A DNA stretch of 64,000 bases from the NCBI GenBank assembly GCA_011773845.1, contig WVWV01000033.1, positions 7,113 to 71,112 of the forward strand, given 5' to 3'. The notes below the pieces were generated by a model that was not told the DNA's origin, did not search any database, and saw nothing but the letters and a program-made list of their open reading frames with translations. The DNA is from Lysobacterales bacterium (GTDB lineage: Bacteria; Pseudomonadota; Gammaproteobacteria; Xanthomonadales; SZUA-36). Positions 1-64,000 of this stretch are shown one piece after another (the stretch's first letter is position 1; each line of letters opens with the position of its first letter). The position numbers were made by a program, and so were the translations under genes.

Positions 1-231
1 GGGCTGACGGAGGCCATGCACATGGTGGCCACTTGCCGCCAGCTCGGCCTGGAGGTGATGGTGGGTTGCATGCTGGGTTCCTCGCTGGCCATGGCGCCCG
101 GCTTCCTCGTGGCCCAGCATGCCCGCTTCGTGGACCTCGACGGCCCGCTGTGGCAGACCAGCGACCACGCGGCCGCCATCGAGTACCGCGGGGCCTCGAT
201 GCAGGCGCCCGGCCTGCAGCTGTGGGGATGA
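1..231 (+). CDS. Enolase-superfamily dipeptide epimerase / muconate-lactonizing-enzyme-like protein, C-terminal fragment (5' end lies outside the window)
   Basis: Frame 1 is open from base 1 to the TGA at 229-231. The tail '...VMVGCMLGSSLAMAPGFLVAQHARFVDLDGPLW...' resembles the C-terminal barrel strands of L-Ala-D/L-Glu epimerase-type enzymes. Confidence 0.55.
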   Translation, partial: GLTEAMHMVATCRQLGLEVMVGCMLGSSLAMAPGFLVAQHARFVDLDGPLWQTSDHAAAIEYRGASMQAPGLQLWG

Positions 232-241
232 GCCCGGTTTT

Positions 242-1528
242 CTATGCGGCATCCAGCGGTCGGTCGGCCCGCACCAGCAACATCAGGCCGGCGGCGACCA
301 GCGCGAAGACGCCGCCCATGGCCATGGCCACCGTCCAGCCCAGGGCGGCCGCCACCACCGGCACCAGCATCGCATTCACGACGCCCATGACGTTGGCGCC
401 GGTGTTCATCACGCCGCCCGCGGCCCCCGCGTGCTCTCCCCCGATGGCGATGGTGGTCGCCCAGAACGGCGCCTCGGTCAACTGGTTGAAGAAGAAACAG
501 AACACGAAGGCAGCCACCGCCCATTGCGGCTGCCCGGACAGGGTGCCGTAAATCAGCAGCAGGCCCGAGAGCGCATTGCCGACGATCACCGGCCAGCGGC
601 AGCCCCACCTGAGGCCGATCCGCCGGCACAGCCGGTCGCACAGCCAGCCGCCAAGCGCGGCGCCGGTGCCCCCCGCGATCCACTGGGTCGACACCACCCA
701 GCCCACCGTCTGGGCGTCGAAGCCGCGGACCGAGGCCAGGTAATAGAAAAACCAGCTGAACACGTCGTAGAACACGAAGTTCATGCAGGAATAGCTGAGC
801 ATCACCAGCAGCACGTCGCGGTTCCTGAGCACCCGCAGCCAGGCCGGGCGCCCGGGACCGGGCGCCTCGGGCCCGGCCCGGCCCGATTCGATCAGGGCGA
901 TCTCCGCAGCATTCACCCCCGCATGCTGCGCGGGCCTGTCCCGCGCCAGCCACCACCACAGCGCCGCGACCAGCACCGCGCTCGGCGACAACCACAGGAA
1001 CGCCTCGCGCCAGCCGATCTCGAGGATCATCCACGTCAGCGCGGGGGCGGTCGCCGCGAACCCCAGGGTGAGCCCGGTGCTGGAAAGGCCCGTGGGGAAC
1101 GCCCAGCCACCCACCGGGAACCAGCGTTGCACGAAGCTGTTGACGGTGGGGAATATCGGCGCGTGCGCCGCGCCGACCAGGAACCGGATCACCACCAGGC
1201 TGCCGATGATGACGTACGGCGAAGCCGCCGCCGGCCCCGGAACCACCGCCGTGGCCACCGTCAGCACCCCCCAGGCGACGGCGATCAGCGTCAGCGCCCG
1301 GCGCGGCCCGAACCGGTCCGAGAACAGCCCGCCGGGAAACTGGAACAGCGCATAACCGAGCGGGAACGCGGCCATCACCCAGCCCCACTGCACCTCGTCC
1401 AGCCCCAGGTCGAGCATCATGGACTGGGGTGCGATGGAGAGATTGCCGCGCAGGACGTAGGAGACGAAGCTGGCCAGGATCAGGATGGCCATGAGGCGCC
1501 AGCGCACCTGGGTGGGCCGCCCGTGCAC
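242..1528 (-). CDS. MFS transporter (anion:cation symporter-like)
   Basis: 428-aa ORF with multiple hydrophobic spans and the MFS loop motif 'GGLFSDRFGPRR'. The GTG start at 1528 directly abuts the TAG stop (1529-1531) of the upstream gene. Confidence 0.85.
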   Translation of the reverse strand: MHGRPTQVRWRLMAILILASFVSYVLRGNLSIAPQSMMLDLGLDEVQWGWVMAAFPLGYALFQFPGGLFSDRFGPRRALTLIAVAWGVLTVATAVVPGPAAASPYVIIGSLVVIRFLVGAAHAPIFPTVNSFVQRWFPVGGWAFPTGLSSTGLTLGFAATAPALTWMILEIGWREAFLWLSPSAVLVAALWWWLARDRPAQHAGVNAAEIALIESGRAGPEAPGPGRPAWLRVLRNRDVLLVMLSYSCMNFVFYDVFSWFFYYLASVRGFDAQTVGWVVSTQWIAGGTGAALGGWLCDRLCRRIGLRWGCRWPVIVGNALSGLLLIYGTLSGQPQWAVAAFVFCFFFNQLTEAPFWATTIAIGGEHAGAAGGVMNTGANVMGVVNAMLVPVVAAALGWTVAMAMGGVFALVAAGLMLLVRADRPLDAA

Positions 1529-3643
1529 CTAGCCGGCCTCCGGCCCGTTCGGTGCGACATAGGCCGCGCCCGGGCCCGCCGCGGTGATGGGCAGGTCGCG
1601 CAGGCACGCCTCGTCTGCGGCCGCATCCAGCTGCCGCGCCCACAGGTGCCCGGCATGGACGGCGTGGACGATGGCCCCGGGCGCCAGCGCGTCCCCGATT
1701 CGGCTGACGGACTTGATGCCGGCATCGGCGTGCGCCGCGCTGTGGGCCATGATCGCCCGGTACAGTTCGTCGCGCGGTTCGCGATGGCCCACGATGACGA
1801 TCGACGCGGCCGCCACCTCCCGGGGCGCGCCGGTGAAGACGCCCTCCAGCCGGGCCACGCCATCCCGGTGGCCCCGCAGCGTGCTGAGGGTGATCAGCCC
1901 GATGCCCCGCTCGTGCAGGGCGCGATGCACGAAAGGCTGCTCGTTGGTCATGAAGGTCCAGGCCGACGCGTGGCCGGCCGGGGTGGCGTAGGTCACCGCC
2001 AGGCCCTGGGCCGCGAGGTGCTCCGCCACGCAACCGCCGAGGTAGTAGTTGTCGAAGTCGTACACCAGCACCGGCGGCTCCGGCAGCCGCCCCGCCGCCA
2101 GGTCATCGGGCGTGAAGACCCCATCCTGTTCCAGGCGGCCGGCCGGGATCTCCATGGCCGAGTACAGGTGCCGGGTCCAGCGTGCGCCGGTGGCGATCAC
2201 CAGGTGCGCATGCTCCGCCGCGAGCAGCTCCGCGGCCGACAGCTCGCTGCCGGGATACAGGGTGACATTGCCCATCTGCTGCAGGGCCTGCAGGCGATAG
2301 TCGCGCACCCTGCCCCAGCTGGCCAGGCCCGGCAGGCGGGTCTCGAACAGCAACCGGCCACCGGTTTCCGCGGCGCGGTCGGCGAGGGTCACCTCGTAGC
2401 CCCGGCGGGCCGCCACCAGCGCGGCCTCCAGGCCCGCCGGGCCGGCGCCCACGATCAGAACGTTGTCGGAACGGCCTGCGGGCGGCACCCGCTCGGGGTG
2501 CCAGCCCCGCCGCCACTCCTCGCCGACCGTGGGGTTCTGCGTGCAGCGCACGGGCACGCCGTCGTGCCAGCTGGCGATGCAGATGTTGCAACCGATGCAC
2601 TCGCGGATCTCGTCCTCGCGGCCCTCGCGAATCTTGTTGGGCAGGAAGGGGTCGGCGATCGACGGCCGCGCGGCGCCGATCAGGTCCAGAATGCCCCGCT
2701 GCACCTGCGAAACCATGGTGTCCGGCGAGGTGAAACGCCCCACGCCGACCACCGGCTTGCCGGTCAGCTGCTTCACGAAATCCACCACCGGCTCGTGGGC
2801 GGCCTCCGGGCGAAAGCGCGAGGCGCCGCAATCGGTGGGGCTGGAATCCAGCTTAACGTCCCACAGATCCGGCACGTCCGCCATCAGCGCCACCGCCTCG
2901 TGCGCCTCGGAGGCATGGTGCTCGCTGGGCCTGGCCCGCAGGTGTTCCAGGCTGATGCGCAAGGCCACCCCGCAGTGCGCGCCCACCGCCTCGCGGGTGG
3001 CCTCGACGAGCTCGCGCACGAAGCGCACGCGGTTGGCCAGCGAACCCCCGTAGGCGTCCGCGCGCTGGTTGTACTCGGGCAGCAGGAACTGGTGGCCGAG
3101 GTAGCCCATGCCGGCGTACACGTAGACGATGTCGAAGCCGGCGGCATGCGCGCGCCGGGCGGCGGCGGCCTGCCAGCGAATGACGTCCCGGATGTCACCG
3201 GCATCCATCGCCCGCGGGCGTTGCTGACCCATGAAACCCACGTGCGTGGCGGCCCAGGGAATTCCGGACGGCGAGTACGGGGCGATGCGCGAGCTGCGGT
3301 TCATCACCGCGGCCCCGCCGTGCCAGAGCTCGATGGCGGCCAGCGCGCCATGCGCGTGCACCGCCTCGGTGACCAGGGCGTGGGCGCGCACGTCGTTGTC
3401 GTCCCACAGGCGCGCGAACGGCAGGGGCGAATCGTCGCAGGAGGGATGGATGGAGACGGCGCCGGTGCTGACCACGCCCCAGCCGCCCTCCGCCTTGGTC
3501 GCGCGGAAGGCGGCCCGCACCCGGGGATTGGCCTCCGTCATGCCGCTCGCGTGGGGCACCTGGTAGAAGCGGTTGGGGGCGGTCACGGGGCCGATGGGTA
3601 CCGGGTCAAACAGGATCGCGTACTTGGGGTTCACGGGCTGCAA
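1529..3643 (-). CDS. Trimethylamine/dimethylamine/histamine-dehydrogenase-family FMN + 4Fe-4S + ADP-binding flavoprotein
   Basis: 704 aa. The N-terminus 'ILFDPVPIGPVTAPNRFYQVPH' and motifs 'KAEGGW', 'CIGCNICIASWH...CTQNPTVGEEWRRGWHPE' and 'VLIVGAGPAGLEAA' are near-collinear with Methylophilus TMADH as I recall it. The residue after 'VPH' is Ala rather than the FMN-linking Cys. Confidence 0.85.
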   Translation of the reverse strand: MQPVNPKYAILFDPVPIGPVTAPNRFYQVPHASGMTEANPRVRAAFRATKAEGGWGVVSTGAVSIHPSCDDSPLPFARLWDDNDVRAHALVTEAVHAHGALAAIELWHGGAAVMNRSSRIAPYSPSGIPWAATHVGFMGQQRPRAMDAGDIRDVIRWQAAAARRAHAAGFDIVYVYAGMGYLGHQFLLPEYNQRADAYGGSLANRVRFVRELVEATREAVGAHCGVALRISLEHLRARPSEHHASEAHEAVALMADVPDLWDVKLDSSPTDCGASRFRPEAAHEPVVDFVKQLTGKPVVGVGRFTSPDTMVSQVQRGILDLIGAARPSIADPFLPNKIREGREDEIRECIGCNICIASWHDGVPVRCTQNPTVGEEWRRGWHPERVPPAGRSDNVLIVGAGPAGLEAALVAARRGYEVTLADRAAETGGRLLFETRLPGLASWGRVRDYRLQALQQMGNVTLYPGSELSAAELLAAEHAHLVIATGARWTRHLYSAMEIPAGRLEQDGVFTPDDLAAGRLPEPPVLVYDFDNYYLGGCVAEHLAAQGLAVTYATPAGHASAWTFMTNEQPFVHRALHERGIGLITLSTLRGHRDGVARLEGVFTGAPREVAAASIVIVGHREPRDELYRAIMAHSAAHADAGIKSVSRIGDALAPGAIVHAVHAGHLWARQLDAAADEACLRDLPITAAGPGAAYVAPNGPEAG

Positions 3644-3756
3644 TCGCTCCGGGCGTCACCGTCGGCGGCCGGCGTGGGGCCAAGAATACACGATCGGGAT
3701 TGAATTTGAGCGCCCGGGGGCCGAGAATGCCCCTCCGGCCAGCCGCCAGCACCCGC

Positions 3757-4731
3757 ATGCAACGCATCGAGCACCAACTGCCCACCCTCATTGCCACCTC
3801 CGTGGTGCGTGGCTCCCAGCAGGGCGAGAGCCATGGGGGCGTGTACCTCGTCGATTTCGCGGCGCAGACCGTCGACCAGGTGGTGGACTGGAACACCGGC
3901 GAAATCGACTGGCAGGGCCGCGGCTGGGACCGCGGGCTGCGCGGCATCGCGTTCTTCGGCGGGGAAACCTACATCGCCGCCAGCGACGAGCTGTTCGTTT
4001 ACGGCCAGGATTTCCGCATCAAGCGGTCGTTCCGCAACCCCTACCTGAAGCATTGCCACGAGATCCACCAGCTCAACAAGCACCTGTACCTGACCTCGAC
4101 CGGCCACGACAGCGTGCTCGCCTTCGACCTCGAGCAGCAGCGCTTCTTCTGGGCCATTCACCTGGCCCTGGGCGAGGATGGCCCGGTAGGCACCGCCTAT
4201 GACCCGAACGGCATCAACGGCCCCGGTGGCGCGAACGGCCCGCCGGCCCGCAACCTGCTGCACCTCAACAACGTGTTTGCGGACGCCACGGGCATGTACG
4301 TCAGCGGCATGCGCACCGGCGGCATCCTGCGGATCGGCGATGGCAACCGGGTGCGGATGGAGGTGGAGCTGCCGGAAGGCATCCACAATGCGCGGCCGTT
4401 CGGCGCGGGGGTGCTGTTCAACGACACCGCCGCCGACCACCTGCGATACGTGCGCCGCGACGGCGGGGAACGGCGCTTCGCCATCCCGCGCTACGAGCCC
4501 GCGGAGCTCACCCACACCGAACTGGGCGACGAGAAGGTCGCACGGCAGGGATTCGGGCGCGGGCTGTGCGTGGTGGACGAGCAGCTGATCGCGGCCGGCT
4601 CGTCGCCTTCCACGGTGACGCTGTACGAACTGCAAACCGGTGATGCGCTGGCGCGCGTGAATTTTTCCATGGACATCCGCAACGCCATCCACGGCCTGGA
4701 AGTGTGGCCGTATGGCACCCCGCAGGCCTGA
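3757..4731 (+). CDS. Hypothetical protein; repeat-like beta-rich sequence, family not recognised
   Basis: 343-aa ORF (3700-4731) with normal, non-shadow amino-acid composition. Start placed at the in-frame ATG at 3757; ATG 3727 and the ORF start at 3700 are alternatives. Divergent from the TMADH-like gene. Confidence 0.55.
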   Translation: MQRIEHQLPTLIATSVVRGSQQGESHGGVYLVDFAAQTVDQVVDWNTGEIDWQGRGWDRGLRGIAFFGGETYIAASDELFVYGQDFRIKRSFRNPYLKHCHEIHQLNKHLYLTSTGHDSVLAFDLEQQRFFWAIHLALGEDGPVGTAYDPNGINGPGGANGPPARNLLHLNNVFADATGMYVSGMRTGGILRIGDGNRVRMEVELPEGIHNARPFGAGVLFNDTAADHLRYVRRDGGERRFAIPRYEPAELTHTELGDEKVARQGFGRGLCVVDEQLIAAGSSPSTVTLYELQTGDALARVNFSMDIRNAIHGLEVWPYGTPQA

Positions 4732-4766
4732 GGGGCGCCGGCCGGCCCGGTGACGGGCCAGGCGAG

Positions 4767-4796
4767 CAAAAAAAAAGCCCCGGCCAGGCCGGGGCT
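4767..4796 (-). terminator. Rho-independent terminator for the TonB-dependent receptor gene
   Basis: GC hairpin AGCCCCGG(CCAGG)CCGGGGCT at 4776-4796, preceded on the plus strand by an A9 run. On the minus strand this reads as a U-tract after the stem, 20 nt past the receptor stop at 4817. Confidence 0.6.
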
Positions 4797-4816
4797 CGAT
4801 CGCTATTGCAGGGCGG

Positions 4817-7279
4817 TTATTCTCCGAACCGCTTGATGAACCGCACCCCGTACTCGCGCGGGCGGTTGATAGTCTGCCGACCCTTGCCAAAGAAGTGGTC
4901 GAACTCGAACGGGTTGTCGTACAGGATCGCGCGCTCGTCGGTGACGTTGTTGACGAACAGCTGCACGCTCCAGTCATTGCCGTCGACGCCAAAGCGCAGG
5001 TCGCCGATGTCATAGGACGGCTGCTTGATCTGCGGCGCCGGCGAATCGATCGGCTCGACCTGGTTCAGCATGTCGCCGACATAGCTCCACTGCACGCGGG
5101 CGTACGCGTTGTTGGCGCGCCCGCCGAACCAGTTGACCGGCATGTCGTACTGCGCATAGGCCGACCCCTTGAATTCCGGCGTCAGCGGCAGGCGGGAGCC
5201 AGGCGGCGTCTCGGTCAGGAAGTTGAAGCCGTCGTCGAGTTCCGAATCGAGCCAGGTGGCGTTGAAGCCGGCCGTGAGGTTCTGGCTGGCGGCCCAGTCG
5301 ACCTGCAACTCGAAGCCGTCCGAACCCGCGTCGCCCACGTTGCCCACCACCTTCTGCCATGGCTGGGAGCAATTGGGCTCCGGCGGCGCGTTGGGGGAAC
5401 CGCAGGAGCGCGTGCTGGGGTCGATGACCTCCAGCTGGTAGTTGTTCCAGTCCATGCTGAAGTAGGTGGCATTCAGGCGCACGCGGCCGTCGGCCAGCGT
5501 CATCTTGGCGCCGAACTCGAGGTTCTCCAGCAGGTCGGACTCGAACTGCTGTGGGAACAGCGGCTCACCGCGGGTCCGGTTGGTGCCGCCGGGCCGGAAA
5601 CCCTCGGAATACAGGCCATACAGCAGGATGTTGTCGGTGGGCCGGAAGCTGAGGCTGAACTTCGGCACCACGTCGTCGTCCTTGGCCGGCAGCCTCAGGA
5701 CGCCGGTATCGGTGAGGTTGTAGCGCGGGTTCTCGACGTAGTAGGTCTTGTCCACCTCGCGGTCGAACCAGCGCGCCCCCACGGTGGCGTCCCAGCGCTC
5801 GTTGATGTGCCAGGTGAACTCGCCGAACACCGCCCATTGCTCCCAGGTGGTGTCGTCGGCCGAACGCCACCAGGCGTCGCCCGGCAGGCGCGTGGCGGCG
5901 GGGCTGCCGGACACGCGTCCGGCGAGGTAGTTCTGCATCGACTTGGACTCGTCAAAGCCGTCGGCGAAGGTATCGAACACCCAGTCCTGGTCGGCCTGCT
6001 CGTAGAACAGGCCCGCCACCCAGTCGAAGCGCTCGCCCTGCGAAAACAGCCGGAATTCCTGCGCGAACTTGGTGTCCTTCTGCGCGTTGCGCAGGTACCC
6101 GACCGGGTCGTTGTAATAGTTGCCGACGCCGGCGGGCTGGAAGCAGTACGGGCTGTAGTTCGAATAGTCGTAGTAATACCCGGCGTAGCAGAACGTGCCG
6201 AAGTAGGACGCGTAGGTCTGCGTGTCCTGGGTGTAGGTCCAGTCACGGGTGAAGTAGGAGGTGGCCGACACGAAATCGGCGAAGCCCAGATCGCCCTCGA
6301 AGGTCAGGGAATACTGGGTCCAGTCGAGGTCATCCTCTTCCCGGTCCGGCCGGAAACGCGCCACGGACAGGTCGCGATCGAGGGTCGGATCGCGCTCCGG
6401 CCGGCCGTGCGACATCGTGTCCTGGTGGACGATGCCGGCGGTCATGGTCCAGCCTTCGTTGATGAACCAGCGCGCCGCGATGCGCCCGCCGAAGTGCTCG
6501 ACATCGTTGAAATTCTTGCGCTCTGCGCCGGCGTTGTTGAACACGCCATACTGCACGGAATCGCCATTGACGTTGTCGATGAAGCCCCCGTCCTCGGCGG
6601 AAAAGCCCACCAGGCGAATGGCGAAATTCTGCGAGATGGGGATGTTGACCATGGCGCTCACGTCATAGCTCATGTCGCTGTCGGAGCCGGTCTTGAGCGT
6701 GGCGTCGATGAAGGAATCGAACGCCGCCGGGTCAGGCTTGTTGGTGATCACGCGCAACAGCCCGGCCTGGGCACTGGCGCCGTACAGCGTGCCCTGCGGC
6801 CCGCTGAGCGCCTCGATGCGCGCAATGTCCACCATGCGCGGGTCCGGCGTCGCGTTGAGGGTCAGGGACTGCTCGTCCAGATACAGCGCCGCCGTCGGCT
6901 CGGCGATGAAGTTCTCTCCCGAGTCCGAAATACCGCGGAACACGAGCACCGCGGATCCCGGGTTGGTCGCCGTGTACGACATGGACGGGATGAAGCGGAC
7001 GTAATCATCCATGGAATACAGGCCGCCCAGCTTGAGATCCTGCTCCGAGATGGCCTGGATGCTCTCCGGGATGTCCATCATGCTTTCTTCGCGCTTGCGC
7101 GAGGTGACCACGATTTCCTCGAGCGCCCCCGCGGCGGCCTCGTCGGGCTGCTCCTGGGCGAGCGCCGCACCCGCCGGCGTGGCCAGCACCGCCGAGATGG
7201 CCAGCGAAAGCTTGCGCGGCTCCAGGTGATTTTGAACGGTGAACGTGTGGCTGAAAACGGAATCGTTCCGGTTCGACAT
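4817..7279 (-). CDS. TonB-dependent outer-membrane receptor
   Basis: 820 aa. Signal peptide '...AVLATPAGAALAQE', plug-domain motif 'EEIVVTSRKREESMMDIPESIQAIS', and a long Gly/Tyr/Asp/Asn-rich beta-barrel ending '...REYGVRFIKRFGE'. Confidence 0.9.
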   Translation of the reverse strand: MSNRNDSVFSHTFTVQNHLEPRKLSLAISAVLATPAGAALAQEQPDEAAAGALEEIVVTSRKREESMMDIPESIQAISEQDLKLGGLYSMDDYVRFIPSMSYTATNPGSAVLVFRGISDSGENFIAEPTAALYLDEQSLTLNATPDPRMVDIARIEALSGPQGTLYGASAQAGLLRVITNKPDPAAFDSFIDATLKTGSDSDMSYDVSAMVNIPISQNFAIRLVGFSAEDGGFIDNVNGDSVQYGVFNNAGAERKNFNDVEHFGGRIAARWFINEGWTMTAGIVHQDTMSHGRPERDPTLDRDLSVARFRPDREEDDLDWTQYSLTFEGDLGFADFVSATSYFTRDWTYTQDTQTYASYFGTFCYAGYYYDYSNYSPYCFQPAGVGNYYNDPVGYLRNAQKDTKFAQEFRLFSQGERFDWVAGLFYEQADQDWVFDTFADGFDESKSMQNYLAGRVSGSPAATRLPGDAWWRSADDTTWEQWAVFGEFTWHINERWDATVGARWFDREVDKTYYVENPRYNLTDTGVLRLPAKDDDVVPKFSLSFRPTDNILLYGLYSEGFRPGGTNRTRGEPLFPQQFESDLLENLEFGAKMTLADGRVRLNATYFSMDWNNYQLEVIDPSTRSCGSPNAPPEPNCSQPWQKVVGNVGDAGSDGFELQVDWAASQNLTAGFNATWLDSELDDGFNFLTETPPGSRLPLTPEFKGSAYAQYDMPVNWFGGRANNAYARVQWSYVGDMLNQVEPIDSPAPQIKQPSYDIGDLRFGVDGNDWSVQLFVNNVTDERAILYDNPFEFDHFFGKGRQTINRPREYGVRFIKRFGE

Positions 7280-7508
7280 GCCTGTACCCTCAGTAGTAGT
7301 TCTGACTTTGATTATTGTGTTTATGGTTGTAATTCCGGGCGATCATATGATGCGCGCGCGAAAAATACAAATGTCCCCGGTTTGCCGCTGCCCGGGCCAG
7401 GTCTCGCGGGGCAGGGCTGACACCCCGCGCCGCCACCCCGCCGGGCCGCACCCCGGCGCCGGGCTTCGGGTATACTCGGCCCGCCGGTTGCAGCGGAGAC
7501 GAAGCCTG

Positions 7509-8081
7509 GTGGACATCGAAGTACCCTTGCGCGACCTCGGCGCGGTCGACGCCCGGGCCCTCATCGAAACGGTGCTGGGTCTGGATGCGGAATCCTGGAA
7601 AGCCCAGGAATACCGCCAGAACGCCTACGAGGTCCACAAGCAGACACGCTCGCTGGTGCTGGTGTTCTGCAGCGGCTGGCCGGAGCTGCAGGTGACCCGC
7701 GAGCCGGCCTGGGACACCCTCAAGGAAGTGGCCGTGCCACTCATGCACGGCATCCTCGCCGAGCACTACCCGCCCGGCGGCACCATCATCCGGGCCATGG
7801 CGGCCAAGCTGCTCGCCGGCGGCGTCATCACCCCGCATCGCGACAGCCACCCCTCGTTCGTCAACAGCCACCGCATCCACATCCCGATCACCACCAACCC
7901 GGGCGTGCGCTTCATGATCAACGGGCGTCCCTACCGGTTCGAGGTGGGCCACGCGTACGAGATCAACAACCAGCTCAACCACAGCGTCATGAACAGCGGC
8001 GCGGAAGACCGCGTCACCTTCATCTTCGACTACCTGCCGCCGGGCGGCGCCGCGGGGCACGAAGCGCCAACGGCCCATTGA
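7509..8081 (+). CDS. Aspartyl/asparaginyl beta-hydroxylase-family (cupin, 2OG/Fe-type) protein
   Basis: Motifs 'ITPHRDSHPSF...HRIHIPITTN...NHSVMNSGAEDRVTFIFDY'. GTG start at 7509 chosen because GGAGAC lies about 9 nt upstream; the N-terminal part of ORF 7239-8081 lies in AT-rich promoter DNA. Confidence 0.7.
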   Translation: MDIEVPLRDLGAVDARALIETVLGLDAESWKAQEYRQNAYEVHKQTRSLVLVFCSGWPELQVTREPAWDTLKEVAVPLMHGILAEHYPPGGTIIRAMAAKLLAGGVITPHRDSHPSFVNSHRIHIPITTNPGVRFMINGRPYRFEVGHAYEINNQLNHSVMNSGAEDRVTFIFDYLPPGGAAGHEAPTAH

Positions 8082-8098
8082 CCGGGGCGCGGCCCGCC

Positions 8099-10129
8099 TC
8101 AGGCGAGTGACGCCGGCCGGTCTTCGGCCGGGAGCTCACGCAGCAGCGGTGCCAGCACCGCGATCAGCTCTCCGATTTGCGGCTCGTAGTTGCGCCAGTA
8201 ATTCAGGGCCTTGGTGTAGATGGGTTGCCGGACCTGCTCCGAGCTGGCGGTGTTGATGGCCCTTTCGGTCTCCCAGAAGCGCAGGCAGCCGTCCTCCCAC
8301 GGCAGGCCCAGGTAGTCGAGGATGCGGCGGGTCTGCGCCTCCTGGTCGCGCACCAGGTCCTCGTAGCGCACGTCCAGCACCTTGCCGGGCAGCACCCGGT
8401 GCCAGTGGTCCATGATGCGCTGGTATTGCAGGTAGTACTGGCCCAACTCGAAGAAATCGTAGGAAAACGACTGGCCGTTGAAAAACAGTTGCTTCCAGGT
8501 CCCCAGGCAGCTGTCCAGGGGATGGCGCCGGGCGTTGATGACCCGGGCGTTGGGCAGCATGAGGTGCAGCAGCCCGATCATGGGAAAGTTGTTGGGCATC
8601 TTGTCGATGAAATAGGGCAGCCCGGTACGGTAGCGCCGCGTCGATTCCATGTAGTTCCGGCCCAGTTCCAGCAGGGCCCCCTCCGGCAACGGCTCGAGCG
8701 CCTCGGGGTACTGCACGCCATCCTTGCGGCTGCGGTTGATGTCGCGCACCGCACGGCTCAGGTCCGGCAATTCCATGGTGCCTTCGACCTGGCTGTGGCT
8801 GGCGATGATCTGCTCGATCAGGGTGGAGCCCGAGCGGGGCAGGCCGACGATGAGGATCGGGTCCGGGCTGGGATCGCCCCAGCCGGCCCGCGCGGCCAGG
8901 AATTCCGGCGTGAACGTTTCGATGATCCGGTCATGCAGGTGCTGGGTGTGGACCGGGTCGTAGGTTTCCTGGGCCCGGCGCAGTTCCGCGCCCGCCCGGT
9001 AGTGCTCGAAGGCGCGTTCGAACTGCTCCTGGCCGTCGTACTGCTTGCCGAGGGCATAGTGGAAATTGACCTTGGGCTCATCGCCCAGGTGCGGTTCCCC
9101 GACCATGCGCTCCATGACGCCCACTTCCTCCGCGGTGAACTCGAAGGTCTTGAGATTGGCCAGGCTCCAGTAGGCCTCGCCATAGGCCGGATGGGCCTCG
9201 ATACACTTGCGGTAGGCGGCAACGGACTCTTCCTGCCGGCCGACGGTTTTCAACACGTGGCCCATGCCCGCCAGTGCGCCACCATGCACCGGGCTCAGCT
9301 CCAGCGCCTTCTGGTACGCCTCCAGCGCCTCGTCGTGGCGCTGCGCCTTCGATAGTACGCCCCCCTTGGCCACCCACGCGTGCGGCAGGCTGGGGTCCAG
9401 CCCGATCGCGGTATCCGCCGCCTCCAGCGCCTCCGCGTACCGGTCCAGTTTCATCAGCACGGTGGTCAGGTCGATCCAGCCGAGGGTGAAGTCGGGCCCG
9501 CTCTCCACCGCCCGCCGCAGCAGGCGCAGCGAGGGGCGCCAGCGATTGGCATCCATCGCGATGGTGGCCAGCAAACGCAACGCCACCGGGTCATCGGGCT
9601 TCGCCGCCAGGTGCTCGCGCAGGATCTTCTCCGCCTCGCCCGCCTGGCCCGCGGACATGGCCTCCGAGGCCTGCGAAATCACCGCCTTGTCGGGGTTCAA
9701 CTCGATCGCGCGCTGGATGGCGCGCTCGGCTTCCGCGCCCTCGCCGCTCATGGCCAGCGCCCGGCCCAGCGCGAGGTGCGTCGAGTAGCGGTCCGGCAGG
9801 GCCTCGGCAGCCTGTCGCAGGTAGCGGGCCGCGCGGCGGGGCTTGCGCTCGGCAAGCAGGGCCCGGCCCTTGCCTTCGAGGGCCCGCGGGTAGTCGGGAA
9901 AGTTCTTCAGGGTGCGGGAGAACCAGGACTGCGCCTCCTGCGGCTGGCGCCGGGCCAGCAGGATCTCCCCCAGCAGACACAGCAGGTTCGGATCGCGCGG
10001 ATAAATGACCTGGCCGCGCCGGCAGACGCGCTCGGCATCATCCAGTTCACCGGCCTGCTTGGCCCGCAGGGCAGTTTCGTAGAACGCGCGGACCGATTGG
10101 TCCGATGTCTTGAGGCCCGTGTCTGTCAT
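8099..10129 (-). CDS. TPR-repeat protein fused to a sulfotransferase domain
   Basis: 676 aa. The N-terminal two-thirds are TPR-like helices. The C-terminal part carries the PAPS-binding-type motif 'LIVGLPRSGSTLIEQIIASH' and '...RYEDLV...'. Confidence 0.85.
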   Translation of the reverse strand: MTDTGLKTSDQSVRAFYETALRAKQAGELDDAERVCRRGQVIYPRDPNLLCLLGEILLARRQPQEAQSWFSRTLKNFPDYPRALEGKGRALLAERKPRRAARYLRQAAEALPDRYSTHLALGRALAMSGEGAEAERAIQRAIELNPDKAVISQASEAMSAGQAGEAEKILREHLAAKPDDPVALRLLATIAMDANRWRPSLRLLRRAVESGPDFTLGWIDLTTVLMKLDRYAEALEAADTAIGLDPSLPHAWVAKGGVLSKAQRHDEALEAYQKALELSPVHGGALAGMGHVLKTVGRQEESVAAYRKCIEAHPAYGEAYWSLANLKTFEFTAEEVGVMERMVGEPHLGDEPKVNFHYALGKQYDGQEQFERAFEHYRAGAELRRAQETYDPVHTQHLHDRIIETFTPEFLAARAGWGDPSPDPILIVGLPRSGSTLIEQIIASHSQVEGTMELPDLSRAVRDINRSRKDGVQYPEALEPLPEGALLELGRNYMESTRRYRTGLPYFIDKMPNNFPMIGLLHLMLPNARVINARRHPLDSCLGTWKQLFFNGQSFSYDFFELGQYYLQYQRIMDHWHRVLPGKVLDVRYEDLVRDQEAQTRRILDYLGLPWEDGCLRFWETERAINTASSEQVRQPIYTKALNYWRNYEPQIGELIAVLAPLLRELPAEDRPASLA

Positions 10130-10318
10130 GCTCGCAAGATCGTTTCGCGCGCGGCGCGCCCGGGGCGAAGAGTGTGCCCGAGCGCCGGCCCGGCCTCAAG
10201 CACCGCGCGCGCCGATGCCACGGCCGGCGGGCGCGCGCCATTGCCAAACCCGCCCCAGCGGCTCAAACTTGAAAGCCTGGTTCACGACCATCACCGGAAC
10301 ATGACCCGCGAGGTTTGC

Positions 10319-11812
10319 ATGCTGGACAAGACGACTCAGGACTGGCACACGATTGCCGCCGCACTGGACATCGAGGGACGGGCTTTCATCAACGGCCGCT
10401 ACGTGGACGCGCTGTCCGGGGAAACCCGGCCCACCACCAATCCCGCCACCGGGCGGCCGCTGGCCGAGGTGGCCCTGTGCGGAACGGAAGATGCCGACCT
10501 GGCGGTCGGGCACGCCCGGGCCGTGTTCGAGCGGGGCGACTGGGCGAACATGGCGCCCATGGACCGCAAGATGGTGCTGGTGCGCTGGGCCGAGCTCATC
10601 GAGCAGAACGCCGACGAGCTGGCGCTGCTGGAAAGCCTGGACGTCGGCAAGCCGATCTCCGACACCACCGCGGTCGACGTGCCCGCGGCCGTGCGCACGA
10701 TCCGCTGGAGCGGCGAGGCCATCGACAAGGTGTACGGCGAGATTTCGCCCACGCCAGCCAATACCCTGGCCCTGATCCAGCGCCTGCCACTGGGCGTGGT
10801 GACGGCCATCGTGCCGTGGAATTTTCCGCTTTCCACCACCGCCTGGAAACTGGCCCCGGCGCTGGCGACCGGCAACTCGGTGATCCTCAAGCCGGCCTCC
10901 AGCACCCCGCTCTCGGCGCTGCGCATCGCCGGACTGGCGGCCGAGGCCGGCCTGCCCGAGGGCGTCCTGCAGGTGCTGCCGGGGCCCGGCGGCAGCCTGG
11001 GCCGGCACCTGGGCCTGCACATGGACATCGACGGCCAGACCTTTACCGGCTCGACGCCGGTGGGCAAGCAGCTGATGGCGTATTCCGGCCGGTCGAACCT
11101 GAAGCGCACCTTCCTGGAGCTGGGCGGCAAGAGCCCGAACATCGTCTTCGCCGACGCCAACCTCGAAAAGGCGGCGGCCATGGCGGCGGTGGCGGTGTTC
11201 TACAACGGCGGCCAGACCTGCACCGCCGGCACCCGCCTGATCGTGGAAGAGCAGATCCTCGACCGCTTCATGAAGCTCGTGCTGGAGAGCGCCTCCAAGT
11301 GGATGCCTGGCGACCCGCTCGACCCCGCGACGCGCATGGGGCCGATGATCGACCAGGCCCAGCACGACGCGGTGGCCGAGTACGTCGGGATCGGCTGTGC
11401 CGAGGGCGCGGAGCTGGTGTTCGGCGGCCACCGGACCCTCGACGAAACCGGCGGCTACTTCATCGAGCCCACCGTGTTCCGCGGCGTGAACAACGCCATG
11501 CGGATCGCGCAGGAGGAAATCTTCGGGCCGGTGCTGTCGGTGATTCCCTTCACCGGCGCGGACGAGGCCGTGCGCATCGCCAACGACTCCATCTACGGCC
11601 TGGCCGGCGCGGTGTGGAGCAACGACATCAATACCGCGCACAAGGTCGCCGCCGCGGTGCGCGTCGGCACCATGGGCATCAACAACTACTTCGGCGGCGA
11701 CATCACGGTGCCGTTCGGCGGCTTCAAGCAGAGCGGCAACGGGCGCGACAAGTCGATCCACGCGTTCCACGACTACACCGAGCTCAAGACCACCTGGATC
11801 GAGTTCGACTGA
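10319..11812 (+). CDS. NAD-dependent aldehyde dehydrogenase, PuuC-like (gamma-glutamyl-gamma-aminobutyraldehyde dehydrogenase family)
   Basis: Motifs 'RTIRWSGEAIDKVYGE', 'VPWNFP', 'ELGGKSP', 'EEIFGPV' and 'PFGGFKQSGNGRDKS' closely parallel E. coli PuuC as I recall it. ATG 10319 has GAGG 5 nt upstream; ATG 10301 is an alternative. Confidence 0.9.
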   Translation: MLDKTTQDWHTIAAALDIEGRAFINGRYVDALSGETRPTTNPATGRPLAEVALCGTEDADLAVGHARAVFERGDWANMAPMDRKMVLVRWAELIEQNADELALLESLDVGKPISDTTAVDVPAAVRTIRWSGEAIDKVYGEISPTPANTLALIQRLPLGVVTAIVPWNFPLSTTAWKLAPALATGNSVILKPASSTPLSALRIAGLAAEAGLPEGVLQVLPGPGGSLGRHLGLHMDIDGQTFTGSTPVGKQLMAYSGRSNLKRTFLELGGKSPNIVFADANLEKAAAMAAVAVFYNGGQTCTAGTRLIVEEQILDRFMKLVLESASKWMPGDPLDPATRMGPMIDQAQHDAVAEYVGIGCAEGAELVFGGHRTLDETGGYFIEPTVFRGVNNAMRIAQEEIFGPVLSVIPFTGADEAVRIANDSIYGLAGAVWSNDINTAHKVAAAVRVGTMGINNYFGGDITVPFGGFKQSGNGRDKSIHAFHDYTELKTTWIEFD

Positions 11813-11870
11813 GCGGGGGGTTGGCCGCACGTGAACAGGCGACCCCTGTCGGCAAGCCGGGGCCGCTGAG

Positions 11871-13244
11871 GTGCCCGGCGGGGACCGCCAGGACCTGACC
11901 CGCGGCCCGGTCGCGGCCCACCTGCGGCGGCAGGGCGTGCCGTTCGCGTTCGGCCTGGTGGCGATTTTCTCCTTCGAGGCCGTGGACCTGTTCTTCATCT
12001 CCCGCCTCGGCGATGCGCCGCTGGCGGCGATCAGTTTCACCTTCCCGGTCATCTGGTTGCTGTACGGCATCGGCATCGGCTTCGAGGCCGGAGCCGCCTC
12101 CTGCATATCGCGGGCGGTGGGCCGGCGCGACAGCCTCCAGGCCCGGCGCCTGACCACCGACACCGCCCTGCTCGGGACGCTGGTGGCGCTGGGGCTGTGC
12201 GCGCTGGGGCTGGCGAGCATTGCGCCCGTGTTCACCATGCTCGGCGCCACCGCGCCGCTGCTGCCGCTGATCACCGACTACATGAGCCTGTGGTACTGGG
12301 TGGCGCCGCTGGACGTGTGCCTGTGGGTCTCGCTGGCTTCCGTGCGCGCGCGCGGCAACACGCTGCTGGAAAGCAAAATCATCACCGCGGCGGCCCTGCT
12401 GAACATGGCGCTCGACCCGGTGTTCATCTTCGGGCTGTTCGGCTTTCCGCGCCTGGAAATCCGCGGCGCGGCACTGGCCTCGCTGGTGGCCACCGGCGTG
12501 ATGCTGGTGTTCACGCTCGGCTACCTGCATTTTCGCCTGCGGGTGTATGCCAGCCCGCTGGCGCCGCTGCGCTCGATCCTCGCCTCCTGGCGCCACATGC
12601 TGCACATCGGCATCCCGGCCATGATCACCAACGCCATCATCCCGGTCTCCAGCGGCATCGTGGTCTCCATGATCGCCGTCTATGGGGTCAACGCGGTGGC
12701 GGGCTACGGCGTCGCCATGCGCATCGAGCCGATGTTCCTGATCCCCTTCTATGCGCTGTCCGCGGTCGCGAGCCCGTTTTTCGGCCAGAATTCCGGCGCC
12801 GGCCACGCCGATCGGCTGCTGGAGGCGCGGCGGGTGCTGGCGCGGTTCTGCCTGAGCCTGGGGGCGGTGCTGGCGATCGCCCTGTGGCTGCTGGCGCGGC
12901 CGCTGGCCGGCATTTTCAGCGAATCGGAAGCCATCCTGCAGGTGGCCGTGCATTACCTGTGGATGGTGCCGCTGTCCTACGGCGCCTATGGCCTGGTGAT
13001 GTCGGTGAACGCCGCCTTCAACGGCATGGGCAAGCCCCTTCCGGGCGTGGCCATTTCGGCCCTGCGCGTGCTGGTGCTGTTCCTGCCCCTGGCCTTCCTG
13101 GGTCGCTGGCTGTTCGATCTGCCCGGCTTGTTCGCTGCCAGCACGGCTTCGAACCTGGCGCTGGGCCTCGCGGGCTTCATCTGGCTGGGCCGGCAGATCG
13201 CGCGCATCCCCCGGCCCGGCGCGGCGGGGAGCGGCCCGCCATGA
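11871..13244 (+). CDS. MATE-family efflux transporter
   Basis: 457-aa polytopic membrane protein with a GTG start and MATE-like repeats ('...AAISFTFPVIW...', '...IGIPAMITNAIIPVSSGIV...'). Confidence 0.8.
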   Translation: MPGGDRQDLTRGPVAAHLRRQGVPFAFGLVAIFSFEAVDLFFISRLGDAPLAAISFTFPVIWLLYGIGIGFEAGAASCISRAVGRRDSLQARRLTTDTALLGTLVALGLCALGLASIAPVFTMLGATAPLLPLITDYMSLWYWVAPLDVCLWVSLASVRARGNTLLESKIITAAALLNMALDPVFIFGLFGFPRLEIRGAALASLVATGVMLVFTLGYLHFRLRVYASPLAPLRSILASWRHMLHIGIPAMITNAIIPVSSGIVVSMIAVYGVNAVAGYGVAMRIEPMFLIPFYALSAVASPFFGQNSGAGHADRLLEARRVLARFCLSLGAVLAIALWLLARPLAGIFSESEAILQVAVHYLWMVPLSYGAYGLVMSVNAAFNGMGKPLPGVAISALRVLVLFLPLAFLGRWLFDLPGLFAASTASNLALGLAGFIWLGRQIARIPRPGAAGSGPP

Positions 13245-13280
13245 AGACCGTACGGCGCCGGCCCCGATCCCCGTAGCGGA

Positions 13281-14120
13281 TCACGGGCCGGCCCGGCGCC
13301 AGGCTTCCTGCGCCCAGGAGCGGATCAGCAGCGCCTCGTCCCAGCGATCGGACAACTCCCGGCCGTCGGCGTCGGTAATCGCGTAGGGTGGCGGCCCCAG
13401 TTCGCACAGGAACACCAGCCTGGCCTGCTCGCCGTTGCGCGCGCGCCACATCCGCATGCCCTGCTCCCACCATTCCCGGAATTGCGCGACCCACGCCTGG
13501 TGCTGGGGAAAGCCCAGCGGCACCTGGATCTGCTCGGCATTGGACACGCGACCCTGGAAGCAGTCGGAGCGCTCCAGGATGCGATGCATCGAATCGCGGT
13601 CCGCCTCGCTCAGCGGCAGGCGCATCTCGCGGTCGAGCACGAAATGCGACAGGTCGGCGCACAGGCGCATCTCCGGCACGGCCTCGATGAGGCGCAGGGT
13701 GTAATGCAGATCGTTGAGGGTGCAGTCGCGGTGGGTCTCGAACAGCAGCGGCAGGCCGGCCGCCGCGGCATCCGCCAGCCAGCCGCGGATCACGGGCACG
13801 CCTTCCCCGATCGTCATGGGCATCACCTGGCCGATGACGTTGACCAGCACGGCATCCATCTCCCGGGCCAGGTCCAGCAGCGGCACGAGCTCCTCGCGGC
13901 GGCGCGGAAAGGCATTGACCATGCACTCGAGGCCGTATTCCCGGTACAGCGGTCGCAGGGCGCGCATGGCCGCGATTTCGTGCACCGCCGGGTCGATGCA
14001 CAGACCGTGATAGCCGGCCTCGGCAGCCCTGCGAAAATGCTCCTCCACGGGCGGCTCGGGCACGCCCGGACGGCGCAGTTCCATGGCCCACAGCGACTGG
14101 AAGACTTGCAGGTCCGGCAC
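13281..14120 (-). CDS. Xylose-isomerase-like TIM-barrel protein (sugar-phosphate isomerase/epimerase family)
   Basis: 279 aa with motifs 'LLFETHRD' and 'LCADLSHFV', typical of the metal ligands in this fold. The family call is by eye only. Confidence 0.6.
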   Translation of the reverse strand: MPDLQVFQSLWAMELRRPGVPEPPVEEHFRRAAEAGYHGLCIDPAVHEIAAMRALRPLYREYGLECMVNAFPRRREELVPLLDLAREMDAVLVNVIGQVMPMTIGEGVPVIRGWLADAAAAGLPLLFETHRDCTLNDLHYTLRLIEAVPEMRLCADLSHFVLDREMRLPLSEADRDSMHRILERSDCFQGRVSNAEQIQVPLGFPQHQAWVAQFREWWEQGMRMWRARNGEQARLVFLCELGPPPYAITDADGRELSDRWDEALLIRSWAQEAWRRAGP

Positions 14121-14132
14121 GCGGCGACCGGC

Positions 14133-14855
14133 TCAGGAGCCTTCCAGTTCGCGCAGGTACTCCTGCAGCATCCCGCGCATGTCCTCGGCCTGCGCCTCGA
14201 AGTCCAGCCCGCTGTAGAACAACATGTAATTGAATTCCTCGTTGGCGAGGGCGCGAAATTCGCTGGACAGGATGCGCCCCAGGGCGAATTCGATGCCGAA
14301 GTCCTCGATTGCCCGCTGGTCGATGTCTTCCCGCAATTCGGCGGGAATCACGGTATGCACGAATGAGACATACCCCGTATGGCGGGTGGCCAGGTTGGTG
14401 AAGGTGGCCCCCAGCCTGCCGTAATACAGCGCGATCCGCTCGCGCAGCGCGGGGTTTCGAATGATGCGGAAATTGCCGGTGGAGCGGAGATCCTGAAACG
14501 TGGTGTCCGCGTACCAGGGTTGCGCCGCGGCGCTCATGATCCCGCCACGGGACACGTTTCTGAAAAATGCCAGGACGTCGTCCGGCACCGGGGCCTGGCC
14601 CCTGACGATCGGCAAGACCTGCGAAAGCGCCGCACGCTTTTCCTGCAGGCGGGGATGCAGGCGTTCGCGGACGTACCAGAGGTCGTGTTCCACGTCTTCC
14701 TGCATCCGCTTGATGTAATCGATCGCGAGCCGATGTTCCTGCTGCCCGGTCCAGAAATCATTGAGCGCCAGCGCAATCAGCACACCCAGCACGACGACCA
14801 GCGTCTCGGCGAGCAGCCAGCGAATCCCCTTGGAGCTGATCAGGTTGCGCGCCAC
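14133..14855 (-). CDS. Hypothetical single-pass membrane-anchored protein
   Basis: 240 aa. N-terminal anchor 'IRWLLAETLVVVLGVLIALALNDFW' followed by a helical soluble domain. GTG start lies 6 nt after the desaturase stop. Confidence 0.6.
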   Translation of the reverse strand: MARNLISSKGIRWLLAETLVVVLGVLIALALNDFWTGQQEHRLAIDYIKRMQEDVEHDLWYVRERLHPRLQEKRAALSQVLPIVRGQAPVPDDVLAFFRNVSRGGIMSAAAQPWYADTTFQDLRSTGNFRIIRNPALRERIALYYGRLGATFTNLATRHTGYVSFVHTVIPAELREDIDQRAIEDFGIEFALGRILSSEFRALANEEFNYMLFYSGLDFEAQAEDMRGMLQEYLRELEGS

Positions 14856-14861
14856 GGCGGC

Positions 14862-15899
14862 TCAGAAGGAGGTGAGGAACGACGCCGCGTTGCCGCCGTA
14901 CTGCAGACCCTGGCGCGCGGTCTCGAAATACCGTTCCTGCATCGCGTCCTGCACCCCGTCGTGCGGTCCGCCGCGATGCGTGACGCGGTGCACCCGGTGG
15001 GCGAAGTAGATCTTCAGTTGCTGCCGGAGCGGGATCACGGAGGCGGGATCGTCGCTGATGTGCTCGCGGTAGTAAGCGGGCAGCCGGTACCAGGGCACGG
15101 TCGGGCGCCGGTGATGGGCGTTGTGGAACCCGAAGTTCAGCACCAGCCAGTTGGGCAGGTCGTAGCGGAAGCTGATGGGGTTGGAGAAGGTGTGCGCCTG
15201 CTCGGTGGCGCGCCCGCCGAACCGTGACGGCGCCTGCCTGGCGTAGAGGATCGGGTTGTTGTCGTAGTCGTGCTGCAGCATGTCCATGAACCGCAGCACG
15301 TGCATCATCAGCAGGTAGGCGACGGCGTATCCCACCGCCACCCGCGGCCAGAGCACCGCCAGCGTCACGAACGCGCCGACCCGGACCACGATCACCGCCG
15401 CCTGGCGCAACCGCTGGCTGCGGCGCTGCGGGATGATGAAGGCCGAAATCATCATGATGCCGTGCATCAGCAGGTCGTGCGCCGGGATGCAGAACCATTC
15501 GAAAAACCTGATGACGCTCACCAGCCGCGGGTGCCGCTCGAAAAACGCTTCGTACTCGAACCACACCGAATCGTCGTTATCCGTGTGGTGGCGGAAGTGC
15601 TTGTAGCGGATGTCCTCGAAGGTGCCATAGCTGGAGCCGCAGACCCAGCTCAGGAGCCGGCCGAGCCGCGCATTGGCCGCCTTGCGGCGGAAGATCGTGT
15701 TGTGGGCGCACTCGTGGACGAGGTAGGCGGCGATGACCATGGCGTGTGCCAGCAGCAGGGTCGCCAGCACGTTCACCCCCCAGTGATCCGCAAACAGGCC
15801 GGCGAACCCCGCGGCATAGCCGACCAGCGCATAGGCGAGCGCGGCGCCGTGGTACCACAGCCCCTGCGGTTCGTTGAAATGTCGCGCCATCGGGTTCAT
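14862..15899 (-). CDS. Membrane fatty-acid-desaturase-family di-iron enzyme
   Basis: Three histidine boxes: 'HECAH', 'HFRHH' and 'HNAHH'. Start set at ATG 15899 (MNPMARHF...); 15890 and 15944 are alternatives. Confidence 0.85.
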   Translation of the reverse strand: MNPMARHFNEPQGLWYHGAALAYALVGYAAGFAGLFADHWGVNVLATLLLAHAMVIAAYLVHECAHNTIFRRKAANARLGRLLSWVCGSSYGTFEDIRYKHFRHHTDNDDSVWFEYEAFFERHPRLVSVIRFFEWFCIPAHDLLMHGIMMISAFIIPQRRSQRLRQAAVIVVRVGAFVTLAVLWPRVAVGYAVAYLLMMHVLRFMDMLQHDYDNNPILYARQAPSRFGGRATEQAHTFSNPISFRYDLPNWLVLNFGFHNAHHRRPTVPWYRLPAYYREHISDDPASVIPLRQQLKIYFAHRVHRVTHRGGPHDGVQDAMQERYFETARQGLQYGGNAASFLTSF

Positions 15900-15950
15900 G
15901 AGCCGGTCCCGCTCAAGTATTGACCCACGCCCGCCACTCCGCAAGCCGCC

Positions 15951-16823
15951 TCACCTCAGCCCGGAGGCCTCGATCGCCGCCGCGATGTGCTCCGGCTCGC
16001 CGGTCGTCATCAGGTTCACCCCCGAGATGCCCGGAATACCGGCCATCGCGCGCATGGTCTCCGCGCAGATCCCGATGCCCTCCGCCAACGGGTCGTCGGC
16101 CTGCTCCAGACGCTCGATGATCGTGTCGGGAATTTTCGAGTCCAGCATGTTGTCCTTCACCCAGCGGGCCGTCTCCGCCGAAGGCAGGGGCGTGAGCGAT
16201 ACGATCACCGAGTAGCGCCAGGTGAGCTGCGCCTGCACCAGCCGCTCCATATACTGGCGCAACAGATCGAGATCGAAGCAGATCTGGGTCTGCAGGAACT
16301 GCGCGCCCGCCTCGGCGCGGGCGCGCAGGGAATCGCCGCGCCAACCGGACCTGGCCCGGTGCGCCTTGGCGCCGGTACCGATGAAGAATGCCGCTTTCTG
16401 CCCGTCGCCCTCCTCGTTCATGGCCTGGGCCATCGCGATCAACTCCCGCGCGGTCAGGTCGAACACGGTGCTGGCGTGCAGCGGGTGCTTCTTGGGCACC
16501 CGTCGCCCGCGGGTCAACAACACGCTGGTCACGCCCAGGGCTCGCAGCCCCAGCAGGTCACTCGTCAACGCGATGCGGTTGCGGTCCCGGCAAGTGAGAA
16601 TGGGAATCGGGTCGATACCCTCTTGCAAAAGCAATGCGGAGGCGGCCAGCGCGGACATGTTGACCCAGGCCAGCGGGTTGTCGGCGACCTGCACGCCATC
16701 CGCCTGGCCGGCGAACAGGCGGGCCTGGCGGGCGACTTCGTCCGCGGTCGTGTTGCGCCCGAGCGTCAACTCGGCGGTGATGGTGAACGCATCGCTTTGC
16801 GCTGCCGTGCTGAAGGTCCGCAC
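15951..16823 (-). CDS. Methylenetetrahydrofolate reductase (MetF)-like protein, paralogue 1
   Basis: 290 aa. MTHFR-like TIM-barrel signatures ('...TAELTLGR...', 'ILTCRDRNR', 'AQFLQTQICFD') and the same length class as the 21486-22352 paralogue. Confidence 0.7.
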   Translation of the reverse strand: MRTFSTAAQSDAFTITAELTLGRNTTADEVARQARLFAGQADGVQVADNPLAWVNMSALAASALLLQEGIDPIPILTCRDRNRIALTSDLLGLRALGVTSVLLTRGRRVPKKHPLHASTVFDLTARELIAMAQAMNEEGDGQKAAFFIGTGAKAHRARSGWRGDSLRARAEAGAQFLQTQICFDLDLLRQYMERLVQAQLTWRYSVIVSLTPLPSAETARWVKDNMLDSKIPDTIIERLEQADDPLAEGIGICAETMRAMAGIPGISGVNLMTTGEPEHIAAAIEASGLR

Positions 16824-17006
16824 CGTGTCTCCGCCTGGCTTCGATAAGGGCTATTCCATCGGCAGGGCCACCTGCGCTACCCTACCCGCGCCAGTCCAGC
16901 ATCATACCCGCGCGGCTTCGATGCGAACAGTTCGGCTGCGGCACCCTGGCAGTCGGTGCCATTCCCCGGAACCCCGGCGCGATGACAAGCGGATGACGAC
17001 AGCGAC

Positions 17007-18299
17007 ATGAAGCAGGCGACAGCCCCCCGACCCCACACGGCGTCGTATTACGCCGCCTCGGTGGCCAGCGAACCCGGCTACCCGGCGCTGGAGGGCGTGG
17101 TCTCGACCGACGTGTGCGTCGTGGGCGGCGGATTCACGGGCGTGTCGACCGCGCTCACCCTGGCCGAGCGCGGCTACCGCGTGGTGCTGCTGGAGGCCAA
17201 CCGCATCGGCTGGGGCGCCTCGGGCCGCAACGGCGGGCAACTGATCGCCGGGGTCAGCGGCGAGGCCAAGGTCCGGCGGCGGTATGGCGAGGACATCGCC
17301 GACCTGCTCTGGAAGATGCGCTGGCTCGGCAATGACATCGTGCACGATCGCGTGGCCCAATACGGCATCGATTGCGATCTCCGCAACGGCTACATCGAGG
17401 CTGCGCTGAAGCCACGCCAGATGCGGGGCCTGGAGGCCGAGCACCGCGAACTCGAGGCCCGCGGCCATCCGCACGAATTCCGGCTGCTGGACGCCGCGGA
17501 GACCCGCGCCACCCTCGGCACCGAGGCCTACATCGGCAGCCTGATCACCATGCGCAACGGGCACCTGCACCCGCTCAAGCTGTGTCTCGGCGAGGCCCGC
17601 GCGGCGCACTCGCTGGGCGTGCAGATTCACGAGGGCTCCCGGGTCACCGCCATCCAGCACGGCGCCCGGCCCCGGGTGGTCACCGGGCAGGGGGCGGTCG
17701 AAGCGGATTCCGTGGTGCTGGCCGGCAATGCCTACCATGCCCTGGAGCGCAAGCACCTCTCGGGGCTCACCTTCGCCGCGGGCAGCTACATCATTGCCAC
17801 CGAGCCGCTGCCGGAGGCGGTGCGCCGCGAGATCAATCCGCTCGACCTGGCGGTATGCGATACCAACGAGATCGTGGATTACTACCGGCTGTCCGCGGAC
17901 GGGCGCATGCTGTACGGCGGCCGCTGCAATTATTCGGGCCGTGCACCCCGCGACATCGCCGCAACCATCAGGCCGCGCATGCTGAAGGTCTATCCCCGGT
18001 TGCAGGAATTCCGCATCGACTACCAGTGGGGCGGCAGGATCGGCATCGTGCTGAACCGCATTCCCGCCCTCGGCCGCATCAACGGCAACGTCTACTACGT
18101 GCAGGGCTACTGCGGCCATGGCGTCAATGCCACCCACATCATGGGCGAGGTGGTGGCCGATGCCATTGCTGGCACCATGGAGCGCTTCGACGTATACGAG
18201 CGCATCAGGCACTTCCGGATCCCCGGTGGCCAGTGGTTCGGCAACCAGTTGGTCGCGCTCGGCATGCTGTATTTCAGGCTGAGGGACCTGCTGCCCTGA
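17007..18299 (+). CDS. FAD-dependent oxidoreductase, PuuB/OrdL/PauB-like (gamma-glutamyl-amine oxidoreductase family)
   Basis: 430 aa. 'SYYAAS...DVCVVGGGFTGVSTALTLAERGYRVVLLEANRIGWGASGRNGGQL' matches the DAO-fold N-terminus of PuuB-type enzymes. Confidence 0.85.
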   Translation: MKQATAPRPHTASYYAASVASEPGYPALEGVVSTDVCVVGGGFTGVSTALTLAERGYRVVLLEANRIGWGASGRNGGQLIAGVSGEAKVRRRYGEDIADLLWKMRWLGNDIVHDRVAQYGIDCDLRNGYIEAALKPRQMRGLEAEHRELEARGHPHEFRLLDAAETRATLGTEAYIGSLITMRNGHLHPLKLCLGEARAAHSLGVQIHEGSRVTAIQHGARPRVVTGQGAVEADSVVLAGNAYHALERKHLSGLTFAAGSYIIATEPLPEAVRREINPLDLAVCDTNEIVDYYRLSADGRMLYGGRCNYSGRAPRDIAATIRPRMLKVYPRLQEFRIDYQWGGRIGIVLNRIPALGRINGNVYYVQGYCGHGVNATHIMGEVVADAIAGTMERFDVYERIRHFRIPGGQWFGNQLVALGMLYFRLRDLLP

Positions 18300-18416
18300 G
18301 CGTGAGCCGGGGCACATTCCGTTAGCCCGGCGCGCCGCGCGGGCCGCCGGGCGGCGGCGCTGCGATGATCCGGATGCCGGGATTCCGAACTCCCGGATGG
18401 CCCGCTGGCGGCCGGC

Positions 18417-19937
<1,521 letters not shown>

Positions 19938-19953
19938 CCTCGCGTTCCTGTGT

Positions 19954-21477
19954 TCACCGGGCGACAACGCCCTCGATCTCATTCTTGCGCCGCGCAACGT
20001 AGTCGGTCAGGGCCTCGCGGATGCCCGGATCCGACGGCGGTTGCTCGTACTCCGACAGCAGGCGCTTCCAGACGCCGTTGGCCCGCTGCGCCACGTCGGC
20101 ACTCCCGGCTTCCTGCCAACGCTCGAAATTGAGCCGGTCGGAAACCAGCGGTTCGTAGAACGCCCTCTCGTACCGCTCCAGTGTATGCCGAGTCCCGAAA
20201 TGATGGCCACCCGGCGGCACCCCGGCAATAGCCTCCAGCGCCAATTCGGCCTCATCCACCGCAATCGGCTCGAGCGAGGCTGCCATCATCTGCAGCATCT
20301 CGGCGTCCACCACCAGCTTCTCGAACGAGGCCGTCAGCCCGCCCTCCAGCCAGCCAGCCGCATGGTTGACGAGGTGGCAGTGCGCCAGCAGGCAGGCCCA
20401 CAGGGACAGGCCGCTCTCGTACGCGGCCTGCGCATCGACGCTGTTGGCCGTGGTGGTGTTGCTGGACCGGAACGGCAAGCCGAGCGCCCGCGCGATCTGG
20501 CCACTGGCAATCACCAGGCGCGCGTACTCCGGCGTGCCGAGCGCGGGTGCGCCGCTGCGCATGTCGACGTTGGAGGCGAACGCGCCGTACATGACCGGCG
20601 CGCCCGGCCTGACCACCTGCGCCAGTGCCACCACCGCCAGCACCTCGGCGGTCTGCTGCACCAGCGTGCCGGCTAGCGTGGCCGGGCTCATGGAGCCGGC
20701 CAGCGTGAACGGCGTGATGCAGGCAACCTGGCCGGCGGCGGCCAGTTCCATCACCGCCTCGGCCATGGGCACGTCCAGCTGGCGGGGCGAGTTGGTGTTG
20801 ATGATGCCCAGCACCGCGGGGTCTGCGGCCAGGCCCTCGCGATCGGTGCCCAGCGCAATCGCCGTCATTTCCAGGCAATCCACCGTGCGCGCCCGACCCA
20901 GTGGGTAGGCCTGTGCGTTCTTGTCCAGCAGGGTCAATTGCGCGAGGTACAGGTCCAGGTGACGCGATTCCGGCGGCAGGTCCATCGGCTCGAAGGCACC
21001 GCCGCCCTCCTGGTGGATGATGTTGAGGCTCTGCACCAGGCGCAGGTAGTCGCACAACTCGGCGTAGCTGCCCGGCCGGCGGCCGCGATCGAGATCGCTG
21101 CAGAAAGCCGGCCCGCCGACCGAGGCGAAGACCATGTGATCGCCCCCGATCACAAGGTCCCGCGCCGGGTTGCGCGCCCGCAGGGCGAATCGCCCGGGCG
21201 CCGTGGCGCCGAGCTCGCGCACCAGGTCGCGCGCGAAACACACCATGGCAGTGGATTCGTCGACCTCGGCGCCCGCGGCGCGCAGCAGCGACCGGCTCTC
21301 GGCCTCCAGGAAGCGCATCCCGTGCTCCTCCAGCACCGCCAGCGCCGCCTCGATGATGACTTCCACCTGGTCTTCACTCAGCAGTGCCAGCGGGGGGTGG
21401 GGGTTGCGCAGGTCCTGCCACGGCAATTGATGGACGGCCGCTGGCTGGCGCCGGACCCTGCGCGAACGCCTGCCCAC
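19954..21477 (-). CDS. Trimethylamine-methyltransferase-family (MttB superfamily) protein, non-pyrrolysine, paralogue A
   Basis: Uninterrupted ORF. '[24 protein letters not shown]', 'NTNSPRQLD' and '[10 protein letters not shown]' are MttB-like. GTG start at 21477, 8 nt after the upstream stop, gives the Arg-rich N-terminus '[10 protein letters not shown]' common in this family. Confidence 0.85.
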
Positions 21478-21485
21478 CGGCCCGC

Positions 21486-22352
21486 TCAGGTGTCCGCGGG
21501 GGACTGCATGACGGCCAGCGCCTGCCGCCGCCACGCCTCGGTCTGTTCCACCTGGTTGAAACTGAACACATGGCAGCCGGCGATGTCGAGCGACTCCTCG
21601 TGCAGCAGCGGCGCTAGCGCCCGCAACAGCGCGTCGGGCGTGTACACCGAGGCGCTCAGGAAGCGCGCCACGGCATCCCGTTTGCGGCGCAGGAACCGCA
21701 GCGAGTCGCCGACGCCGATGCGCAGCGATGTCTTCAGCAGGGTGGCCCGGTCGGACACGCCCGGAATGCCGATCCAGGCCGGCAAGCGGACGCCGCGTGC
21801 CCGGATCGCCCGCAGCCACCGCCCCAGCAGCTGGACATCGAAGCACATCTGCGTCACCAGGTAGGTCGCCAGCGCCTGCTTGCGCTCCAGCTCCGCCAGC
21901 AGCACATCCGCGGCCACCTCCGGGTGGCCCTCCGGGTGGGTGGCAATGCCGATCTCCGCGAAACGGTGGTCGTACTCGGAAATGGCCTGCAGCAATTGCC
22001 AGGCGGTGCCGAACGGGCCGAGCGGCCTGGCGGCGTCGCCACCCGGCACGAAGATGCTGTCCACGGGCAGGTCTTCGAGACGGGCCATGATCTCCCTGAG
22101 GTGCCCGTCGCCCCGCACCATCTTGGCGGCGATGTGCGGCACCACGCGAAAACCCCGGTCCGCCAGGCGGTGCGTCAGATCCAGGGTGGCATCGACCCCC
22201 TTCGTGGGAGAACAGGAAACCGACACGAAGGATCCGGGCGCCAGGTCGGCCAGGCGCCGCTCGATGCTGGGGGTGGGAAAGATCTCCAGGTACGCCTCGC
22301 GCACGAGATGCTCGAGGGCGGCGTCCCGGGGCAGGTTCGGGCTGCCCTTCAT
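21486..22352 (-). CDS. Methylenetetrahydrofolate reductase (MetF)-like protein, paralogue 2
   Basis: The 288-aa tail of ORF 21486-23660 has normal composition ('...SVSCSPTKG...', 'YLVTQMCFD...'). The ATG at 22352 overlaps the upstream stop as ATGA. The N-terminal 436 aa of the long ORF are shadow-like. Confidence 0.8.
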   Translation of the reverse strand: MKGSPNLPRDAALEHLVREAYLEIFPTPSIERRLADLAPGSFVSVSCSPTKGVDATLDLTHRLADRGFRVVPHIAAKMVRGDGHLREIMARLEDLPVDSIFVPGGDAARPLGPFGTAWQLLQAISEYDHRFAEIGIATHPEGHPEVAADVLLAELERKQALATYLVTQMCFDVQLLGRWLRAIRARGVRLPAWIGIPGVSDRATLLKTSLRIGVGDSLRFLRRKRDAVARFLSASVYTPDALLRALAPLLHEESLDIAGCHVFSFNQVEQTEAWRRQALAVMQSPADT

Positions 22353-24343
22353 TCTTGCCTGCGCCTCCGCTGCGGGCGCGCCTTCGACGGCAGGTCGACG
22401 GCGCGCCGCAATTCGGTGAACGGGTCGCTGGCGTGCGGAATGGCCATGGCGGCCACGAAATGCGCCTGGAAGCGTTCCTCGACCGCGGTCTCGATTTTCT
22501 CCACGCGCCGCACCTGCTGCTGGATCAGCGCCCGGGAGGCACGGTCCAGCAGGGCCACGCGCGCGCCCGTGCCGGCCGCGTTGCCGGCGGATGACACCTG
22601 TTCCAGGTCGCAGTCCGGGATCATGCCCAGCACCATCGCGTACTTGACGTCGATCTGCGCGCCGAACGCGCCCGCCAGCCGTATGCGGTCCACCCGCTCC
22701 ACGCCGAGCTTCTCCATCAGCAGCCGGGCGCCGGCGTAGAGGGCCGCCTTGGCCAGCTGGATGGCGCGCACGTCGTTCTGGCGGATCACGATGTGCGGCT
22801 CGCCGTCCCACAGCCGGTAGGCATGGGTGCGCCCGTCCGGCACGACGCGCTCGCTGCGTGCCGCCAGCCGGCCATCGATACGGCCGTCGGCGTCGATCAC
22901 GCCCGCCAGGTAGAGCTCGGCCACCGCCTCGATGATGCCGGAGCCGCAGATGCCGGTGACCCCGCCGTCCGGCAGGCGGTCCCGGAAGTCCGGCTCGTCC
23001 GACCAGGCATCGCTGCCGATGACCCTGAACCGCGGCTCCAGGCTGGCGGCGTCGACCCGCACGCGTTCGATGGCGCCGGGCGCCGCCCGCTGGCCGGCAC
23101 TGATCTGGGCGCCCTCGAATGCCGGCCCGGTGGGGCTCGAAGCCGCCAGCAGCCGGTCGCGGTTGCCCAGCACCAGCTCGGCATTGGTGCCGACATCGAC
23201 GATCAGCGAGACCTCGTCCCGGTCCCAGGGCGCCTCCGCCAGCAGGACGCCCGCCATATCCGCGCCCACGTGCCCGGCGATGCATGGCAGCACATAGGCG
23301 TATCCGCCCGGATGGATGCCGATTTCCAGTTCGCGGGCCGCAATGCTCACCGCCGCATCGCTGGCCAGCGCGAACGGGGCCTGCCCCAGCTCGCTCGGAT
23401 CGTAGCCGAGCACCAGGTGCTGCATGATGGGATTGCCCACCAGCGTAAGTTCCAGTACGTCCTCGACCTGCAAGCCCGCGCCATCGGTCAGCTCGGCCAC
23501 CAGGCCGTTGATGGCCTCCCGCACCACCCGGGTGAGTTCGGCCTCGCCACCCGGGTTCATCATGATGTAGGAGACCCGGCTCATCAGGTCCTCGCCAAAG
23601 CGAATCTGCGGGTTCATGCGCCCGCCACTGGCCAGCACTTCGCCGCTGGTCAGGTCGCACAGGTGCGCGGCGATGGTGGTGGAGCCGATGTCAAAGGCGA
23701 TACCGTACAGCCGCCCCTTGAAACCGGGCCACACACCGACGATCTCGTTGCCATTATGGATGGCGACGGTCACCCGCCACTGGCCCTCGCGCAGCGCCCG
23801 CTGCAGGGCCTGGGTCATGCGCAGATCCCAGTAATGGGCCTCGATGCCCCACTCCCGCTGCAGCGCCTCGCGCAGCCGTTCCAGGTCGCCGCGTGGGTCG
23901 TGCATGTCGGGCGGCGCCACTTCGACGAAATAGGGATGCACCATCGGATCGACGCGGATGTCGTGCGCCTCGTGCGGCTTGCGCACCACCTGGCGGTGCA
24001 CCTGGCTGGTGGCGGGCACATCGATGGCCACGTCACCCAGGATACGGGCCTGGCAGCCGAGACGATGCCCCTCCGGCAGGTCCCGTCGTTCGCGGTAGCG
24101 GGCTTCCGCTTCACCCTCCGCCGACAGGTGCTCCGTGCGCGATACGATGCCGTGCTTGGCGAGTTCACCGGCGGTGGGAAGCACCTGGCAACGCCCGCAG
24201 ATCGCCCGCCCGCCGCAGACCGAATCCAGATCCACTCCGAGGCTGCGTGCCGCCTCCAGCACCGCCGTGCCCTCCGCAAAGCGCCCGCGCTTTCCCGAGG
24301 GGGAGAACACCACCCGGCATTCGGGATGATCGGCGCCGGTCAT
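22349..24343 (-). CDS. RACo-like reductive activase of corrinoid enzymes (2Fe-2S ferredoxin domain + ASKHA/DUF4445 ATPase domain)
   Basis: 664 aa. N-terminal plant-type ferredoxin motif 'CGGRAICGRCQV...GCQA', then ASKHA-type 'GIAFDIGSTTIA' and 'DVGTNAE..' plus 'GICGSG'. Start at ATG 24343. Confidence 0.85.
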   Translation of the reverse strand: MTGADHPECRVVFSPSGKRGRFAEGTAVLEAARSLGVDLDSVCGGRAICGRCQVLPTAGELAKHGIVSRTEHLSAEGEAEARYRERRDLPEGHRLGCQARILGDVAIDVPATSQVHRQVVRKPHEAHDIRVDPMVHPYFVEVAPPDMHDPRGDLERLREALQREWGIEAHYWDLRMTQALQRALREGQWRVTVAIHNGNEIVGVWPGFKGRLYGIAFDIGSTTIAAHLCDLTSGEVLASGGRMNPQIRFGEDLMSRVSYIMMNPGGEAELTRVVREAINGLVAELTDGAGLQVEDVLELTLVGNPIMQHLVLGYDPSELGQAPFALASDAAVSIAARELEIGIHPGGYAYVLPCIAGHVGADMAGVLLAEAPWDRDEVSLIVDVGTNAELVLGNRDRLLAASSPTGPAFEGAQISAGQRAAPGAIERVRVDAASLEPRFRVIGSDAWSDEPDFRDRLPDGGVTGICGSGIIEAVAELYLAGVIDADGRIDGRLAARSERVVPDGRTHAYRLWDGEPHIVIRQNDVRAIQLAKAALYAGARLLMEKLGVERVDRIRLAGAFGAQIDVKYAMVLGMIPDCDLEQVSSAGNAAGTGARVALLDRASRALIQQQVRRVEKIETAVEERFQAHFVAAMAIPHASDPFTELRRAVDLPSKARPQRRRRQE

Positions 24344-24362
24344 GTGCAAACCGCCGCCTCGC

Positions 24363-25265
24363 TCAACGCCGCGGCGGCCGGCGCCGGCGACCGCCGCGGC
24401 GACCCCGTTCGACGCCTGCCCCCGAATCCCGATAGGCGCCGATCCACGCCGCGCACTCGGCGTCATGGCCCATGACCACATTGGCCGCGCGCACCGCCTG
24501 CATCAGCTCGGGCTTGAGTGGATTGGTGATCGCCGAGGTCATCCCGCCCGCGATGGCCATGCCGATGAAGGTGGCGTTCAGTCCTTCCCGGTTCGGCAGG
24601 CCGAAACTGAGATTGGAAGCCCCGCAGGTGGTGTTGACCCGCAACTCCTCGCGCAGGCGCCGCACGATGTGCATGACCTGCCGCCCGGCGGCATTGATGG
24701 CCCCAATGGGCATGACCAGCGGGTCCACCACCACGTCGGACCGCGCAATGCCGTGATCCTCGGCGCGCTCGACGATCTTCTTCGCCACCTCGAAGCGCAC
24801 GTCCGGGTCCTCCGAGATGCCGGTATCGTCGTTGGAGATGGCCACCACCGCGCAGCCGTGCTTCCTGACCAGCGGCAGCACCCGTTCGAGCCGTTCCTCC
24901 TCGCCGGTCACCGAGTTCAGCAAGGCCTTTCCCTGGTAGGCCTGCAGGCCGCTTGCCAACGCCTCGATGACCGACGAGTCGATGCACAGCGGGACGTCGG
25001 TGACCGCCTGGATCAGGCGGATGCACTCGGCCATGATGGCCGGCTCGTCGGCCAGCGGTACGCCGGCATTCACGTCCAGCACCTGGGCTCCGGCCGCGAC
25101 CTGGGCCAGGGCATCCGCCTCGACCCGGCCATAATCGCCGGCCTTCAGCTCCGCTGCCAGCAAACTGCGGCCGGTGGGATTGATGCGCTCCCCGATCACC
25201 ACGAAGGGCCGCCCGAAGCCGATCACCACCTCGCGGCTGGCGGAACTGATGACGGTATCCGTCAT
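24363..25265 (-). CDS. Methyltetrahydrofolate:corrinoid methyltransferase (pterin-binding / dihydropteroate-synthase-like barrel)
   Basis: 'VVIGERINPTGR', 'VLDVN', 'LCIDSS' and 'NSV' are hallmarks of the MeTr/AcsE/MetH pterin-binding domain. Start at ATG 25265. The C-terminus is Arg-rich ('GRRGGRRRRPPRR'). Confidence 0.85.
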   Translation of the reverse strand: MTDTVISSASREVVIGFGRPFVVIGERINPTGRSLLAAELKAGDYGRVEADALAQVAAGAQVLDVNAGVPLADEPAIMAECIRLIQAVTDVPLCIDSSVIEALASGLQAYQGKALLNSVTGEEERLERVLPLVRKHGCAVVAISNDDTGISEDPDVRFEVAKKIVERAEDHGIARSDVVVDPLVMPIGAINAAGRQVMHIVRRLREELRVNTTCGASNLSFGLPNREGLNATFIGMAIAGGMTSAITNPLKPELMQAVRAANVVMGHDAECAAWIGAYRDSGAGVERGRRGGRRRRPPRR

Positions 25266-25305
25266 GCCCGTCGCCTGCCCGGCTGTTGCCTGTGGGCGCC
25301 CGCCA

Positions 25306-25614
25306 TCACCGGGCGCTCGCCCCGGCTCGGCCACCGGCCTTGACCACCCGCTCCAGCTCGGCCGGCGGGAAGCGGCGCTCCAGCGCGCGGGCCCGCTCGC
25401 GGACCAACTGCTCGAGATCGCCCTCGAGCAGTTCCGTCTCGCGGCGCCAGTCTTCCAGGTACGCAGCGCTCGAACCTCGCCCGGCCCGCATCGCGGCCCG
25501 GTCGATGGCCTGTTGGAACCGTGGCTCCAGTTCCTGCTTGCAGCGCTGGCGGCCCTGTTTGCCCACCACCTGGGCCGGGATGTCCCGCCAGTAAATGCTG
25601 GTCAGCTTCACCAT
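25306..25614 (-). CDS. Small conserved protein of the family often annotated 'virulence factor' that accompanies DUF1638/corrinoid clusters
   Basis: 102 aa starting 'MVKLTSIYWRDIPAQVV'. The start overlaps the DUF1638 stop by 7 nt. The family name comes from memory of similar neighbourhoods and is not verified. Confidence 0.55.
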   Translation of the reverse strand: MVKLTSIYWRDIPAQVVGKQGRQRCKQELEPRFQQAIDRAAMRAGRGSSAAYLEDWRRETELLEGDLEQLVRERARALERRFPPAELERVVKAGGRAGASAR

Positions 25615-26204
25615 GCGGCCACCCGATTCCGCAGCACGGCCTCCAGCGGCGCCAGGCCGGTCGGATGTGGATGGAACTCCAGTTTCAGGTAGCGGGCGCA
25701 CTCGCGCGCCCGCTCGGACAATCCGGGCGTATCCGACTGCGCCAGGTAAACGACCCGGCGGTAGTTGCCAAAGTAGCTGTCCCGCAGCTCGGGGTGCCGG
25801 TCGAGGCCCAGCCCGCGCACCACCAGGCGCTCGAAATGCCGCACAAGGAAGTCGGTCAGGTAGAAAGTGCCGGGCTCATCGTTCGCCAGGCGCTCGAAGC
25901 GGCTCGCGCCCGCGAAGAACTGGTAGCAGTGCGCGCCCGGCAGGCGCTCCACGCCATACTCGGTCAGCACGCGGTCCAGCGCCCCGCCGGTCCCGCAGTC
26001 GCCATAGGCGACGAACATGCGGACCCCGTCGGCGCGGTGGCGCTCGATGGCCGTCCGGACCGCACCCGGTATCCGCTGGGGGGTGTTGTGCAGTTCCGCG
26101 GGCAGGCACTGTACGCGCAGCGCCGCCCAGCGGTTGCGGCGCTTGAGTTCAACCAGCTCACGAGCCAGCGCCCCACAGGCGATGATGAGGATTCGCATCG
26201 TCAT
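25608..26204 (-). CDS. DUF1638-domain protein
   Basis: 'MRILIIACGALARE...' and 'FVAYGDCGTGGALD' are typical DUF1638 motifs. Start at ATG 26204 (GGAG 4 nt upstream) or 26198. Confidence 0.7.
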   Translation of the reverse strand: MTMRILIIACGALARELVELKRRNRWAALRVQCLPAELHNTPQRIPGAVRTAIERHRADGVRMFVAYGDCGTGGALDRVLTEYGVERLPGAHCYQFFAGASRFERLANDEPGTFYLTDFLVRHFERLVVRGLGLDRHPELRDSYFGNYRRVVYLAQSDTPGLSERARECARYLKLEFHPHPTGLAPLEAVLRNRVAAW

Positions 26205-26229
26205 CGCACTCCGAGCCCCGCGCTCCCGC

Positions 26230-26931
26230 TCAGCCGGCCTGTCGCCGCTCCATGACCAACTGCTTGGCGACCTCGACGGCGGTGGCGGCATCCCGGCAAT
26301 AGGCGTCCGCGCCGACCGCCTTGCCGAACTCCTCGTTGAGCGGAGCGCCGCCCACCAGCACGATGTAATCGTCGCGGATGCCCTGCTCCTTCATGGCGTC
26401 GATCACCACCTTCATGTAGGGCATCGTGGTGGTCAGCAGGGCCGACATGCCGAGGATGTCCGGTCGCTCGCGCTGCAGGGCATCGATGTAGGCGTCGGCG
26501 TCGGTGTTGATGCCGAGGTCGACGATTTCGAAGCCCGCGCCTTCCATCATCATCCCCACGAGGTTCTTGCCGATATCGTGGATGTCGCCCTTGACGGTGC
26601 CGATCACCATCTTGCCGACCGGCTCGGCACCGGTCTCCGCCAGCAGCGGGCGCAGGATCGCCATGCCGGCCTTCATCGCGTTGGCCGCCAGCAGCACCTC
26701 GGGCACGAACAGGATGCCGTCGCGAAAGTCCTCGCCAACGATGTTCATGCCCGCCACCAGCGCCTCGTCCAGCAGCTTCTTCGGGTCCCAGCCACGCTCC
26801 AGCAAGATCTGCGTGCCCTCGGCGATCTCCTCGGCCAGGCCGTCGTACAGGTCGTCCCACATCTGCTCGACCAGTTCCTCGTCACCAAGTTCGGCGAGCA
26901 CCAGGTCGTCCGTGTCGTGTTCCTGCGTCAT
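26230..26931 (-). CDS. Corrinoid (cobalamin-binding) methyl-carrier protein
   Basis: B12-binding cap helices followed by the Rossmann domain with the DxHxxG motif 'GDIHDIGKN', then 'SALLTTT' and 'VGGAP'. Start at ATG 26931 or GTG 26940. Confidence 0.9.
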   Translation of the reverse strand: MTQEHDTDDLVLAELGDEELVEQMWDDLYDGLAEEIAEGTQILLERGWDPKKLLDEALVAGMNIVGEDFRDGILFVPEVLLAANAMKAGMAILRPLLAETGAEPVGKMVIGTVKGDIHDIGKNLVGMMMEGAGFEIVDLGINTDADAYIDALQRERPDILGMSALLTTTMPYMKVVIDAMKEQGIRDDYIVLVGGAPLNEEFGKAVGADAYCRDAATAVEVAKQLVMERRQAG

Positions 26932-27037
26932 CGCGTCCACCGCTCAGAAAAAACCACCTGGATCATGCCGACCCCGATGGTTTTGAACCCGCATCTTCCG
27001 ACACTTGCCGGGCGCAGTCAATGAGCCCCGCCGTGGC

Positions 27038-28243
27038 TCAGCCATCCGCGCCCACGGCCTCCAGGTACCATTGGAGAAATTTCCAGGTGTAGGTCTCGAT
27101 GCCGGACAGCGGCCCCGGCTCGTAAAACCGCGAGCCCACCCCGCGCGCGTTGTTTTCGATGATGCGCTTGTCGGCCTCGGTGGTCACGTCCCACAACCAG
27201 GTCAGCTGCTCGACGTCGTAGTCCTCGCCCGCGCGCGCATTCCCGTTGACCAGCCAGGTGATGTCGCATTCGCTGCGCCCGATCCCGGACGGCCGGAAGG
27301 CATAGACCACGACGTAATCGCAGTAGGCGAGCGCGAACGTCACCGGCCCCACCTGGAAGTCGGTCGCCCCGCCGTAGTAATCGGAGATGTCGCCCAGCAG
27401 CGGCGCCACCGGCTGCCCGTCCTGGCTGCCCGTGAGGTGGCCGCGAATGAGGGGGTAGCGCTCGTAGAGGAAATCCGCCCCGAAGCCCGTCGCATCGCGG
27501 TAGATGCGGTTCACCTGCGCGTCGCTCATGCCGCAGGCGGGTGCGCGCTCGAACATCTCGCCGTACATCTCGCTGGTTTTCAGATCCGGGTGCGCCAGGA
27601 TGTGGCCGCGCGAGTACTCGGGGTGGGCCGGCGCGCAGTGGTAGCACTCGGTATAGTTCTCCACCGCCAGCTTCCAGTTCGCGGCCATCGGATACACCTG
27701 GCGGTGGGCCACCCGGGCCCCGTCGAGCCGATAGGGTGCCAGGCACTCGGAAAGCGCCGCGCGGACCGGCTCGAATGCCGCCGGGCGGGCGGCGAAATTG
27801 ACGAAAATCAGCCCCTCGAGCACCTCGCAGGCGATGCGCTTGAGGCTCAACTCCGATGGGTCGAAGTCCTCACCCATGTGTGCCGCGGATCGCAGCCGCC
27901 CGTCCAGGTCGTAACTCCAGCCATGATACGGGCAGGTCAGCAGCTTGCCGCGGCCCCGGGGCAGCAGGCAAATCCGGGAGCCGCGATGCCGGCACACGTT
28001 GACCAGCGCCTGCACGCGGTCTTTCGCGGCACGCACCACGATCACCGATTCCCGTTCCAGGTTGAACAGCATCCAGTCGCCGACGTTGGGAATTTCGCTC
28101 AGGTGGCCGGCGTACAGCCACGAGCGCATGAAGATGCGCTCGATGTCCCGACGATAGATTTCGGGCTCGGTGTAGAAGGCCTGGTCCAGCGCCCGCATGC
28201 GGGGATGGGCCGAGGCGAGACGGTCGATGGCCTGCGAATCCAT
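27038..28243 (-). CDS. Rieske [2Fe-2S] non-haem-iron oxygenase alpha subunit, betaine/carnitine-type (GbcA/Stc2/CntA-like)
   Basis: Rieske motif 'CRHRG...CPYHGW' and catalytic-domain motif 'NWKLAVENYTECYHCAPAHPEY'. ATG at 28243 is preceded by GGAGGA. The upstream 239 aa of ORF 27038-28960 are shadow-like. Confidence 0.9.
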   Translation of the reverse strand: MDSQAIDRLASAHPRMRALDQAFYTEPEIYRRDIERIFMRSWLYAGHLSEIPNVGDWMLFNLERESVIVVRAAKDRVQALVNVCRHRGSRICLLPRGRGKLLTCPYHGWSYDLDGRLRSAAHMGEDFDPSELSLKRIACEVLEGLIFVNFAARPAAFEPVRAALSECLAPYRLDGARVAHRQVYPMAANWKLAVENYTECYHCAPAHPEYSRGHILAHPDLKTSEMYGEMFERAPACGMSDAQVNRIYRDATGFGADFLYERYPLIRGHLTGSQDGQPVAPLLGDISDYYGGATDFQVGPVTFALAYCDYVVVYAFRPSGIGRSECDITWLVNGNARAGEDYDVEQLTWLWDVTTEADKRIIENNARGVGSRFYEPGPLSGIETYTWKFLQWYLEAVGADG

Positions 28244-28272
28244 GCGAACTATTCCTCCGAGCTGACCATGGC

Positions 28273-29076
28273 TCACTCCGCCGCCGCTTGCCGGCGGTTG
28301 AGCATGGCGGCCACCAGGACGATTACCGAGACCAGCAGGATGATGACCGTTGCCAATGCGTTGATGTCCGGGGTCACGCCCAGCCTGACCTTGGAGAAGA
28401 TCAGCATCGGCAGGGTCGTAGCCCCCGGCCCGGACACGAAGCTCGCGATCACGACGTCGTCCAGCGACAGGGTGAACGCCAGCAGCCAGCCCGAGACCAT
28501 CGCCGGGGCGATGGCGGGCACGGTGATGTCGAAGAACACCCGCAGCGGCCGCCCGCCCAGGTCCATGGCCGCTTCCTCGAGGGCCTGGTCCATGCCGCTG
28601 AGGCGCGAGCGCACCACGACCGCCACGTAGGCCATGGAAAACGTCACGTGCGCGATGGTGATGGTGGTGGCGCCGCGACTGGCCGGCCAGCCAATCCATT
28701 CGCCCAGCGAGATGAACAGGAACAACAGGGAAATGCCGGTGATGATCTCCGGCATCACCAGCGGCGCGGTGATCATGCCGGTCAGCAGGGTGCGCCCACG
28801 GAAGCGGCCCAGCCGGTTGAGCCCCAGGCCCACCAGCGTGCCCATCACGGTGGCCAGGGTGGCGGCCACGAAGGCGATCTGCAGGCTCAGCCACGCGGAC
28901 GACAGGATCGCCTCGTCCTGCAGCAGCGAACGGTACCAGCGCAGCGAGAAGCCACCCCACAGCGTGACCAGGCGCGAGTCGTTGAACGAATACACCATGA
29001 CCGAAATGATCGGCACGTACAGGAACGCGTAGCCGAAGGCGACGACACTGAGCAGCAGCGTGTGGCGTTGCCTCAT
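28273..29076 (-). CDS. Polyamine-type ABC transporter permease (PotC/PotI-like)
   Basis: 267 aa with six hydrophobic spans and the EAA loop 'LEEAAMDLGGRPLRVFFDITVP'. The start overlaps the upstream permease stop by 4 nt. Confidence 0.9.
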   Translation of the reverse strand: MRQRHTLLLSVVAFGYAFLYVPIISVMVYSFNDSRLVTLWGGFSLRWYRSLLQDEAILSSAWLSLQIAFVAATLATVMGTLVGLGLNRLGRFRGRTLLTGMITAPLVMPEIITGISLLFLFISLGEWIGWPASRGATTITIAHVTFSMAYVAVVVRSRLSGMDQALEEAAMDLGGRPLRVFFDITVPAIAPAMVSGWLLAFTLSLDDVVIASFVSGPGATTLPMLIFSKVRLGVTPDINALATVIILLVSVIVLVAAMLNRRQAAAE

Positions 29077-29990
29077 ACCAGCCTCCGCTCGGCGCGCCCC
29101 GCCTGGGTCTTCTGGAACCACATCATCGGCAACACCAGGATCAGCAACAGCACCACGGACACCGCCGAGGCCACCGGCCAATCCCGGTTGATGAAGAACT
29201 CGTCCCACAGCGCGCGCCCGATCATGAGCGTGTCCGAGCCACCCAGCAGGGCCGGAATGATGAATTCGCCGATGGCCGGGATGAACACCAGCAGGCTGCC
29301 GCCCACGATGCCGGGCACCGACAGCGGCAAGGTGACGTCGCGGAACACCTGCCAGCGGCGGGCACCGAGATCGGCCGCCGCCTCCTCGAGGTCCCGGTCC
29401 ATGCGCTCGAGGATGGCATAAAGCGGCAGGATCATGAACGGCAGGTAGCTGTAGACGATGCCCAGGTAGACCGCGAAATCGTTGTAGATGAGCACCAGCG
29501 GTTGCTCGATCAGCCCCGATTTCAGCAGCAGGTTGTTGATCACGCCCTTGGTGTTGAGCAGGCCGATCCAGGCATACACGCGCAGCAGGAACGAGATCCA
29601 GAACGGCAGGATGACGGCCAGCAACAGCACGTTGCGGCGCCCGGGCGGCTGGCGGGCGATGAAATAGGCCATGGGATAGCCGATCAGCAGGCACAGCACG
29701 GTGCTGATCGCGGCCATCTTGATGGAGTTCAGATAGATGACCCCGTAATAACGGTCCTGGAACAGGAACAGGTAGTTGTCGATGGTCGCGTGGATTCGCT
29801 GCCATCCGCTCGCTGCCCAGTCGAGCAAGGGGGTGAAGGGCGGCAGCGCCACCAGCGGGTCGGCCAGACTGATCTTGAGGATGATGAGGAACGGCGCCAG
29901 GAAGAACACCAACAGCCAGGCGTAGGGCGGCAACAGGGCGCGCCGCAGCCACAGCGTCCGACGGTCGCCGCCCGGCGCCAACCAGCTCAT
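29073..29990 (-). CDS. Polyamine-type ABC transporter permease (PotB/PotH-like)
   Basis: 305 aa with EAA loop 'LEEAAADLGARRWQVFRDVTLP' and a typical PotB/PotH topology. Confidence 0.9.
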   Translation of the reverse strand: MSWLAPGGDRRTLWLRRALLPPYAWLLVFFLAPFLIILKISLADPLVALPPFTPLLDWAASGWQRIHATIDNYLFLFQDRYYGVIYLNSIKMAAISTVLCLLIGYPMAYFIARQPPGRRNVLLLAVILPFWISFLLRVYAWIGLLNTKGVINNLLLKSGLIEQPLVLIYNDFAVYLGIVYSYLPFMILPLYAILERMDRDLEEAAADLGARRWQVFRDVTLPLSVPGIVGGSLLVFIPAIGEFIIPALLGGSDTLMIGRALWDEFFINRDWPVASAVSVVLLLILVLPMMWFQKTQAGRAERRLV

Positions 29991-30011
29991 TGCGTGCGTA
30001 CTCCCCTCACG

Positions 30012-31178
30012 TCATTCATCCAGCAGGATCGCGCTGGGCTCCTGCCAGGACACCCAGACCTCGTCATCCCACTCCACCGTCTTGCGCGCCGTGCGCATGC
30101 GGTTCTGGCCGCTCACCTGCAGAATCTTGCCGCTTTGCAAGCGCACCCGGTACAGCGACAGGTTGCCGTAGTAGCCGAGGTCCTCCACCACCCCGCGCAG
30201 GGCCGCCAGCCCCTCGCCCGCGGGCGCTTCCTTGCTGATGAAGATCTTCTCCGGCCGCACCGCCAACCAGCACGCATGGCCCACCGGCAATGCCGCCGAG
30301 CGCTCGACACGAGCGGCCAGCGTACCCCCGGCCTCCTCGCACTCGACTTCCACGCGCTCGCCGACGACCGCCTTGACGTGGCCGGCCAGCAGGTTGACCT
30401 TGCCAATGAATTCGGCGACGAACCGGTTGCGCGGGTACTCGTAGATTTCCCCCGGGGTGCCGACCTGCTCGAAGCGGCCATCGTTCATGACCACGATGCG
30501 GGTGGACAGCGTCATCGCTTCCTCCTGGTCGTGGGTCACGACGATGAAGGTGATGCCGAGCTCGTCCTGCAGGTTCATCAGCTCGAACTGGGTGTGCTCC
30601 CTGAGCTTCTTGTCGAGCGCCGCCAGCGGCTCATCCAGCAGCAGCAGCTTGGGGCGCTTGACCAACGCCCGGGCCAGCGCCACGCGCTGGCTCTCGCCCC
30701 CGGACAACTGGCGGGGCTTGCGGTTCGCGAGCCTGCCGAGCTTGACCATGTCCAGCATTTCGCCGACCCGCCGCCTGATGTCGGCGGCCGGCACGCCCTC
30801 CTTGCGGAGCCCATAGGCCACGTTCTGCGCCACGCTCATGTGCGGAAACAGCGCGTAGGACTGGAACATCATGTTGACCGGCCGCTCGTAGGGCGGCACG
30901 TCGGTCATGTCCACGCCGTCGATGAGGATGCGCCCGGCGGAGGGCGCCTCGAAACCGGCCAGCATGCGCAGCAGGGTGGTCTTGCCGGATCCCGAACCAC
31001 CCAGGATGCTGAACAACTCACCCGGGTAGATCTCCAGGTCCACGCCGTCCACCGCGGTGACCTCCCCGAACTGCTTGGCCAGGCCGCGTATTTCCACGAT
31101 CGGGCTCAGCGACGGATCCTGCCACGGTGCACCGCCGCTTCCGCCCGGACCGCCAACCGTCTGATTCGAGGCGTTCAT
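30012..31178 (-). CDS. Polyamine-type ABC transporter ATP-binding protein (PotA/PotG-like)
   Basis: Walker A 'GGSGSGKTT', signature 'LSGGESQR' and Walker B 'LLLLDEP', plus a C-terminal regulatory domain. Start at ATG 31178 or GTG 31190. Confidence 0.9.
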   Translation of the reverse strand: MNASNQTVGGPGGSGGAPWQDPSLSPIVEIRGLAKQFGEVTAVDGVDLEIYPGELFSILGGSGSGKTTLLRMLAGFEAPSAGRILIDGVDMTDVPPYERPVNMMFQSYALFPHMSVAQNVAYGLRKEGVPAADIRRRVGEMLDMVKLGRLANRKPRQLSGGESQRVALARALVKRPKLLLLDEPLAALDKKLREHTQFELMNLQDELGITFIVVTHDQEEAMTLSTRIVVMNDGRFEQVGTPGEIYEYPRNRFVAEFIGKVNLLAGHVKAVVGERVEVECEEAGGTLAARVERSAALPVGHACWLAVRPEKIFISKEAPAGEGLAALRGVVEDLGYYGNLSLYRVRLQSGKILQVSGQNRMRTARKTVEWDDEVWVSWQEPSAILLDE

Positions 31179-31199
31179 CGATCTTCCCACTCCCGGCGC

Positions 31200-32288
31200 T
31201 CAGAGCCCCGTCTTGATCCTCGACCACGCGCGGGTGCGCAGGCGCTCATCCTTGGGCCCGAAAATGAAGCCCAGGTCGTATTTCTCCGCATCCTGCTGCC
31301 GAGGATACAACAACGGGTTGGTGGTTATCTCCGGCAGCACGAACGGCCGCGACGCCTGGTTGGCGTTGGCATAGTAGGTGGTGTTGCTGATCGCCGCGAT
31401 GACCTCGGGGCGCAGCAGGTAATTGATGAACCGGTGGGCATTGCCGGGGTGCGGCGCGTCCACCGGTATGAACATGGCATCGAACCACAGCATCGAGCCC
31501 GTGTTCGGCACGGCATAGTCGAGGTTGACCGGCGCCCCGACCTCCTGGGCCCGGTTGGCGGCCGCCAGGTAGTCCCCCGACCAGCTCATGGCGACGCAGA
31601 TTTCACCGTTCGGCAGGTCGTTGATCATCTTGGCCGAGCTGAAATAGCGGATGTACGGCCGCACTGCCTTCAGTTGCCGCTCCGCCGCGGCAATGTGGGC
31701 CGGCTCCAGCGAGTTCGGATCGTGGCCGAGATATTGCAGGACCATCGGGATCACGTCGGTCGGCTCGTCCAGCAACGACACCCCGCAATCGGCCAGCTGC
31801 GCCACCACCTGCGGGTCGAACAGCAGGCGGCCACCGTCGATCGGGGCGTCGGCCAACCGCTGGCGGACCATGTCGACGTTGTAGGCCGCCCCCGTGGTGC
31901 CCCACATGAACGGCACGCCGAAGCGGTTGCCCGGGTCATACTGGGCAACCACGCTCATGACCCACGGGTCGAGATTGGAGCGCAGCGGCAGGCGGTCCAT
32001 TTCCAGCGGCTGGTAGACGTCCACCGCAATCAGCCGCGCCGAATAACGGTAGCCGTGGAACACCACGTCGTAGCCGGTCTTGCCGGCCAGCAGCCGCGCC
32101 TCCACGATCTCGGTCGAATCGTAGGTGTCGTAATTCACCCGGATGCCGAATTCTTCCTCGAAGTCGGCGATGGTGCCCGGCGCGATGTAATCCGCCCAGT
32201 TGTAGATATTGAGCACCGCCTCCTCGGCCACCGCGGCGGCGCTGGCGAGAGCAGCCGCCAGCAGGATGCCATGAGCCCGGCGCAGCAC
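31200..32288 (-). CDS. Periplasmic polyamine-type substrate-binding protein (PotD/PotF family), copy 2
   Basis: Signal peptide 'LLAAALASAAAVA' followed by 'VLNIYNWADYIAP', typical of PotF/PotD proteins. Confidence 0.9.
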   Translation of the reverse strand: MLRRAHGILLAAALASAAAVAEEAVLNIYNWADYIAPGTIADFEEEFGIRVNYDTYDSTEIVEARLLAGKTGYDVVFHGYRYSARLIAVDVYQPLEMDRLPLRSNLDPWVMSVVAQYDPGNRFGVPFMWGTTGAAYNVDMVRQRLADAPIDGGRLLFDPQVVAQLADCGVSLLDEPTDVIPMVLQYLGHDPNSLEPAHIAAAERQLKAVRPYIRYFSSAKMINDLPNGEICVAMSWSGDYLAAANRAQEVGAPVNLDYAVPNTGSMLWFDAMFIPVDAPHPGNAHRFINYLLRPEVIAAISNTTYYANANQASRPFVLPEITTNPLLYPRQQDAEKYDLGFIFGPKDERLRTRAWSRIKTGL

Positions 32289-32290
32289 GT

Positions 32291-33400
32291 CTACAGCCCC
32301 GTCTTGATGCGCGACCAGGCCCGGCTCCGGGTGCGCTCCTGCTTGGGCCCGAAGATGCGGCCCGCCTGCCAGCCGGTGCGTTGGCCCAGCGGTGGATAGG
32401 AGGCGGGGTCGTTGGCGATGCGAGGCTCCAGCCAGGGCAGCGAGGCCCGGTTGGCGTTGGCGTAACCAATCAGGTTGCTGATGTCCGCAATCACCCTGGG
32501 CCGCATCAGGAAATTCAGAAACAGGTGGGCGTTGCCCGGGTGCGGCGCGTCGCTGGGGATCAGCAGGCTGTCAAACCACAGCACGGTGCCCTCCACCGGC
32601 ACCGAGTAGGCGAGCTGGACCCCGGTGCCACCCTGTTGCGCCCGGCCCTGGGCCTGCGCGAAGTCGCCCGACCAGGCCATGGCGATGCAGACCTCGCCGC
32701 TGGGCAGATCATTGAGCAGCTTCGCCGAGCTGAAGTAGCGCACATATGGGCGGACCGACTTGAGCACCGCCTCGGCGGCCGCCAGGTGCTCGCCGTCCAT
32801 GCTGTTCGGATCGTGCCCCAGGTAGACCATCACCATCGGGATCACCGTGGTGGGCTCGTCCAGCAGCGTGATGCCGCAGTCCGCAAAGCGGGCGGCCACC
32901 TCCGGATCGAACAGCATCCGCGCGCTGTCCACCGGCGCCTCCGGCCAGCGGCTGCGGACCAGGTCGACGTTGTAGACGAATCCGGTCGTGCCCCACATGT
33001 AGGGGGCGCCGTAAGTGTTGCCGGGGTCGAATTCGGCCATGAAACCCAGCACCCACGGATCGAGGTTGTCCCACAAGCTCAGCCGGTCGCGGTCCAGTGG
33101 CTGGAACGCGCCCACCGCGATCAGCCGGGCCGAGTAGCGTATCGCCTGCAGCACGACGTCGTAGCCGGTGCGCCCCGTCACCAGCTTGGCCTCCGCCATA
33201 GCGGTCGAGTCGTAGGTGTCGTAATTGACGCGGATGCCGTATTCGGCCTCGAATTCGGCCAGCGTGGAGGCGCCGATGTAATCCGCCCAGTTGTAGAAGT
33301 TCAGCACCGGCTCTTCGGCATCCGGCGCCGCGAGCATCGGCAACGGCCACGCGAGCAGTGCGCCGAGCGCAGCGGTCCGCAGCCACCGCGCGGCCGGCAC
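32291..33400 (-). CDS. Periplasmic polyamine-type substrate-binding protein (PotD/PotF family), copy 1
   Basis: Signal peptide 'ALGALLAWPLPMLAA' followed by 'VLNFYNWADYIG'. Collinear with copy 2 but clearly diverged. Confidence 0.9.
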   Translation of the reverse strand: MPAARWLRTAALGALLAWPLPMLAAPDAEEPVLNFYNWADYIGASTLAEFEAEYGIRVNYDTYDSTAMAEAKLVTGRTGYDVVLQAIRYSARLIAVGAFQPLDRDRLSLWDNLDPWVLGFMAEFDPGNTYGAPYMWGTTGFVYNVDLVRSRWPEAPVDSARMLFDPEVAARFADCGITLLDEPTTVIPMVMVYLGHDPNSMDGEHLAAAEAVLKSVRPYVRYFSSAKLLNDLPSGEVCIAMAWSGDFAQAQGRAQQGGTGVQLAYSVPVEGTVLWFDSLLIPSDAPHPGNAHLFLNFLMRPRVIADISNLIGYANANRASLPWLEPRIANDPASYPPLGQRTGWQAGRIFGPKQERTRSRAWSRIKTGL

Positions 33401-33402
33401 CG

Positions 33403-34569
33403 TTACAGTTCCTCCAGCCCGCGCTTGTCCAGCGCGCGGGCGATGACCAGACGCTGCAGCTCGCTGGCGCCCTCCCAGATGCGGTCGACGCGGATTTCCC
33501 GCGTGAACCGCTCGGCGCAGTTCTCGCGCATGTAACCGCGGCCGCCGAAAATCTGTACCGCCCGGTCGGCGATCCGGCTAGCGGCCTCGGAGGCATACAG
33601 CTTGGCGATCGAGCAGCGGGCATGCAGCGACTTGACGTTCTCACCCCGGTCATGGGCATGCGCCGCCTCGAAGGTGATCAGGCGCGCCGCCCACAACTCC
33701 GTGACGCTGTCCGCCAGCATCGCCTGCACCAGTTGCTTGTCGATCAGCCGCTCGCCGCTGACCCGGCGCTGCTGCGCGAATTCGGTGGCTTCCTCGATCA
33801 GGCGCGTCGCCGCGCCGCAATCCCGCGCCGCGATCATCAGCCGCTCGCGACGAAACCAGCTGTGGGTGTATGCCATGCCCTCGCCCTCGGCGCCGATGCG
33901 GTTTTCCGCCGGCACCTCCACGTCCGTGAATTGCAGCTGTGGGTGGTGGTGATCGAAGGTGTGGCTGAACAGCGGGGTGCGCAGCACCTCGATGCCGGGG
34001 GATGCCCGGTCCACCAGGAACAGTGCCTCGCTGCCGGCATGCGGTCCGGAGGCGAGGCGCGCCTGCACGAACATGAAATCGGCCAGGTTGGCGCTGGTGA
34101 CATACCATTTCTCGCCGTTGATCCGGTAGCGGTCCCCGGCCACCTCGGCGGTCGTCTCGATCACCACGTCGGAGCCGGACTCCCGCTCGGTGATCGCGTA
34201 GCACTCCTTGCGGGTGCCCTGCATCAGGGGCAGGACATAGGCCTCGAGCTGCGCCTCGCGGCAGGCCTCGAACATCCATCGCTGCGGCTCGGAAAAACAC
34301 CAGCACAGGGCGTTGGTAACCCGGCCGAGCTGCTCCCACACCGCCACCTGGTCGACCGTGCGCAACTCCAGGCCGCCGTATTGGCGGGGCACGTCCATGG
34401 CGCTGAAACCCAGCTCCACGGCCATCTCTCGATGCCGCTTGCCCACCTCCGCCGGCAGCCGGCCGCCGTTCATCTCCGCCTCCACCTCGTGCGGTATGAG
34501 TTCCCGTTCCGCGAATTGCCGGGCCTTCGCCTGCCACTCGGTGGCCGTCGCGTCGAGTTGGATCTTCAT
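33403..34569 (-). CDS. Acyl-CoA dehydrogenase family protein
   Basis: 388 aa with 'CYAITERESGSD', 'NGEKWYVT' and 'IFGGRGYMRE...RIWEGASE'. The ATG at 34569 overlaps the TetR stop as ATGA. Confidence 0.9.
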   Translation of the reverse strand: MKIQLDATATEWQAKARQFAERELIPHEVEAEMNGGRLPAEVGKRHREMAVELGFSAMDVPRQYGGLELRTVDQVAVWEQLGRVTNALCWCFSEPQRWMFEACREAQLEAYVLPLMQGTRKECYAITERESGSDVVIETTAEVAGDRYRINGEKWYVTSANLADFMFVQARLASGPHAGSEALFLVDRASPGIEVLRTPLFSHTFDHHHPQLQFTDVEVPAENRIGAEGEGMAYTHSWFRRERLMIAARDCGAATRLIEEATEFAQQRRVSGERLIDKQLVQAMLADSVTELWAARLITFEAAHAHDRGENVKSLHARCSIAKLYASEAASRIADRAVQIFGGRGYMRENCAERFTREIRVDRIWEGASELQRLVIARALDKRGLEEL

Positions 34570-35225
34570 GTCCGTGCGCGCTCCTGTGCGGGGTCGCCAA
34601 AATGGTCCGGGAAGGTATGCGCCAGGTGGTCCATGGCGATGCCCAGGGCCTGCCGGCGCGTCATGTGGCGGGGCGAGACCAGCATGTCCAGCCACAGCCC
34701 CTCGGACATGGCGGCCATGCCGCGGGCCACGGACTCGGGTTTGATCCCGGGATAATCGCCCTCGGCAATGAGGTCGCCGCACAACTGGCGCAGTTGCCGG
34801 TCGTAGCCGCGATCGCGGTCCGCACAGAGTCTGCGATAGGTGGGGCGGGACTTGGACTCGCCCCAGAATGCAAACCACACCGCCAGCTTGTTGCGATCAC
34901 ACACGGAAGGGTGGAAATCCACTTCCACCAGCGCCGCCAGGCGCTCGGCGCTGCTCGGGCCGGCGCGGTCGAGCGCCCTCTCCCAGCGGGACTTGTACTC
35001 GTCCACCACGTAAGCCAGCGTTTCCAGCAACAGGCGCTCCTTGCTGTTGAAGTGGAGGTTGATGATGCCCTGGCTGAGCCCGGCCTCCGCGGCGACGGTA
35101 GCGATGGTGGTATCGGAAAGGCCCTGGCCTGCGATCGAGCGGATGGTCGCCTGGATCAGTTGCGCGCGCCGCTTCTCCCGGGGCTCGGTGCGCCGGGGCC
35201 GGGCCTTGGCAACCGCGCCACTCAT
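34566..35225 (-). CDS. TetR/AcrR-family transcriptional regulator
   Basis: HTH region 'RRAQLIQATIRSIAGQGLSDTTIATVAAEAGLSQGIINLHFNSKE'. Start set at ATG 35225 (GGAAG upstream). The longest ORF begins at TTG 35291. Confidence 0.8.
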   Translation of the reverse strand: MSGAVAKARPRRTEPREKRRAQLIQATIRSIAGQGLSDTTIATVAAEAGLSQGIINLHFNSKERLLLETLAYVVDEYKSRWERALDRAGPSSAERLAALVEVDFHPSVCDRNKLAVWFAFWGESKSRPTYRRLCADRDRGYDRQLRQLCGDLIAEGDYPGIKPESVARGMAAMSEGLWLDMLVSPRHMTRRQALGIAMDHLAHTFPDHFGDPAQERART

Positions 35226-35320
35226 GTGCTTCCGGATCCTGTCATGGTCCTCATCCGCTCTGCGGTCCCGGGGCTTCACCGGCCGGGTCAAATATTAAGC
35301 ACATCCCCCCGATTATGCAA

Positions 35321-35342
35321 TGAATGAATGATTATTCATTCA
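35321..35342. promoter_or_regulatory. Candidate TetR operator: perfect 9-bp inverted repeat TGAATGAAT-GATT-ATTCATTCA
   Basis: Read directly from the sequence. It lies in the AT-rich divergent control region between the TetR-led minus-strand array and the plus-strand operon beginning at 35416. Confidence 0.45.
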
Positions 35343-35415
35343 CTATGGACAGGCGAGCGGGGTTTGTGCCAATCTATGCTGACAAGCAAGAACCGGTTGG
35401 CCCGGGGTAATCGAC

Positions 35416-36747
35416 ATGCGACGTTCATTGGAGCGATCGAACCGGCACTTCAGAAAAGCAGTGCAGAAACTCCCGCTGGGGGTCGCCTCTAATTTCCGCT
35501 ATTGGGGAGACGACCGCACCATCTACATCGACAGCGGCCGTGGTGCCCGACTACGAGACCTGGACGGCAACGAATACATCGACTACCGGCTTGGTTTCGG
35601 GCCCTGCATCCTGGGTTACGCAGACCCACGCGTGGATGCCGCGGCGCGCGACGGCATCGAGGTCGGCGGCGTGTTCGCGCTGTCTACCGAGCGCGAGTAC
35701 GAGGTGGCCCGGCGCATCTCGAGCATGGTGCCGGCGGCGGAGCTGGTGCGCTTCTCCAACTCCGGCACCGAGGCGGTGATGGCCGCGCTGCGCCTCGCCC
35801 GGTCCCATACCGGCAAGGATGCCCACATCGTCGTCGAGGGCGGCTACCACGGCGTGTTCGATGCGGTATTGTGGTATGCGGAAATCGAGGACTGGGAACC
35901 GTCCCAGGGCAAACCGCCGATCGAGGCCTACTGCGAGGGCGTCCCGCGCCTGCTCAGGCGCCTGTCCCATTTTACGCCACTCAACGACGCCGACTACCTC
36001 GAAGATCTGCTCAAGAAACACCACCAGGACATCGGCGCGTTCCTGATCGAGCCCATGATGGGCAACTGCTGTTCCATCACCGCGACGCGCGAGTACGTGC
36101 TGGCGGCCCGGGAGCTGTGCCGCAAGTACGACGTCGTGATGATCGTCGACGAGGTCAAGACCGGCTTCCGGGTGGCGCGGGGCGGCGTGCAGGAGCTGAT
36201 GGGCGTCCGCGCCGACCTGTGCACCTTCGCCAAGGCCATGGGCAACGGCTACCCGATATCGGCCGTGGCCGGGCGCGAAGACATCATGCGCCAGTTCGGC
36301 GACGGCGTGGTGCACGGCGGCACCTATACCTGCCACTCGGTGGCGCTGGCGGCGGCCGAGAAGACGCTGGAGATCCTCGACGAGACGCCGGCGCTCGAGA
36401 CCATCGCCGATTACGGCCTGCGCCTGCAGGCGGGCATGAGCGAGATTCTCAACGCGCGCGGCATCCCCCATTCTTTCACCGGCCACCCCTCGATGTTCGG
36501 CCTGTTCTTCAGCGCCGCGGCACCGGACAATTACCGGGACTGGCTGGAGTCCGACTACGCGTTCTATGATGCGCTGGCCCCCGTGCTCCACGACCACGGC
36601 GTGCTGTGCGAGCCCGATTCCCGCGAGCCGTGGTTCCTGTGCGAGGCGCATGCGAGCGGTGACAATCTGCAGCGCACCCTCGGCGCGTTCGAGCGCGCCG
36701 TGGACTGCACCCGTGACCAACTCAACCTGAAGGCAGTCAATGCCTGA
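35416..36747 (+). CDS. Class-III PLP aminotransferase (glutamate-1-semialdehyde aminomutase-like subgroup)
   Basis: 443 aa with 'RFSNSGTEAVMAALRLAR', 'DEVKTGFR' and the Schiff-base lysine context 'TFAKAMGNGYP'. Confidence 0.9.
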   Translation: MRRSLERSNRHFRKAVQKLPLGVASNFRYWGDDRTIYIDSGRGARLRDLDGNEYIDYRLGFGPCILGYADPRVDAAARDGIEVGGVFALSTEREYEVARRISSMVPAAELVRFSNSGTEAVMAALRLARSHTGKDAHIVVEGGYHGVFDAVLWYAEIEDWEPSQGKPPIEAYCEGVPRLLRRLSHFTPLNDADYLEDLLKKHHQDIGAFLIEPMMGNCCSITATREYVLAARELCRKYDVVMIVDEVKTGFRVARGGVQELMGVRADLCTFAKAMGNGYPISAVAGREDIMRQFGDGVVHGGTYTCHSVALAAAEKTLEILDETPALETIADYGLRLQAGMSEILNARGIPHSFTGHPSMFGLFFSAAAPDNYRDWLESDYAFYDALAPVLHDHGVLCEPDSREPWFLCEAHASGDNLQRTLGAFERAVDCTRDQLNLKAVNA

Positions 36748-36764
36748 GCGAACAAGGATCGAGC

Positions 36765-38384
36765 GTGGCTAAGCAATACGATGCAATCGTGATCGGCGCC
36801 GGGCACAACGGCCTCGCCAACGCGGCCTTCCTGGCCAAGGCCGGGCTGAGCGTGCTGATGGTGGAAAAGAACCCGTATATCGGCGGCGCCTCGGTCAGTC
36901 GTAACCTCTACAAGGACTGGATCTATTCCAACTGCTCGTATGTGTGCAGCCTGCTGCGCCCGGAAGTGTACCGGGCGCTGGATCTGGCCCGCTACGGCCT
37001 GCAGGTGGTCCCCTACGGCGGCAGCGTCACCCTCACCCAGGACGGGGATTATCTCGGCAGCTATATCGACCCCGACGCCTCGCGCCGCGAAATGGCTCGG
37101 CACAGCCCCCGCGACGCGGACGCAGAAGTGCGCTACTGGCGCGACATCATGCGGCAGTGCCGCTTCATCCGCCAGTTCCTGCTGCGCACCGCACCGGACC
37201 CGACCTCGTTCAAGCCGCGTGACCTGCTGGAACTGCTGCACCTCGGCCGGGAGTTCTGGAAGCTCGGCGAGAGCGTCATGTACGACACCATGCGCTTCTA
37301 CACCATGAGCATCGTCGAATTCCTCGACGAGTATTTCGAACACCCGCTGATCAAGGCCGCGCATGCCGGCAGCGGCATCATCGGCTCGGCGCTGGGGGTG
37401 ATGTCGCCCGGCACGGCCTACGTGCTGTTGCACCACGCGATGGGCGAGGTGGACGGCACAGCCGGCGCCTGGGGCTTCGCGCGGGGCGGCATGGGCGCCA
37501 TCGCCGAGGCGATGGGCGCCTGCCTGCGGGACCACGGCGGCGAGATCGTCACCGGCTCCGGCGTCGAGCGCATCCAGGTGCGCAATGGCCGCGCCACCGG
37601 CGTGGCGCTCGAAAACGGCGATGAATACACCGCCGACGTCGTGGTCTCCAACATGACCCTGCCCCGCACCTTCCTGGAATGCATGGACCCCGCCGACCTG
37701 CGGCCCGATTTCCTCACCAAAGTCCGGAATTTCAAGATTCGCGGCTCGTCGGGCAAGGTCAACATCGCCCTCGACGGACTGCCCCAGTTCACCGCCCTGC
37801 GGGAGAACCGCGAACTCATGCACACCGACATGCACCTGATCGACTCGGTGGAGCGCCTGGAGCGGGCCTATGACGACTGGAAGAACGGCATCTGGTCGCA
37901 GGACCCGTACATCGACATGCTGATCCCGACCCTGACCGATCCCACCATGGCACCGCCCGGCAAGCACTTCATGTCGGTCTTCGTCCAGTACGTTCCGCCC
38001 AAGGTCCACGGCCGTGACTGGACCGACGCGGACCGCGACGCCTTCGGCCAGACCGTGCTGAACCAGATCGAGCGCTACGCGCCGGGATTCAAGAACCTGG
38101 TGCTGCACGCCGAGGTGCGCACGCCACGCGAACTGGAGGCGGAAGTGGGCCTCACCGAGGGCAACATCTTCCAGGGCGAGCTGACCATGGACCAGTTGCT
38201 GTTCAACCGCCCCATCCCGGGCTACGCCCAATACCGTGGCCCGGTCAAGGGCCTGTACCTGTGCGGGTCGTCCAACCACCCGGGCGGCGGGGTCATGGCT
38301 GCCCCGGGCGCGAACGCGGCGCGCGAAATTCTGCGGGACCTGCGCAAGCCCAACACCGTGCCGGAGGGCTGGCTCGATGACTGA
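36765..38384 (+). CDS. CrtI/phytoene-desaturase-family NAD(P)/FAD-dependent oxidoreductase, copy 1
   Basis: GTG start with dinucleotide-binding motif 'YDAIVIGAGHNGLANAAFLAKAGLSVLMVEKNPYIGGA' and C-terminal 'GLYLCGSSNHPGGGV'. Confidence 0.85.
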   Translation: MAKQYDAIVIGAGHNGLANAAFLAKAGLSVLMVEKNPYIGGASVSRNLYKDWIYSNCSYVCSLLRPEVYRALDLARYGLQVVPYGGSVTLTQDGDYLGSYIDPDASRREMARHSPRDADAEVRYWRDIMRQCRFIRQFLLRTAPDPTSFKPRDLLELLHLGREFWKLGESVMYDTMRFYTMSIVEFLDEYFEHPLIKAAHAGSGIIGSALGVMSPGTAYVLLHHAMGEVDGTAGAWGFARGGMGAIAEAMGACLRDHGGEIVTGSGVERIQVRNGRATGVALENGDEYTADVVVSNMTLPRTFLECMDPADLRPDFLTKVRNFKIRGSSGKVNIALDGLPQFTALRENRELMHTDMHLIDSVERLERAYDDWKNGIWSQDPYIDMLIPTLTDPTMAPPGKHFMSVFVQYVPPKVHGRDWTDADRDAFGQTVLNQIERYAPGFKNLVLHAEVRTPRELEAEVGLTEGNIFQGELTMDQLLFNRPIPGYAQYRGPVKGLYLCGSSNHPGGGVMAAPGANAAREILRDLRKPNTVPEGWLDD

Positions 38385-39924
38385 CCACGACGCCCGCATC
38401 ATCGTCATCGGCGCCGGCCACAACGGCCTGGTGTGCGCCGCCTACCTGGCGCGAGCCGGCCACGAGGTGACGGTGCTGGAAGCGGCGGCCGAGCCGGGCG
38501 GTGCGGCCGTCACCCGCGAATTCGCACCCGGCTTCAGGGTTCCGGCCTGCGCACACCTGCTGTACCTGCTCGACGACGGCATCCGCAAGGAGCTGGCGCT
38601 GGACAAGCATGGCCTGCGCATGGCCCGCAGCGGGCTGGTCAGCATCGGCCTGGACCCGGACGGCGGCCACGTACGCATCGCCGGCGCCAGCGTCGGTGGT
38701 GTTGCGGATGCCGACCAGGAGGCCATGCAGGCCCATCACCGCCGCATGCGCCGTTTCGCCCACATCATCGGCCGGCTGCACAACCGTCAGCCGCCGCGAC
38801 TGGGCACGACCGATCGTCGCGACCTGGCCAGCCTGGCCCGGCTGGCACTGGACATCCGCACGCTCGGCCGCACCGAGATGCGCGAGTTCCTGCGCATCGC
38901 CGGCATCAACATTTACGACGTGCTCCAGGAGCGCTTCGAGAACCCGGTGCTGAAAGGGGCGCTCAGCCTGGACGCGGTGCTGGGCACCTTCCTGGGGCCA
39001 CGCTCCAACAACAGCGTGTTCTGCGCCCTGCACCGACTGAGCGGCGGCGGCGATTACGCCCTGCCCGCCGGCGGCATGGGCGCCGTCACCGCTGCCCTGG
39101 CCAGCGCCGCGCGCGAAGCCGGCGCGGAGATTCGCACCGGAAGCCCGGTGGCGCGGATCCTGGTCGATCACGACCGGGTCAGCGGCGTGGAGCTCGACGA
39201 CGGCGAATGGCTGCCAGCCGCGAAGGTGGTGTCCAGCGCCGACCCCAGGGCCACCTTGCATGGCCTGCTCGGCGCGCGCCACCTGGAGGCGGGTTTCGCG
39301 CACCGCGTGGGCAACATCCGCATGCGCGGCTGCGCGGCCAAGGTGCACCTGGCGCTGGACGGCATGCCGGAGTTCACCGGCCTGGACGCCGCCGGGGCCG
39401 GCGAACGCCTGTTGATCGCACCCAGCCTCGAGTACGTCGAGCGCGCATTCAACCACGCCAAGTACGGCGAGCACTCGGCCGCGCCGGTGGCGGAGATGAC
39501 GCTTCCGAGCCTGCACGACGACAGCCTGGCGCCGGCCGGACAGCACGTGCTGTCCGCGGTGGTGCAATGGGCGCCGCGGAATCTCAAGCAGGGCTGGGCA
39601 GACGCCCGCGCTGCCTTCCTGGATACCGTGATCGACACCATGGCGCGCTACGCGCCGGGCATACGGGAGCAGATCCTGCACGCGGAGCTGCTCACCCCGG
39701 AGGACATCGAACGCCAGTTCCGCATCACGGGTGGCCACTGGCATCACGGCGAATTGTCCCTGGACCAGTTCCTGATGATGCGCCCGGTACCGGGTGCGGG
39801 GCAGTACGCGACGCCGGTCCCCGGGCTGTGGTTGTGCGGCGCCGGCAGCCACCCGGGTGGCGGCGTCATGGGCAGCGCGGGGCGCAACGCGGCCCGCGCC
39901 ATAGTCGGCAGCAATCGGGAGTAG
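38377..39924 (+). CDS. CrtI/phytoene-desaturase-family NAD(P)/FAD-dependent oxidoreductase, copy 2
   Basis: ATG at 38377 overlaps the copy-1 end by 8 nt. Motifs 'ARIIVIGAGHNGLVCAAYLARAGHEVTVLEAAAEPGGAA' and C-terminal 'GLWLCGAGSHPGGGV'. Confidence 0.85.
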   Translation: MTDHDARIIVIGAGHNGLVCAAYLARAGHEVTVLEAAAEPGGAAVTREFAPGFRVPACAHLLYLLDDGIRKELALDKHGLRMARSGLVSIGLDPDGGHVRIAGASVGGVADADQEAMQAHHRRMRRFAHIIGRLHNRQPPRLGTTDRRDLASLARLALDIRTLGRTEMREFLRIAGINIYDVLQERFENPVLKGALSLDAVLGTFLGPRSNNSVFCALHRLSGGGDYALPAGGMGAVTAALASAAREAGAEIRTGSPVARILVDHDRVSGVELDDGEWLPAAKVVSSADPRATLHGLLGARHLEAGFAHRVGNIRMRGCAAKVHLALDGMPEFTGLDAAGAGERLLIAPSLEYVERAFNHAKYGEHSAAPVAEMTLPSLHDDSLAPAGQHVLSAVVQWAPRNLKQGWADARAAFLDTVIDTMARYAPGIREQILHAELLTPEDIERQFRITGGHWHHGELSLDQFLMMRPVPGAGQYATPVPGLWLCGAGSHPGGGVMGSAGRNAARAIVGSNRE

Positions 39925-39928
39925 CGAC

Positions 39929-41134
39929 ATGCGCACCGTGAGATTCGACCGCCGCGACCATTACCGGCACAAGGTCTTCCCCAGCCCGTTCCATGCCCGC
40001 CAGCAGGCGCACAACGAGCTCAAGGTGTGGTCGCGCTGGTTCGACTACCTGTCCGTGCCGGCCTACACCTGCGCGCAGATGGAGTATTTCGCCGGGCGCA
40101 ATGCCTGCGGCGTGTTCGACCTGACGCCGATGACCAAGCACCGGGTGAGCGGGCCCGACGCCCTGCCCTACCTGAACCGGCTGCTGACGCGGGATGTGGG
40201 CAAGATCCGGCCGGGGCGCGTCGGCTACAGCGTGTGGTGCACGGACGAGGGCCAGGTCATCGACGACGGCACCGTGTTCCACCTGCGCGAGGGGGAGTAT
40301 CGCATCTGCTCACAGGAGCACCAGATCGACTGGTTCCTGATCTCGGCCCTCGGCTTCGATGTCGAGGTCGTCGAGGAGACGCACGACGTGGCGGCGCTGG
40401 CCCTGCAGGGCCCGACCTCCTGCGCCACCCTCAAGCGCATGGGGCTGGACGGCATCGAGAACCTGACCCCGTTCGGCTTGGCCCATTTCGACTTCCAGGG
40501 CACCCAGCTGATGGTCTCGCGCACCGGTTACACCGGCGACCTGGGTTATGAGCTGTGGATCGATCCCGGCCACGCCGAACCGTTGTGGAACCGCCTGTTC
40601 GAGGCCGGGCGGCTGCTCGGCATCAAGCCGATGGGCTCCGAGGCGCTCGACCTGCTGCGCATCGAGGCGGGCTTCATTCTGGCGGGCGTCGATTTCATGC
40701 CGGCCCAGCAAACCGTGCGGCCCACCCACACGCGCACGCCGTTCGAGCTCGGCCTGGGGTGGCTGGTGGACTTCGACAAGCCCGTTTTCAACGGCCGGCG
40801 CGCCCTGCTCGCGGCCCGGGAACGGGGGCCGCGCTACCGGCTCGTCAGGCTGGACATCGAGGGCAACAAGCCCGCCCACCACTCCTACGTGTACTCGACC
40901 CGCAACAAGAACATCGGCTGGGTCACCTCCGCCATGTGGTCGCCCTCGGCCAAGGCCAACATCGCGCTGGCCACGGTAGCAGCGCCGCATGGCGAGCCCG
41001 GCGAGGAAATGCGGATCGAGATTTACTATCAGCGTGAACTGAAGTGGAGCCGCATGATGGCCAGCGCCCGGGTGGTGGAAGGCGCGTTCTACGACCCGCC
41101 ACGCCGGCGCGAAACGCCGCCCCTGGACCACTGA
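39929..41134 (+). CDS. Aminomethyltransferase (GcvT) family folate-binding protein, stand-alone
   Basis: 401 aa with 'VFDLTPMTKHRVSGPDA', 'VSRTGYTGDLGYELW' and 'EALDLLRIEAG'. GGGAG RBS lies upstream. Confidence 0.85.
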   Translation: MRTVRFDRRDHYRHKVFPSPFHARQQAHNELKVWSRWFDYLSVPAYTCAQMEYFAGRNACGVFDLTPMTKHRVSGPDALPYLNRLLTRDVGKIRPGRVGYSVWCTDEGQVIDDGTVFHLREGEYRICSQEHQIDWFLISALGFDVEVVEETHDVAALALQGPTSCATLKRMGLDGIENLTPFGLAHFDFQGTQLMVSRTGYTGDLGYELWIDPGHAEPLWNRLFEAGRLLGIKPMGSEALDLLRIEAGFILAGVDFMPAQQTVRPTHTRTPFELGLGWLVDFDKPVFNGRRALLAARERGPRYRLVRLDIEGNKPAHHSYVYSTRNKNIGWVTSAMWSPSAKANIALATVAAPHGEPGEEMRIEIYYQRELKWSRMMASARVVEGAFYDPPRRRETPPLDH

Positions 41135-41160
41135 GGCCAACCGGCGAAGCGGCCGCAGGC

Positions 41161-43245
41161 ATGGCCCATCGACTGGACCCCCTGCTGAAACCGGCTTCCA
41201 TCGCGGTGCTGGGCGCCAGCCAGCGCCCGGGCGTGGGGCAACAGGTCCTACGCAACCTCTTGCAGGGCGGCTTCGGGGGGCCACTGTATGCCGTCAACCC
41301 GGCTTACCGGGAAGTCTGCGGTGTACCCTGCTTTCCGTCGCTGGACGACCTACCGGAGCCCGTGGAGCACGTGGTGTTCGCCGTCAGCGACCCGCGCGTG
41401 GAGGCGGCGCTGGAACAGGTCATCGCGCACGGCGCCCGCGCTGCAACACTCATGTCGCAACTGGTGCTGGCCGACGATCCCGCACCGACCCTGCTCGAGC
41501 GCGTGCGCTCGCGCATCCTCGAGGCCGGCCTGCTGGTGTGCGGCGGCAACGCCCTGGGTTTCTACAACTGCCGGGACGGCGTGTGGGCCTGCGGCTTCGA
41601 CACGCGGGACAACCACCCCCGCGGCGGCCATGTCACGCTGATCAGCCAGTCCGGATCCGGCATGGCTGGCATCGTCGATTGCGAAGAGCGGATCGACTTC
41701 AACCTGGCGGTCTCCACCGGCCTGGAGCTGAGCGTCGGCCTGCACGATTACATGGATTTCGCCATCGAAGCCCACGCGCCGCGCGCGATCGGCCTGTTCA
41801 TGGAGACCGTGCGCGACCCGGCAGGCATGTGCGCGGTGCTGGACAAGGCGCAGCGGCGGAACGTGCCCGTGGTGGCGCTCAAGGTGGGCCGCACCGCACT
41901 GGCGGCCCGGCTGGCCTTGTCGCACTCCGGCGCCATTGCCGGCAGCGACGCCGCCTACCAGGCCCTGTTCGACCGCTACGGGGTGCAGCGCGTGCACGAC
42001 ATGGATGAGCTGGCGAGTGCGTTAATCATGTTCGCGCAACCGCACGAGGTGGCGCCGGGCGCCCTGGTCGCCATACACGACTCCGGCGGCGAGCGGCAGC
42101 TGCTGATCGACCTGGCCGATGCGATGGAGGTGCCCCTCACGGAGCTCGCGCCCGCCACCGCGCGCGCCCTCACCGAGCGGCTCGACCCGGGGCTGCCGCC
42201 GGTCAACCCGCTGGACGCCTGGGGCGCCGGCGGCCCGGACGCGGACGCCATCATGGAGGATTGCCTGGCAGCGCTGATGAGCGACCCGGGGGCGGCGCTG
42301 GGCGCGGTCATTCACGACCGCTCGCCGTTCGGGCGCATCTATCCAGCCTATATCGACTACCTGCGCAAGGCCCACGCCGCCACCGGCAAGCCGGTATTCC
42401 TGGTCGCAAACCGGCAGGGCACCGGCACCGACCCCGTCGTGGTCGAGGTGACGCGCGAGGGCTTTCCGGTGCTCGACGGCCTGCGCCCGTTCCTGGCGGG
42501 CGTCCGCTGCCTGCTGTCGGTGCGTGACTTCCGCGCCCGCACCCGCCCCGAGCTGCCCACTGTCGACCCAGAGGTGGCCGCGCGCTGGCGGGAGCGGCTG
42601 GCGGGCGGCGGCGCGCTGGACGAGGTTCGCTCGCTCGCCATGCTGGGCGACTTCGGGCTGCCCGTGAACCCCGCCCTGCCCGTCACCAGCCGCGAGGAAC
42701 TGCTGGCCGCCGCCGCGCGGCTCGGCTATCCGCTGGTGCTCAAGACCGCCAAGGCCGGCCTGCACCACAAGACGGAAGCTGGTGGGGTGCGGCTGGACCT
42801 GCCCGACGAGGCCGCCTTGCTGGACGCCTACGCCTCGTTGTGCGAGCGCGTGGGGCCGCAGGCGCTGGTGGCGCGCATGGTGCAGTCCCCTGGCCTGGAG
42901 TTGCTGCTCGGCATGGTCCGCGACGAACAGTTCGGGCCCCTGGTCACCCTGGGCTTCGGCGGCATCGACGTGGAGCAGATGCGGGATTTCGCCTGCGCAA
43001 TGCCGCCGTTCGACGCCGCCACCGCCCACCGGCTGCTGGCAACGCTGCACCGGAGCCGCATGCTGGCGGGCGGGCGGCGCATCGGCACCCCGGCAATTGA
43101 GGCATACTGCGAGATGGCCTCGCGCTTCTCGGTCATGGTGGACGCCCTGGCGGGGGTGCTGGAGGAGATCGACATCAACCCGGTGATCGTGCATGCCACG
43201 GGATGCATCGGCGTGGACGCGCTGGTGGTCGCGCGGCGATCATGA
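41161..43245 (+). CDS. ADP-forming acyl-CoA synthetase (acetate--CoA ligase family: CoA-binding + succinyl-CoA-synthetase-like + ATP-grasp domains)
   Basis: 694 aa with 'LLKPASIAVLGAS', 'TLISQSGS' and the C-terminal ATP-grasp motif 'GYPLVLK...GGV'. Start at ATG 41161, downstream of the gcvT-like stop. Confidence 0.85.
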   Translation: MAHRLDPLLKPASIAVLGASQRPGVGQQVLRNLLQGGFGGPLYAVNPAYREVCGVPCFPSLDDLPEPVEHVVFAVSDPRVEAALEQVIAHGARAATLMSQLVLADDPAPTLLERVRSRILEAGLLVCGGNALGFYNCRDGVWACGFDTRDNHPRGGHVTLISQSGSGMAGIVDCEERIDFNLAVSTGLELSVGLHDYMDFAIEAHAPRAIGLFMETVRDPAGMCAVLDKAQRRNVPVVALKVGRTALAARLALSHSGAIAGSDAAYQALFDRYGVQRVHDMDELASALIMFAQPHEVAPGALVAIHDSGGERQLLIDLADAMEVPLTELAPATARALTERLDPGLPPVNPLDAWGAGGPDADAIMEDCLAALMSDPGAALGAVIHDRSPFGRIYPAYIDYLRKAHAATGKPVFLVANRQGTGTDPVVVEVTREGFPVLDGLRPFLAGVRCLLSVRDFRARTRPELPTVDPEVAARWRERLAGGGALDEVRSLAMLGDFGLPVNPALPVTSREELLAAAARLGYPLVLKTAKAGLHHKTEAGGVRLDLPDEAALLDAYASLCERVGPQALVARMVQSPGLELLLGMVRDEQFGPLVTLGFGGIDVEQMRDFACAMPPFDAATAHRLLATLHRSRMLAGGRRIGTPAIEAYCEMASRFSVMVDALAGVLEEIDINPVIVHATGCIGVDALVVARRS

Positions 43246-43274
43246 TCCAATGACGACACATCGAGGTGAGAGAC

Positions 43275-44807
43275 ATGAGCCTGGCAAATCTGGAATCCTA
43301 CCAACGCACCGACTGGCAGCAGGCGGCCGACCGGGCCGGGGCCAACATCGAGACCCGCCTGTTCATCGACGGTGAATTCGTCGATGCCGCGGGCGGCGGG
43401 CGTTTCGACACCCTCAACCCCGCCACCGGCGAGGTGATTGCCTCGATGTCGGCAGGCACCGCGGCGGACATCGACCGGGCGGTGGCCGCGGCGCGCCGGG
43501 CGTTCCGTTCCGGCGTGTGGTCGCGCATGGCGCCGCGCCGGCGGATGGAGGTCCTGTACCGTTTCGCCGACCTGGTGGAGGCGCGCGCCGAGCAGCTGGC
43601 GGTGCTGGAAACGCTGGACATGGGCAAGCCCATCGCGGACGTGATCGGCGAAGACCTGCCGGCCGTGTGCCAGACGCTGCGCTTCATGGCCGAGTGCATC
43701 GACAAGGTCGACGGGGCGGTGACCAACACCGCGGACGACGTGGTGCACATGGTGTTGCGGGAGCCGCTGGGGGTGGTGGGCGCCATCTCGCCCTGGAACT
43801 ACCCGCTGCTGATGGCCACCTGGAAGATCGCGCCGGCCCTGGCGGCCGGCAACACGGTGGTGCTCAAGCCCGCCGAGCAATCGCCCCTCAGTTGCCTGCG
43901 GCTGGCGGAACTGTTCCTGGAGGCCGGCGGCCCCCCGGGGGTGTTCAACGTGGTCAATGGCATGGGCGAGGAGGCCGGCAAGGCGCTGGCCCTGCACCCG
44001 AACGTGGCCAAGATCAGCTTCACCGGCTCCACCGAGGTGGGCAAGCTGATCCTGCAGTACGCCGGCCAGTCCAACATGAAGCACGTCGGCCTGGAGTGCG
44101 GCGGCAAATCGCCGCAGCTGTTCATGGCTGACCTGCCGGACCTGGGCAGCGCGGTGGCGGCCGCCTACAACGGCGTGTTCGCCAACATGGGCGAGGTGTG
44201 CAGCGCCGGCTCGCGACTGCTGGTGGAGCGCCCCATCTACATGGACTTCATCGAGCGCTTCATCGCCGAGGGTCGTGACGCCTACGTGCCCGGCGACCCG
44301 CTGGACCCCGGCACCAACATGGGTCCGCTGGTCACCCGGAGCGACCAGCAGCGCGTGCTGGCAATGATCCAGGCCGGCCGGGACGAGGGGGCGACGCTGC
44401 ATTTCGGCGGCGACGTGCCGGCGGGACTGGAGCGAGGCGCCTTCGTCAACCCCACGCTGTTCGCGGACGTGAACAACGACATGACCATCGCGCGCCAGGA
44501 GATTTTCGGCCCGGTGGCCAGCGTGATTCCCTTCGACGGCGTGGACGAGGTGCTCGAAATCGCCAACGACACCATCTACGGCCTGGCGGCGGGCGTGTGG
44601 ACCCGCGACATCGACAAGGGCTTCCACCTCCTCAAGCGCATCGAGGCGGGGATCGTGTGGGTCAACTGCTACGAGGGGGGCGACATGACGCAGCCGTTTG
44701 GCGGCTACAAGCAGTCGGGCAATGCGCGTGACAAGTGCATCGACAGCTACAAGAGCTACACGCAGTCGAAATCGGCCTGGATCCAGCTCGCGGGTGGCCC
44801 GGGCTGA
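43275..44807 (+). CDS. NAD-dependent aldehyde dehydrogenase (PuuC-like branch), second copy
   Basis: Motifs 'SPWNYP', 'FTGSTEVG', 'LECGGKSP', 'EIFGPV' and 'PFGGYKQSGNARDK'. ATG 43275 is preceded by GAGGTGAGAG. Confidence 0.9.
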   Translation: MSLANLESYQRTDWQQAADRAGANIETRLFIDGEFVDAAGGGRFDTLNPATGEVIASMSAGTAADIDRAVAAARRAFRSGVWSRMAPRRRMEVLYRFADLVEARAEQLAVLETLDMGKPIADVIGEDLPAVCQTLRFMAECIDKVDGAVTNTADDVVHMVLREPLGVVGAISPWNYPLLMATWKIAPALAAGNTVVLKPAEQSPLSCLRLAELFLEAGGPPGVFNVVNGMGEEAGKALALHPNVAKISFTGSTEVGKLILQYAGQSNMKHVGLECGGKSPQLFMADLPDLGSAVAAAYNGVFANMGEVCSAGSRLLVERPIYMDFIERFIAEGRDAYVPGDPLDPGTNMGPLVTRSDQQRVLAMIQAGRDEGATLHFGGDVPAGLERGAFVNPTLFADVNNDMTIARQEIFGPVASVIPFDGVDEVLEIANDTIYGLAAGVWTRDIDKGFHLLKRIEAGIVWVNCYEGGDMTQPFGGYKQSGNARDKCIDSYKSYTQSKSAWIQLAGGPG

Positions 44808-44810
44808 AGC

Positions 44811-45632
44811 ATGGCGGCGGGCTCCGACTACCGGCTCATCCGCTACGCGGTGGAGCGTGGCGTGGCGCGGCTCACGCTCGACCGGCCGGACAAGCTCAAC
44901 GCCATCAACGCGCCGATGGTGGCGGAATTGAACCACGCGCTGGACCGCGCCGAGGCGGACGAGGGGGTGCGGGCAATCGTGCTGGACGGCGCGGGGCGGG
45001 CCTTCTCGGCGGGCTTCGACCTGCAGACCGAGGCCGACGCGGGCGATGCGGCGGCCCTGCGCCGGGAACTCGAAGCCGACCTCGCCATCATCATGCGCTT
45101 CTGGAACTGCCCCAAGCCGACGGTGGCCGCCGTGCACCAGTGGTGCCTCGGCAGCGCGATGGAGATGGCGCTGGCCTGCGATGTCACGGTGGCGGCAGCA
45201 GACTGTCGTTTCGGCGCGCCGGAAGTCCGCTTCGGCAGCGGCATCGTGTGCATGATCCTGCCGTGGCTGTGCGGGCCCAAGCGCGCCAAGGAACTGCTGT
45301 TGACCGGTAACGACCGGGTCAGCGCCGAGCAGGCCGAGGCCTGGGGGCTGGTCAACCGGGTCGTGCCGACCGACCGCCTGCAGCAGGAGGCGCTGGCGCT
45401 GGCGCGCGAGATCGCCGCCAACGACGCGCTGGCGGTGCGGCTGACCAAGCGGGCCGTCAACCGCGCCGCGGAACTGGCCGGCATGCCGGCGGCCCTGGCC
45501 GAGGCGCTGGCCCTCGACGTGGAGATCGAGAGCACCGAGACCGAGGAGTCGCGGGCCTTCAACGAGGTCCTCGAGCGCGAGGGGACGCGCGCGGCGATCG
45601 CCTGGCGCAACGCCCGCCTCGGCAACGAATGA
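44811..45632 (+). CDS. Enoyl-CoA hydratase/isomerase (crotonase) family protein
   Basis: 273 aa with 'LTLDRPDKLNAIN' and 'GAGRAFSAGFDL'. The start lies 3 nt after the ALDH stop. Confidence 0.9.
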   Translation: MAAGSDYRLIRYAVERGVARLTLDRPDKLNAINAPMVAELNHALDRAEADEGVRAIVLDGAGRAFSAGFDLQTEADAGDAAALRRELEADLAIIMRFWNCPKPTVAAVHQWCLGSAMEMALACDVTVAAADCRFGAPEVRFGSGIVCMILPWLCGPKRAKELLLTGNDRVSAEQAEAWGLVNRVVPTDRLQQEALALAREIAANDALAVRLTKRAVNRAAELAGMPAALAEALALDVEIESTETEESRAFNEVLEREGTRAAIAWRNARLGNE

Positions 45633-45649
45633 CACCTGGAGAGAAGCCC

Positions 45650-47023
45650 ATGGCAAAAGCACCATTGCAGCAGGAGCTCCAACAGTACCTGCAGGACCAC
45701 CCGGAGACCGTGAACCTGGAGTTGCTGATCACCGACATGAACGGCATCGTGCGCGGCAAGCGGGTCGGCCCGGAAGATTTTGCCAAGGCGTTCAAGAACG
45801 GGGTCAATTTCTGCGGCAGCACGGTGGTGATGGACACCCTGGGCCGGACTTTCGAGACGGTCGTGTACGGCGGCCATGATGGCGACCCGGACCTCAAGGC
45901 CATGGCCGTGCCGGGGACGCTGGCGCCCGTCCCCTGGGCCAGCCGGCCCAGCGGACAGGTGCTGCTGGAATTGCTGGACCTGGAATCGCGGCCGATGTTC
46001 TTCGACCCGCGCAACGTGCTCCGGCGCGCCCTGCAACCGCTTGCCGAAGCGGGCCTGCGGCCGGTGCTGGCCACCGAGCTGGAGTTCTACCTGGTGGAGC
46101 ACGACGGCGAGGCCTTCCGGCCGCGCGCCGCGCGCATCCCGGGCACGGACCTGCCGCAGGTGGGCCAGCAGTACGCCATCATGGAGGACCTGTACGAGAT
46201 CGACGACTTCCTCCGCGGCCTGGAGCAGGCCTGCGCGGCGCAGAACATACCGGCCGGCGCCACCCTGTCGGAATATTCGCCGGCCCAGTTCGAGATCAAC
46301 CTGCATCACGTCGACGACCCGGTGCTGGCCTGCGACCACGCGGTGATGCTGAAGCGCGCGGTGAAGGCGGTGGCCCGCCAGCACGGGCTGGCGGCGACCT
46401 TCATGGCCAAGCCGTTTCCCGACATTGCCGGCAGCGGACTGCATGTCCACCTCAGCCTGCTGGATGCGGACGGCAACAACGTGTTTGCCGGCGAGTGCGC
46501 CGACGGCCCCTTCTCGGACACCCTGCGCCACGCCATCGGCGGGCTGCGCGACATCATGGCCGAGAGCATGGCCATCTACTCGCCCAACGCCAACTCCTAC
46601 CGGCGTTACGCGCCCTGGTCGTACGTGCCGACGACGCCCAACTGGGGCCTCAACCACCGCAGCCTGGCGCTGCGCATCCCGCTGTCGGGCCCGGCCAACA
46701 CCCGCGTCGAGCACCGCGTGGCGGGCGCCGATGCCAACCCCTACCTGGTGGTGGCCACATTGCTGGCGGGCATCCATCACGGCATCACCCGCGAGGTCGA
46801 TCCCGGGCGCATGGTGCAGACCGGCGAGGTGGTCGAGCACGAGGTGACCTTGCCCATCCGCTGGCCGCTGGCGCTGGACGCCTTCGATGCCGGCAGCCTG
46901 CTGCCCGGCTACCTGGGGGAGGACTACCACCAGCTGTTCTCGGCCTGCCGGCGGGAGGAGGAAGGCCAGTTCCACGCCCAGATCACCAACCGCGATTTCG
47001 AGTGGTACCTGCGCGCGGTGTGA
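45650..47023 (+). CDS. Glutamine-synthetase-family gamma-glutamyl-amine ligase (PuuA/PauA-like)
   Basis: Motifs 'ELEFYL', 'SPAQFEIN', 'KPF...GSGLHVHLSL' and 'NSYRR'. ATG 45650 has GGAGAG upstream. ATG 45629, overlapping the upstream stop as ATGA, is an alternative. Confidence 0.9.
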   Translation: MAKAPLQQELQQYLQDHPETVNLELLITDMNGIVRGKRVGPEDFAKAFKNGVNFCGSTVVMDTLGRTFETVVYGGHDGDPDLKAMAVPGTLAPVPWASRPSGQVLLELLDLESRPMFFDPRNVLRRALQPLAEAGLRPVLATELEFYLVEHDGEAFRPRAARIPGTDLPQVGQQYAIMEDLYEIDDFLRGLEQACAAQNIPAGATLSEYSPAQFEINLHHVDDPVLACDHAVMLKRAVKAVARQHGLAATFMAKPFPDIAGSGLHVHLSLLDADGNNVFAGECADGPFSDTLRHAIGGLRDIMAESMAIYSPNANSYRRYAPWSYVPTTPNWGLNHRSLALRIPLSGPANTRVEHRVAGADANPYLVVATLLAGIHHGITREVDPGRMVQTGEVVEHEVTLPIRWPLALDAFDAGSLLPGYLGEDYHQLFSACRREEEGQFHAQITNRDFEWYLRAV

Positions 47024-47061
47024 GCCGGCGGGCGACTCGAGCCCCCGCCTGACCGCGCAGG

Positions 47062-47096
47062 CAAAAAAAGGCCCGGCATTGCCGGGCCTTTGTTGA
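47062..47096. terminator. Bidirectional rho-independent terminator between convergent genes
   Basis: Perfect 8-bp GC stem GGCCCGGC-ATT-GCCGGGCC (47070-47088), flanked by A7 upstream and TTTGTT downstream. Confidence 0.7.
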
Positions 47097-47115
47097 TGGC
47101 TATTTACTCAGTGGC

Positions 47116-48186
47116 TCAGCGCTGCCCGCGCCTCGCCCGGCCGGCATACAGCCCCACGCCGAGCGTCAGCATGGCCAGCAGGGCCAGCATCCATTCGCTG
47201 AGCGTCGGCACCGGAATGACCTCCGGCGGTGGCGGTGGCGGTGGCGGCGGCCCCGTATTGGTGAAAATGCAGGTGTAGGTCAGCCCACCCGCCACGGTGA
47301 GGTCAACCGAGCTGCTGCCGGAGGCAACGAGCACGTCCGCCTGGTAACATTCCACGGATGCCGTGAACCCCGCCTTCGTCGTTTCGGTAATCGTGTAGGT
47401 ATCGTTGGTTACGCCGGTGAACTGCTCGACCCCGCCGCCAGCGGCTATGCTGAAACCGCCAAGTTCGCCGGAGAAGTCCCAGGCTGACGCCGGGGGCGTG
47501 ACGCCATCCGGCTCGAGGTCCTTGACCACGTTGATGACGTTTCCTTCAGGAGGCGGCGGCGGTTCGTCGCAGGCCAGTACGGATCCCCCGCCGTCGTGGA
47601 AAATCTCCAGGCACACGGCGTCGACCTTGACCTCGGCTGTGACGATCTTCTCGAACACCACGCCGAAAGCATTGTTATTGACGATGGCGGGCGTGAGATC
47701 ACCCGGACCCAAACCCCAACCGGCCAAGGTCCCATTGACGGAGGCGAATGTGGTATCTGCGCAGTTGCCGGACCCTGGGTCTGGGGTCGGGATGTTGCGG
47801 GCAATACCCACGGTGGTCGGCGGATCGACGGTCGCATTCGAAGCCAGCTGAACACTGACATCCTGCCCCCCCTGCGAACCCGCCTTGATGAAGGCCTCGA
47901 CGCCCGTGATGGTCGCCCCACCGGGGATGGTGAATCCGAAATTCGAGATCAGGTTGATTTTACCCACGGCTCCCATGTTGGCGCAGGTATCATCGGGCGG
48001 GCCGATAACCGCCCCTTTCTTGCCGCCCCAGTCCCCGGCCTCGGCCCCTGCATACTCCGCCTGGACATTGTCGACGCCAGCCCACACCAGTGAGGGCAGC
48101 AGCACCGCAAGCCCCATGAGGGCTGCGTTAAGCACTTTCGTTGCTGAGAACCGGGTCTCGGTCGCCTTTCGCTTTCCTGCATTCAT
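47116..48186 (-). CDS. Secreted/surface protein with a C-terminal IPTL-CTERM sorting signal
   Basis: Signal peptide 'LMGLAVLLPSLVWA'. Two polyproline linkers ('DEPPPPPEG', 'GPPPPPPPPPE'). C-terminal 'IPVPTLSEWMLALLAMLTLGVGLYAGRARRGQR' (IPTL motif + TM helix + basic tail). ATG 48186 is preceded by GGAGAA. Confidence 0.8.
   Translation of the reverse strand: MNAGKRKATETRFSATKVLNAALMGLAVLLPSLVWAGVDNVQAEYAGAEAGDWGGKKGAVIGPPDDTCANMGAVGKINLISNFGFTIPGGATITGVEAFIKAGSQGGQDVSVQLASNATVDPPTTVGIARNIPTPDPGSGNCADTTFASVNGTLAGWGLGPGDLTPAIVNNNAFGVVFEKIVTAEVKVDAVCLEIFHDGGGSVLACDEPPPPPEGNVINVVKDLEPDGVTPPASAWDFSGELGGFSIAAGGGVEQFTGVTNDTYTITETTKAGFTASVECYQADVLVASGSSSVDLTVAGGLTYTCIFTNTGPPPPPPPPPEVIPVPTLSEWMLALLAMLTLGVGLYAGRARRGQR
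47225..47251. repeat. Hexanucleotide tandem repeat (GGCGGT)x3 + GGCGGCGGC encoding the polyproline linker
   Basis: Read directly at 47225-47251. It lies in frame within the IPTL-CTERM gene, on the minus strand as CCN codons. Confidence 0.8.
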
Positions 48187-48398
48187 GGGTGTTCTCCCTA
48201 TGCCTTGCATCATTCATGGCGTTCGGTCTCGATTTCGAGTCCGCTTATCACAAAGTATATTCAGATTCTTCTTTATCCGCCCCATTTTCCCCAATTGGAA
48301 GCCATTTTTCAATGAGAGTGCATGGGGTTTTAACGCGTGCGTCTTCCGCGGCATTCGCTTGGCATTTCGCTGGAATGTAGAGAAATATAGCAAGCGAT

Positions 48399-48474
48399 TG
48401 GTGCCGGCTGAGGGATTCGAACCCCCGACCTACTGATTACAAATCAGTTGCTCTGCCAACTGAGCTAAGCCGGC
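48399..48474 (-). tRNA. tRNA-Thr (anticodon UGU), CCA encoded
   Basis: Manual cloverleaf of 76 nt: acceptor GCCGGCT/AGCCGGC, D-arm GCTC-AGTTGGCA-GAGC, anticodon arm ACTGA-TTTGTAA-TCAGT, T-arm GGGGG-TTCGAAT-CCCTC, then ACCA. Confidence 0.93.
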
Positions 48475-48536
48475 GCCGCGCTCCATTCTAATGCACCCGG
48501 GCCCGCGCGCGCAGCCCGCGCAACGGGCGCGGGCGG

Positions 48537-49253
48537 TCATGGCTCTGGCCGGTCGGCCGGCTCGGCCGCCTGCTCCCCCGGCTCCAGGCAGGTCACTGGG
48601 CGCTGCGCGATGCCGGCATGGCCCTCGCCCAGCAGGTAGGGCGCCGAGGGGCCGCCGGTGTGCTGCGCGTAATCCAGCCAGTACTGCATCTCGGAAGTCA
48701 GCTGCGGCCGCAGGCGGGCCTGGAACCCGGCGGCGGCCAGCTGGTCCATGCGGTTGAGCGCGTTCATCCGGTTGCCGAAGAAGCCCGCGGAAATGGACAG
48801 GTTCCATTCGTCCCCGGAGGCGACGTTGATGTCGGCGAGCCCGGCCGCGCGCATTTCCGCGGCTGCCGCGCGTGCCGCCTCCAGGCTGTGGAAAGGCGGG
48901 ATGTACACCCAGTAACCCCGCGTCACCTCGGCCTCGGCCGCCCAGCCCTGCACCGACTGGACCGCCTCGCGGACCGTCGCCATGGCCGCGTCGCGCATGG
49001 CGGCATCGGTGAACGGACCCAACGTGAAGCAGTGCACCCCGGCCGTGGCATCGGCCCCCGCGCCCGGCAATTCTTCGAGCAGCACGATGCCGGCAAGCTC
49101 GGCCCTCTGCCCGCCCCCGCGCGATGCCGCCTCGACCTCCGGCGGCGGTCGCAGGGCCTTCAGCACCACCAGCAGCAGGTTCAGGAGCAGCAGCGCCAGC
49201 ACCATCATGCGCTGCAGCTGGCGGTCGCCCGCCAGCCGGCGCCAATCGCCCAT
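48537..49253 (-). CDS. SPOR-domain (septal peptidoglycan-binding) membrane-anchored protein
   Basis: 238 aa. TM anchor 'MMVLALLLLNLLLVVL' and SPOR-like repeats ('GYWVYIPPFHSLEAARAAAAEMRAAG', 'ISAGFFGNRMNALNRMDQLAAAGF'). The upstream part of ORF 48537-50165 is shadow-like. Confidence 0.65.
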   Translation of the reverse strand: MGDWRRLAGDRQLQRMMVLALLLLNLLLVVLKALRPPPEVEAASRGGGQRAELAGIVLLEELPGAGADATAGVHCFTLGPFTDAAMRDAAMATVREAVQSVQGWAAEAEVTRGYWVYIPPFHSLEAARAAAAEMRAAGLADINVASGDEWNLSISAGFFGNRMNALNRMDQLAAAGFQARLRPQLTSEMQYWLDYAQHTGGPSAPYLLGEGHAGIAQRPVTCLEPGEQAAEPADRPEP

Positions 49254-49258
49254 CGTCT

Positions 49259-50251
49259 TCACCCTCCGCCCCGGCCCGCGCGCAGCAGGCTGGCCTCGCC
49301 GGCCAGCACCTCCTGCCGGCGCCCGTCGACATCCAGCCACAGGCCGCCGCGCTCGCTGACGCCGCGCGCCACCCCCCGCAGGCGGGCGCCGCCCTGCTGC
49401 ACGGAAACGCGCCGGCCCCACAGCGCGTCGGCCCGCCGCCATGCCGGCCGAAACACGCCAAACCCATGCGCCTCGAAGCGCTGCATGGATTGCAGCAGCT
49501 CGGCCAGCACCGCGGCCGCCAGCGCGTTGCGCGATACCGTTCCCAGCGCGCTGCCCAGGTCGGTCCACGGCTGGTCGATCAGTTCGCGGGCCTGGCTGTC
49601 CGCGGGCATGTGGACGTTGATGCCGATCCCCATCACGGCCCGGCAGGGCCCGTTGGCGTCGCCCTGGATCTCGACCAGGCACCCGCCCAGCTTGCGCCCG
49701 TCCACCACCAGGTCGTTGGGCCACTTGACGCCCTGGGCCCGCAGCCCCGCCCCCCGAATGGCGCGCGTCGCGGCCAGGGCCACCACCAGCGGCAGGCCGC
49801 CGAGTTCGGCCACGCCGCGCTCCAAGACCCATCCCAGGCTCAGGTACAGGTTGCGCGCGAAGGGTGAGTGCCAACGGCGGCCGTGGCGACCCCGGCCGGC
49901 GGTCTGGCGTTCCGCCAGCACGGCTGCGCCGTGCGCTTCGTCCCGCCCCAGCTTGCGCACCACGTCGTTGGTCGAATCGCACGTCGCCAGCACCCGTACA
50001 TTTCCCAGCGCGGCGCGCGATGCGCCCATGGCCGCGAGGATGCGCTCGCGATCGAGCAGTTCCAGTGCCTCGCGCAAGCGGTAGCCCTGACCCGGTACCG
50101 CGTCGATGCCGACCCCCAGGGCGCGCAAGGCGCCCACCTGCTTCCAGACCGCCGTGCGCGAGCACCCCAGCTCGGCGGCGATCGACTGGCCCGACCGCGT
50201 CTCGGTGCTGGACAGGAAGCCCGCCAGGAGAAGGTCCGCTGGCCCACCCAC
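49259..50251 (-). CDS. birA: Bifunctional biotin--[acetyl-CoA-carboxylase] ligase / biotin operon repressor
   Basis: N-terminal wHTH 'SGQSIAAELGCSRTAVWKQVGALRALG', catalytic 'QTAGRGRHGRRW' and 'KWPNDL'. GTG start at 50251 lies 5 nt after the plsY stop; the start is less certain than the gene call. Confidence 0.88.
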   Translation of the reverse strand: MGGPADLLLAGFLSSTETRSGQSIAAELGCSRTAVWKQVGALRALGVGIDAVPGQGYRLREALELLDRERILAAMGASRAALGNVRVLATCDSTNDVVRKLGRDEAHGAAVLAERQTAGRGRHGRRWHSPFARNLYLSLGWVLERGVAELGGLPLVVALAATRAIRGAGLRAQGVKWPNDLVVDGRKLGGCLVEIQGDANGPCRAVMGIGINVHMPADSQARELIDQPWTDLGSALGTVSRNALAAAVLAELLQSMQRFEAHGFGVFRPAWRRADALWGRRVSVQQGGARLRGVARGVSERGGLWLDVDGRRQEVLAGEASLLRAGRGGG

Positions 50252-50256
50252 GACCG

Positions 50257-50892
50257 TCAGCGCGCCCGGCGGAACCAACGGGTGAGCCGCGCGCGCTCGA
50301 AACGATGCTCGGTGCCCGCGCGCATGCGCTGCAAATTGCTGCGGTGGGTGAACGCCATGAACGCGGCGCTGGCCACGCAAAATATCCACAGCCCCGGCGA
50401 GGCGTCGAGCCACAACGCGCCCGGCAGCAGGCTGAACCCGGCCAGCACGGTGGCTAGGCCGACGTACCCGCTGAGCGCCAGCGCCACGAGCCAGGTGCCG
50501 ACCATCGGCAACAGCAGGCAGGGCTGGACCACCAGCAACGCGCCCAGCGCGGTGGCCGCGCCCTTGCCGCCCCGGAAACCGTGATAGAGCGGATAGCAGT
50601 GGCCCACGATGGCCGCGAAACCACAGGCCAGCATGGCCACCTCCCGGGCCGTAGCGCCCGGGCTCGCGACCAGGGCGGGCAGCCAGGCGACCGCCACTAC
50701 GCCCTTGCCGACATCCACCACCACCACGCCCAGGGCAAACCAGAACCCCTGGGTGCGAAAGGCGTTGGTGCCGCCGGCATTGCCGCTGCCCAGGGTGCGG
50801 ATGTCCACCTGGCGCAGCTTGCCGAGCAACAATGAGCCCGACAGGGAGCCCAGCAGGTAGGCCAGCAACACCATCCCGGCCAGCGACCACAT
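50257..50892 (-). CDS. plsY: Acyl-phosphate:glycerol-3-phosphate acyltransferase PlsY
   Basis: 211 aa with 'YLLGSLSGSLLLGKL...DIRTLGSGNAGGTNAFR' and 'GGKGAATALG', the canonical PlsY motifs. Confidence 0.95.
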   Translation of the reverse strand: MWSLAGMVLLAYLLGSLSGSLLLGKLRQVDIRTLGSGNAGGTNAFRTQGFWFALGVVVVDVGKGVVAVAWLPALVASPGATAREVAMLACGFAAIVGHCYPLYHGFRGGKGAATALGALLVVQPCLLLPMVGTWLVALALSGYVGLATVLAGFSLLPGALWLDASPGLWIFCVASAAFMAFTHRSNLQRMRAGTEHRFERARLTRWFRRAR

Positions 50893-52703
50893 CAGCCCAG
50901 CACCTCCGGCTGCGGCAGGATGCCGGCGATCAGGCCGCCGCGACCGAAATGCACGCCCAGGGCCGGCCCCGCCTCGGTGATGTGGCAGGAGTGGATCATG
51001 GGATGCCGCGCCAGGATCAGGCGCCGCACCTTGTGCGCCCCCGCGTCGTTGTCCACATGCGCAATCAGCACCCGGTAGAACACGCCCGGCTGCATGCGCG
51101 CCAGCGCGCGCGCCGCCAGCGCGCGTGCGCTGGCGCCCTTGCCGAAACTGACGCCGGCGAACCCCACCGTGCCCCGGCGGGCCATCAGCACCGGCGTGAG
51201 GTTCAGCACATCACACACCTTCTTGACCCAGGCCGGCACCCGTCCGCCGCGCACCGCCCACGACAGGTCCTCGGTAATCGCGATGGTGAGCGCCTGCGGC
51301 GCCATTTCCGCCAACAAGGCCAGGATCTCATCGGCGGTCATGCCCCCCGCGGCTGCCTCGGCCGCCACGATGGCCAGCAGGGCCTGTCCGCAACTGGCAT
51401 TCTCCGTATCGAACACCTCCACGCGCCCCGAGGTGACGCGTTCGGCGGCCGAGGCGGCTGCCTGGGTGGTGCCGCTGAGCTTGCGGGTCAGGCCCACCGA
51501 CACGACCTCGTAACCGTGGCTGCACAGCAACGAGTAGACGCGCCGAAAATCCTGCGCCGGCGGCTGCGAGGTCCGCGGCAGCTCCTCGCTCTCCTCCAGC
51601 ATGCGATAAAACTCGGTCGGCTTGATCGACACCCGGTCGAGGAATTCGCGGTCGCCGAAGCTCAGGCGCACGGGCACGACGTTGATGCCGAGCCGCTCGA
51701 TTTCCGACTCCGGCAGGTCCGCCGCCGAATCCACCACGATGGCGGTGCGGCCCGGCTGGTTCATGAGGCCATGCTGGCGCTGCATGTCGTCGGCTTTCTG
51801 CTGCGTGATCTCGCCAAACGCCTCGCAGGCCAGGAAGACTTCCGCCGGCTGATTGACATGAATGTGCACGCGGATCCGGTCGGGGCTTCCCGCCACCACC
51901 AGCGAGCTGCCGTCAAGCGCCTGCAGGCGCGCCATGACCCGCCCGCGGTCCATGTGCTGGCCGTCGATCACGCACTCGGTGCAGTAGCGGTGGTCCCCGG
52001 GCGCCTCACCGGCCTCGAGGTCGACCGTCGCCAGGTCCTGCATGTCCGCTTCCAGCGCATCGATCTCGCCCCGGTCGGTATACGCCCAGATGCCTTCCAG
52101 CAGGTCCACGAAACCCTGCCCGCCCGCATCCACCACGCCCGCCTGCTTCAACACCGGCAGCTGGTTGGGCGTATTCGCCAGGGAGGCGTGCGCGCGCTTC
52201 ATCCCATCCCTGAGCAGCATGCGGATATCCGTCACGCCCGCGGCCACGCGCTGCGTGAGCTCGTCGGCAAAATCCTCGAGCACGGTGGGCAGCGTGCCGG
52301 CGACCGGCTCGGCCATGGCCGTCCAGGCTTGCTCCGCGCCCCGCGCACTGGCGGCCGCCAGACCATTGGCCGTCAGCAGGCGGCGGCCGCCCGCGGCTTC
52401 GCGAAAGCCCTGGAAGAATTGCGCCATGATGGCGCCCGAGTTGCCGCGCGCACCGTCAAGCGACGCCTCGGTGACCCGCTCCAGCACCTCGCCGAGGCCC
52501 AGCTCCGGGTGCCCACTGAGCCGCTCCAGGATGGCTCGGAAGGTAAAGGCCATGTTGGTGCCGGTATCGCCGTCGGGCACCGGGAACACGTTGATGCGGT
52601 TGATATATTCCCGCCGTCGAAACAGGTGACGAATGCCCGCCGCGAGGCCACGCGCAAGGCGCGGCCCGTCCAGGTATGCAATTGACGGCGGGGTTGAGTT
52701 CAT
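50892..52703 (-). CDS. DAK2-domain (FakA-like N-terminal half) fused to a DegV/FakB-like fatty-acid-binding domain
   Basis: N-terminal 'NVFPVPDGDTGTNM', 'GARGNSG', 'AGVVDAGGQGF' and 'YCTECVI' (Dak2/YloV-like). C-terminal 'TAIVVDSAADLP...VVPVRLSFGDREFLD...PRTSQPP' (DegV-like). The stop overlaps the plsY ATG by 1 nt (TGATG). Start at ATG 52703. Confidence 0.85.
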   Translation of the reverse strand: MNSTPPSIAYLDGPRLARGLAAGIRHLFRRREYINRINVFPVPDGDTGTNMAFTFRAILERLSGHPELGLGEVLERVTEASLDGARGNSGAIMAQFFQGFREAAGGRRLLTANGLAAASARGAEQAWTAMAEPVAGTLPTVLEDFADELTQRVAAGVTDIRMLLRDGMKRAHASLANTPNQLPVLKQAGVVDAGGQGFVDLLEGIWAYTDRGEIDALEADMQDLATVDLEAGEAPGDHRYCTECVIDGQHMDRGRVMARLQALDGSSLVVAGSPDRIRVHIHVNQPAEVFLACEAFGEITQQKADDMQRQHGLMNQPGRTAIVVDSAADLPESEIERLGINVVPVRLSFGDREFLDRVSIKPTEFYRMLEESEELPRTSQPPAQDFRRVYSLLCSHGYEVVSVGLTRKLSGTTQAAASAAERVTSGRVEVFDTENASCGQALLAIVAAEAAAGGMTADEILALLAEMAPQALTIAITEDLSWAVRGGRVPAWVKKVCDVLNLTPVLMARRGTVGFAGVSFGKGASARALAARALARMQPGVFYRVLIAHVDNDAGAHKVRRLILARHPMIHSCHITEAGPALGVHFGRGGLIAGILPQPEVLG

Positions 52704-52877
52704 GTTGAAAAACGCTGGAGCCCGTGGCCCGAGCATAGCATTTTGCGCCTCCTTTTAGACCCCGCCATGGCGAGAAAATCCCGGCGATGGCGAATACCGC
52801 CGCTGCCCGACGCCGGGCAGCAGCGGGCGCCTGGCGTTGCGGCCGGCGGCGCATCGAACCGTGGCTTTCGGCACATC

Positions 52878-52894
52878 TGGCATGAAACCTGCAT
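52878..52894 (+). promoter_or_regulatory. Candidate sigma-54 (-24/-12) promoter: TGGCATGAAACCTGCAT
   Basis: The GG and GC dinucleotides have exact canonical spacing (consensus TGGCACG-N4-TTGCW) with two mismatches at defined positions. It lies about 43 nt upstream of the PspC-domain gene ATG. Confidence 0.4.
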
Positions 52895-52936
52895 CGCTAT
52901 ACTGGACCAGGGTGGAAAACGAGCGGGTTGAGGACC

Positions 52937-53278
52937 ATGAACGCCGAGAACGTCATCGAAAGCATTCGCAAGAATCTCAACGGGCGACCGGGACAGCCGA
53001 TCGTGCTGGGGGTGTGCAGCACCCTGGCAACGCGCTTTGACCGCGAGCCATGGGTGTTCCGGGCCGCTGCCATCGTGCTGGCGGTGTTCTTCACCCTCGC
53101 CACGCTGGCGGTTTACGTGGCGCTTGGCCTGCTCATGAAAGAGACCGAGACGCGCACCCGCGGCCTGTTCACGGGCCTCGTCATCTGGGGGCGCGAGGCC
53201 TTCGAGCGGTGCCTGGAAGCCTGCGGCACGCTGTCCGGCGGCGGGCGGACGGCCGATCGCAACGGGCCACCCCATTAA
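52937..53278 (+). CDS. PspC-domain membrane protein
   Basis: 'IVLGVCSTLATRFDREPWVFRAAAIVLAVFFTLATLAVYVALGLLM' matches the PspC domain pattern. Start at ATG 52937 or TTG 52928. Confidence 0.7.
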   Translation: MNAENVIESIRKNLNGRPGQPIVLGVCSTLATRFDREPWVFRAAAIVLAVFFTLATLAVYVALGLLMKETETRTRGLFTGLVIWGREAFERCLEACGTLSGGGRTADRNGPPH

Positions 53279-53347
53279 GACACTGCGAACCGGCGCTGAG
53301 CCGGGCCATGAGCCGCACCGCATGCGCGTGTGCCGGCGGCACGGGGA

Positions 53348-53581
53348 TCAGGCGACCAGCCACTCCCGCAAGGCGTCCCGGTCGAAGGGCCAGGACAGCT
53401 CGGCCCCGCTGTCCGCGCGCCGCAGCACCGGTATCCGGACGCCGTAGCGGTACGTGAGCGCCAGGTCCCCCTCGATATCCACCACGCGCAATTCGTGCAC
53501 GCCGAGCTCGGCTTCGATCAGCGCCAGGGCCTGCTCGCACAGGTGGCAGCCGGGTGCGCTGTAGAGGGTCAACTCAGCCAT
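53348..53581 (-). CDS. Glutaredoxin-like small thioredoxin-fold protein
   Basis: 77 aa. 'LTLYSAPGCHLCEQA' is a CxxC motif at the start of a thioredoxin fold, followed by 'GVRIPVL'. The N-terminal 36 aa of the longest ORF were rejected. Confidence 0.7.
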   Translation of the reverse strand: MAELTLYSAPGCHLCEQALALIEAELGVHELRVVDIEGDLALTYRYGVRIPVLRRADSGAELSWPFDRDALREWLVA

Positions 53582-53649
53582 TACGCGCCTAGGCGCCTGT
53601 CGGGCGACCCACCAAGCCGCCCCTTCGCGTCCGGGGCCGCGCGCCAACC

Positions 53650-54591
53650 TCAGCCATGCGCCGCAGCGCGGGTGAGCAACAGGCCCCAACCCAGCACTTC
53701 CGCCGCCCCCGGGGCAGGTGGGGCGGCGCCGGGCGGCACCGCCGCTGCCCCCGCCACATCCTCGATGGGGCCAAAGTGGCTGACACGGAAACCGCTAGCC
53801 TCCAGCAGGGCGCGGAACGCGCCCCGGTCCTCCACCACCCCCGCCAGCAGCGCCTCGCGCCGCCGTTGGTCGAGCAGGAAGCTTTGCCGCCATTTCACGA
53901 ACCGCTCCATGCTCGGCAGGTGCAGGTAGCGGTTGACCGTCTTGACGACCGCGTCGACCCGCCAGAACCTGCTCAGTTCGGGGCGGTCCAGGCGCCGGGC
54001 CAGGATCTCCTCGACTGCGCGCCGCCGCTCGGGTGAGGGTTCCGCCACGTACTCCTGCGTGGCCTCGAAAATGCCCGATTCCAGGATCACCGGGATGTCT
54101 TCGCGCATCGCCGCCCGCGCGGACTGCACGGAGACCGAATCCGGGTGATGCAGCACAAAGGCGCCCCGCGCGCGCGGCTTCATGACGCGGTGGAGCTCCG
54201 GCAGCGAACGCTCGAGCTCCGAATACTCCAGCGCGAAGCAGCCGGTCACCCCATCGAACATGGCGCCCGGAAAACCCGTGTCCTCCGCGGTGCGACGGTA
54301 GAAATGCACGTTGCCGGTCGCAGGCACCTGTTCGGGCCGGATATCGGCCGTATCGATGGCGTGGATATCGAATTCATGGCCCCTGATCCCGAGCATGATT
54401 TTGGGAATGGGCAAGTTGCCCGTACCGATGTCCAGCATCGTGTGCCGACGATCGGGCGGGAAACCGGTGAAGAAATCGATCCAGAATTGCAACAACCGGC
54501 CCGAGTACGGCTCCAGGAACGTGGTGGGGTGACGCAGGTCGTGGAACTGCGTCCAGATGTCTTCGGTGCTGTGAGTGGTTTGGTCGTTCAT
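53650..54591 (-). CDS. Class-I SAM-dependent methyltransferase
   Basis: 313 aa. Motif I 'MLDIGTGNL' and post-I/II 'FDGVTGCFALEY...RVMKPRARGAF'. Start at ATG 54591. The upstream 397 aa of ORF 53650-55782 are shadow-like. Confidence 0.75.
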   Translation of the reverse strand: MNDQTTHSTEDIWTQFHDLRHPTTFLEPYSGRLLQFWIDFFTGFPPDRRHTMLDIGTGNLPIPKIMLGIRGHEFDIHAIDTADIRPEQVPATGNVHFYRRTAEDTGFPGAMFDGVTGCFALEYSELERSLPELHRVMKPRARGAFVLHHPDSVSVQSARAAMREDIPVILESGIFEATQEYVAEPSPERRRAVEEILARRLDRPELSRFWRVDAVVKTVNRYLHLPSMERFVKWRQSFLLDQRRREALLAGVVEDRGAFRALLEASGFRVSHFGPIEDVAGAAAVPPGAAPPAPGAAEVLGWGLLLTRAAAHG

Positions 54592-54717
54592 GGGCTCGCC
54601 CCGCACGGGCGCCAGTGTACCCGATATCGCCCGGCCCATACCGAGGCCTGGCGGACCCGGCGGGCGGCCGCCCCCGCGGATGTCCGGGCCGCAATCCGTT
54701 AGCGCTAGAATGGGGCC

Positions 54718-55698
54718 ATGAAGACCCGCGGCAGCGAATGGAAGGCCGGCATAGCAGGCTGCGCCCGGCGCCTGTGCATGGCGCTCGCGTGCGGGTTCGG
54801 GTGCGCGCTGGCGCTCGCCGGCGACATGTACAAATGGCAGGACGAGGACGGCGTCTGGCATTTCAGCGACCGACCGCCGGCAGCGGGTGAGGCGTTCGAC
54901 ACCTTCGAGGTGCCCGCCGAGCCACGCGAAATGGTCTCCCTGCGGCGGGTGGGCAGCGAGCGGGAACCCACCTACGTGTTCTTCAATCACTACCACGGGC
55001 CGGCCGAGCTCGAGGTGCACCTGGCAGAGGCCCGCAACGTGCGCACCGAGCCGGCCTTGCCAGCGCGCTTCGTGTTGCCGGGACAGGCCGAGCGCTACCT
55101 GGTGGACCTGCGGGCGGTGGATGCGCGCCAGGGTTTCCGCTACCGCCTGGGCTATGCGCTGGTTCCCGGGCCGCCGACCATGGCGCTGCCCACCGACCTC
55201 GACTTCTATCCACCCTTTCCCGCCGGCCTGGCCTTCCCGATCAGCCAGGGGCTGGACGATAGCGCCACCCACAGCACCCCGGACAGTGAATTCGCCGTGG
55301 ACATCGCCATGCCCGAGGGCACCCCGGTGCTCGCGGCCCGGGCCGGGGTGGTCATGGACCTGGAGGACGGTTTCCACGCCGCCGGCAAACAGCAGCAGCG
55401 CTACATGAATCGCGCCAACCACGTGCGCATCCTGCACGAGGACGGCAGCATGGCCGTGTACGCGCACCTGCAGGCCGACAGCGCGCGGGTGGGGCCCGGC
55501 ATGCGGGTACCGGTCGGGACCTGGATCGCCAATTCCGGCAATACGGGTTTCAGCAGCGGCCCGCACCTGCATTTCGTGGTTCAGCTCAATACGGGCATGA
55601 CGCTCACCTCGCTGCCATTCCGGTTTCGGCTGCGGGGCGGCAGGGTGTTGAGCCCGGACCGGGCCCAGATGCTGAGCGGCGTTATCCCCTTGCCCTGA
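54718..55698 (+). CDS. M23-family metallopeptidase with an N-terminal DUF4124-like domain
   Basis: '[18 protein letters not shown]' is DUF4124-type. M23 motifs are '[16 protein letters not shown]' and '[15 protein letters not shown]'. An internal ATG at 54778 is an alternative start. Confidence 0.85.
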
Positions 55699-55721
55699 CG
55701 GCGCGGTTGCGGGCACGCATC

Positions 55722-55730
55722 TGCTAGAAT
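55722..55730 (+). promoter_or_regulatory. Candidate extended -10 promoter element TGCTAGAAT upstream of prfC
   Basis: TGn-TAGAAT read directly, about 45 nt upstream of the prfC ATG. No convincing -35 element. Confidence 0.35.
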
Positions 55731-55774
55731 GGCGCGTTTTTTCGAGCCGCGCCGGCGACGCCAATCCGATCCCC

Positions 55775-57370
55775 ATGTCCAAGCTTCAGGAACAGCTGCT
55801 GCGCCGCCGCACGTTTGCGATCATCTCGCATCCCGACGCCGGCAAGACGACGCTCACCGAGAAGCTGCTGCTGTTCGGCGGCGCCATCCAGATGGCGGGC
55901 ACCGTCAAGGCACGCAAGGCCGCGCGCCACGCCACCTCCGACTGGATGAAGCTGGAGCAGGAGCGGGGCATCTCGGTGACCAGTTCCGTGATGCAGTTTC
56001 AGCATCGTGACTACATCGTCAACCTGCTGGATACCCCCGGCCACGCCGATTTTTCGGAGGACACCTACCGCACCCTGACCGCCGTGGACTCGGCGCTGAT
56101 GGTCATCGACTGCGCCAAGGGCGTGGAGGAGCGCACCATCAAGCTGATGGAGATCTGCCGCCTGCGGCAGACGCCCATCTTCACCTTCATCAACAAGCTG
56201 GACCGCGAAGGCCGCGAACCGATCGAGCTGCTCGACGAAATCGAGCGCGTGCTGGGCATCGAGTGCGCGCCGATCACCTGGCCGATCGGCATGGGGCGCC
56301 GCCTGCGGGGGGTCTACCACCTGCTGGACGACGCCGTCCACCTGTACGAGAGCGGCCGCAATTACGTCACCCAGGAAGCGGAGGTCATTGCCGGCATCGA
56401 CAACCCGGTGTTGCGCGAGCGTCTCGGCGATGCGATCGACGCGTTGCGCGAGGAAATCGAGCTGGTGCGCGGCGCCAGCCATGACTTCGATCGGCAGGCC
56501 TTTCTGGCCGGCCGGCAAACCCCGGTATTTTTCGGTTCCGCGATCAATAATTTCGGCGTCACCCCCCTCCTGGACGCCTTCGTCGATAACGCACCCCCAC
56601 CCGGGCCCCGTGCCACGCTGGGCCGCACGGTGGAAAGCGATGAGCCCGCGCTCACCGGCTTCGTCTTCAAGATCCAGGCCAACATGGATCCGGCGCACCG
56701 CGACCGCGTGGCCTTTGTGCGGATCTGTTCCGGCCACTTCCGACAGGGCATGAAGCTCAGGCACGTGCGCCTGGGCAAGGACGTGCGCATCGCCAATGCC
56801 CTGACCTTCATGGCGGGCGAGCGCGGGCAGGTGGAGGAGGCCTGGCCCGGCGACATCATCGGGCTTCACAACCACGGCACCATCGTCATCGGGGACAGCT
56901 TCACCGAGGGGGAAGCGCTGCAGTTCACCGGGATTCCCAACTTCGCGCCGGAGCTGTTTCGCCGCGCGCGGCTGCGCGACCCGCTGCGGCTCAAGGCGCT
57001 GCAAAAAGGCCTGCAGCAACTCTCCGAGGAGGGTGCAACGCAGTTCTTCCGCCCCCTGCTGGGAAACGACCTGATCCTGGGCGCGGTGGGCGTGCTGCAG
57101 TTCGAGGTGGTGGCCTACCGCTTGCAGAACGAATACAACGTGCAGGCCGCCTTCGAGGACGTCAACGTGCAAACCGCGCGCTGGGTGAGCTGCGAAGACG
57201 AGCGCCAGCTGGCGGACTTCACCCGCCAGCTGCAAGCCCACCTGGCGCACGACGCGGCCGGCCAGCTGGTCTACCTCGCACCCACGCGTGTTAACCTGCA
57301 GCTCACCGAGGAACGGTGGCCCGCAATCAGGTTCGCCCGCACCCGGGAAACCGTGCCGTTCGTGGATTGA
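55775..57370 (+). CDS. prfC: Peptide chain release factor 3
   Basis: 531 aa with '[33 protein letters not shown]', 'DTPGHADF' and 'NKLDR', the canonical RF3 GTPase pattern. Confidence 0.95.
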
Positions 57371-57374
57371 CGCA

Positions 57375-58736
57375 TTGCAGCACGCTGGCAGCAGGCATTG
57401 GCGCTACTTTTTCCCGGACCGGGGACGCCGGGCGGCCATCTGGGCCATTGCCCTGCCGATCATGGGCGGCATGGTCTCGCAGAACATCCTCAACCTCGTC
57501 GATATCGCCATGGTGGGGCACCTGGGCGACGCCGCACTCGCCGCCACCGGGATCGGCAGCTTCACCAACTATCTGTGCATCGCCTTCATCATCGGGCTCT
57601 CCGCCGGGGTGCAGGCGCTGGCCGCGCGCCGGCTGGGCGAAGGGCGCGACCGGGAGACTGCCATACCCCTGAACGGCGGGCTGATCCTGGCCCTGGCGCT
57701 CGGGGCGCCGATGTCCGTGCTGCTCATCCTGCTGGTCCCGGCCGGTTTCAGCTACCTCACCAGCGATCCGGAGGTGATCCGCCAGGGGGTCCCGTACCTG
57801 CAGATCCGGCTGGCCTCCATGGTGGCGGTCGGCATGAACTTCTCGTTCCGGGGATTCTGGAGCGCGGTCCACATGACGGGCATCTACCTGCGCACGCTGG
57901 TCATCATGCACGCCATCAACATTTTCCTGAACTGGGTGCTGATCTTCGGCAACCTCGGCGCACCTGCCCTCGGCGTGCGCGGCGCGGGGCTGGCGACGAC
58001 GGTGTCGCTGTTCATCGGCACCGGCATCTATTTCTTCTTCGCCCTGCGTCACGCGCGCGACAAGGGCTTCCTGCACGGCATCCCCTCGCTGGCCACGCTG
58101 CGGCAACAGTTCATGCTGTCGCTGCCGGCCAGCCTGCAACAGTTCTTTTTCGCGGCCGGCCTGGTGGCGCTGATGTGGATCATCGGCCGCATCGGCACCG
58201 CCGAGGTGGCGGCCACCAACGTGCTCATGACCTTCCACCTGACCGCCCTGTTGCCTTCGTTCGGCGTGGCGCTGGCCGCCACCACGCTGGTGGGCAATGC
58301 GCTGGGGCGCGGCGAGGTCGAGGAGGCGGCCCGGTGGGGATGGAATGCGGCCACGCTCACCCTGATCTATGGCGTGGTGCTGGGCCTGGCCGTGATACCA
58401 CTGGCCGAGCCCTTGCTGGGCTTTTTCCTGAAGAACCCGGCCACCCGCGACCTGGCGCAGCTGCCACTGGTGCTGTGGGCGCTGGTCATTGGCTTCGATG
58501 CCGCGGGCCTGGTGCTGTTGAACGGGCTGATCGGCGCCGGCGACACCCGGCGCAGCATGTGGATCTCCATCATCGCGCAGTGGGCTTTCTTCCTGCCGCT
58601 GGCCTGGCTGGCCGGCCCGGTGCTGGGCTTCGGCCTGCTCGGCGTGTGGGCGCTGAACGGCATCTACCGCCTGGGTCAGGCCGTGGTGTGCGCGCAGCAA
58701 TGGGTGGGCCGCAAGTGGGCCCATGTCCAGATCTAG
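57375..58736 (+). CDS. MATE-family efflux transporter, second copy
   Basis: Polytopic protein with 'IALPIMGGMVSQNILNLVDIAMVGHLG'. No ATG lies upstream of the first TM span after the prfC stop, so the start is assigned to TTG 57375; this start is uncertain. Confidence 0.75.
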   Translation: MQHAGSRHWRYFFPDRGRRAAIWAIALPIMGGMVSQNILNLVDIAMVGHLGDAALAATGIGSFTNYLCIAFIIGLSAGVQALAARRLGEGRDRETAIPLNGGLILALALGAPMSVLLILLVPAGFSYLTSDPEVIRQGVPYLQIRLASMVAVGMNFSFRGFWSAVHMTGIYLRTLVIMHAINIFLNWVLIFGNLGAPALGVRGAGLATTVSLFIGTGIYFFFALRHARDKGFLHGIPSLATLRQQFMLSLPASLQQFFFAAGLVALMWIIGRIGTAEVAATNVLMTFHLTALLPSFGVALAATTLVGNALGRGEVEEAARWGWNAATLTLIYGVVLGLAVIPLAEPLLGFFLKNPATRDLAQLPLVLWALVIGFDAAGLVLLNGLIGAGDTRRSMWISIIAQWAFFLPLAWLAGPVLGFGLLGVWALNGIYRLGQAVVCAQQWVGRKWAHVQI

Positions 58737-58751
58737 GCGCCCCTGACGGAC

Positions 58752-58769
58752 GGGGCAGCTTGCTGCCCC
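58752..58769 (+). terminator. GC hairpin GGGGCAG-CTTG-CTGCCCC downstream of the MATE gene (possible weak terminator)
   Basis: Perfect 7-bp stem read directly. No U-tract follows, so termination activity is uncertain. Confidence 0.3.
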
Positions 58770-58832
58770 TGCGCAAAGGCATTACATTGCCGGGGGTCAT
58801 CAGCACACCACCAGCGCAGTGGAGCGTCGCCT

Positions 58833-60110
58833 ATGTTCAGCAGCATCCTGTTCGGGATTCTCGGGCTGTCGGTCCTGATCGCGATCGCCTTCGCGTTCTC
58901 CGATAACCGCAAGGCGGTCGACTGGAAGCTGGTTACCGCCGGCATCGCCCTGCAACTGCTGTTTGCGTGCATCGTCATCGTGCTGCCGGGCGGACGCGAG
59001 TTCTTCGAGGCCCTGAGCCGGATTTTCGTGCGCGTCATCAGCTTTGCCTCTGACGGCGCCATTTTCGTATTCGGCAACATCGGAGACCCGTCAAGCAATC
59101 TCGGCTTCATCTTCGCGTTCCAGGTGCTGCCGACCATCATCTTCTTCGCATCGCTGATGAGCGTGCTCTACCACCTCGGCCTCATGCAGAAGGTGGTGCA
59201 GGCCATGGCCTGGGTCATGCTCAAGGTGATGCGCATCAGCGGCTCGGAATCGCTGTCGGTGGCAGCGAACGTGTTCGTAGGCCAGACCGAGGCGCCGCTG
59301 GTGGTGCGCCCCTACATCGCCCGCATGACCCAGTCGGAACTGCTCACCATGATGGTGGGCGGCATGGCCACCATCGCCGGCGGCGTGCTCGCCGCCTACA
59401 TCACCATGCTCGGCGGCGGCGACGAGGCGCTGCGTGTGTACTACGCCAAGCACCTGCTGTCGGCCAGCGTCATGGCGGCGCCGGCCACCATCGTGCTGGC
59501 CAAGATTCTCAAGCCCGAGACCGAAGAATCCCTGACCAAGGGCGACGTGCGCATCCACGTCGAGAGAACCGCCACCAATGTCATCGAGGCCGCCGCCAAC
59601 GGCGCTGCGGACGGGGTGCGACTGGCCCTCAACGTGGGCGGCATGCTGATCGCTTTCATCGCGCTGATCGCATTGGTCAATTATCCGCTCGGCTGGATCG
59701 GCGAGATCGTCGGCCTGGAAGCGGTGCTCGGCCAGCCGCTGAGCCTGTCCCTGATCCTGGGCTACGTGCTCTCGCCGCTGGCCTGGATCATCGGCGTGCC
59801 GTGGCAGGATGCGATCACCGTCGGCGGGCTGCTGGGCGAGAAAATCGTGGCCAACGAGTTCGTTGCCTATACCCACCTCAACGAGATACAGAACACCCTG
59901 ACGCCCAAGGGCCTGCTGATTTCCACCTATGCGCTGTGCGGGTTCGCGAATTTCGCGTCCATCGCCATCCAGCTCGGCGGCATCGGCGGCCTGGCCCCGG
60001 AACGGCGCCCGGACCTGGCGCGATTCGGCCTGCGCGCGGTGCTCGGCGGGGCGCTGGCCACCATGATGACCGCGACCATCGCGGGCGTGCTGACCGGCAT
60101 GGTGAACTGA
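58833..60110 (+). CDS. NupC/CNT-family concentrative nucleoside transporter
   Basis: 425 aa. N-terminal 'GILGLSVLIAIAFAFSDNRKAVDWK' and C-terminal 'NEFVAY...ALCGFANFASIAIQLGGIG' are typical of NupC-type transporters. GGAG RBS upstream. Confidence 0.9.
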   Translation: MFSSILFGILGLSVLIAIAFAFSDNRKAVDWKLVTAGIALQLLFACIVIVLPGGREFFEALSRIFVRVISFASDGAIFVFGNIGDPSSNLGFIFAFQVLPTIIFFASLMSVLYHLGLMQKVVQAMAWVMLKVMRISGSESLSVAANVFVGQTEAPLVVRPYIARMTQSELLTMMVGGMATIAGGVLAAYITMLGGGDEALRVYYAKHLLSASVMAAPATIVLAKILKPETEESLTKGDVRIHVERTATNVIEAAANGAADGVRLALNVGGMLIAFIALIALVNYPLGWIGEIVGLEAVLGQPLSLSLILGYVLSPLAWIIGVPWQDAITVGGLLGEKIVANEFVAYTHLNEIQNTLTPKGLLISTYALCGFANFASIAIQLGGIGGLAPERRPDLARFGLRAVLGGALATMMTATIAGVLTGMVN

Positions 60111-60122
60111 CCCACCCGATCG

Positions 60123-62003
60123 GTGTCCGGCACCTCCCAGTTTGCCCTGTTCCGCGCGCGGCGTTTCATGCCGTTCTTCATGACCCAGGCACTGGGTGCG
60201 CTCAACGACAACATCTTCAAGAACGCGCTCGCGGCCCTGCTGGTGTTCCAGAGCAGCCGGCTGGCGGGGCTCAACACCGACCAGCTGATCAACCTCAGCG
60301 CCATGGTGTTCATCCTGCCCTTCTTCCTGTTCTCGGCGCTGTTCGGCCAGTTCGCGGACAAGTACGAAAAATCGCGGCAGATCAGGGGCATCAAGCTGTT
60401 CGAGGTGACCATCATGGCGATCGCGACCATCGGCTTCTGGCTCAACAGCCTGCCGCTGCTGCTGGCCGTGCTGTTCCTGCTGGGTTTCCAGTCCACCATG
60501 TTCGGCCCCATCAAGTACGGCATCCTGCCGCAGGTACTGGACCGGCGCGAACTGGTGGGTGGCAACGCCCTGGTGGAGATGGGCACCTTCGTGGCGATCC
60601 TGGCCGGCACCATCGCCGGACCCCAGCTGGCGGGCATCGAGGCCGGCTGGCCGGTGTGGGTGAGCCTGGCGGCGCTGGCGGTTGCCGTGCTGGGCTACCT
60701 GTTCAGCCGCGGCATCCCGGCCGCGGGACCGGTCGCGCCCGACCTGGTGGTGAACTGGAACGTCTTCACCGAGACCTGGCGCAACCTGCGGTTCATCAAC
60801 GAGAACCCGACCGTCCTCAACAGCGTGCTCGGCATCTCCTGGTTCTGGTTCTTCGGCGCCACCTTCCTGGTGCAGATTCCGAGCTATTCCCAGAACGTCC
60901 TGGGCGGCGACGAGGACCTCATGTCCCTGCTGCTGGCCATGTTCATCGTCGGCATCAGCACCGGCTCGCTGCTGTGTGAGCGCCTGTCCGGGCGCCAGGT
61001 GGAGATCGGCCTGGTGCCGTTCGGCTCCATCGGCCTGACCGTGTTTGGCCTCGACCTGTGGCTGGCGAGCCCGCTGCAGGCCAGCCCGGGCCTGTCCATC
61101 GGTGCCTTCCTGGCCGCCCCCGGGAGCTGGCGCATCGTGGTCGACCTGGTGATGATCGGCATTTTCGGCGGGTTCTACATCGTGCCCCTGTACGCGCTGG
61201 TGCAACAGCGCTCGGAGCCCGCTCACCGCTCACGCGTGATCGCGGGCAACAACATCCTCAACGCGTTGTTCATGGTGGTGGCGGCGGTGCTGGCCATGGT
61301 GGTGCTGGGACGGGCGGGGTTCAGCATTCCCGAGCTGTTCATGCTCACCGCCATCCTCAACGCGGTGGTGGCGGTCTACATCTTCACGCTGGTGCCCGAA
61401 TTCCTCATGCGCTTCCTGGTATGGATCCTGATTCATACCATCTACCGGGTTCGACCCAGCGGCCTGGACCGCATCCCGGAACAGGGCCCGGTCGTGCTGG
61501 CGGCCAACCACGTCAGTTTCGTCGACCCCCTGATCATCGGCGGACTGGTGCGCCGGCCGGTACGCTTCGTGATGCATCACCGCATTTACCGCATTCCCCT
61601 GCTGCGCTTCGTGTTCAGAACCGGCAAGGCCATCCCCATCGCCTCCGGCCGGGAGGACCCGGCGATCCTGGAGAACGCCTACCAGCGCATCGGCGAGGTA
61701 CTCGACGCCGGCGAGGTGCTCGGCATCTTTCCCGAGGGCGCCATCACCTGCGACGGCGCGATTCACCCATTCAAGAAGGGCATCGACAAGATCATCGCCG
61801 AGCGCCCGGTGCCGGTCGTGCCCATGGCGCTGTGCCACCTCTGGGGATCGATGTTCAGCCGCCGGGACCCCCTGCTGAAGCGCCGGCCGTACAAGTTGTG
61901 GGCGCGGGTGGAGCTGCGCATCGGCCAGCCCATCGCGCCGCAGGAGGTCAGCGCGGAACGCCTGGAGGCGGAGATCCGGCGCCTGCGCGGCGACGATCAG
62001 TGA
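60123..62003 (+). CDS. LplT-like MFS transporter fused to a PlsC-type (HX4D) acyltransferase domain
   Basis: 626 aa. The N-terminal ~410 aa are a 12-TM MFS ('FFMTQALGALNDNIFKNAL'). The C-terminal domain carries 'ANHVSFVDP' (HX4D) and 'FPEG'. GTG start. Confidence 0.85.
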   Translation: MSGTSQFALFRARRFMPFFMTQALGALNDNIFKNALAALLVFQSSRLAGLNTDQLINLSAMVFILPFFLFSALFGQFADKYEKSRQIRGIKLFEVTIMAIATIGFWLNSLPLLLAVLFLLGFQSTMFGPIKYGILPQVLDRRELVGGNALVEMGTFVAILAGTIAGPQLAGIEAGWPVWVSLAALAVAVLGYLFSRGIPAAGPVAPDLVVNWNVFTETWRNLRFINENPTVLNSVLGISWFWFFGATFLVQIPSYSQNVLGGDEDLMSLLLAMFIVGISTGSLLCERLSGRQVEIGLVPFGSIGLTVFGLDLWLASPLQASPGLSIGAFLAAPGSWRIVVDLVMIGIFGGFYIVPLYALVQQRSEPAHRSRVIAGNNILNALFMVVAAVLAMVVLGRAGFSIPELFMLTAILNAVVAVYIFTLVPEFLMRFLVWILIHTIYRVRPSGLDRIPEQGPVVLAANHVSFVDPLIIGGLVRRPVRFVMHHRIYRIPLLRFVFRTGKAIPIASGREDPAILENAYQRIGEVLDAGEVLGIFPEGAITCDGAIHPFKKGIDKIIAERPVPVVPMALCHLWGSMFSRRDPLLKRRPYKLWARVELRIGQPIAPQEVSAERLEAEIRRLRGDDQ

Positions 62004-62320
62004 GCGACCTGGGCGGACCGGGCGGCCATGCAATTCCAGCAATGCGTGAACGCCCCGTCGACCTCGGTCCGGCACCGCCGGCAGGTCCAGCCGGGCTGGT
62101 CTTCCGGAACGGCCAGCACCTCCGCGATCAGCTGACGCGCGCGCGGCAGGTCGTGGGCTTCGAGCACCCACAGTTCCGGCATCACCTCCACGAACGGGAT
62201 TTCGCCCAGCGCCGAGGACACGTACTGATTCTTCAACAGCGTGCGGATGCCGGCGGATTCCAGTAACGACTGGAGCTGACCCACGCGCGAGAGATCGAAA
62301 TCCTCGTACACCTTGATCAT
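61997..62320 (-). CDS. DUF2007-like small protein with a C-terminal CxxC...CxxC zinc-ribbon
   Basis: 107 aa, 'MIKVYEDFDLSRVGQLQSLLESAGI...' with 'CRRC...CWNC'. Its 3' end overlaps the convergent gene by 7 nt. Confidence 0.6.
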   Translation of the reverse strand: MIKVYEDFDLSRVGQLQSLLESAGIRTLLKNQYVSSALGEIPFVEVMPELWVLEAHDLPRARQLIAEVLAVPEDQPGWTCRRCRTEVDGAFTHCWNCMAARSAQVAH

Positions 62321-62422
62321 TGGCTGGGCCGCCCCTGGTAGCAATCACTGCCCCGGGCGGGGCAATGTCCGAACGCCAAGGATACCGTACAATCGAGGCC
62401 CCTGCGCTGCACGGAGACGGCC

Positions 62423-63181
62423 GTGCCGAAACGCCCGCTCGATTCCGGTTGCCTCGTCACCGGCCCCGACGGGCTGGCCTTCGAACAGGCCGGCCCGCTG
62501 CGCTGGGCGCGCGTGGTGGGCGCCGACGACGGGGCGCGCATGCTGTCCCTGTTCTATGCCGAGGCCGATCCGGGAAAGGGGCCGGAGATCGCCTGCGGCG
62601 ACTCCGAGGCCGTGCTGTTCCTGCTCAGCGGCCGCTGCACCCTGGCCATCGGCGGGCGCGCATTTTCCGTGCAGCCGCACAGCGGGGCCTACGTTGGCCG
62701 CGGCGAGTCCTTCCACTTCGAGGTGCCCGCCGCAGGCCCACGCGCGCGCTGGCTGCTCTGCGTGTGCCCGCAACGGAACGCCCTGGACGTGGCCGGGGCG
62801 CCGTCGAAGCGCTTCGACGAGGCGCTGCCCGGGCGGGTGGTGGCCGCGAGCGGGCAACGCCGCGAAGCCACCGGGGAGCGCTATTTCAAGCTGCTGGTCG
62901 GCCCGCAGACGGGTTCCCGGGAGGTCACCCAGTTCATCGGCATGATCCCGCGCTCGCGGGCCGCCGAGCACTTCCACACCTACGAGGAGGTGATCTGCGT
63001 GCTGTCGGGGGACGGGCGCCTGTGGGCCGGCGCCGAATCGGCCCCGGTGGGCCCGGGCAGCATGATCTTCCTGCCCCGCAGGCAGCCCCACAGCCTGGAG
63101 TGCACCAGCGCCGAGGGCATGGAACTGGTCGGGATGTTCTACCCGGCCGGGAGCCCCGCGGTGAATTACCCGACCACCTGA
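62423..63181 (+). CDS. Bicupin-domain protein
   Basis: 252 aa, GTG start. The second cupin carries 'EHFHTYEEVICVLSGDG...GSMIFLPRRQPHSLE'. The first half is a degenerate cupin lacking an obvious His cluster. Confidence 0.65.
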   Translation: MPKRPLDSGCLVTGPDGLAFEQAGPLRWARVVGADDGARMLSLFYAEADPGKGPEIACGDSEAVLFLLSGRCTLAIGGRAFSVQPHSGAYVGRGESFHFEVPAAGPRARWLLCVCPQRNALDVAGAPSKRFDEALPGRVVAASGQRREATGERYFKLLVGPQTGSREVTQFIGMIPRSRAAEHFHTYEEVICVLSGDGRLWAGAESAPVGPGSMIFLPRRQPHSLECTSAEGMELVGMFYPAGSPAVNYPTT

Positions 63182-63184
63182 GGC

Positions 63185-64000
63185 ATGGCCGGCCCGCAGC
63201 GATTCTCGTCGCGCCTGGCAACGCTGCTGACCATGGCCGGGCTGGCCATCGGGCTCGGCAACGTGTGGCGCTTCCCGTACATGATGGGCCAGCACGGCGG
63301 CAGCGCATTCCTGATCATCTACATCTTCTTCATGCTGCTGCTGGCAGTGCCGGCGCTGGCGGGCGAATGGTCGTTGGGGCGCGCCGCGCGCCAGGGGCCC
63401 ATCGCGGCGCTGCGGATTGCCTACGGACCACGCGCCGGACTGGCCCTGGGACTGCTGATCGTGTCCGGCGTATTCATGGCGCTCAGCTACTACAGCATCA
63501 TCGTGGCCAACGTCTTCTACAGCGTCTGGTTCGCCGCCCGGCACGGGTTTTCGCAGGCGGGCATCGACCAGTACCAGGCCGGCCTGGCGGATGACGGCCT
63601 GCAGTACCTGCTGGCGCTGGCGGTCTGCCTGGTCAGCGTGTGGGTCGTGCATCGCGGCCTGCGGCGGGGCATCGAACGTGCGAACCGACTGCTGGTGCCG
63701 TTGTTCGCGGCCATTGCCGTCTATCTCGTCGCGGTGGCGCTCAACCTGGATGGCGCCGTGCCCAGGCTGCTGGGCTACCTGAAGCCGGACTTCTCGCGCG
63801 CGGGGCCGGAAGTCTGGTTCGCCGCCATGGGGCAGGCCTGTTTTTCGGTCGGCCTGTCCGGGATCCTGCACGTCATGTACGGATCCTACCTGCGGAGTGC
63901 CGAGCCGATTGTGCCCACCTCCGTCAAGACCGGCCTGATGGACACCGGCGCGGCGCTGCTGGCCACCCTGTTCGTGGTGCCGTCGGTGCTGGTGTTCGGC
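63185..64000 (+). CDS. Sodium-dependent neurotransmitter:sodium symporter (NSS/SNF) family transporter, 3'-truncated by the window end
   Basis: Frame open from ATG 63185 to the window end, so it is absent from the ORF track. My translation begins 'MAGPQRFSSRLATLLTMAGLAIGLGNVWRFPYMMGQHGGSAFLIIY', which contains the NSS hallmark. Confidence 0.88.
   Translation, partial: MAGPQRFSSRLATLLTMAGLAIGLGNVWRFPYMMGQHGGSAFLIIYIFFMLLLAVPALAGEWSLGRAARQGPIAALRIAYGPRAGLALGLLIVSGVFMALSYYSIIVANVFYSVWFAARHGFSQAGIDQYQAGLADDGLQYLLALAVCLVSVWVVHRGLRRGIERANRLLVPLFAAIAVYLVAVALNLDGAVPRLLGYLKPDFSRAGPEVWFAAMGQACFSVGLSGILHVMYGSYLRSAEPIVPTSVKTGLMDTGAALLATLFVVPSVLVFG

What the first reader, a model, noticed from the sequence alone, without database searches (positions are those of the whole stretch)
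50257..52703. Single-polypeptide FakA(N)-FakB-like fusion (DAK2 + DegV) translationally coupled to plsY in a Gram-negative-type genome
Seen in sequence: the 603-aa protein has a Dak2/YloV-type N-terminal half ('PDGDTGTNM', 'GARGNSG', 'DAGGQGF', 'YCTECVI'). Its C-terminal half is a genuine DegV domain ('IVVDSAADLP...VVPVRLSFGD...PRTSQPP'). Its TGA overlaps the plsY ATG by one base (TGATG). birA, a SPOR gene and tRNA-Thr follow on the same strand with 5-nt gaps between the protein genes.

Established knowledge: in Firmicutes the two-component fatty acid kinase (FakA with a Dak2 domain, plus DegV-family FakB) makes the acyl-phosphate that PlsY consumes. Gammaproteobacterial models instead rely on PlsB, or on PlsX/PlsY with acyl-ACP synthetase or FadD.

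Inference: this fusion may be a self-contained fatty-acid kinase that feeds exogenous fatty acids directly to PlsY.
Basis: partly seen in the sequence, partly recalled or inferred. Interest (0 to 1): 0.65.

Follow-up and report, generated by a model that had tools for sequence, protein, structure and literature searches.

The report
Single-chain fatty acid kinase beside plsY
This gene fuses the catalytic part of a fatty acid kinase (FakA) to its fatty-acid-carrying partner (FakB/DegV) and overlaps plsY, the enzyme that uses its presumed product; the fusion is real and widespread in Gram-negative lineages but untested biochemically, and the architecture was already known.

Summary
On the minus strand, 50892..52703 encodes a 603-aa protein with Dak2 (FakA_N), FakA-like_M and a complete DegV/FakB domain. 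The normal FakA C-terminal domain is absent. The stop codon overlaps the plsY ATG by one base, and birA, a SPOR gene and tRNA-Thr follow.

Every residue shown experimentally to be needed in the two-component Fak system is present and conserved across a divergent family (30-54% identity). These are the Mg/ATP Asn/Asp/Asp, the Cys-His-His of the middle domain, and the FakB Thr/Ser/His carboxylate network plus the catalytic Arg.

The most likely function is a self-contained, probably dimeric, fatty acid kinase that makes acyl-phosphate for PlsY. Covalent tethering would replace the FakB-docking role of FakA_C. S. aureus FakA lacking FakA_C is already known to be active.

plsY lies immediately downstream in 47 of 75 testable genomes, including Neomarinimicrobiota. 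It is absent from that position in Steroidobacteraceae, Woeseiaceae and Coxiellaceae.

This is not a new architecture. Dak2-DegV fusions were reported in 2006, and databases hold thousands annotated only as 'DegV family protein'. I found no biochemical characterisation, and reviews still describe Fak as a Gram-positive system. Verdict: a new variant of a known kind, of moderate interest.

The parts
50892..52703 (-). Fusion gene, 603 aa (an alternative in-frame ATG at 52736 would give 614 aa): FakA_N + FakA_M + DegV, no FakA_C
   Evidence: ORF. Pfam and NCBIfam domains. Homologue N-termini support the start at 52703. AF2 model with three confident domains.
52086..52583 (-). Dak2 / FakA_N ATP-Mg domain (residues 52-217 in 614-aa numbering), with N49/D55/D57 equivalent to S. 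aureus FakA N32/D38/D40
   Evidence: PF02734, 127.5 bits. Alignments to 7rm7, 8vip and 7w7h. Target-normalised TM 0.90-0.91 to S. aureus FakA_N. Asn/Asp/Asp present in 49/49 divergent homologues.
51771..51992 (-). FakA-like middle domain (residues 249-322): dimerisation and Cys-His-His module; C252/H291/H293 equivalent to S. aureus FakA C240/H282/H284
   Evidence: PF21645, 58.4 bits. Alignment to S. suis FakA 7w7h_A. Cys and both His present in 48/49 divergent homologues. Roles taken from PMC9136124 and PMC10848957.
50937..51746 (-). Complete DegV / FakB-type fatty-acid-binding domain (residues 331-600); T389/S421/R499/H596 equivalent to S. aureus FakB1 T62/S95/R173/H270
   Evidence: PF02645, 197.6 bits; TIGR00762, 222.8 bits against a cutoff of 99.7. 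Residue mapping on 6nyu_A. Target-normalised TM 0.83-0.89 to FakB/DegV structures. Ser and Arg 49/49, Thr 44/49, His 41/49.
50257..50892 (-). plsY, acyl-phosphate:glycerol-3-phosphate acyltransferase; its ATG overlaps the fusion's TGA by 1 nt
   Evidence: TIGR00023, 145.8 bits against a cutoff of 137.2; PF02660, 148 bits. Junction sequence. Same arrangement in 47 of 75 testable genomes.
50902..50906 (-). GGAGG Shine-Dalgarno-like sequence inside the 3' end of the fusion ORF, 9 nt before the plsY ATG
   Evidence: Read directly from the sequence. Its function is inferred.
49259..50251 (-). birA, bifunctional biotin ligase/repressor, 5 nt after plsY
   Evidence: NF008848, 314 bits (below its cutoff of 362); TIGR00121, 174 bits against a cutoff of 83; HTH_11 + BPL_LplA_LipB + BPL_C.
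48537..49253 (-). SPOR-domain protein gene, 5 nt after birA
   Evidence: PF05036, 37.3 bits.
48399..48474 (-). tRNA-Thr (TGT), at the end of the co-directional gene string
   Evidence: ARAGORN.
52732..52740 (-). TGcTATGCT, a possible extended -10 promoter element about 27 nt upstream of the start codon (tentative)
   Evidence: It aligns with TGCTAAACT and TGCTAGACT at similar distances in L004 and L005. It was not found by the two-hexamer consensus scan, and its position is not conserved across all loci.

Best explanation
The gene encodes a single-chain fatty acid kinase. The DegV domain binds a free fatty acid, with the carboxylate held by Thr/Ser/His and Arg. The Dak2 domain binds ATP and two Mg2+ ions. 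The middle domain supplies the Cys-His-His cluster and probably dimerises the protein. The gamma-phosphate is transferred to the carboxylate while the fatty acid sits in the DegV pocket. The acyl-phosphate product is then handed to membrane-bound PlsY, whose gene is translationally coupled, to make lysophosphatidic acid. Covalent tethering of DegV through a 14-18-residue stretch, at exactly the place where FakA_C sits in canonical FakA, replaces the FakB-docking function of FakA_C. Shown here: the architecture, residue conservation, fold, gene linkage and distribution. Inferred: kinase activity, the ligand, the dimer, hand-off to PlsY, and the source of the fatty acid (exogenous or recycled).
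For: Domains. Fold: AF2 mean pLDDT 80.6, three domains joined by flexible linkers; Foldseek top hits are S. suis FakA, S. aureus FakB1 and DegV proteins. All experimentally defined catalytic and ligand-binding residues of FakA_N, FakA_L and FakB are present. They are conserved in 49 representatives at 30-54% identity: 49/49 for N/D/D, Ser and Arg; 48/49 for Cys-His-His. Published biochemistry: S. aureus FakA_NL, which lacks FakA_C, is an active kinase with a tenfold higher Km for FakB1 (0.99 vs 0.09 uM), and FakA_C's role is FakB binding (PMC9136124). FakB R173/R170 is essential (PMC9136124; PMC10848957). Context: plsY is directly downstream on the same strand in 47 of 75 testable species genomes, with overlapping stop and start codons in about half of them, including Neomarinimicrobiota at 37-40% identity. 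No terminator-like site lies at the fusion-plsY junction or in the gaps to birA and the SPOR gene; the weak terminator-like hits in the region fall inside the coding sequences. No second DegV or FakA gene lies within 10 kb in any of 80 loci.
Against: No biochemical or genetic data exist for any member. In 28 of 75 loci (Steroidobacteraceae, Woeseiaceae, Coxiellaceae and others) plsY is not adjacent and the neighbours are unrelated, for example ExeA-like and GspB-like genes. The link is therefore specific to some lineages. The carboxylate-binding His is replaced in 8 of 49 divergent members. One published model (PMC10848957) has FakA_C itself receiving the fatty acid during catalysis; if that were obligatory, a protein without FakA_C would need a different route. 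I could not establish whether these genomes also carry plsX, plsB, fadD, or canonical fakA and fakB.
Confidence: 0.75

Rival explanations
1. It is an ordinary FakA/YloV orthologue whose C-terminal half is the usual FakA_C FakB-docking domain, working with separate FakB proteins.
For: FakA_C has a DegV-like fold (PMC10848957), so a reader working from sequence alone could confuse the two. There is a weak sub-threshold FakA-like_C hit of 15.7 bits inside the DegV region.
Against: DegV scores 197.6 and 222.8 bits over the full profile, against 15.7 bits for FakA-like_C (cutoff 23). The YloV profile is matched only to position 302 of 530, and the FakA equivalog scores 162.7 against a cutoff of 975. 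The essential FakB Arg, which FakA_C lacks, is present and invariant. The C-terminal half superposes on complete FakB1 and DegV structures with target-normalised TM 0.83-0.89.
Confidence: 0.02
2. The fusion is a lipid-sensing or regulatory protein, or a kinase for a different carboxylate or lipid ligand. Its product is not primarily a PlsY substrate, and plsY adjacency in some lineages reflects a loose lipid-and-cofactor housekeeping cluster (plsY-birA-coaX).
For: plsY adjacency is absent in 28 of 75 loci. In S. aureus, Fak also influences virulence regulation (PMC5539427 title and abstract). DegV ligand specificity cannot be read from sequence. The window's clade has an invariant HSCH motif and a second Cys with no known role.
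Against: The complete catalytic set for fatty acid phosphorylation is conserved family-wide. Stop-start overlaps with plsY recur in two phyla. All solved DegV structures among the hits are described as fatty-acid-binding proteins (descriptions).
Confidence: 0.13
3. The protein acts mainly in trans as a FakA for additional free-standing FakB/DegV proteins encoded elsewhere, and its own DegV domain is only one of several acyl carriers.
For: S. aureus FakA_NL can phosphorylate free FakB1, although with a Km of 0.99 uM (PMC9136124). Many Fak systems have several FakB paralogues (PMC10848957).
Against: The FakB-docking domain is missing. No other DegV gene lies within 10 kb in 80 loci. The tethered DegV keeps every catalytic residue. 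Whole genomes could not be inspected.
Confidence: 0.08
4. The fusion is an assembly or frameshift artefact that joins separate fakA-like and degV genes.
For: None found.
Against: The identical protein occurs on independent assemblies. Full-length single-stretch homologues of about 600 aa are found in more than 150 clusters at 50% identity and in the 80 best genome loci. Distant members share the same three domains.
Confidence: 0.01

Closest known systems
Two-component fatty acid kinase FakA + FakB of Firmicutes (S. aureus, S. suis, B. subtilis YloV/DegV)
   Same: It has the Dak2 ATP-Mg domain with Asn/Asp/Asp, the middle domain with Cys-His-His, and a DegV carrier with the Thr/Ser/His network and the essential Arg. 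The presumed product, acyl-phosphate, is the PlsY substrate.
   Different: It is one polypeptide instead of two. The FakA_C FakB-docking domain (PF13684) is absent and the DegV domain occupies its position. It is found in Gammaproteobacteria and Neomarinimicrobiota rather than Firmicutes. The gene overlaps plsY. HMM scores fall below the FakA and FakB1 equivalog cutoffs.
Dak2-DegV fusion proteins noted by Erni et al. 2006 (as cited in bioRxiv 10.1101/2021.02.16.431466) and annotated in databases as 'DegV family EDD domain-containing protein'
   Same: The architecture is the same. The window protein is a member of this large, uncharacterised family.
   Different: Nothing structural differs. This analysis adds the FakA_M domain assignment, the mapping of catalytic residues, and the conserved translational coupling to plsY in particular lineages.
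Truncated S. aureus FakA_NL construct (PMC9136124)
   Same: It has the same N and middle domain content, and it is catalytically active without FakA_C.
   Different: It is an engineered fragment that needs free FakB1 at high concentration (Km 0.99 uM). Here the carrier is covalently attached.
Dihydroxyacetone kinase DhaK/DhaL, including single-chain Citrobacter DhaK
   Same: A DhaL/Dak2 nucleotide domain is paired with an EDD-fold substrate-binding domain, and single-chain and two-chain versions both exist.
   Different: The substrate domain is DegV (fatty acid), not Dak1 (dihydroxyacetone hemiaminal). The domain order is reversed relative to Citrobacter DhaK. [quoted passage not shown]

Membership tests
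FakA (NF038248 FakA_VfrB; TIGR03599 YloV) | N-terminal Dak2 domain with Mg/ATP-binding Asn and two Asp | tested here: met
   PF02734, 127.5 bits. N49/D55/D57 align to S. aureus FakA N32/D38/D40. Present in 49/49 divergent homologues.
FakA (NF038248 FakA_VfrB; TIGR03599 YloV) | Middle domain with the Cys-His-His cluster | tested here: met
   PF21645, 58.4 bits. C252/H291/H293 align to S. suis C244/H289/H291. Present in 48/49.
FakA (NF038248 FakA_VfrB; TIGR03599 YloV) | C-terminal FakA_C (PF13684) FakB-docking domain | tested here: not met
   PF13684 scores 15.7 bits against a cutoff of 23. The YloV profile is matched only over positions 5-302 of 530.
FakA (NF038248 FakA_VfrB; TIGR03599 YloV) | Whole-protein score above the curated cutoff | tested here: not met
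   TIGR03599: 268.5 against a cutoff of 396.1. NF038248: 162.7 against a cutoff of 975.
FakB / DegV (PF02645, TIGR00762) | Complete DegV domain above the curated cutoff | tested here: met
   TIGR00762: 222.8 against a cutoff of 99.7. PF02645: 197.6 against a cutoff of 27, covering 270 of 280 profile positions. Target-normalised TM 0.83-0.89 to FakB and DegV structures.
FakB / DegV (PF02645, TIGR00762) | Carboxylate-binding Thr/Ser/His and the essential Arg (S. aureus FakB1 T62/S95/H270/R173) | tested here: met
   T389/S421/H596/R499 by alignment to 6nyu_A. Conservation: 44, 49, 41 and 49 of 49 respectively.
FakB / DegV (PF02645, TIGR00762) | Free-standing protein of about 280 aa that shuttles between membrane and FakA | tested here: not met
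   The domain is the C-terminal half of a 603-aa protein. The FakB1 equivalog NF038249 scores 102.4 against a cutoff of 350.
FakB / DegV (PF02645, TIGR00762) | Binds a long-chain fatty acid | not testable with these tools
   This needs native mass spectrometry, GC of the purified protein, or a crystal structure.
Dak2-DegV fusion family (uncharacterised; database name 'DegV family EDD domain-containing protein') | Dak2 + FakA_M + DegV in one chain of about 600 aa | tested here: met
   The 120 best 90%-identity clusters and 10 distant representatives at 32-37% identity all share the architecture.
Fatty acid kinase activity (EC 2.7.2.18) | ATP-dependent formation of acyl-phosphate | not testable with these tools
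   This needs a radiochemical or coupled PlsY assay.
Dihydroxyacetone kinase (DhaK/DhaL; TIGR02361, TIGR02365) | Dak1 substrate domain, and scores above cutoff | tested here: not met
   No Dak1 hit. TIGR02365: 19 against a cutoff of 138.3. TIGR02361: 20.3 against a cutoff of 575.

The most novel reading that the evidence does not exclude
The FakA_C-less Dak2-M-DegV protein is the self-sufficient, possibly ancestral, form of fatty acid kinase, and canonical FakA_C is a degenerate DegV left over after the carrier became a separate protein. It would give many Gram-negative lineages (Xanthomonadales sensu lato, Wenzhouxiangellaceae, Neomarinimicrobiota and others) an acyl-phosphate route for salvaging free fatty acids that feeds PlsY directly, perhaps as a co-translationally assembled kinase-acyltransferase pair. 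That would contradict the textbook split between 'Fak = Gram-positive' and 'thioester activation = Gram-negative'. It would also provide a natural experiment showing that phosphorylation occurs on the DegV-bound fatty acid without FakA_C.
Probability: 0.3. Interest if true: 0.7.

Novelty: new variant of a known kind. Interest (0 to 1): 0.45.

Why it matters
Reviews describe fatty acid kinase as the Gram-positive way of activating free fatty acids, with Gram-negative bacteria using acyl-CoA or acyl-ACP synthetases (PMC10146087, PMC12594616). A conserved single-chain Fak fused in operon with plsY in hundreds of Gram-negative species would extend the acyl-phosphate salvage route well beyond Firmicutes.

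It also bears on a mechanistic disagreement. One model has FakB present the fatty acid directly to the FakA_N and FakA_L active site (PMC9136124). The other has the fatty acid pass to FakA_C (PMC10848957).

In practical terms, a one-polypeptide acyl-phosphate generator could simplify the in vitro phospholipid-synthesis cascades that currently use FakA plus FakB plus PlsY (PMC13400652).

The limits are that the architecture is already catalogued and the function is a straightforward homology inference, so the surprise to a specialist is moderate.

Tried and rejected
(1) Longer 614-aa start at 52736, and a 13-codon upstream ORF from ATG 52741 with an AGGAGG 6 nt before it, ending in an ATGA overlap with ATG 52703. 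This was considered as translational coupling. Homologue N-termini and the lack of any conserved upstream ORF in relatives make the 603-aa start more likely. The upstream ATGs may lie in a -10-like element, but that is not conserved in position either, and the consensus promoter scan found nothing.

(2) The HSCH motif (residues 571-574 in 603-aa numbering) and the second Cys (C244) as family-wide metal ligands. HSCH is conserved only in the window's clade, and C244 is present in only 33 of 49 divergent members.

(3) Looking for plsX, plsB, fadD or aas near the gene. Pfam annotation of 44 window proteins found none.

(4) Looking for a second DegV or FakA gene near the fusion in 80 loci. None was found.

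(5) Retrieving Kinch et al. 2005 (PMC2253402). The paper is not held, and Erni et al. 2006 is known here only through a citation.

(6) Seven literature searches for a characterised fused or proteobacterial Fak found nothing.

(7) My crude ORF-based neighbour clustering under-called plsY in high-GC loci, so the adjacency counts come from tblastn instead.
Full report
OBSERVATION

The feature lies on the minus strand. ORF 50892..52736 is 614 aa from the first ATG.

Pfam finds three domains:
- Dak2 at residues 52-217 (127.5 bits).
- FakA-like_M at residues 249-322 (58.4 bits).
- A full-length DegV domain at residues 331-600 (197.6 bits, profile positions 2-271 of 280).

The normal FakA C-terminal domain, PF13684, reaches only 15.7 bits against a cutoff of 23. 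NCBIfam agrees. The YloV/FakA profile is matched only over positions 5-302 of 530. TIGR00762 DegV scores 222.8 bits against a cutoff of 99.7.

The stop codon TGA (50894-50892) shares its last base with the ATG of plsY (50892-50890), and a GGAGG lies 9 nt upstream of that ATG. The downstream genes are:
- plsY, 50257..50892 (TIGR00023 above cutoff).
- birA, 49259..50251, 5 nt after plsY.
- A SPOR-domain gene, 48537..49253, 5 nt after birA.
- tRNA-Thr(TGT), 48399..48474.

No terminator-like site falls at the fusion-plsY junction or in the gaps to birA and the SPOR gene. The weak terminator-like hits in the region lie inside the coding sequences. The same protein and gene order occur on independent assemblies: Logan ERR2564003 and GCA_012974765.1.

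WHAT IT IS

The closest solved structures by sequence are:
- S. suis FakA (7w7h_A), matched only over its N and middle domains (query residues 24-312).
- S. aureus and Thermus FakA N-domains.
- For the C-terminal half, Thermus DegV 2dt8 (E = 1.7e-30), B. subtilis DegV, Thermotoga TM841 and S. aureus FakB1.

An AlphaFold2 model (mean pLDDT 80.6, pTM 0.65) shows three confident domains: a helical bundle at 13-211, an alpha/beta module at 240-306, and a DegV domain at 320-597. They are joined by low-confidence linkers at 219-236 and 308-317. This is the same tethered-domain layout that SAXS showed for S. aureus FakA (PMC9136124).

In the Foldseek search against the PDB, the C-terminal half superposes on complete FakB1 and DegV crystal structures with target-normalised TM 0.83-0.89. 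The N-terminal domain superposes on S. aureus FakA_N with TM 0.90-0.91.

That criterion is not met, so the fusion reading stands.

CATALYTIC RESIDUES

I mapped the residues that published mutagenesis has shown to matter (614-aa numbering; subtract 11 for the 603-aa protein).

| Component | S. aureus residues | Fusion residues | Source |
|---|---|---|---|
| FakA_N, Mg/ATP | N32 / D38 / D40 | N49 / D55 / D57 | |
| FakA_L | C240 / H282 / H284 (S. suis C244 / H289 / H291) | C252 / H291 / H293 | |
| FakB1, carboxylate network and essential Arg | T62 / S95 / H270 / R173 | T389 / S421 / H596 / R499 | |

The residue roles come from PMC9136124 and PMC10848957.

In 49 divergent family representatives (30-54% identity to the query) conservation is as follows:
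- Asn/Asp/Asp: 49 of 49.
- Cys: 48 of 49.
- Each His of the His-x-His pair: 48 of 49.
- FakB-type Ser and Arg: 49 of 49.
- Thr: 44 of 49.
- Carboxylate-binding His: 41 of 49.

The stretch between the end of the middle domain and the start of DegV is 14-18 residues throughout the family.

HOW IT MOST LIKELY WORKS

Rock and colleagues showed three things (PMC9136124):
- S. aureus FakA lacking FakA_C (the construct FakA_NL) is an active kinase.
- Its Km for FakB1 is 0.99 uM, against 0.09 uM for full-length FakA.
- FakA_C binds FakB.

A protein in which the DegV carrier is covalently attached, at exactly the position of FakA_C, would have no need for a docking domain. I therefore propose a self-contained and probably dimeric fatty acid kinase, working in four steps:
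1. The DegV domain acquires a free fatty acid.
2. The Dak2 domain, possibly that of the partner chain (by analogy with the domain-swapped FakA_C/FakA'_N contact in 7w7h; PMC10848957), supplies ATP and two Mg2+ ions.
3. The Cys-His-His cluster completes the active site.
4. The acyl-phosphate is delivered to PlsY.

What is shown here: the architecture, fold, residue conservation and gene linkage. What is inferred: the activity, the ligand, the oligomeric state, the hand-off to PlsY, and whether the fatty acids are exogenous or recycled.

DISTRIBUTION AND CONTEXT

The family is large.
- The word-indexed search returned 7,956 clusters at E <= 1e-10. The best 120 all have the three-domain architecture, are about 600 aa long, and are named at most 'DegV family EDD domain-containing protein'.
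- The exhaustive search of 50%-identity representatives gave 1,951 hits at E <= 1e-30. Most of the best 150 match as one near-full-length stretch in a protein of about 600 aa, down to 32% identity; a minority are shorter fragments or match in part.
- Ten of the most distant representatives have the same Pfam domains.

The 80 best loci come from:
- Xanthomonadales/Lysobacterales, including Arenimonas (with the cultured A. oryziterrae DSM 21050) and Dokdonella.
- Wenzhouxiangellaceae.
- Steroidobacteraceae.
- Woeseiaceae.
- Coxiellaceae.
- Neomarinimicrobiota.

Of 75 loci with enough downstream sequence, 47 have plsY immediately downstream on the same strand. In about half of those the stop and start codons overlap by 1, 4, 8 or 14 nt. 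These 47 include Neomarinimicrobiota and unnamed lineages at only 37-40% identity.

In the other 28 loci, plsY is not within 10 kb and the neighbours are unrelated, for example ExeA-like and GspB-like genes, DinB and rhodanese. The plsY link is therefore strong but specific to some lineages. No locus has a second DegV or FakA gene within 10 kb.

The 64-kb window contains no plsX, plsB or fadD. The rest of the genome could not be examined.

COMPARISON WITH WHAT IS KNOWN

The protein works like Fak, but it is not a member of the FakA or FakB equivalog families.
- It lacks FakA_C.
- It scores below the FakA, YloV and FakB1 cutoffs.
- It is not a free-standing carrier.

It is a member of the uncharacterised Dak2-DegV fusion family. 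That architecture is not new. [quoted passage not shown] 2006)' and notes such fusions in Chloroflexi and Firmicutes.

Seven full-text searches found no biochemical or genetic characterisation of a fused or proteobacterial Fak. Current reviews describe Fak as a Gram-positive strategy (PMC10146087; PMC12594616).

VERDICT

Novelty: a new variant of a known kind, namely a single-chain Fak without FakA_C that is coupled to plsY in Gram-negative lineages. It belongs to an already catalogued but unstudied family.

Interest is moderate, at 0.45. The function is a direct homology inference and the architecture is known. However, three things would interest specialists in bacterial lipid metabolism and are easy to test:
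- The breadth of the family in Gram-negative bacteria.
- The recurrent coupling to plsY.
- The bearing on the role of FakA_C in catalysis.

Noticed in passing
window 60123..62003 (+): A 626-aa protein that combines an MFS transporter (MFS_1, residues 50-329) with a PlsC-type acyltransferase domain (PF01553, residues 443-570). From memory, this resembles LplT/Aas-type lysophospholipid uptake and re-acylation. It would be a second lipid-salvage function about 7.4 kb from the fusion gene.
   Followed up: no
window 52700..52753 (-): An AGGAGG at 52753-52748 is followed by ATG 52741, which opens a 13-codon ORF ending in a TGA that overlaps ATG 52703 (ATGA). There is also an in-frame ATG at 52736. 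Alternatively, TGcTATGCT (52740-52732) is an extended -10 element like TGCTAAACT and TGCTAGACT in L004 and L005. The question is not resolved. Homologue N-termini favour 52703 as the start.
   Followed up: partly
window fusion protein residues 571-574 and 244 (603-aa numbering), roughly 50982..50993 and 51972..51974: An HSCH motif in the DegV domain is invariant in the window's clade (43/43, 43/43, 43/43 and 42/43) but absent from the wider family and from FakB1. A second Cys (CTEC) in the middle domain is present in 33 of 49 divergent members and is absent from S. suis FakA. The role of both is unknown; a clade-specific metal site is possible.
   Followed up: partly
loci L030, L031, L036, L042, L045, L063, L066, L069, L076, L080 and similar (Steroidobacteraceae and related): In lineages without plsY adjacency, the fusion gene directly follows a gene whose product ends in ...RFLLPR (GspB-like N-terminus MSxILDAL). 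That gene is in turn preceded by an ExeA-like AAA ATPase with a peptidoglycan-binding C-terminus. This is an unexplained alternative conserved context.
   Followed up: partly
loci L023, L029, L035, L041, L046, L047, L048, L059, L060, L065, L075 (Arenimonas-type), upstream of the fusion start: A conserved motif GCAGCATGG - about 20 nt - GGCAGACT ends about 10-12 nt before the ATG. It may be a promoter giving a leaderless or short-leader mRNA, or a regulator binding site. In several of the same loci a conserved CCCATAATGCCGGCATG lies between the fusion stop and the plsY start.
   Followed up: no
window 47116..48213 (-): A 365-aa protein with no Pfam match has proline runs and a C-terminus VPTLSEWMLALLAMLTLGVGLYAGRARRGQR. 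From memory, this resembles an IPTL-CTERM or PEP-CTERM-type sorting signal.
   Followed up: no
window 15951..26940 (mostly -): A cluster of two MttB-family methyltransferases, a RACo corrinoid activase, a pterin-binding protein, DUF1638, a B12-binding protein and an MTHFR-like protein. This is a corrinoid-dependent methylamine or quaternary-amine demethylation module in an apparently aerobic gammaproteobacterium. A fatty-acid desaturase lies next to it at 14862..15944.
   Followed up: no
loci L013, L016, L018 and others (Wenzhouxiangella and Lysobacterales), downstream of birA: In many relatives a type III pantothenate kinase-like gene (coaX) lies between birA and the SPOR gene. In the window, birA is followed directly by the SPOR gene.
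   Followed up: no
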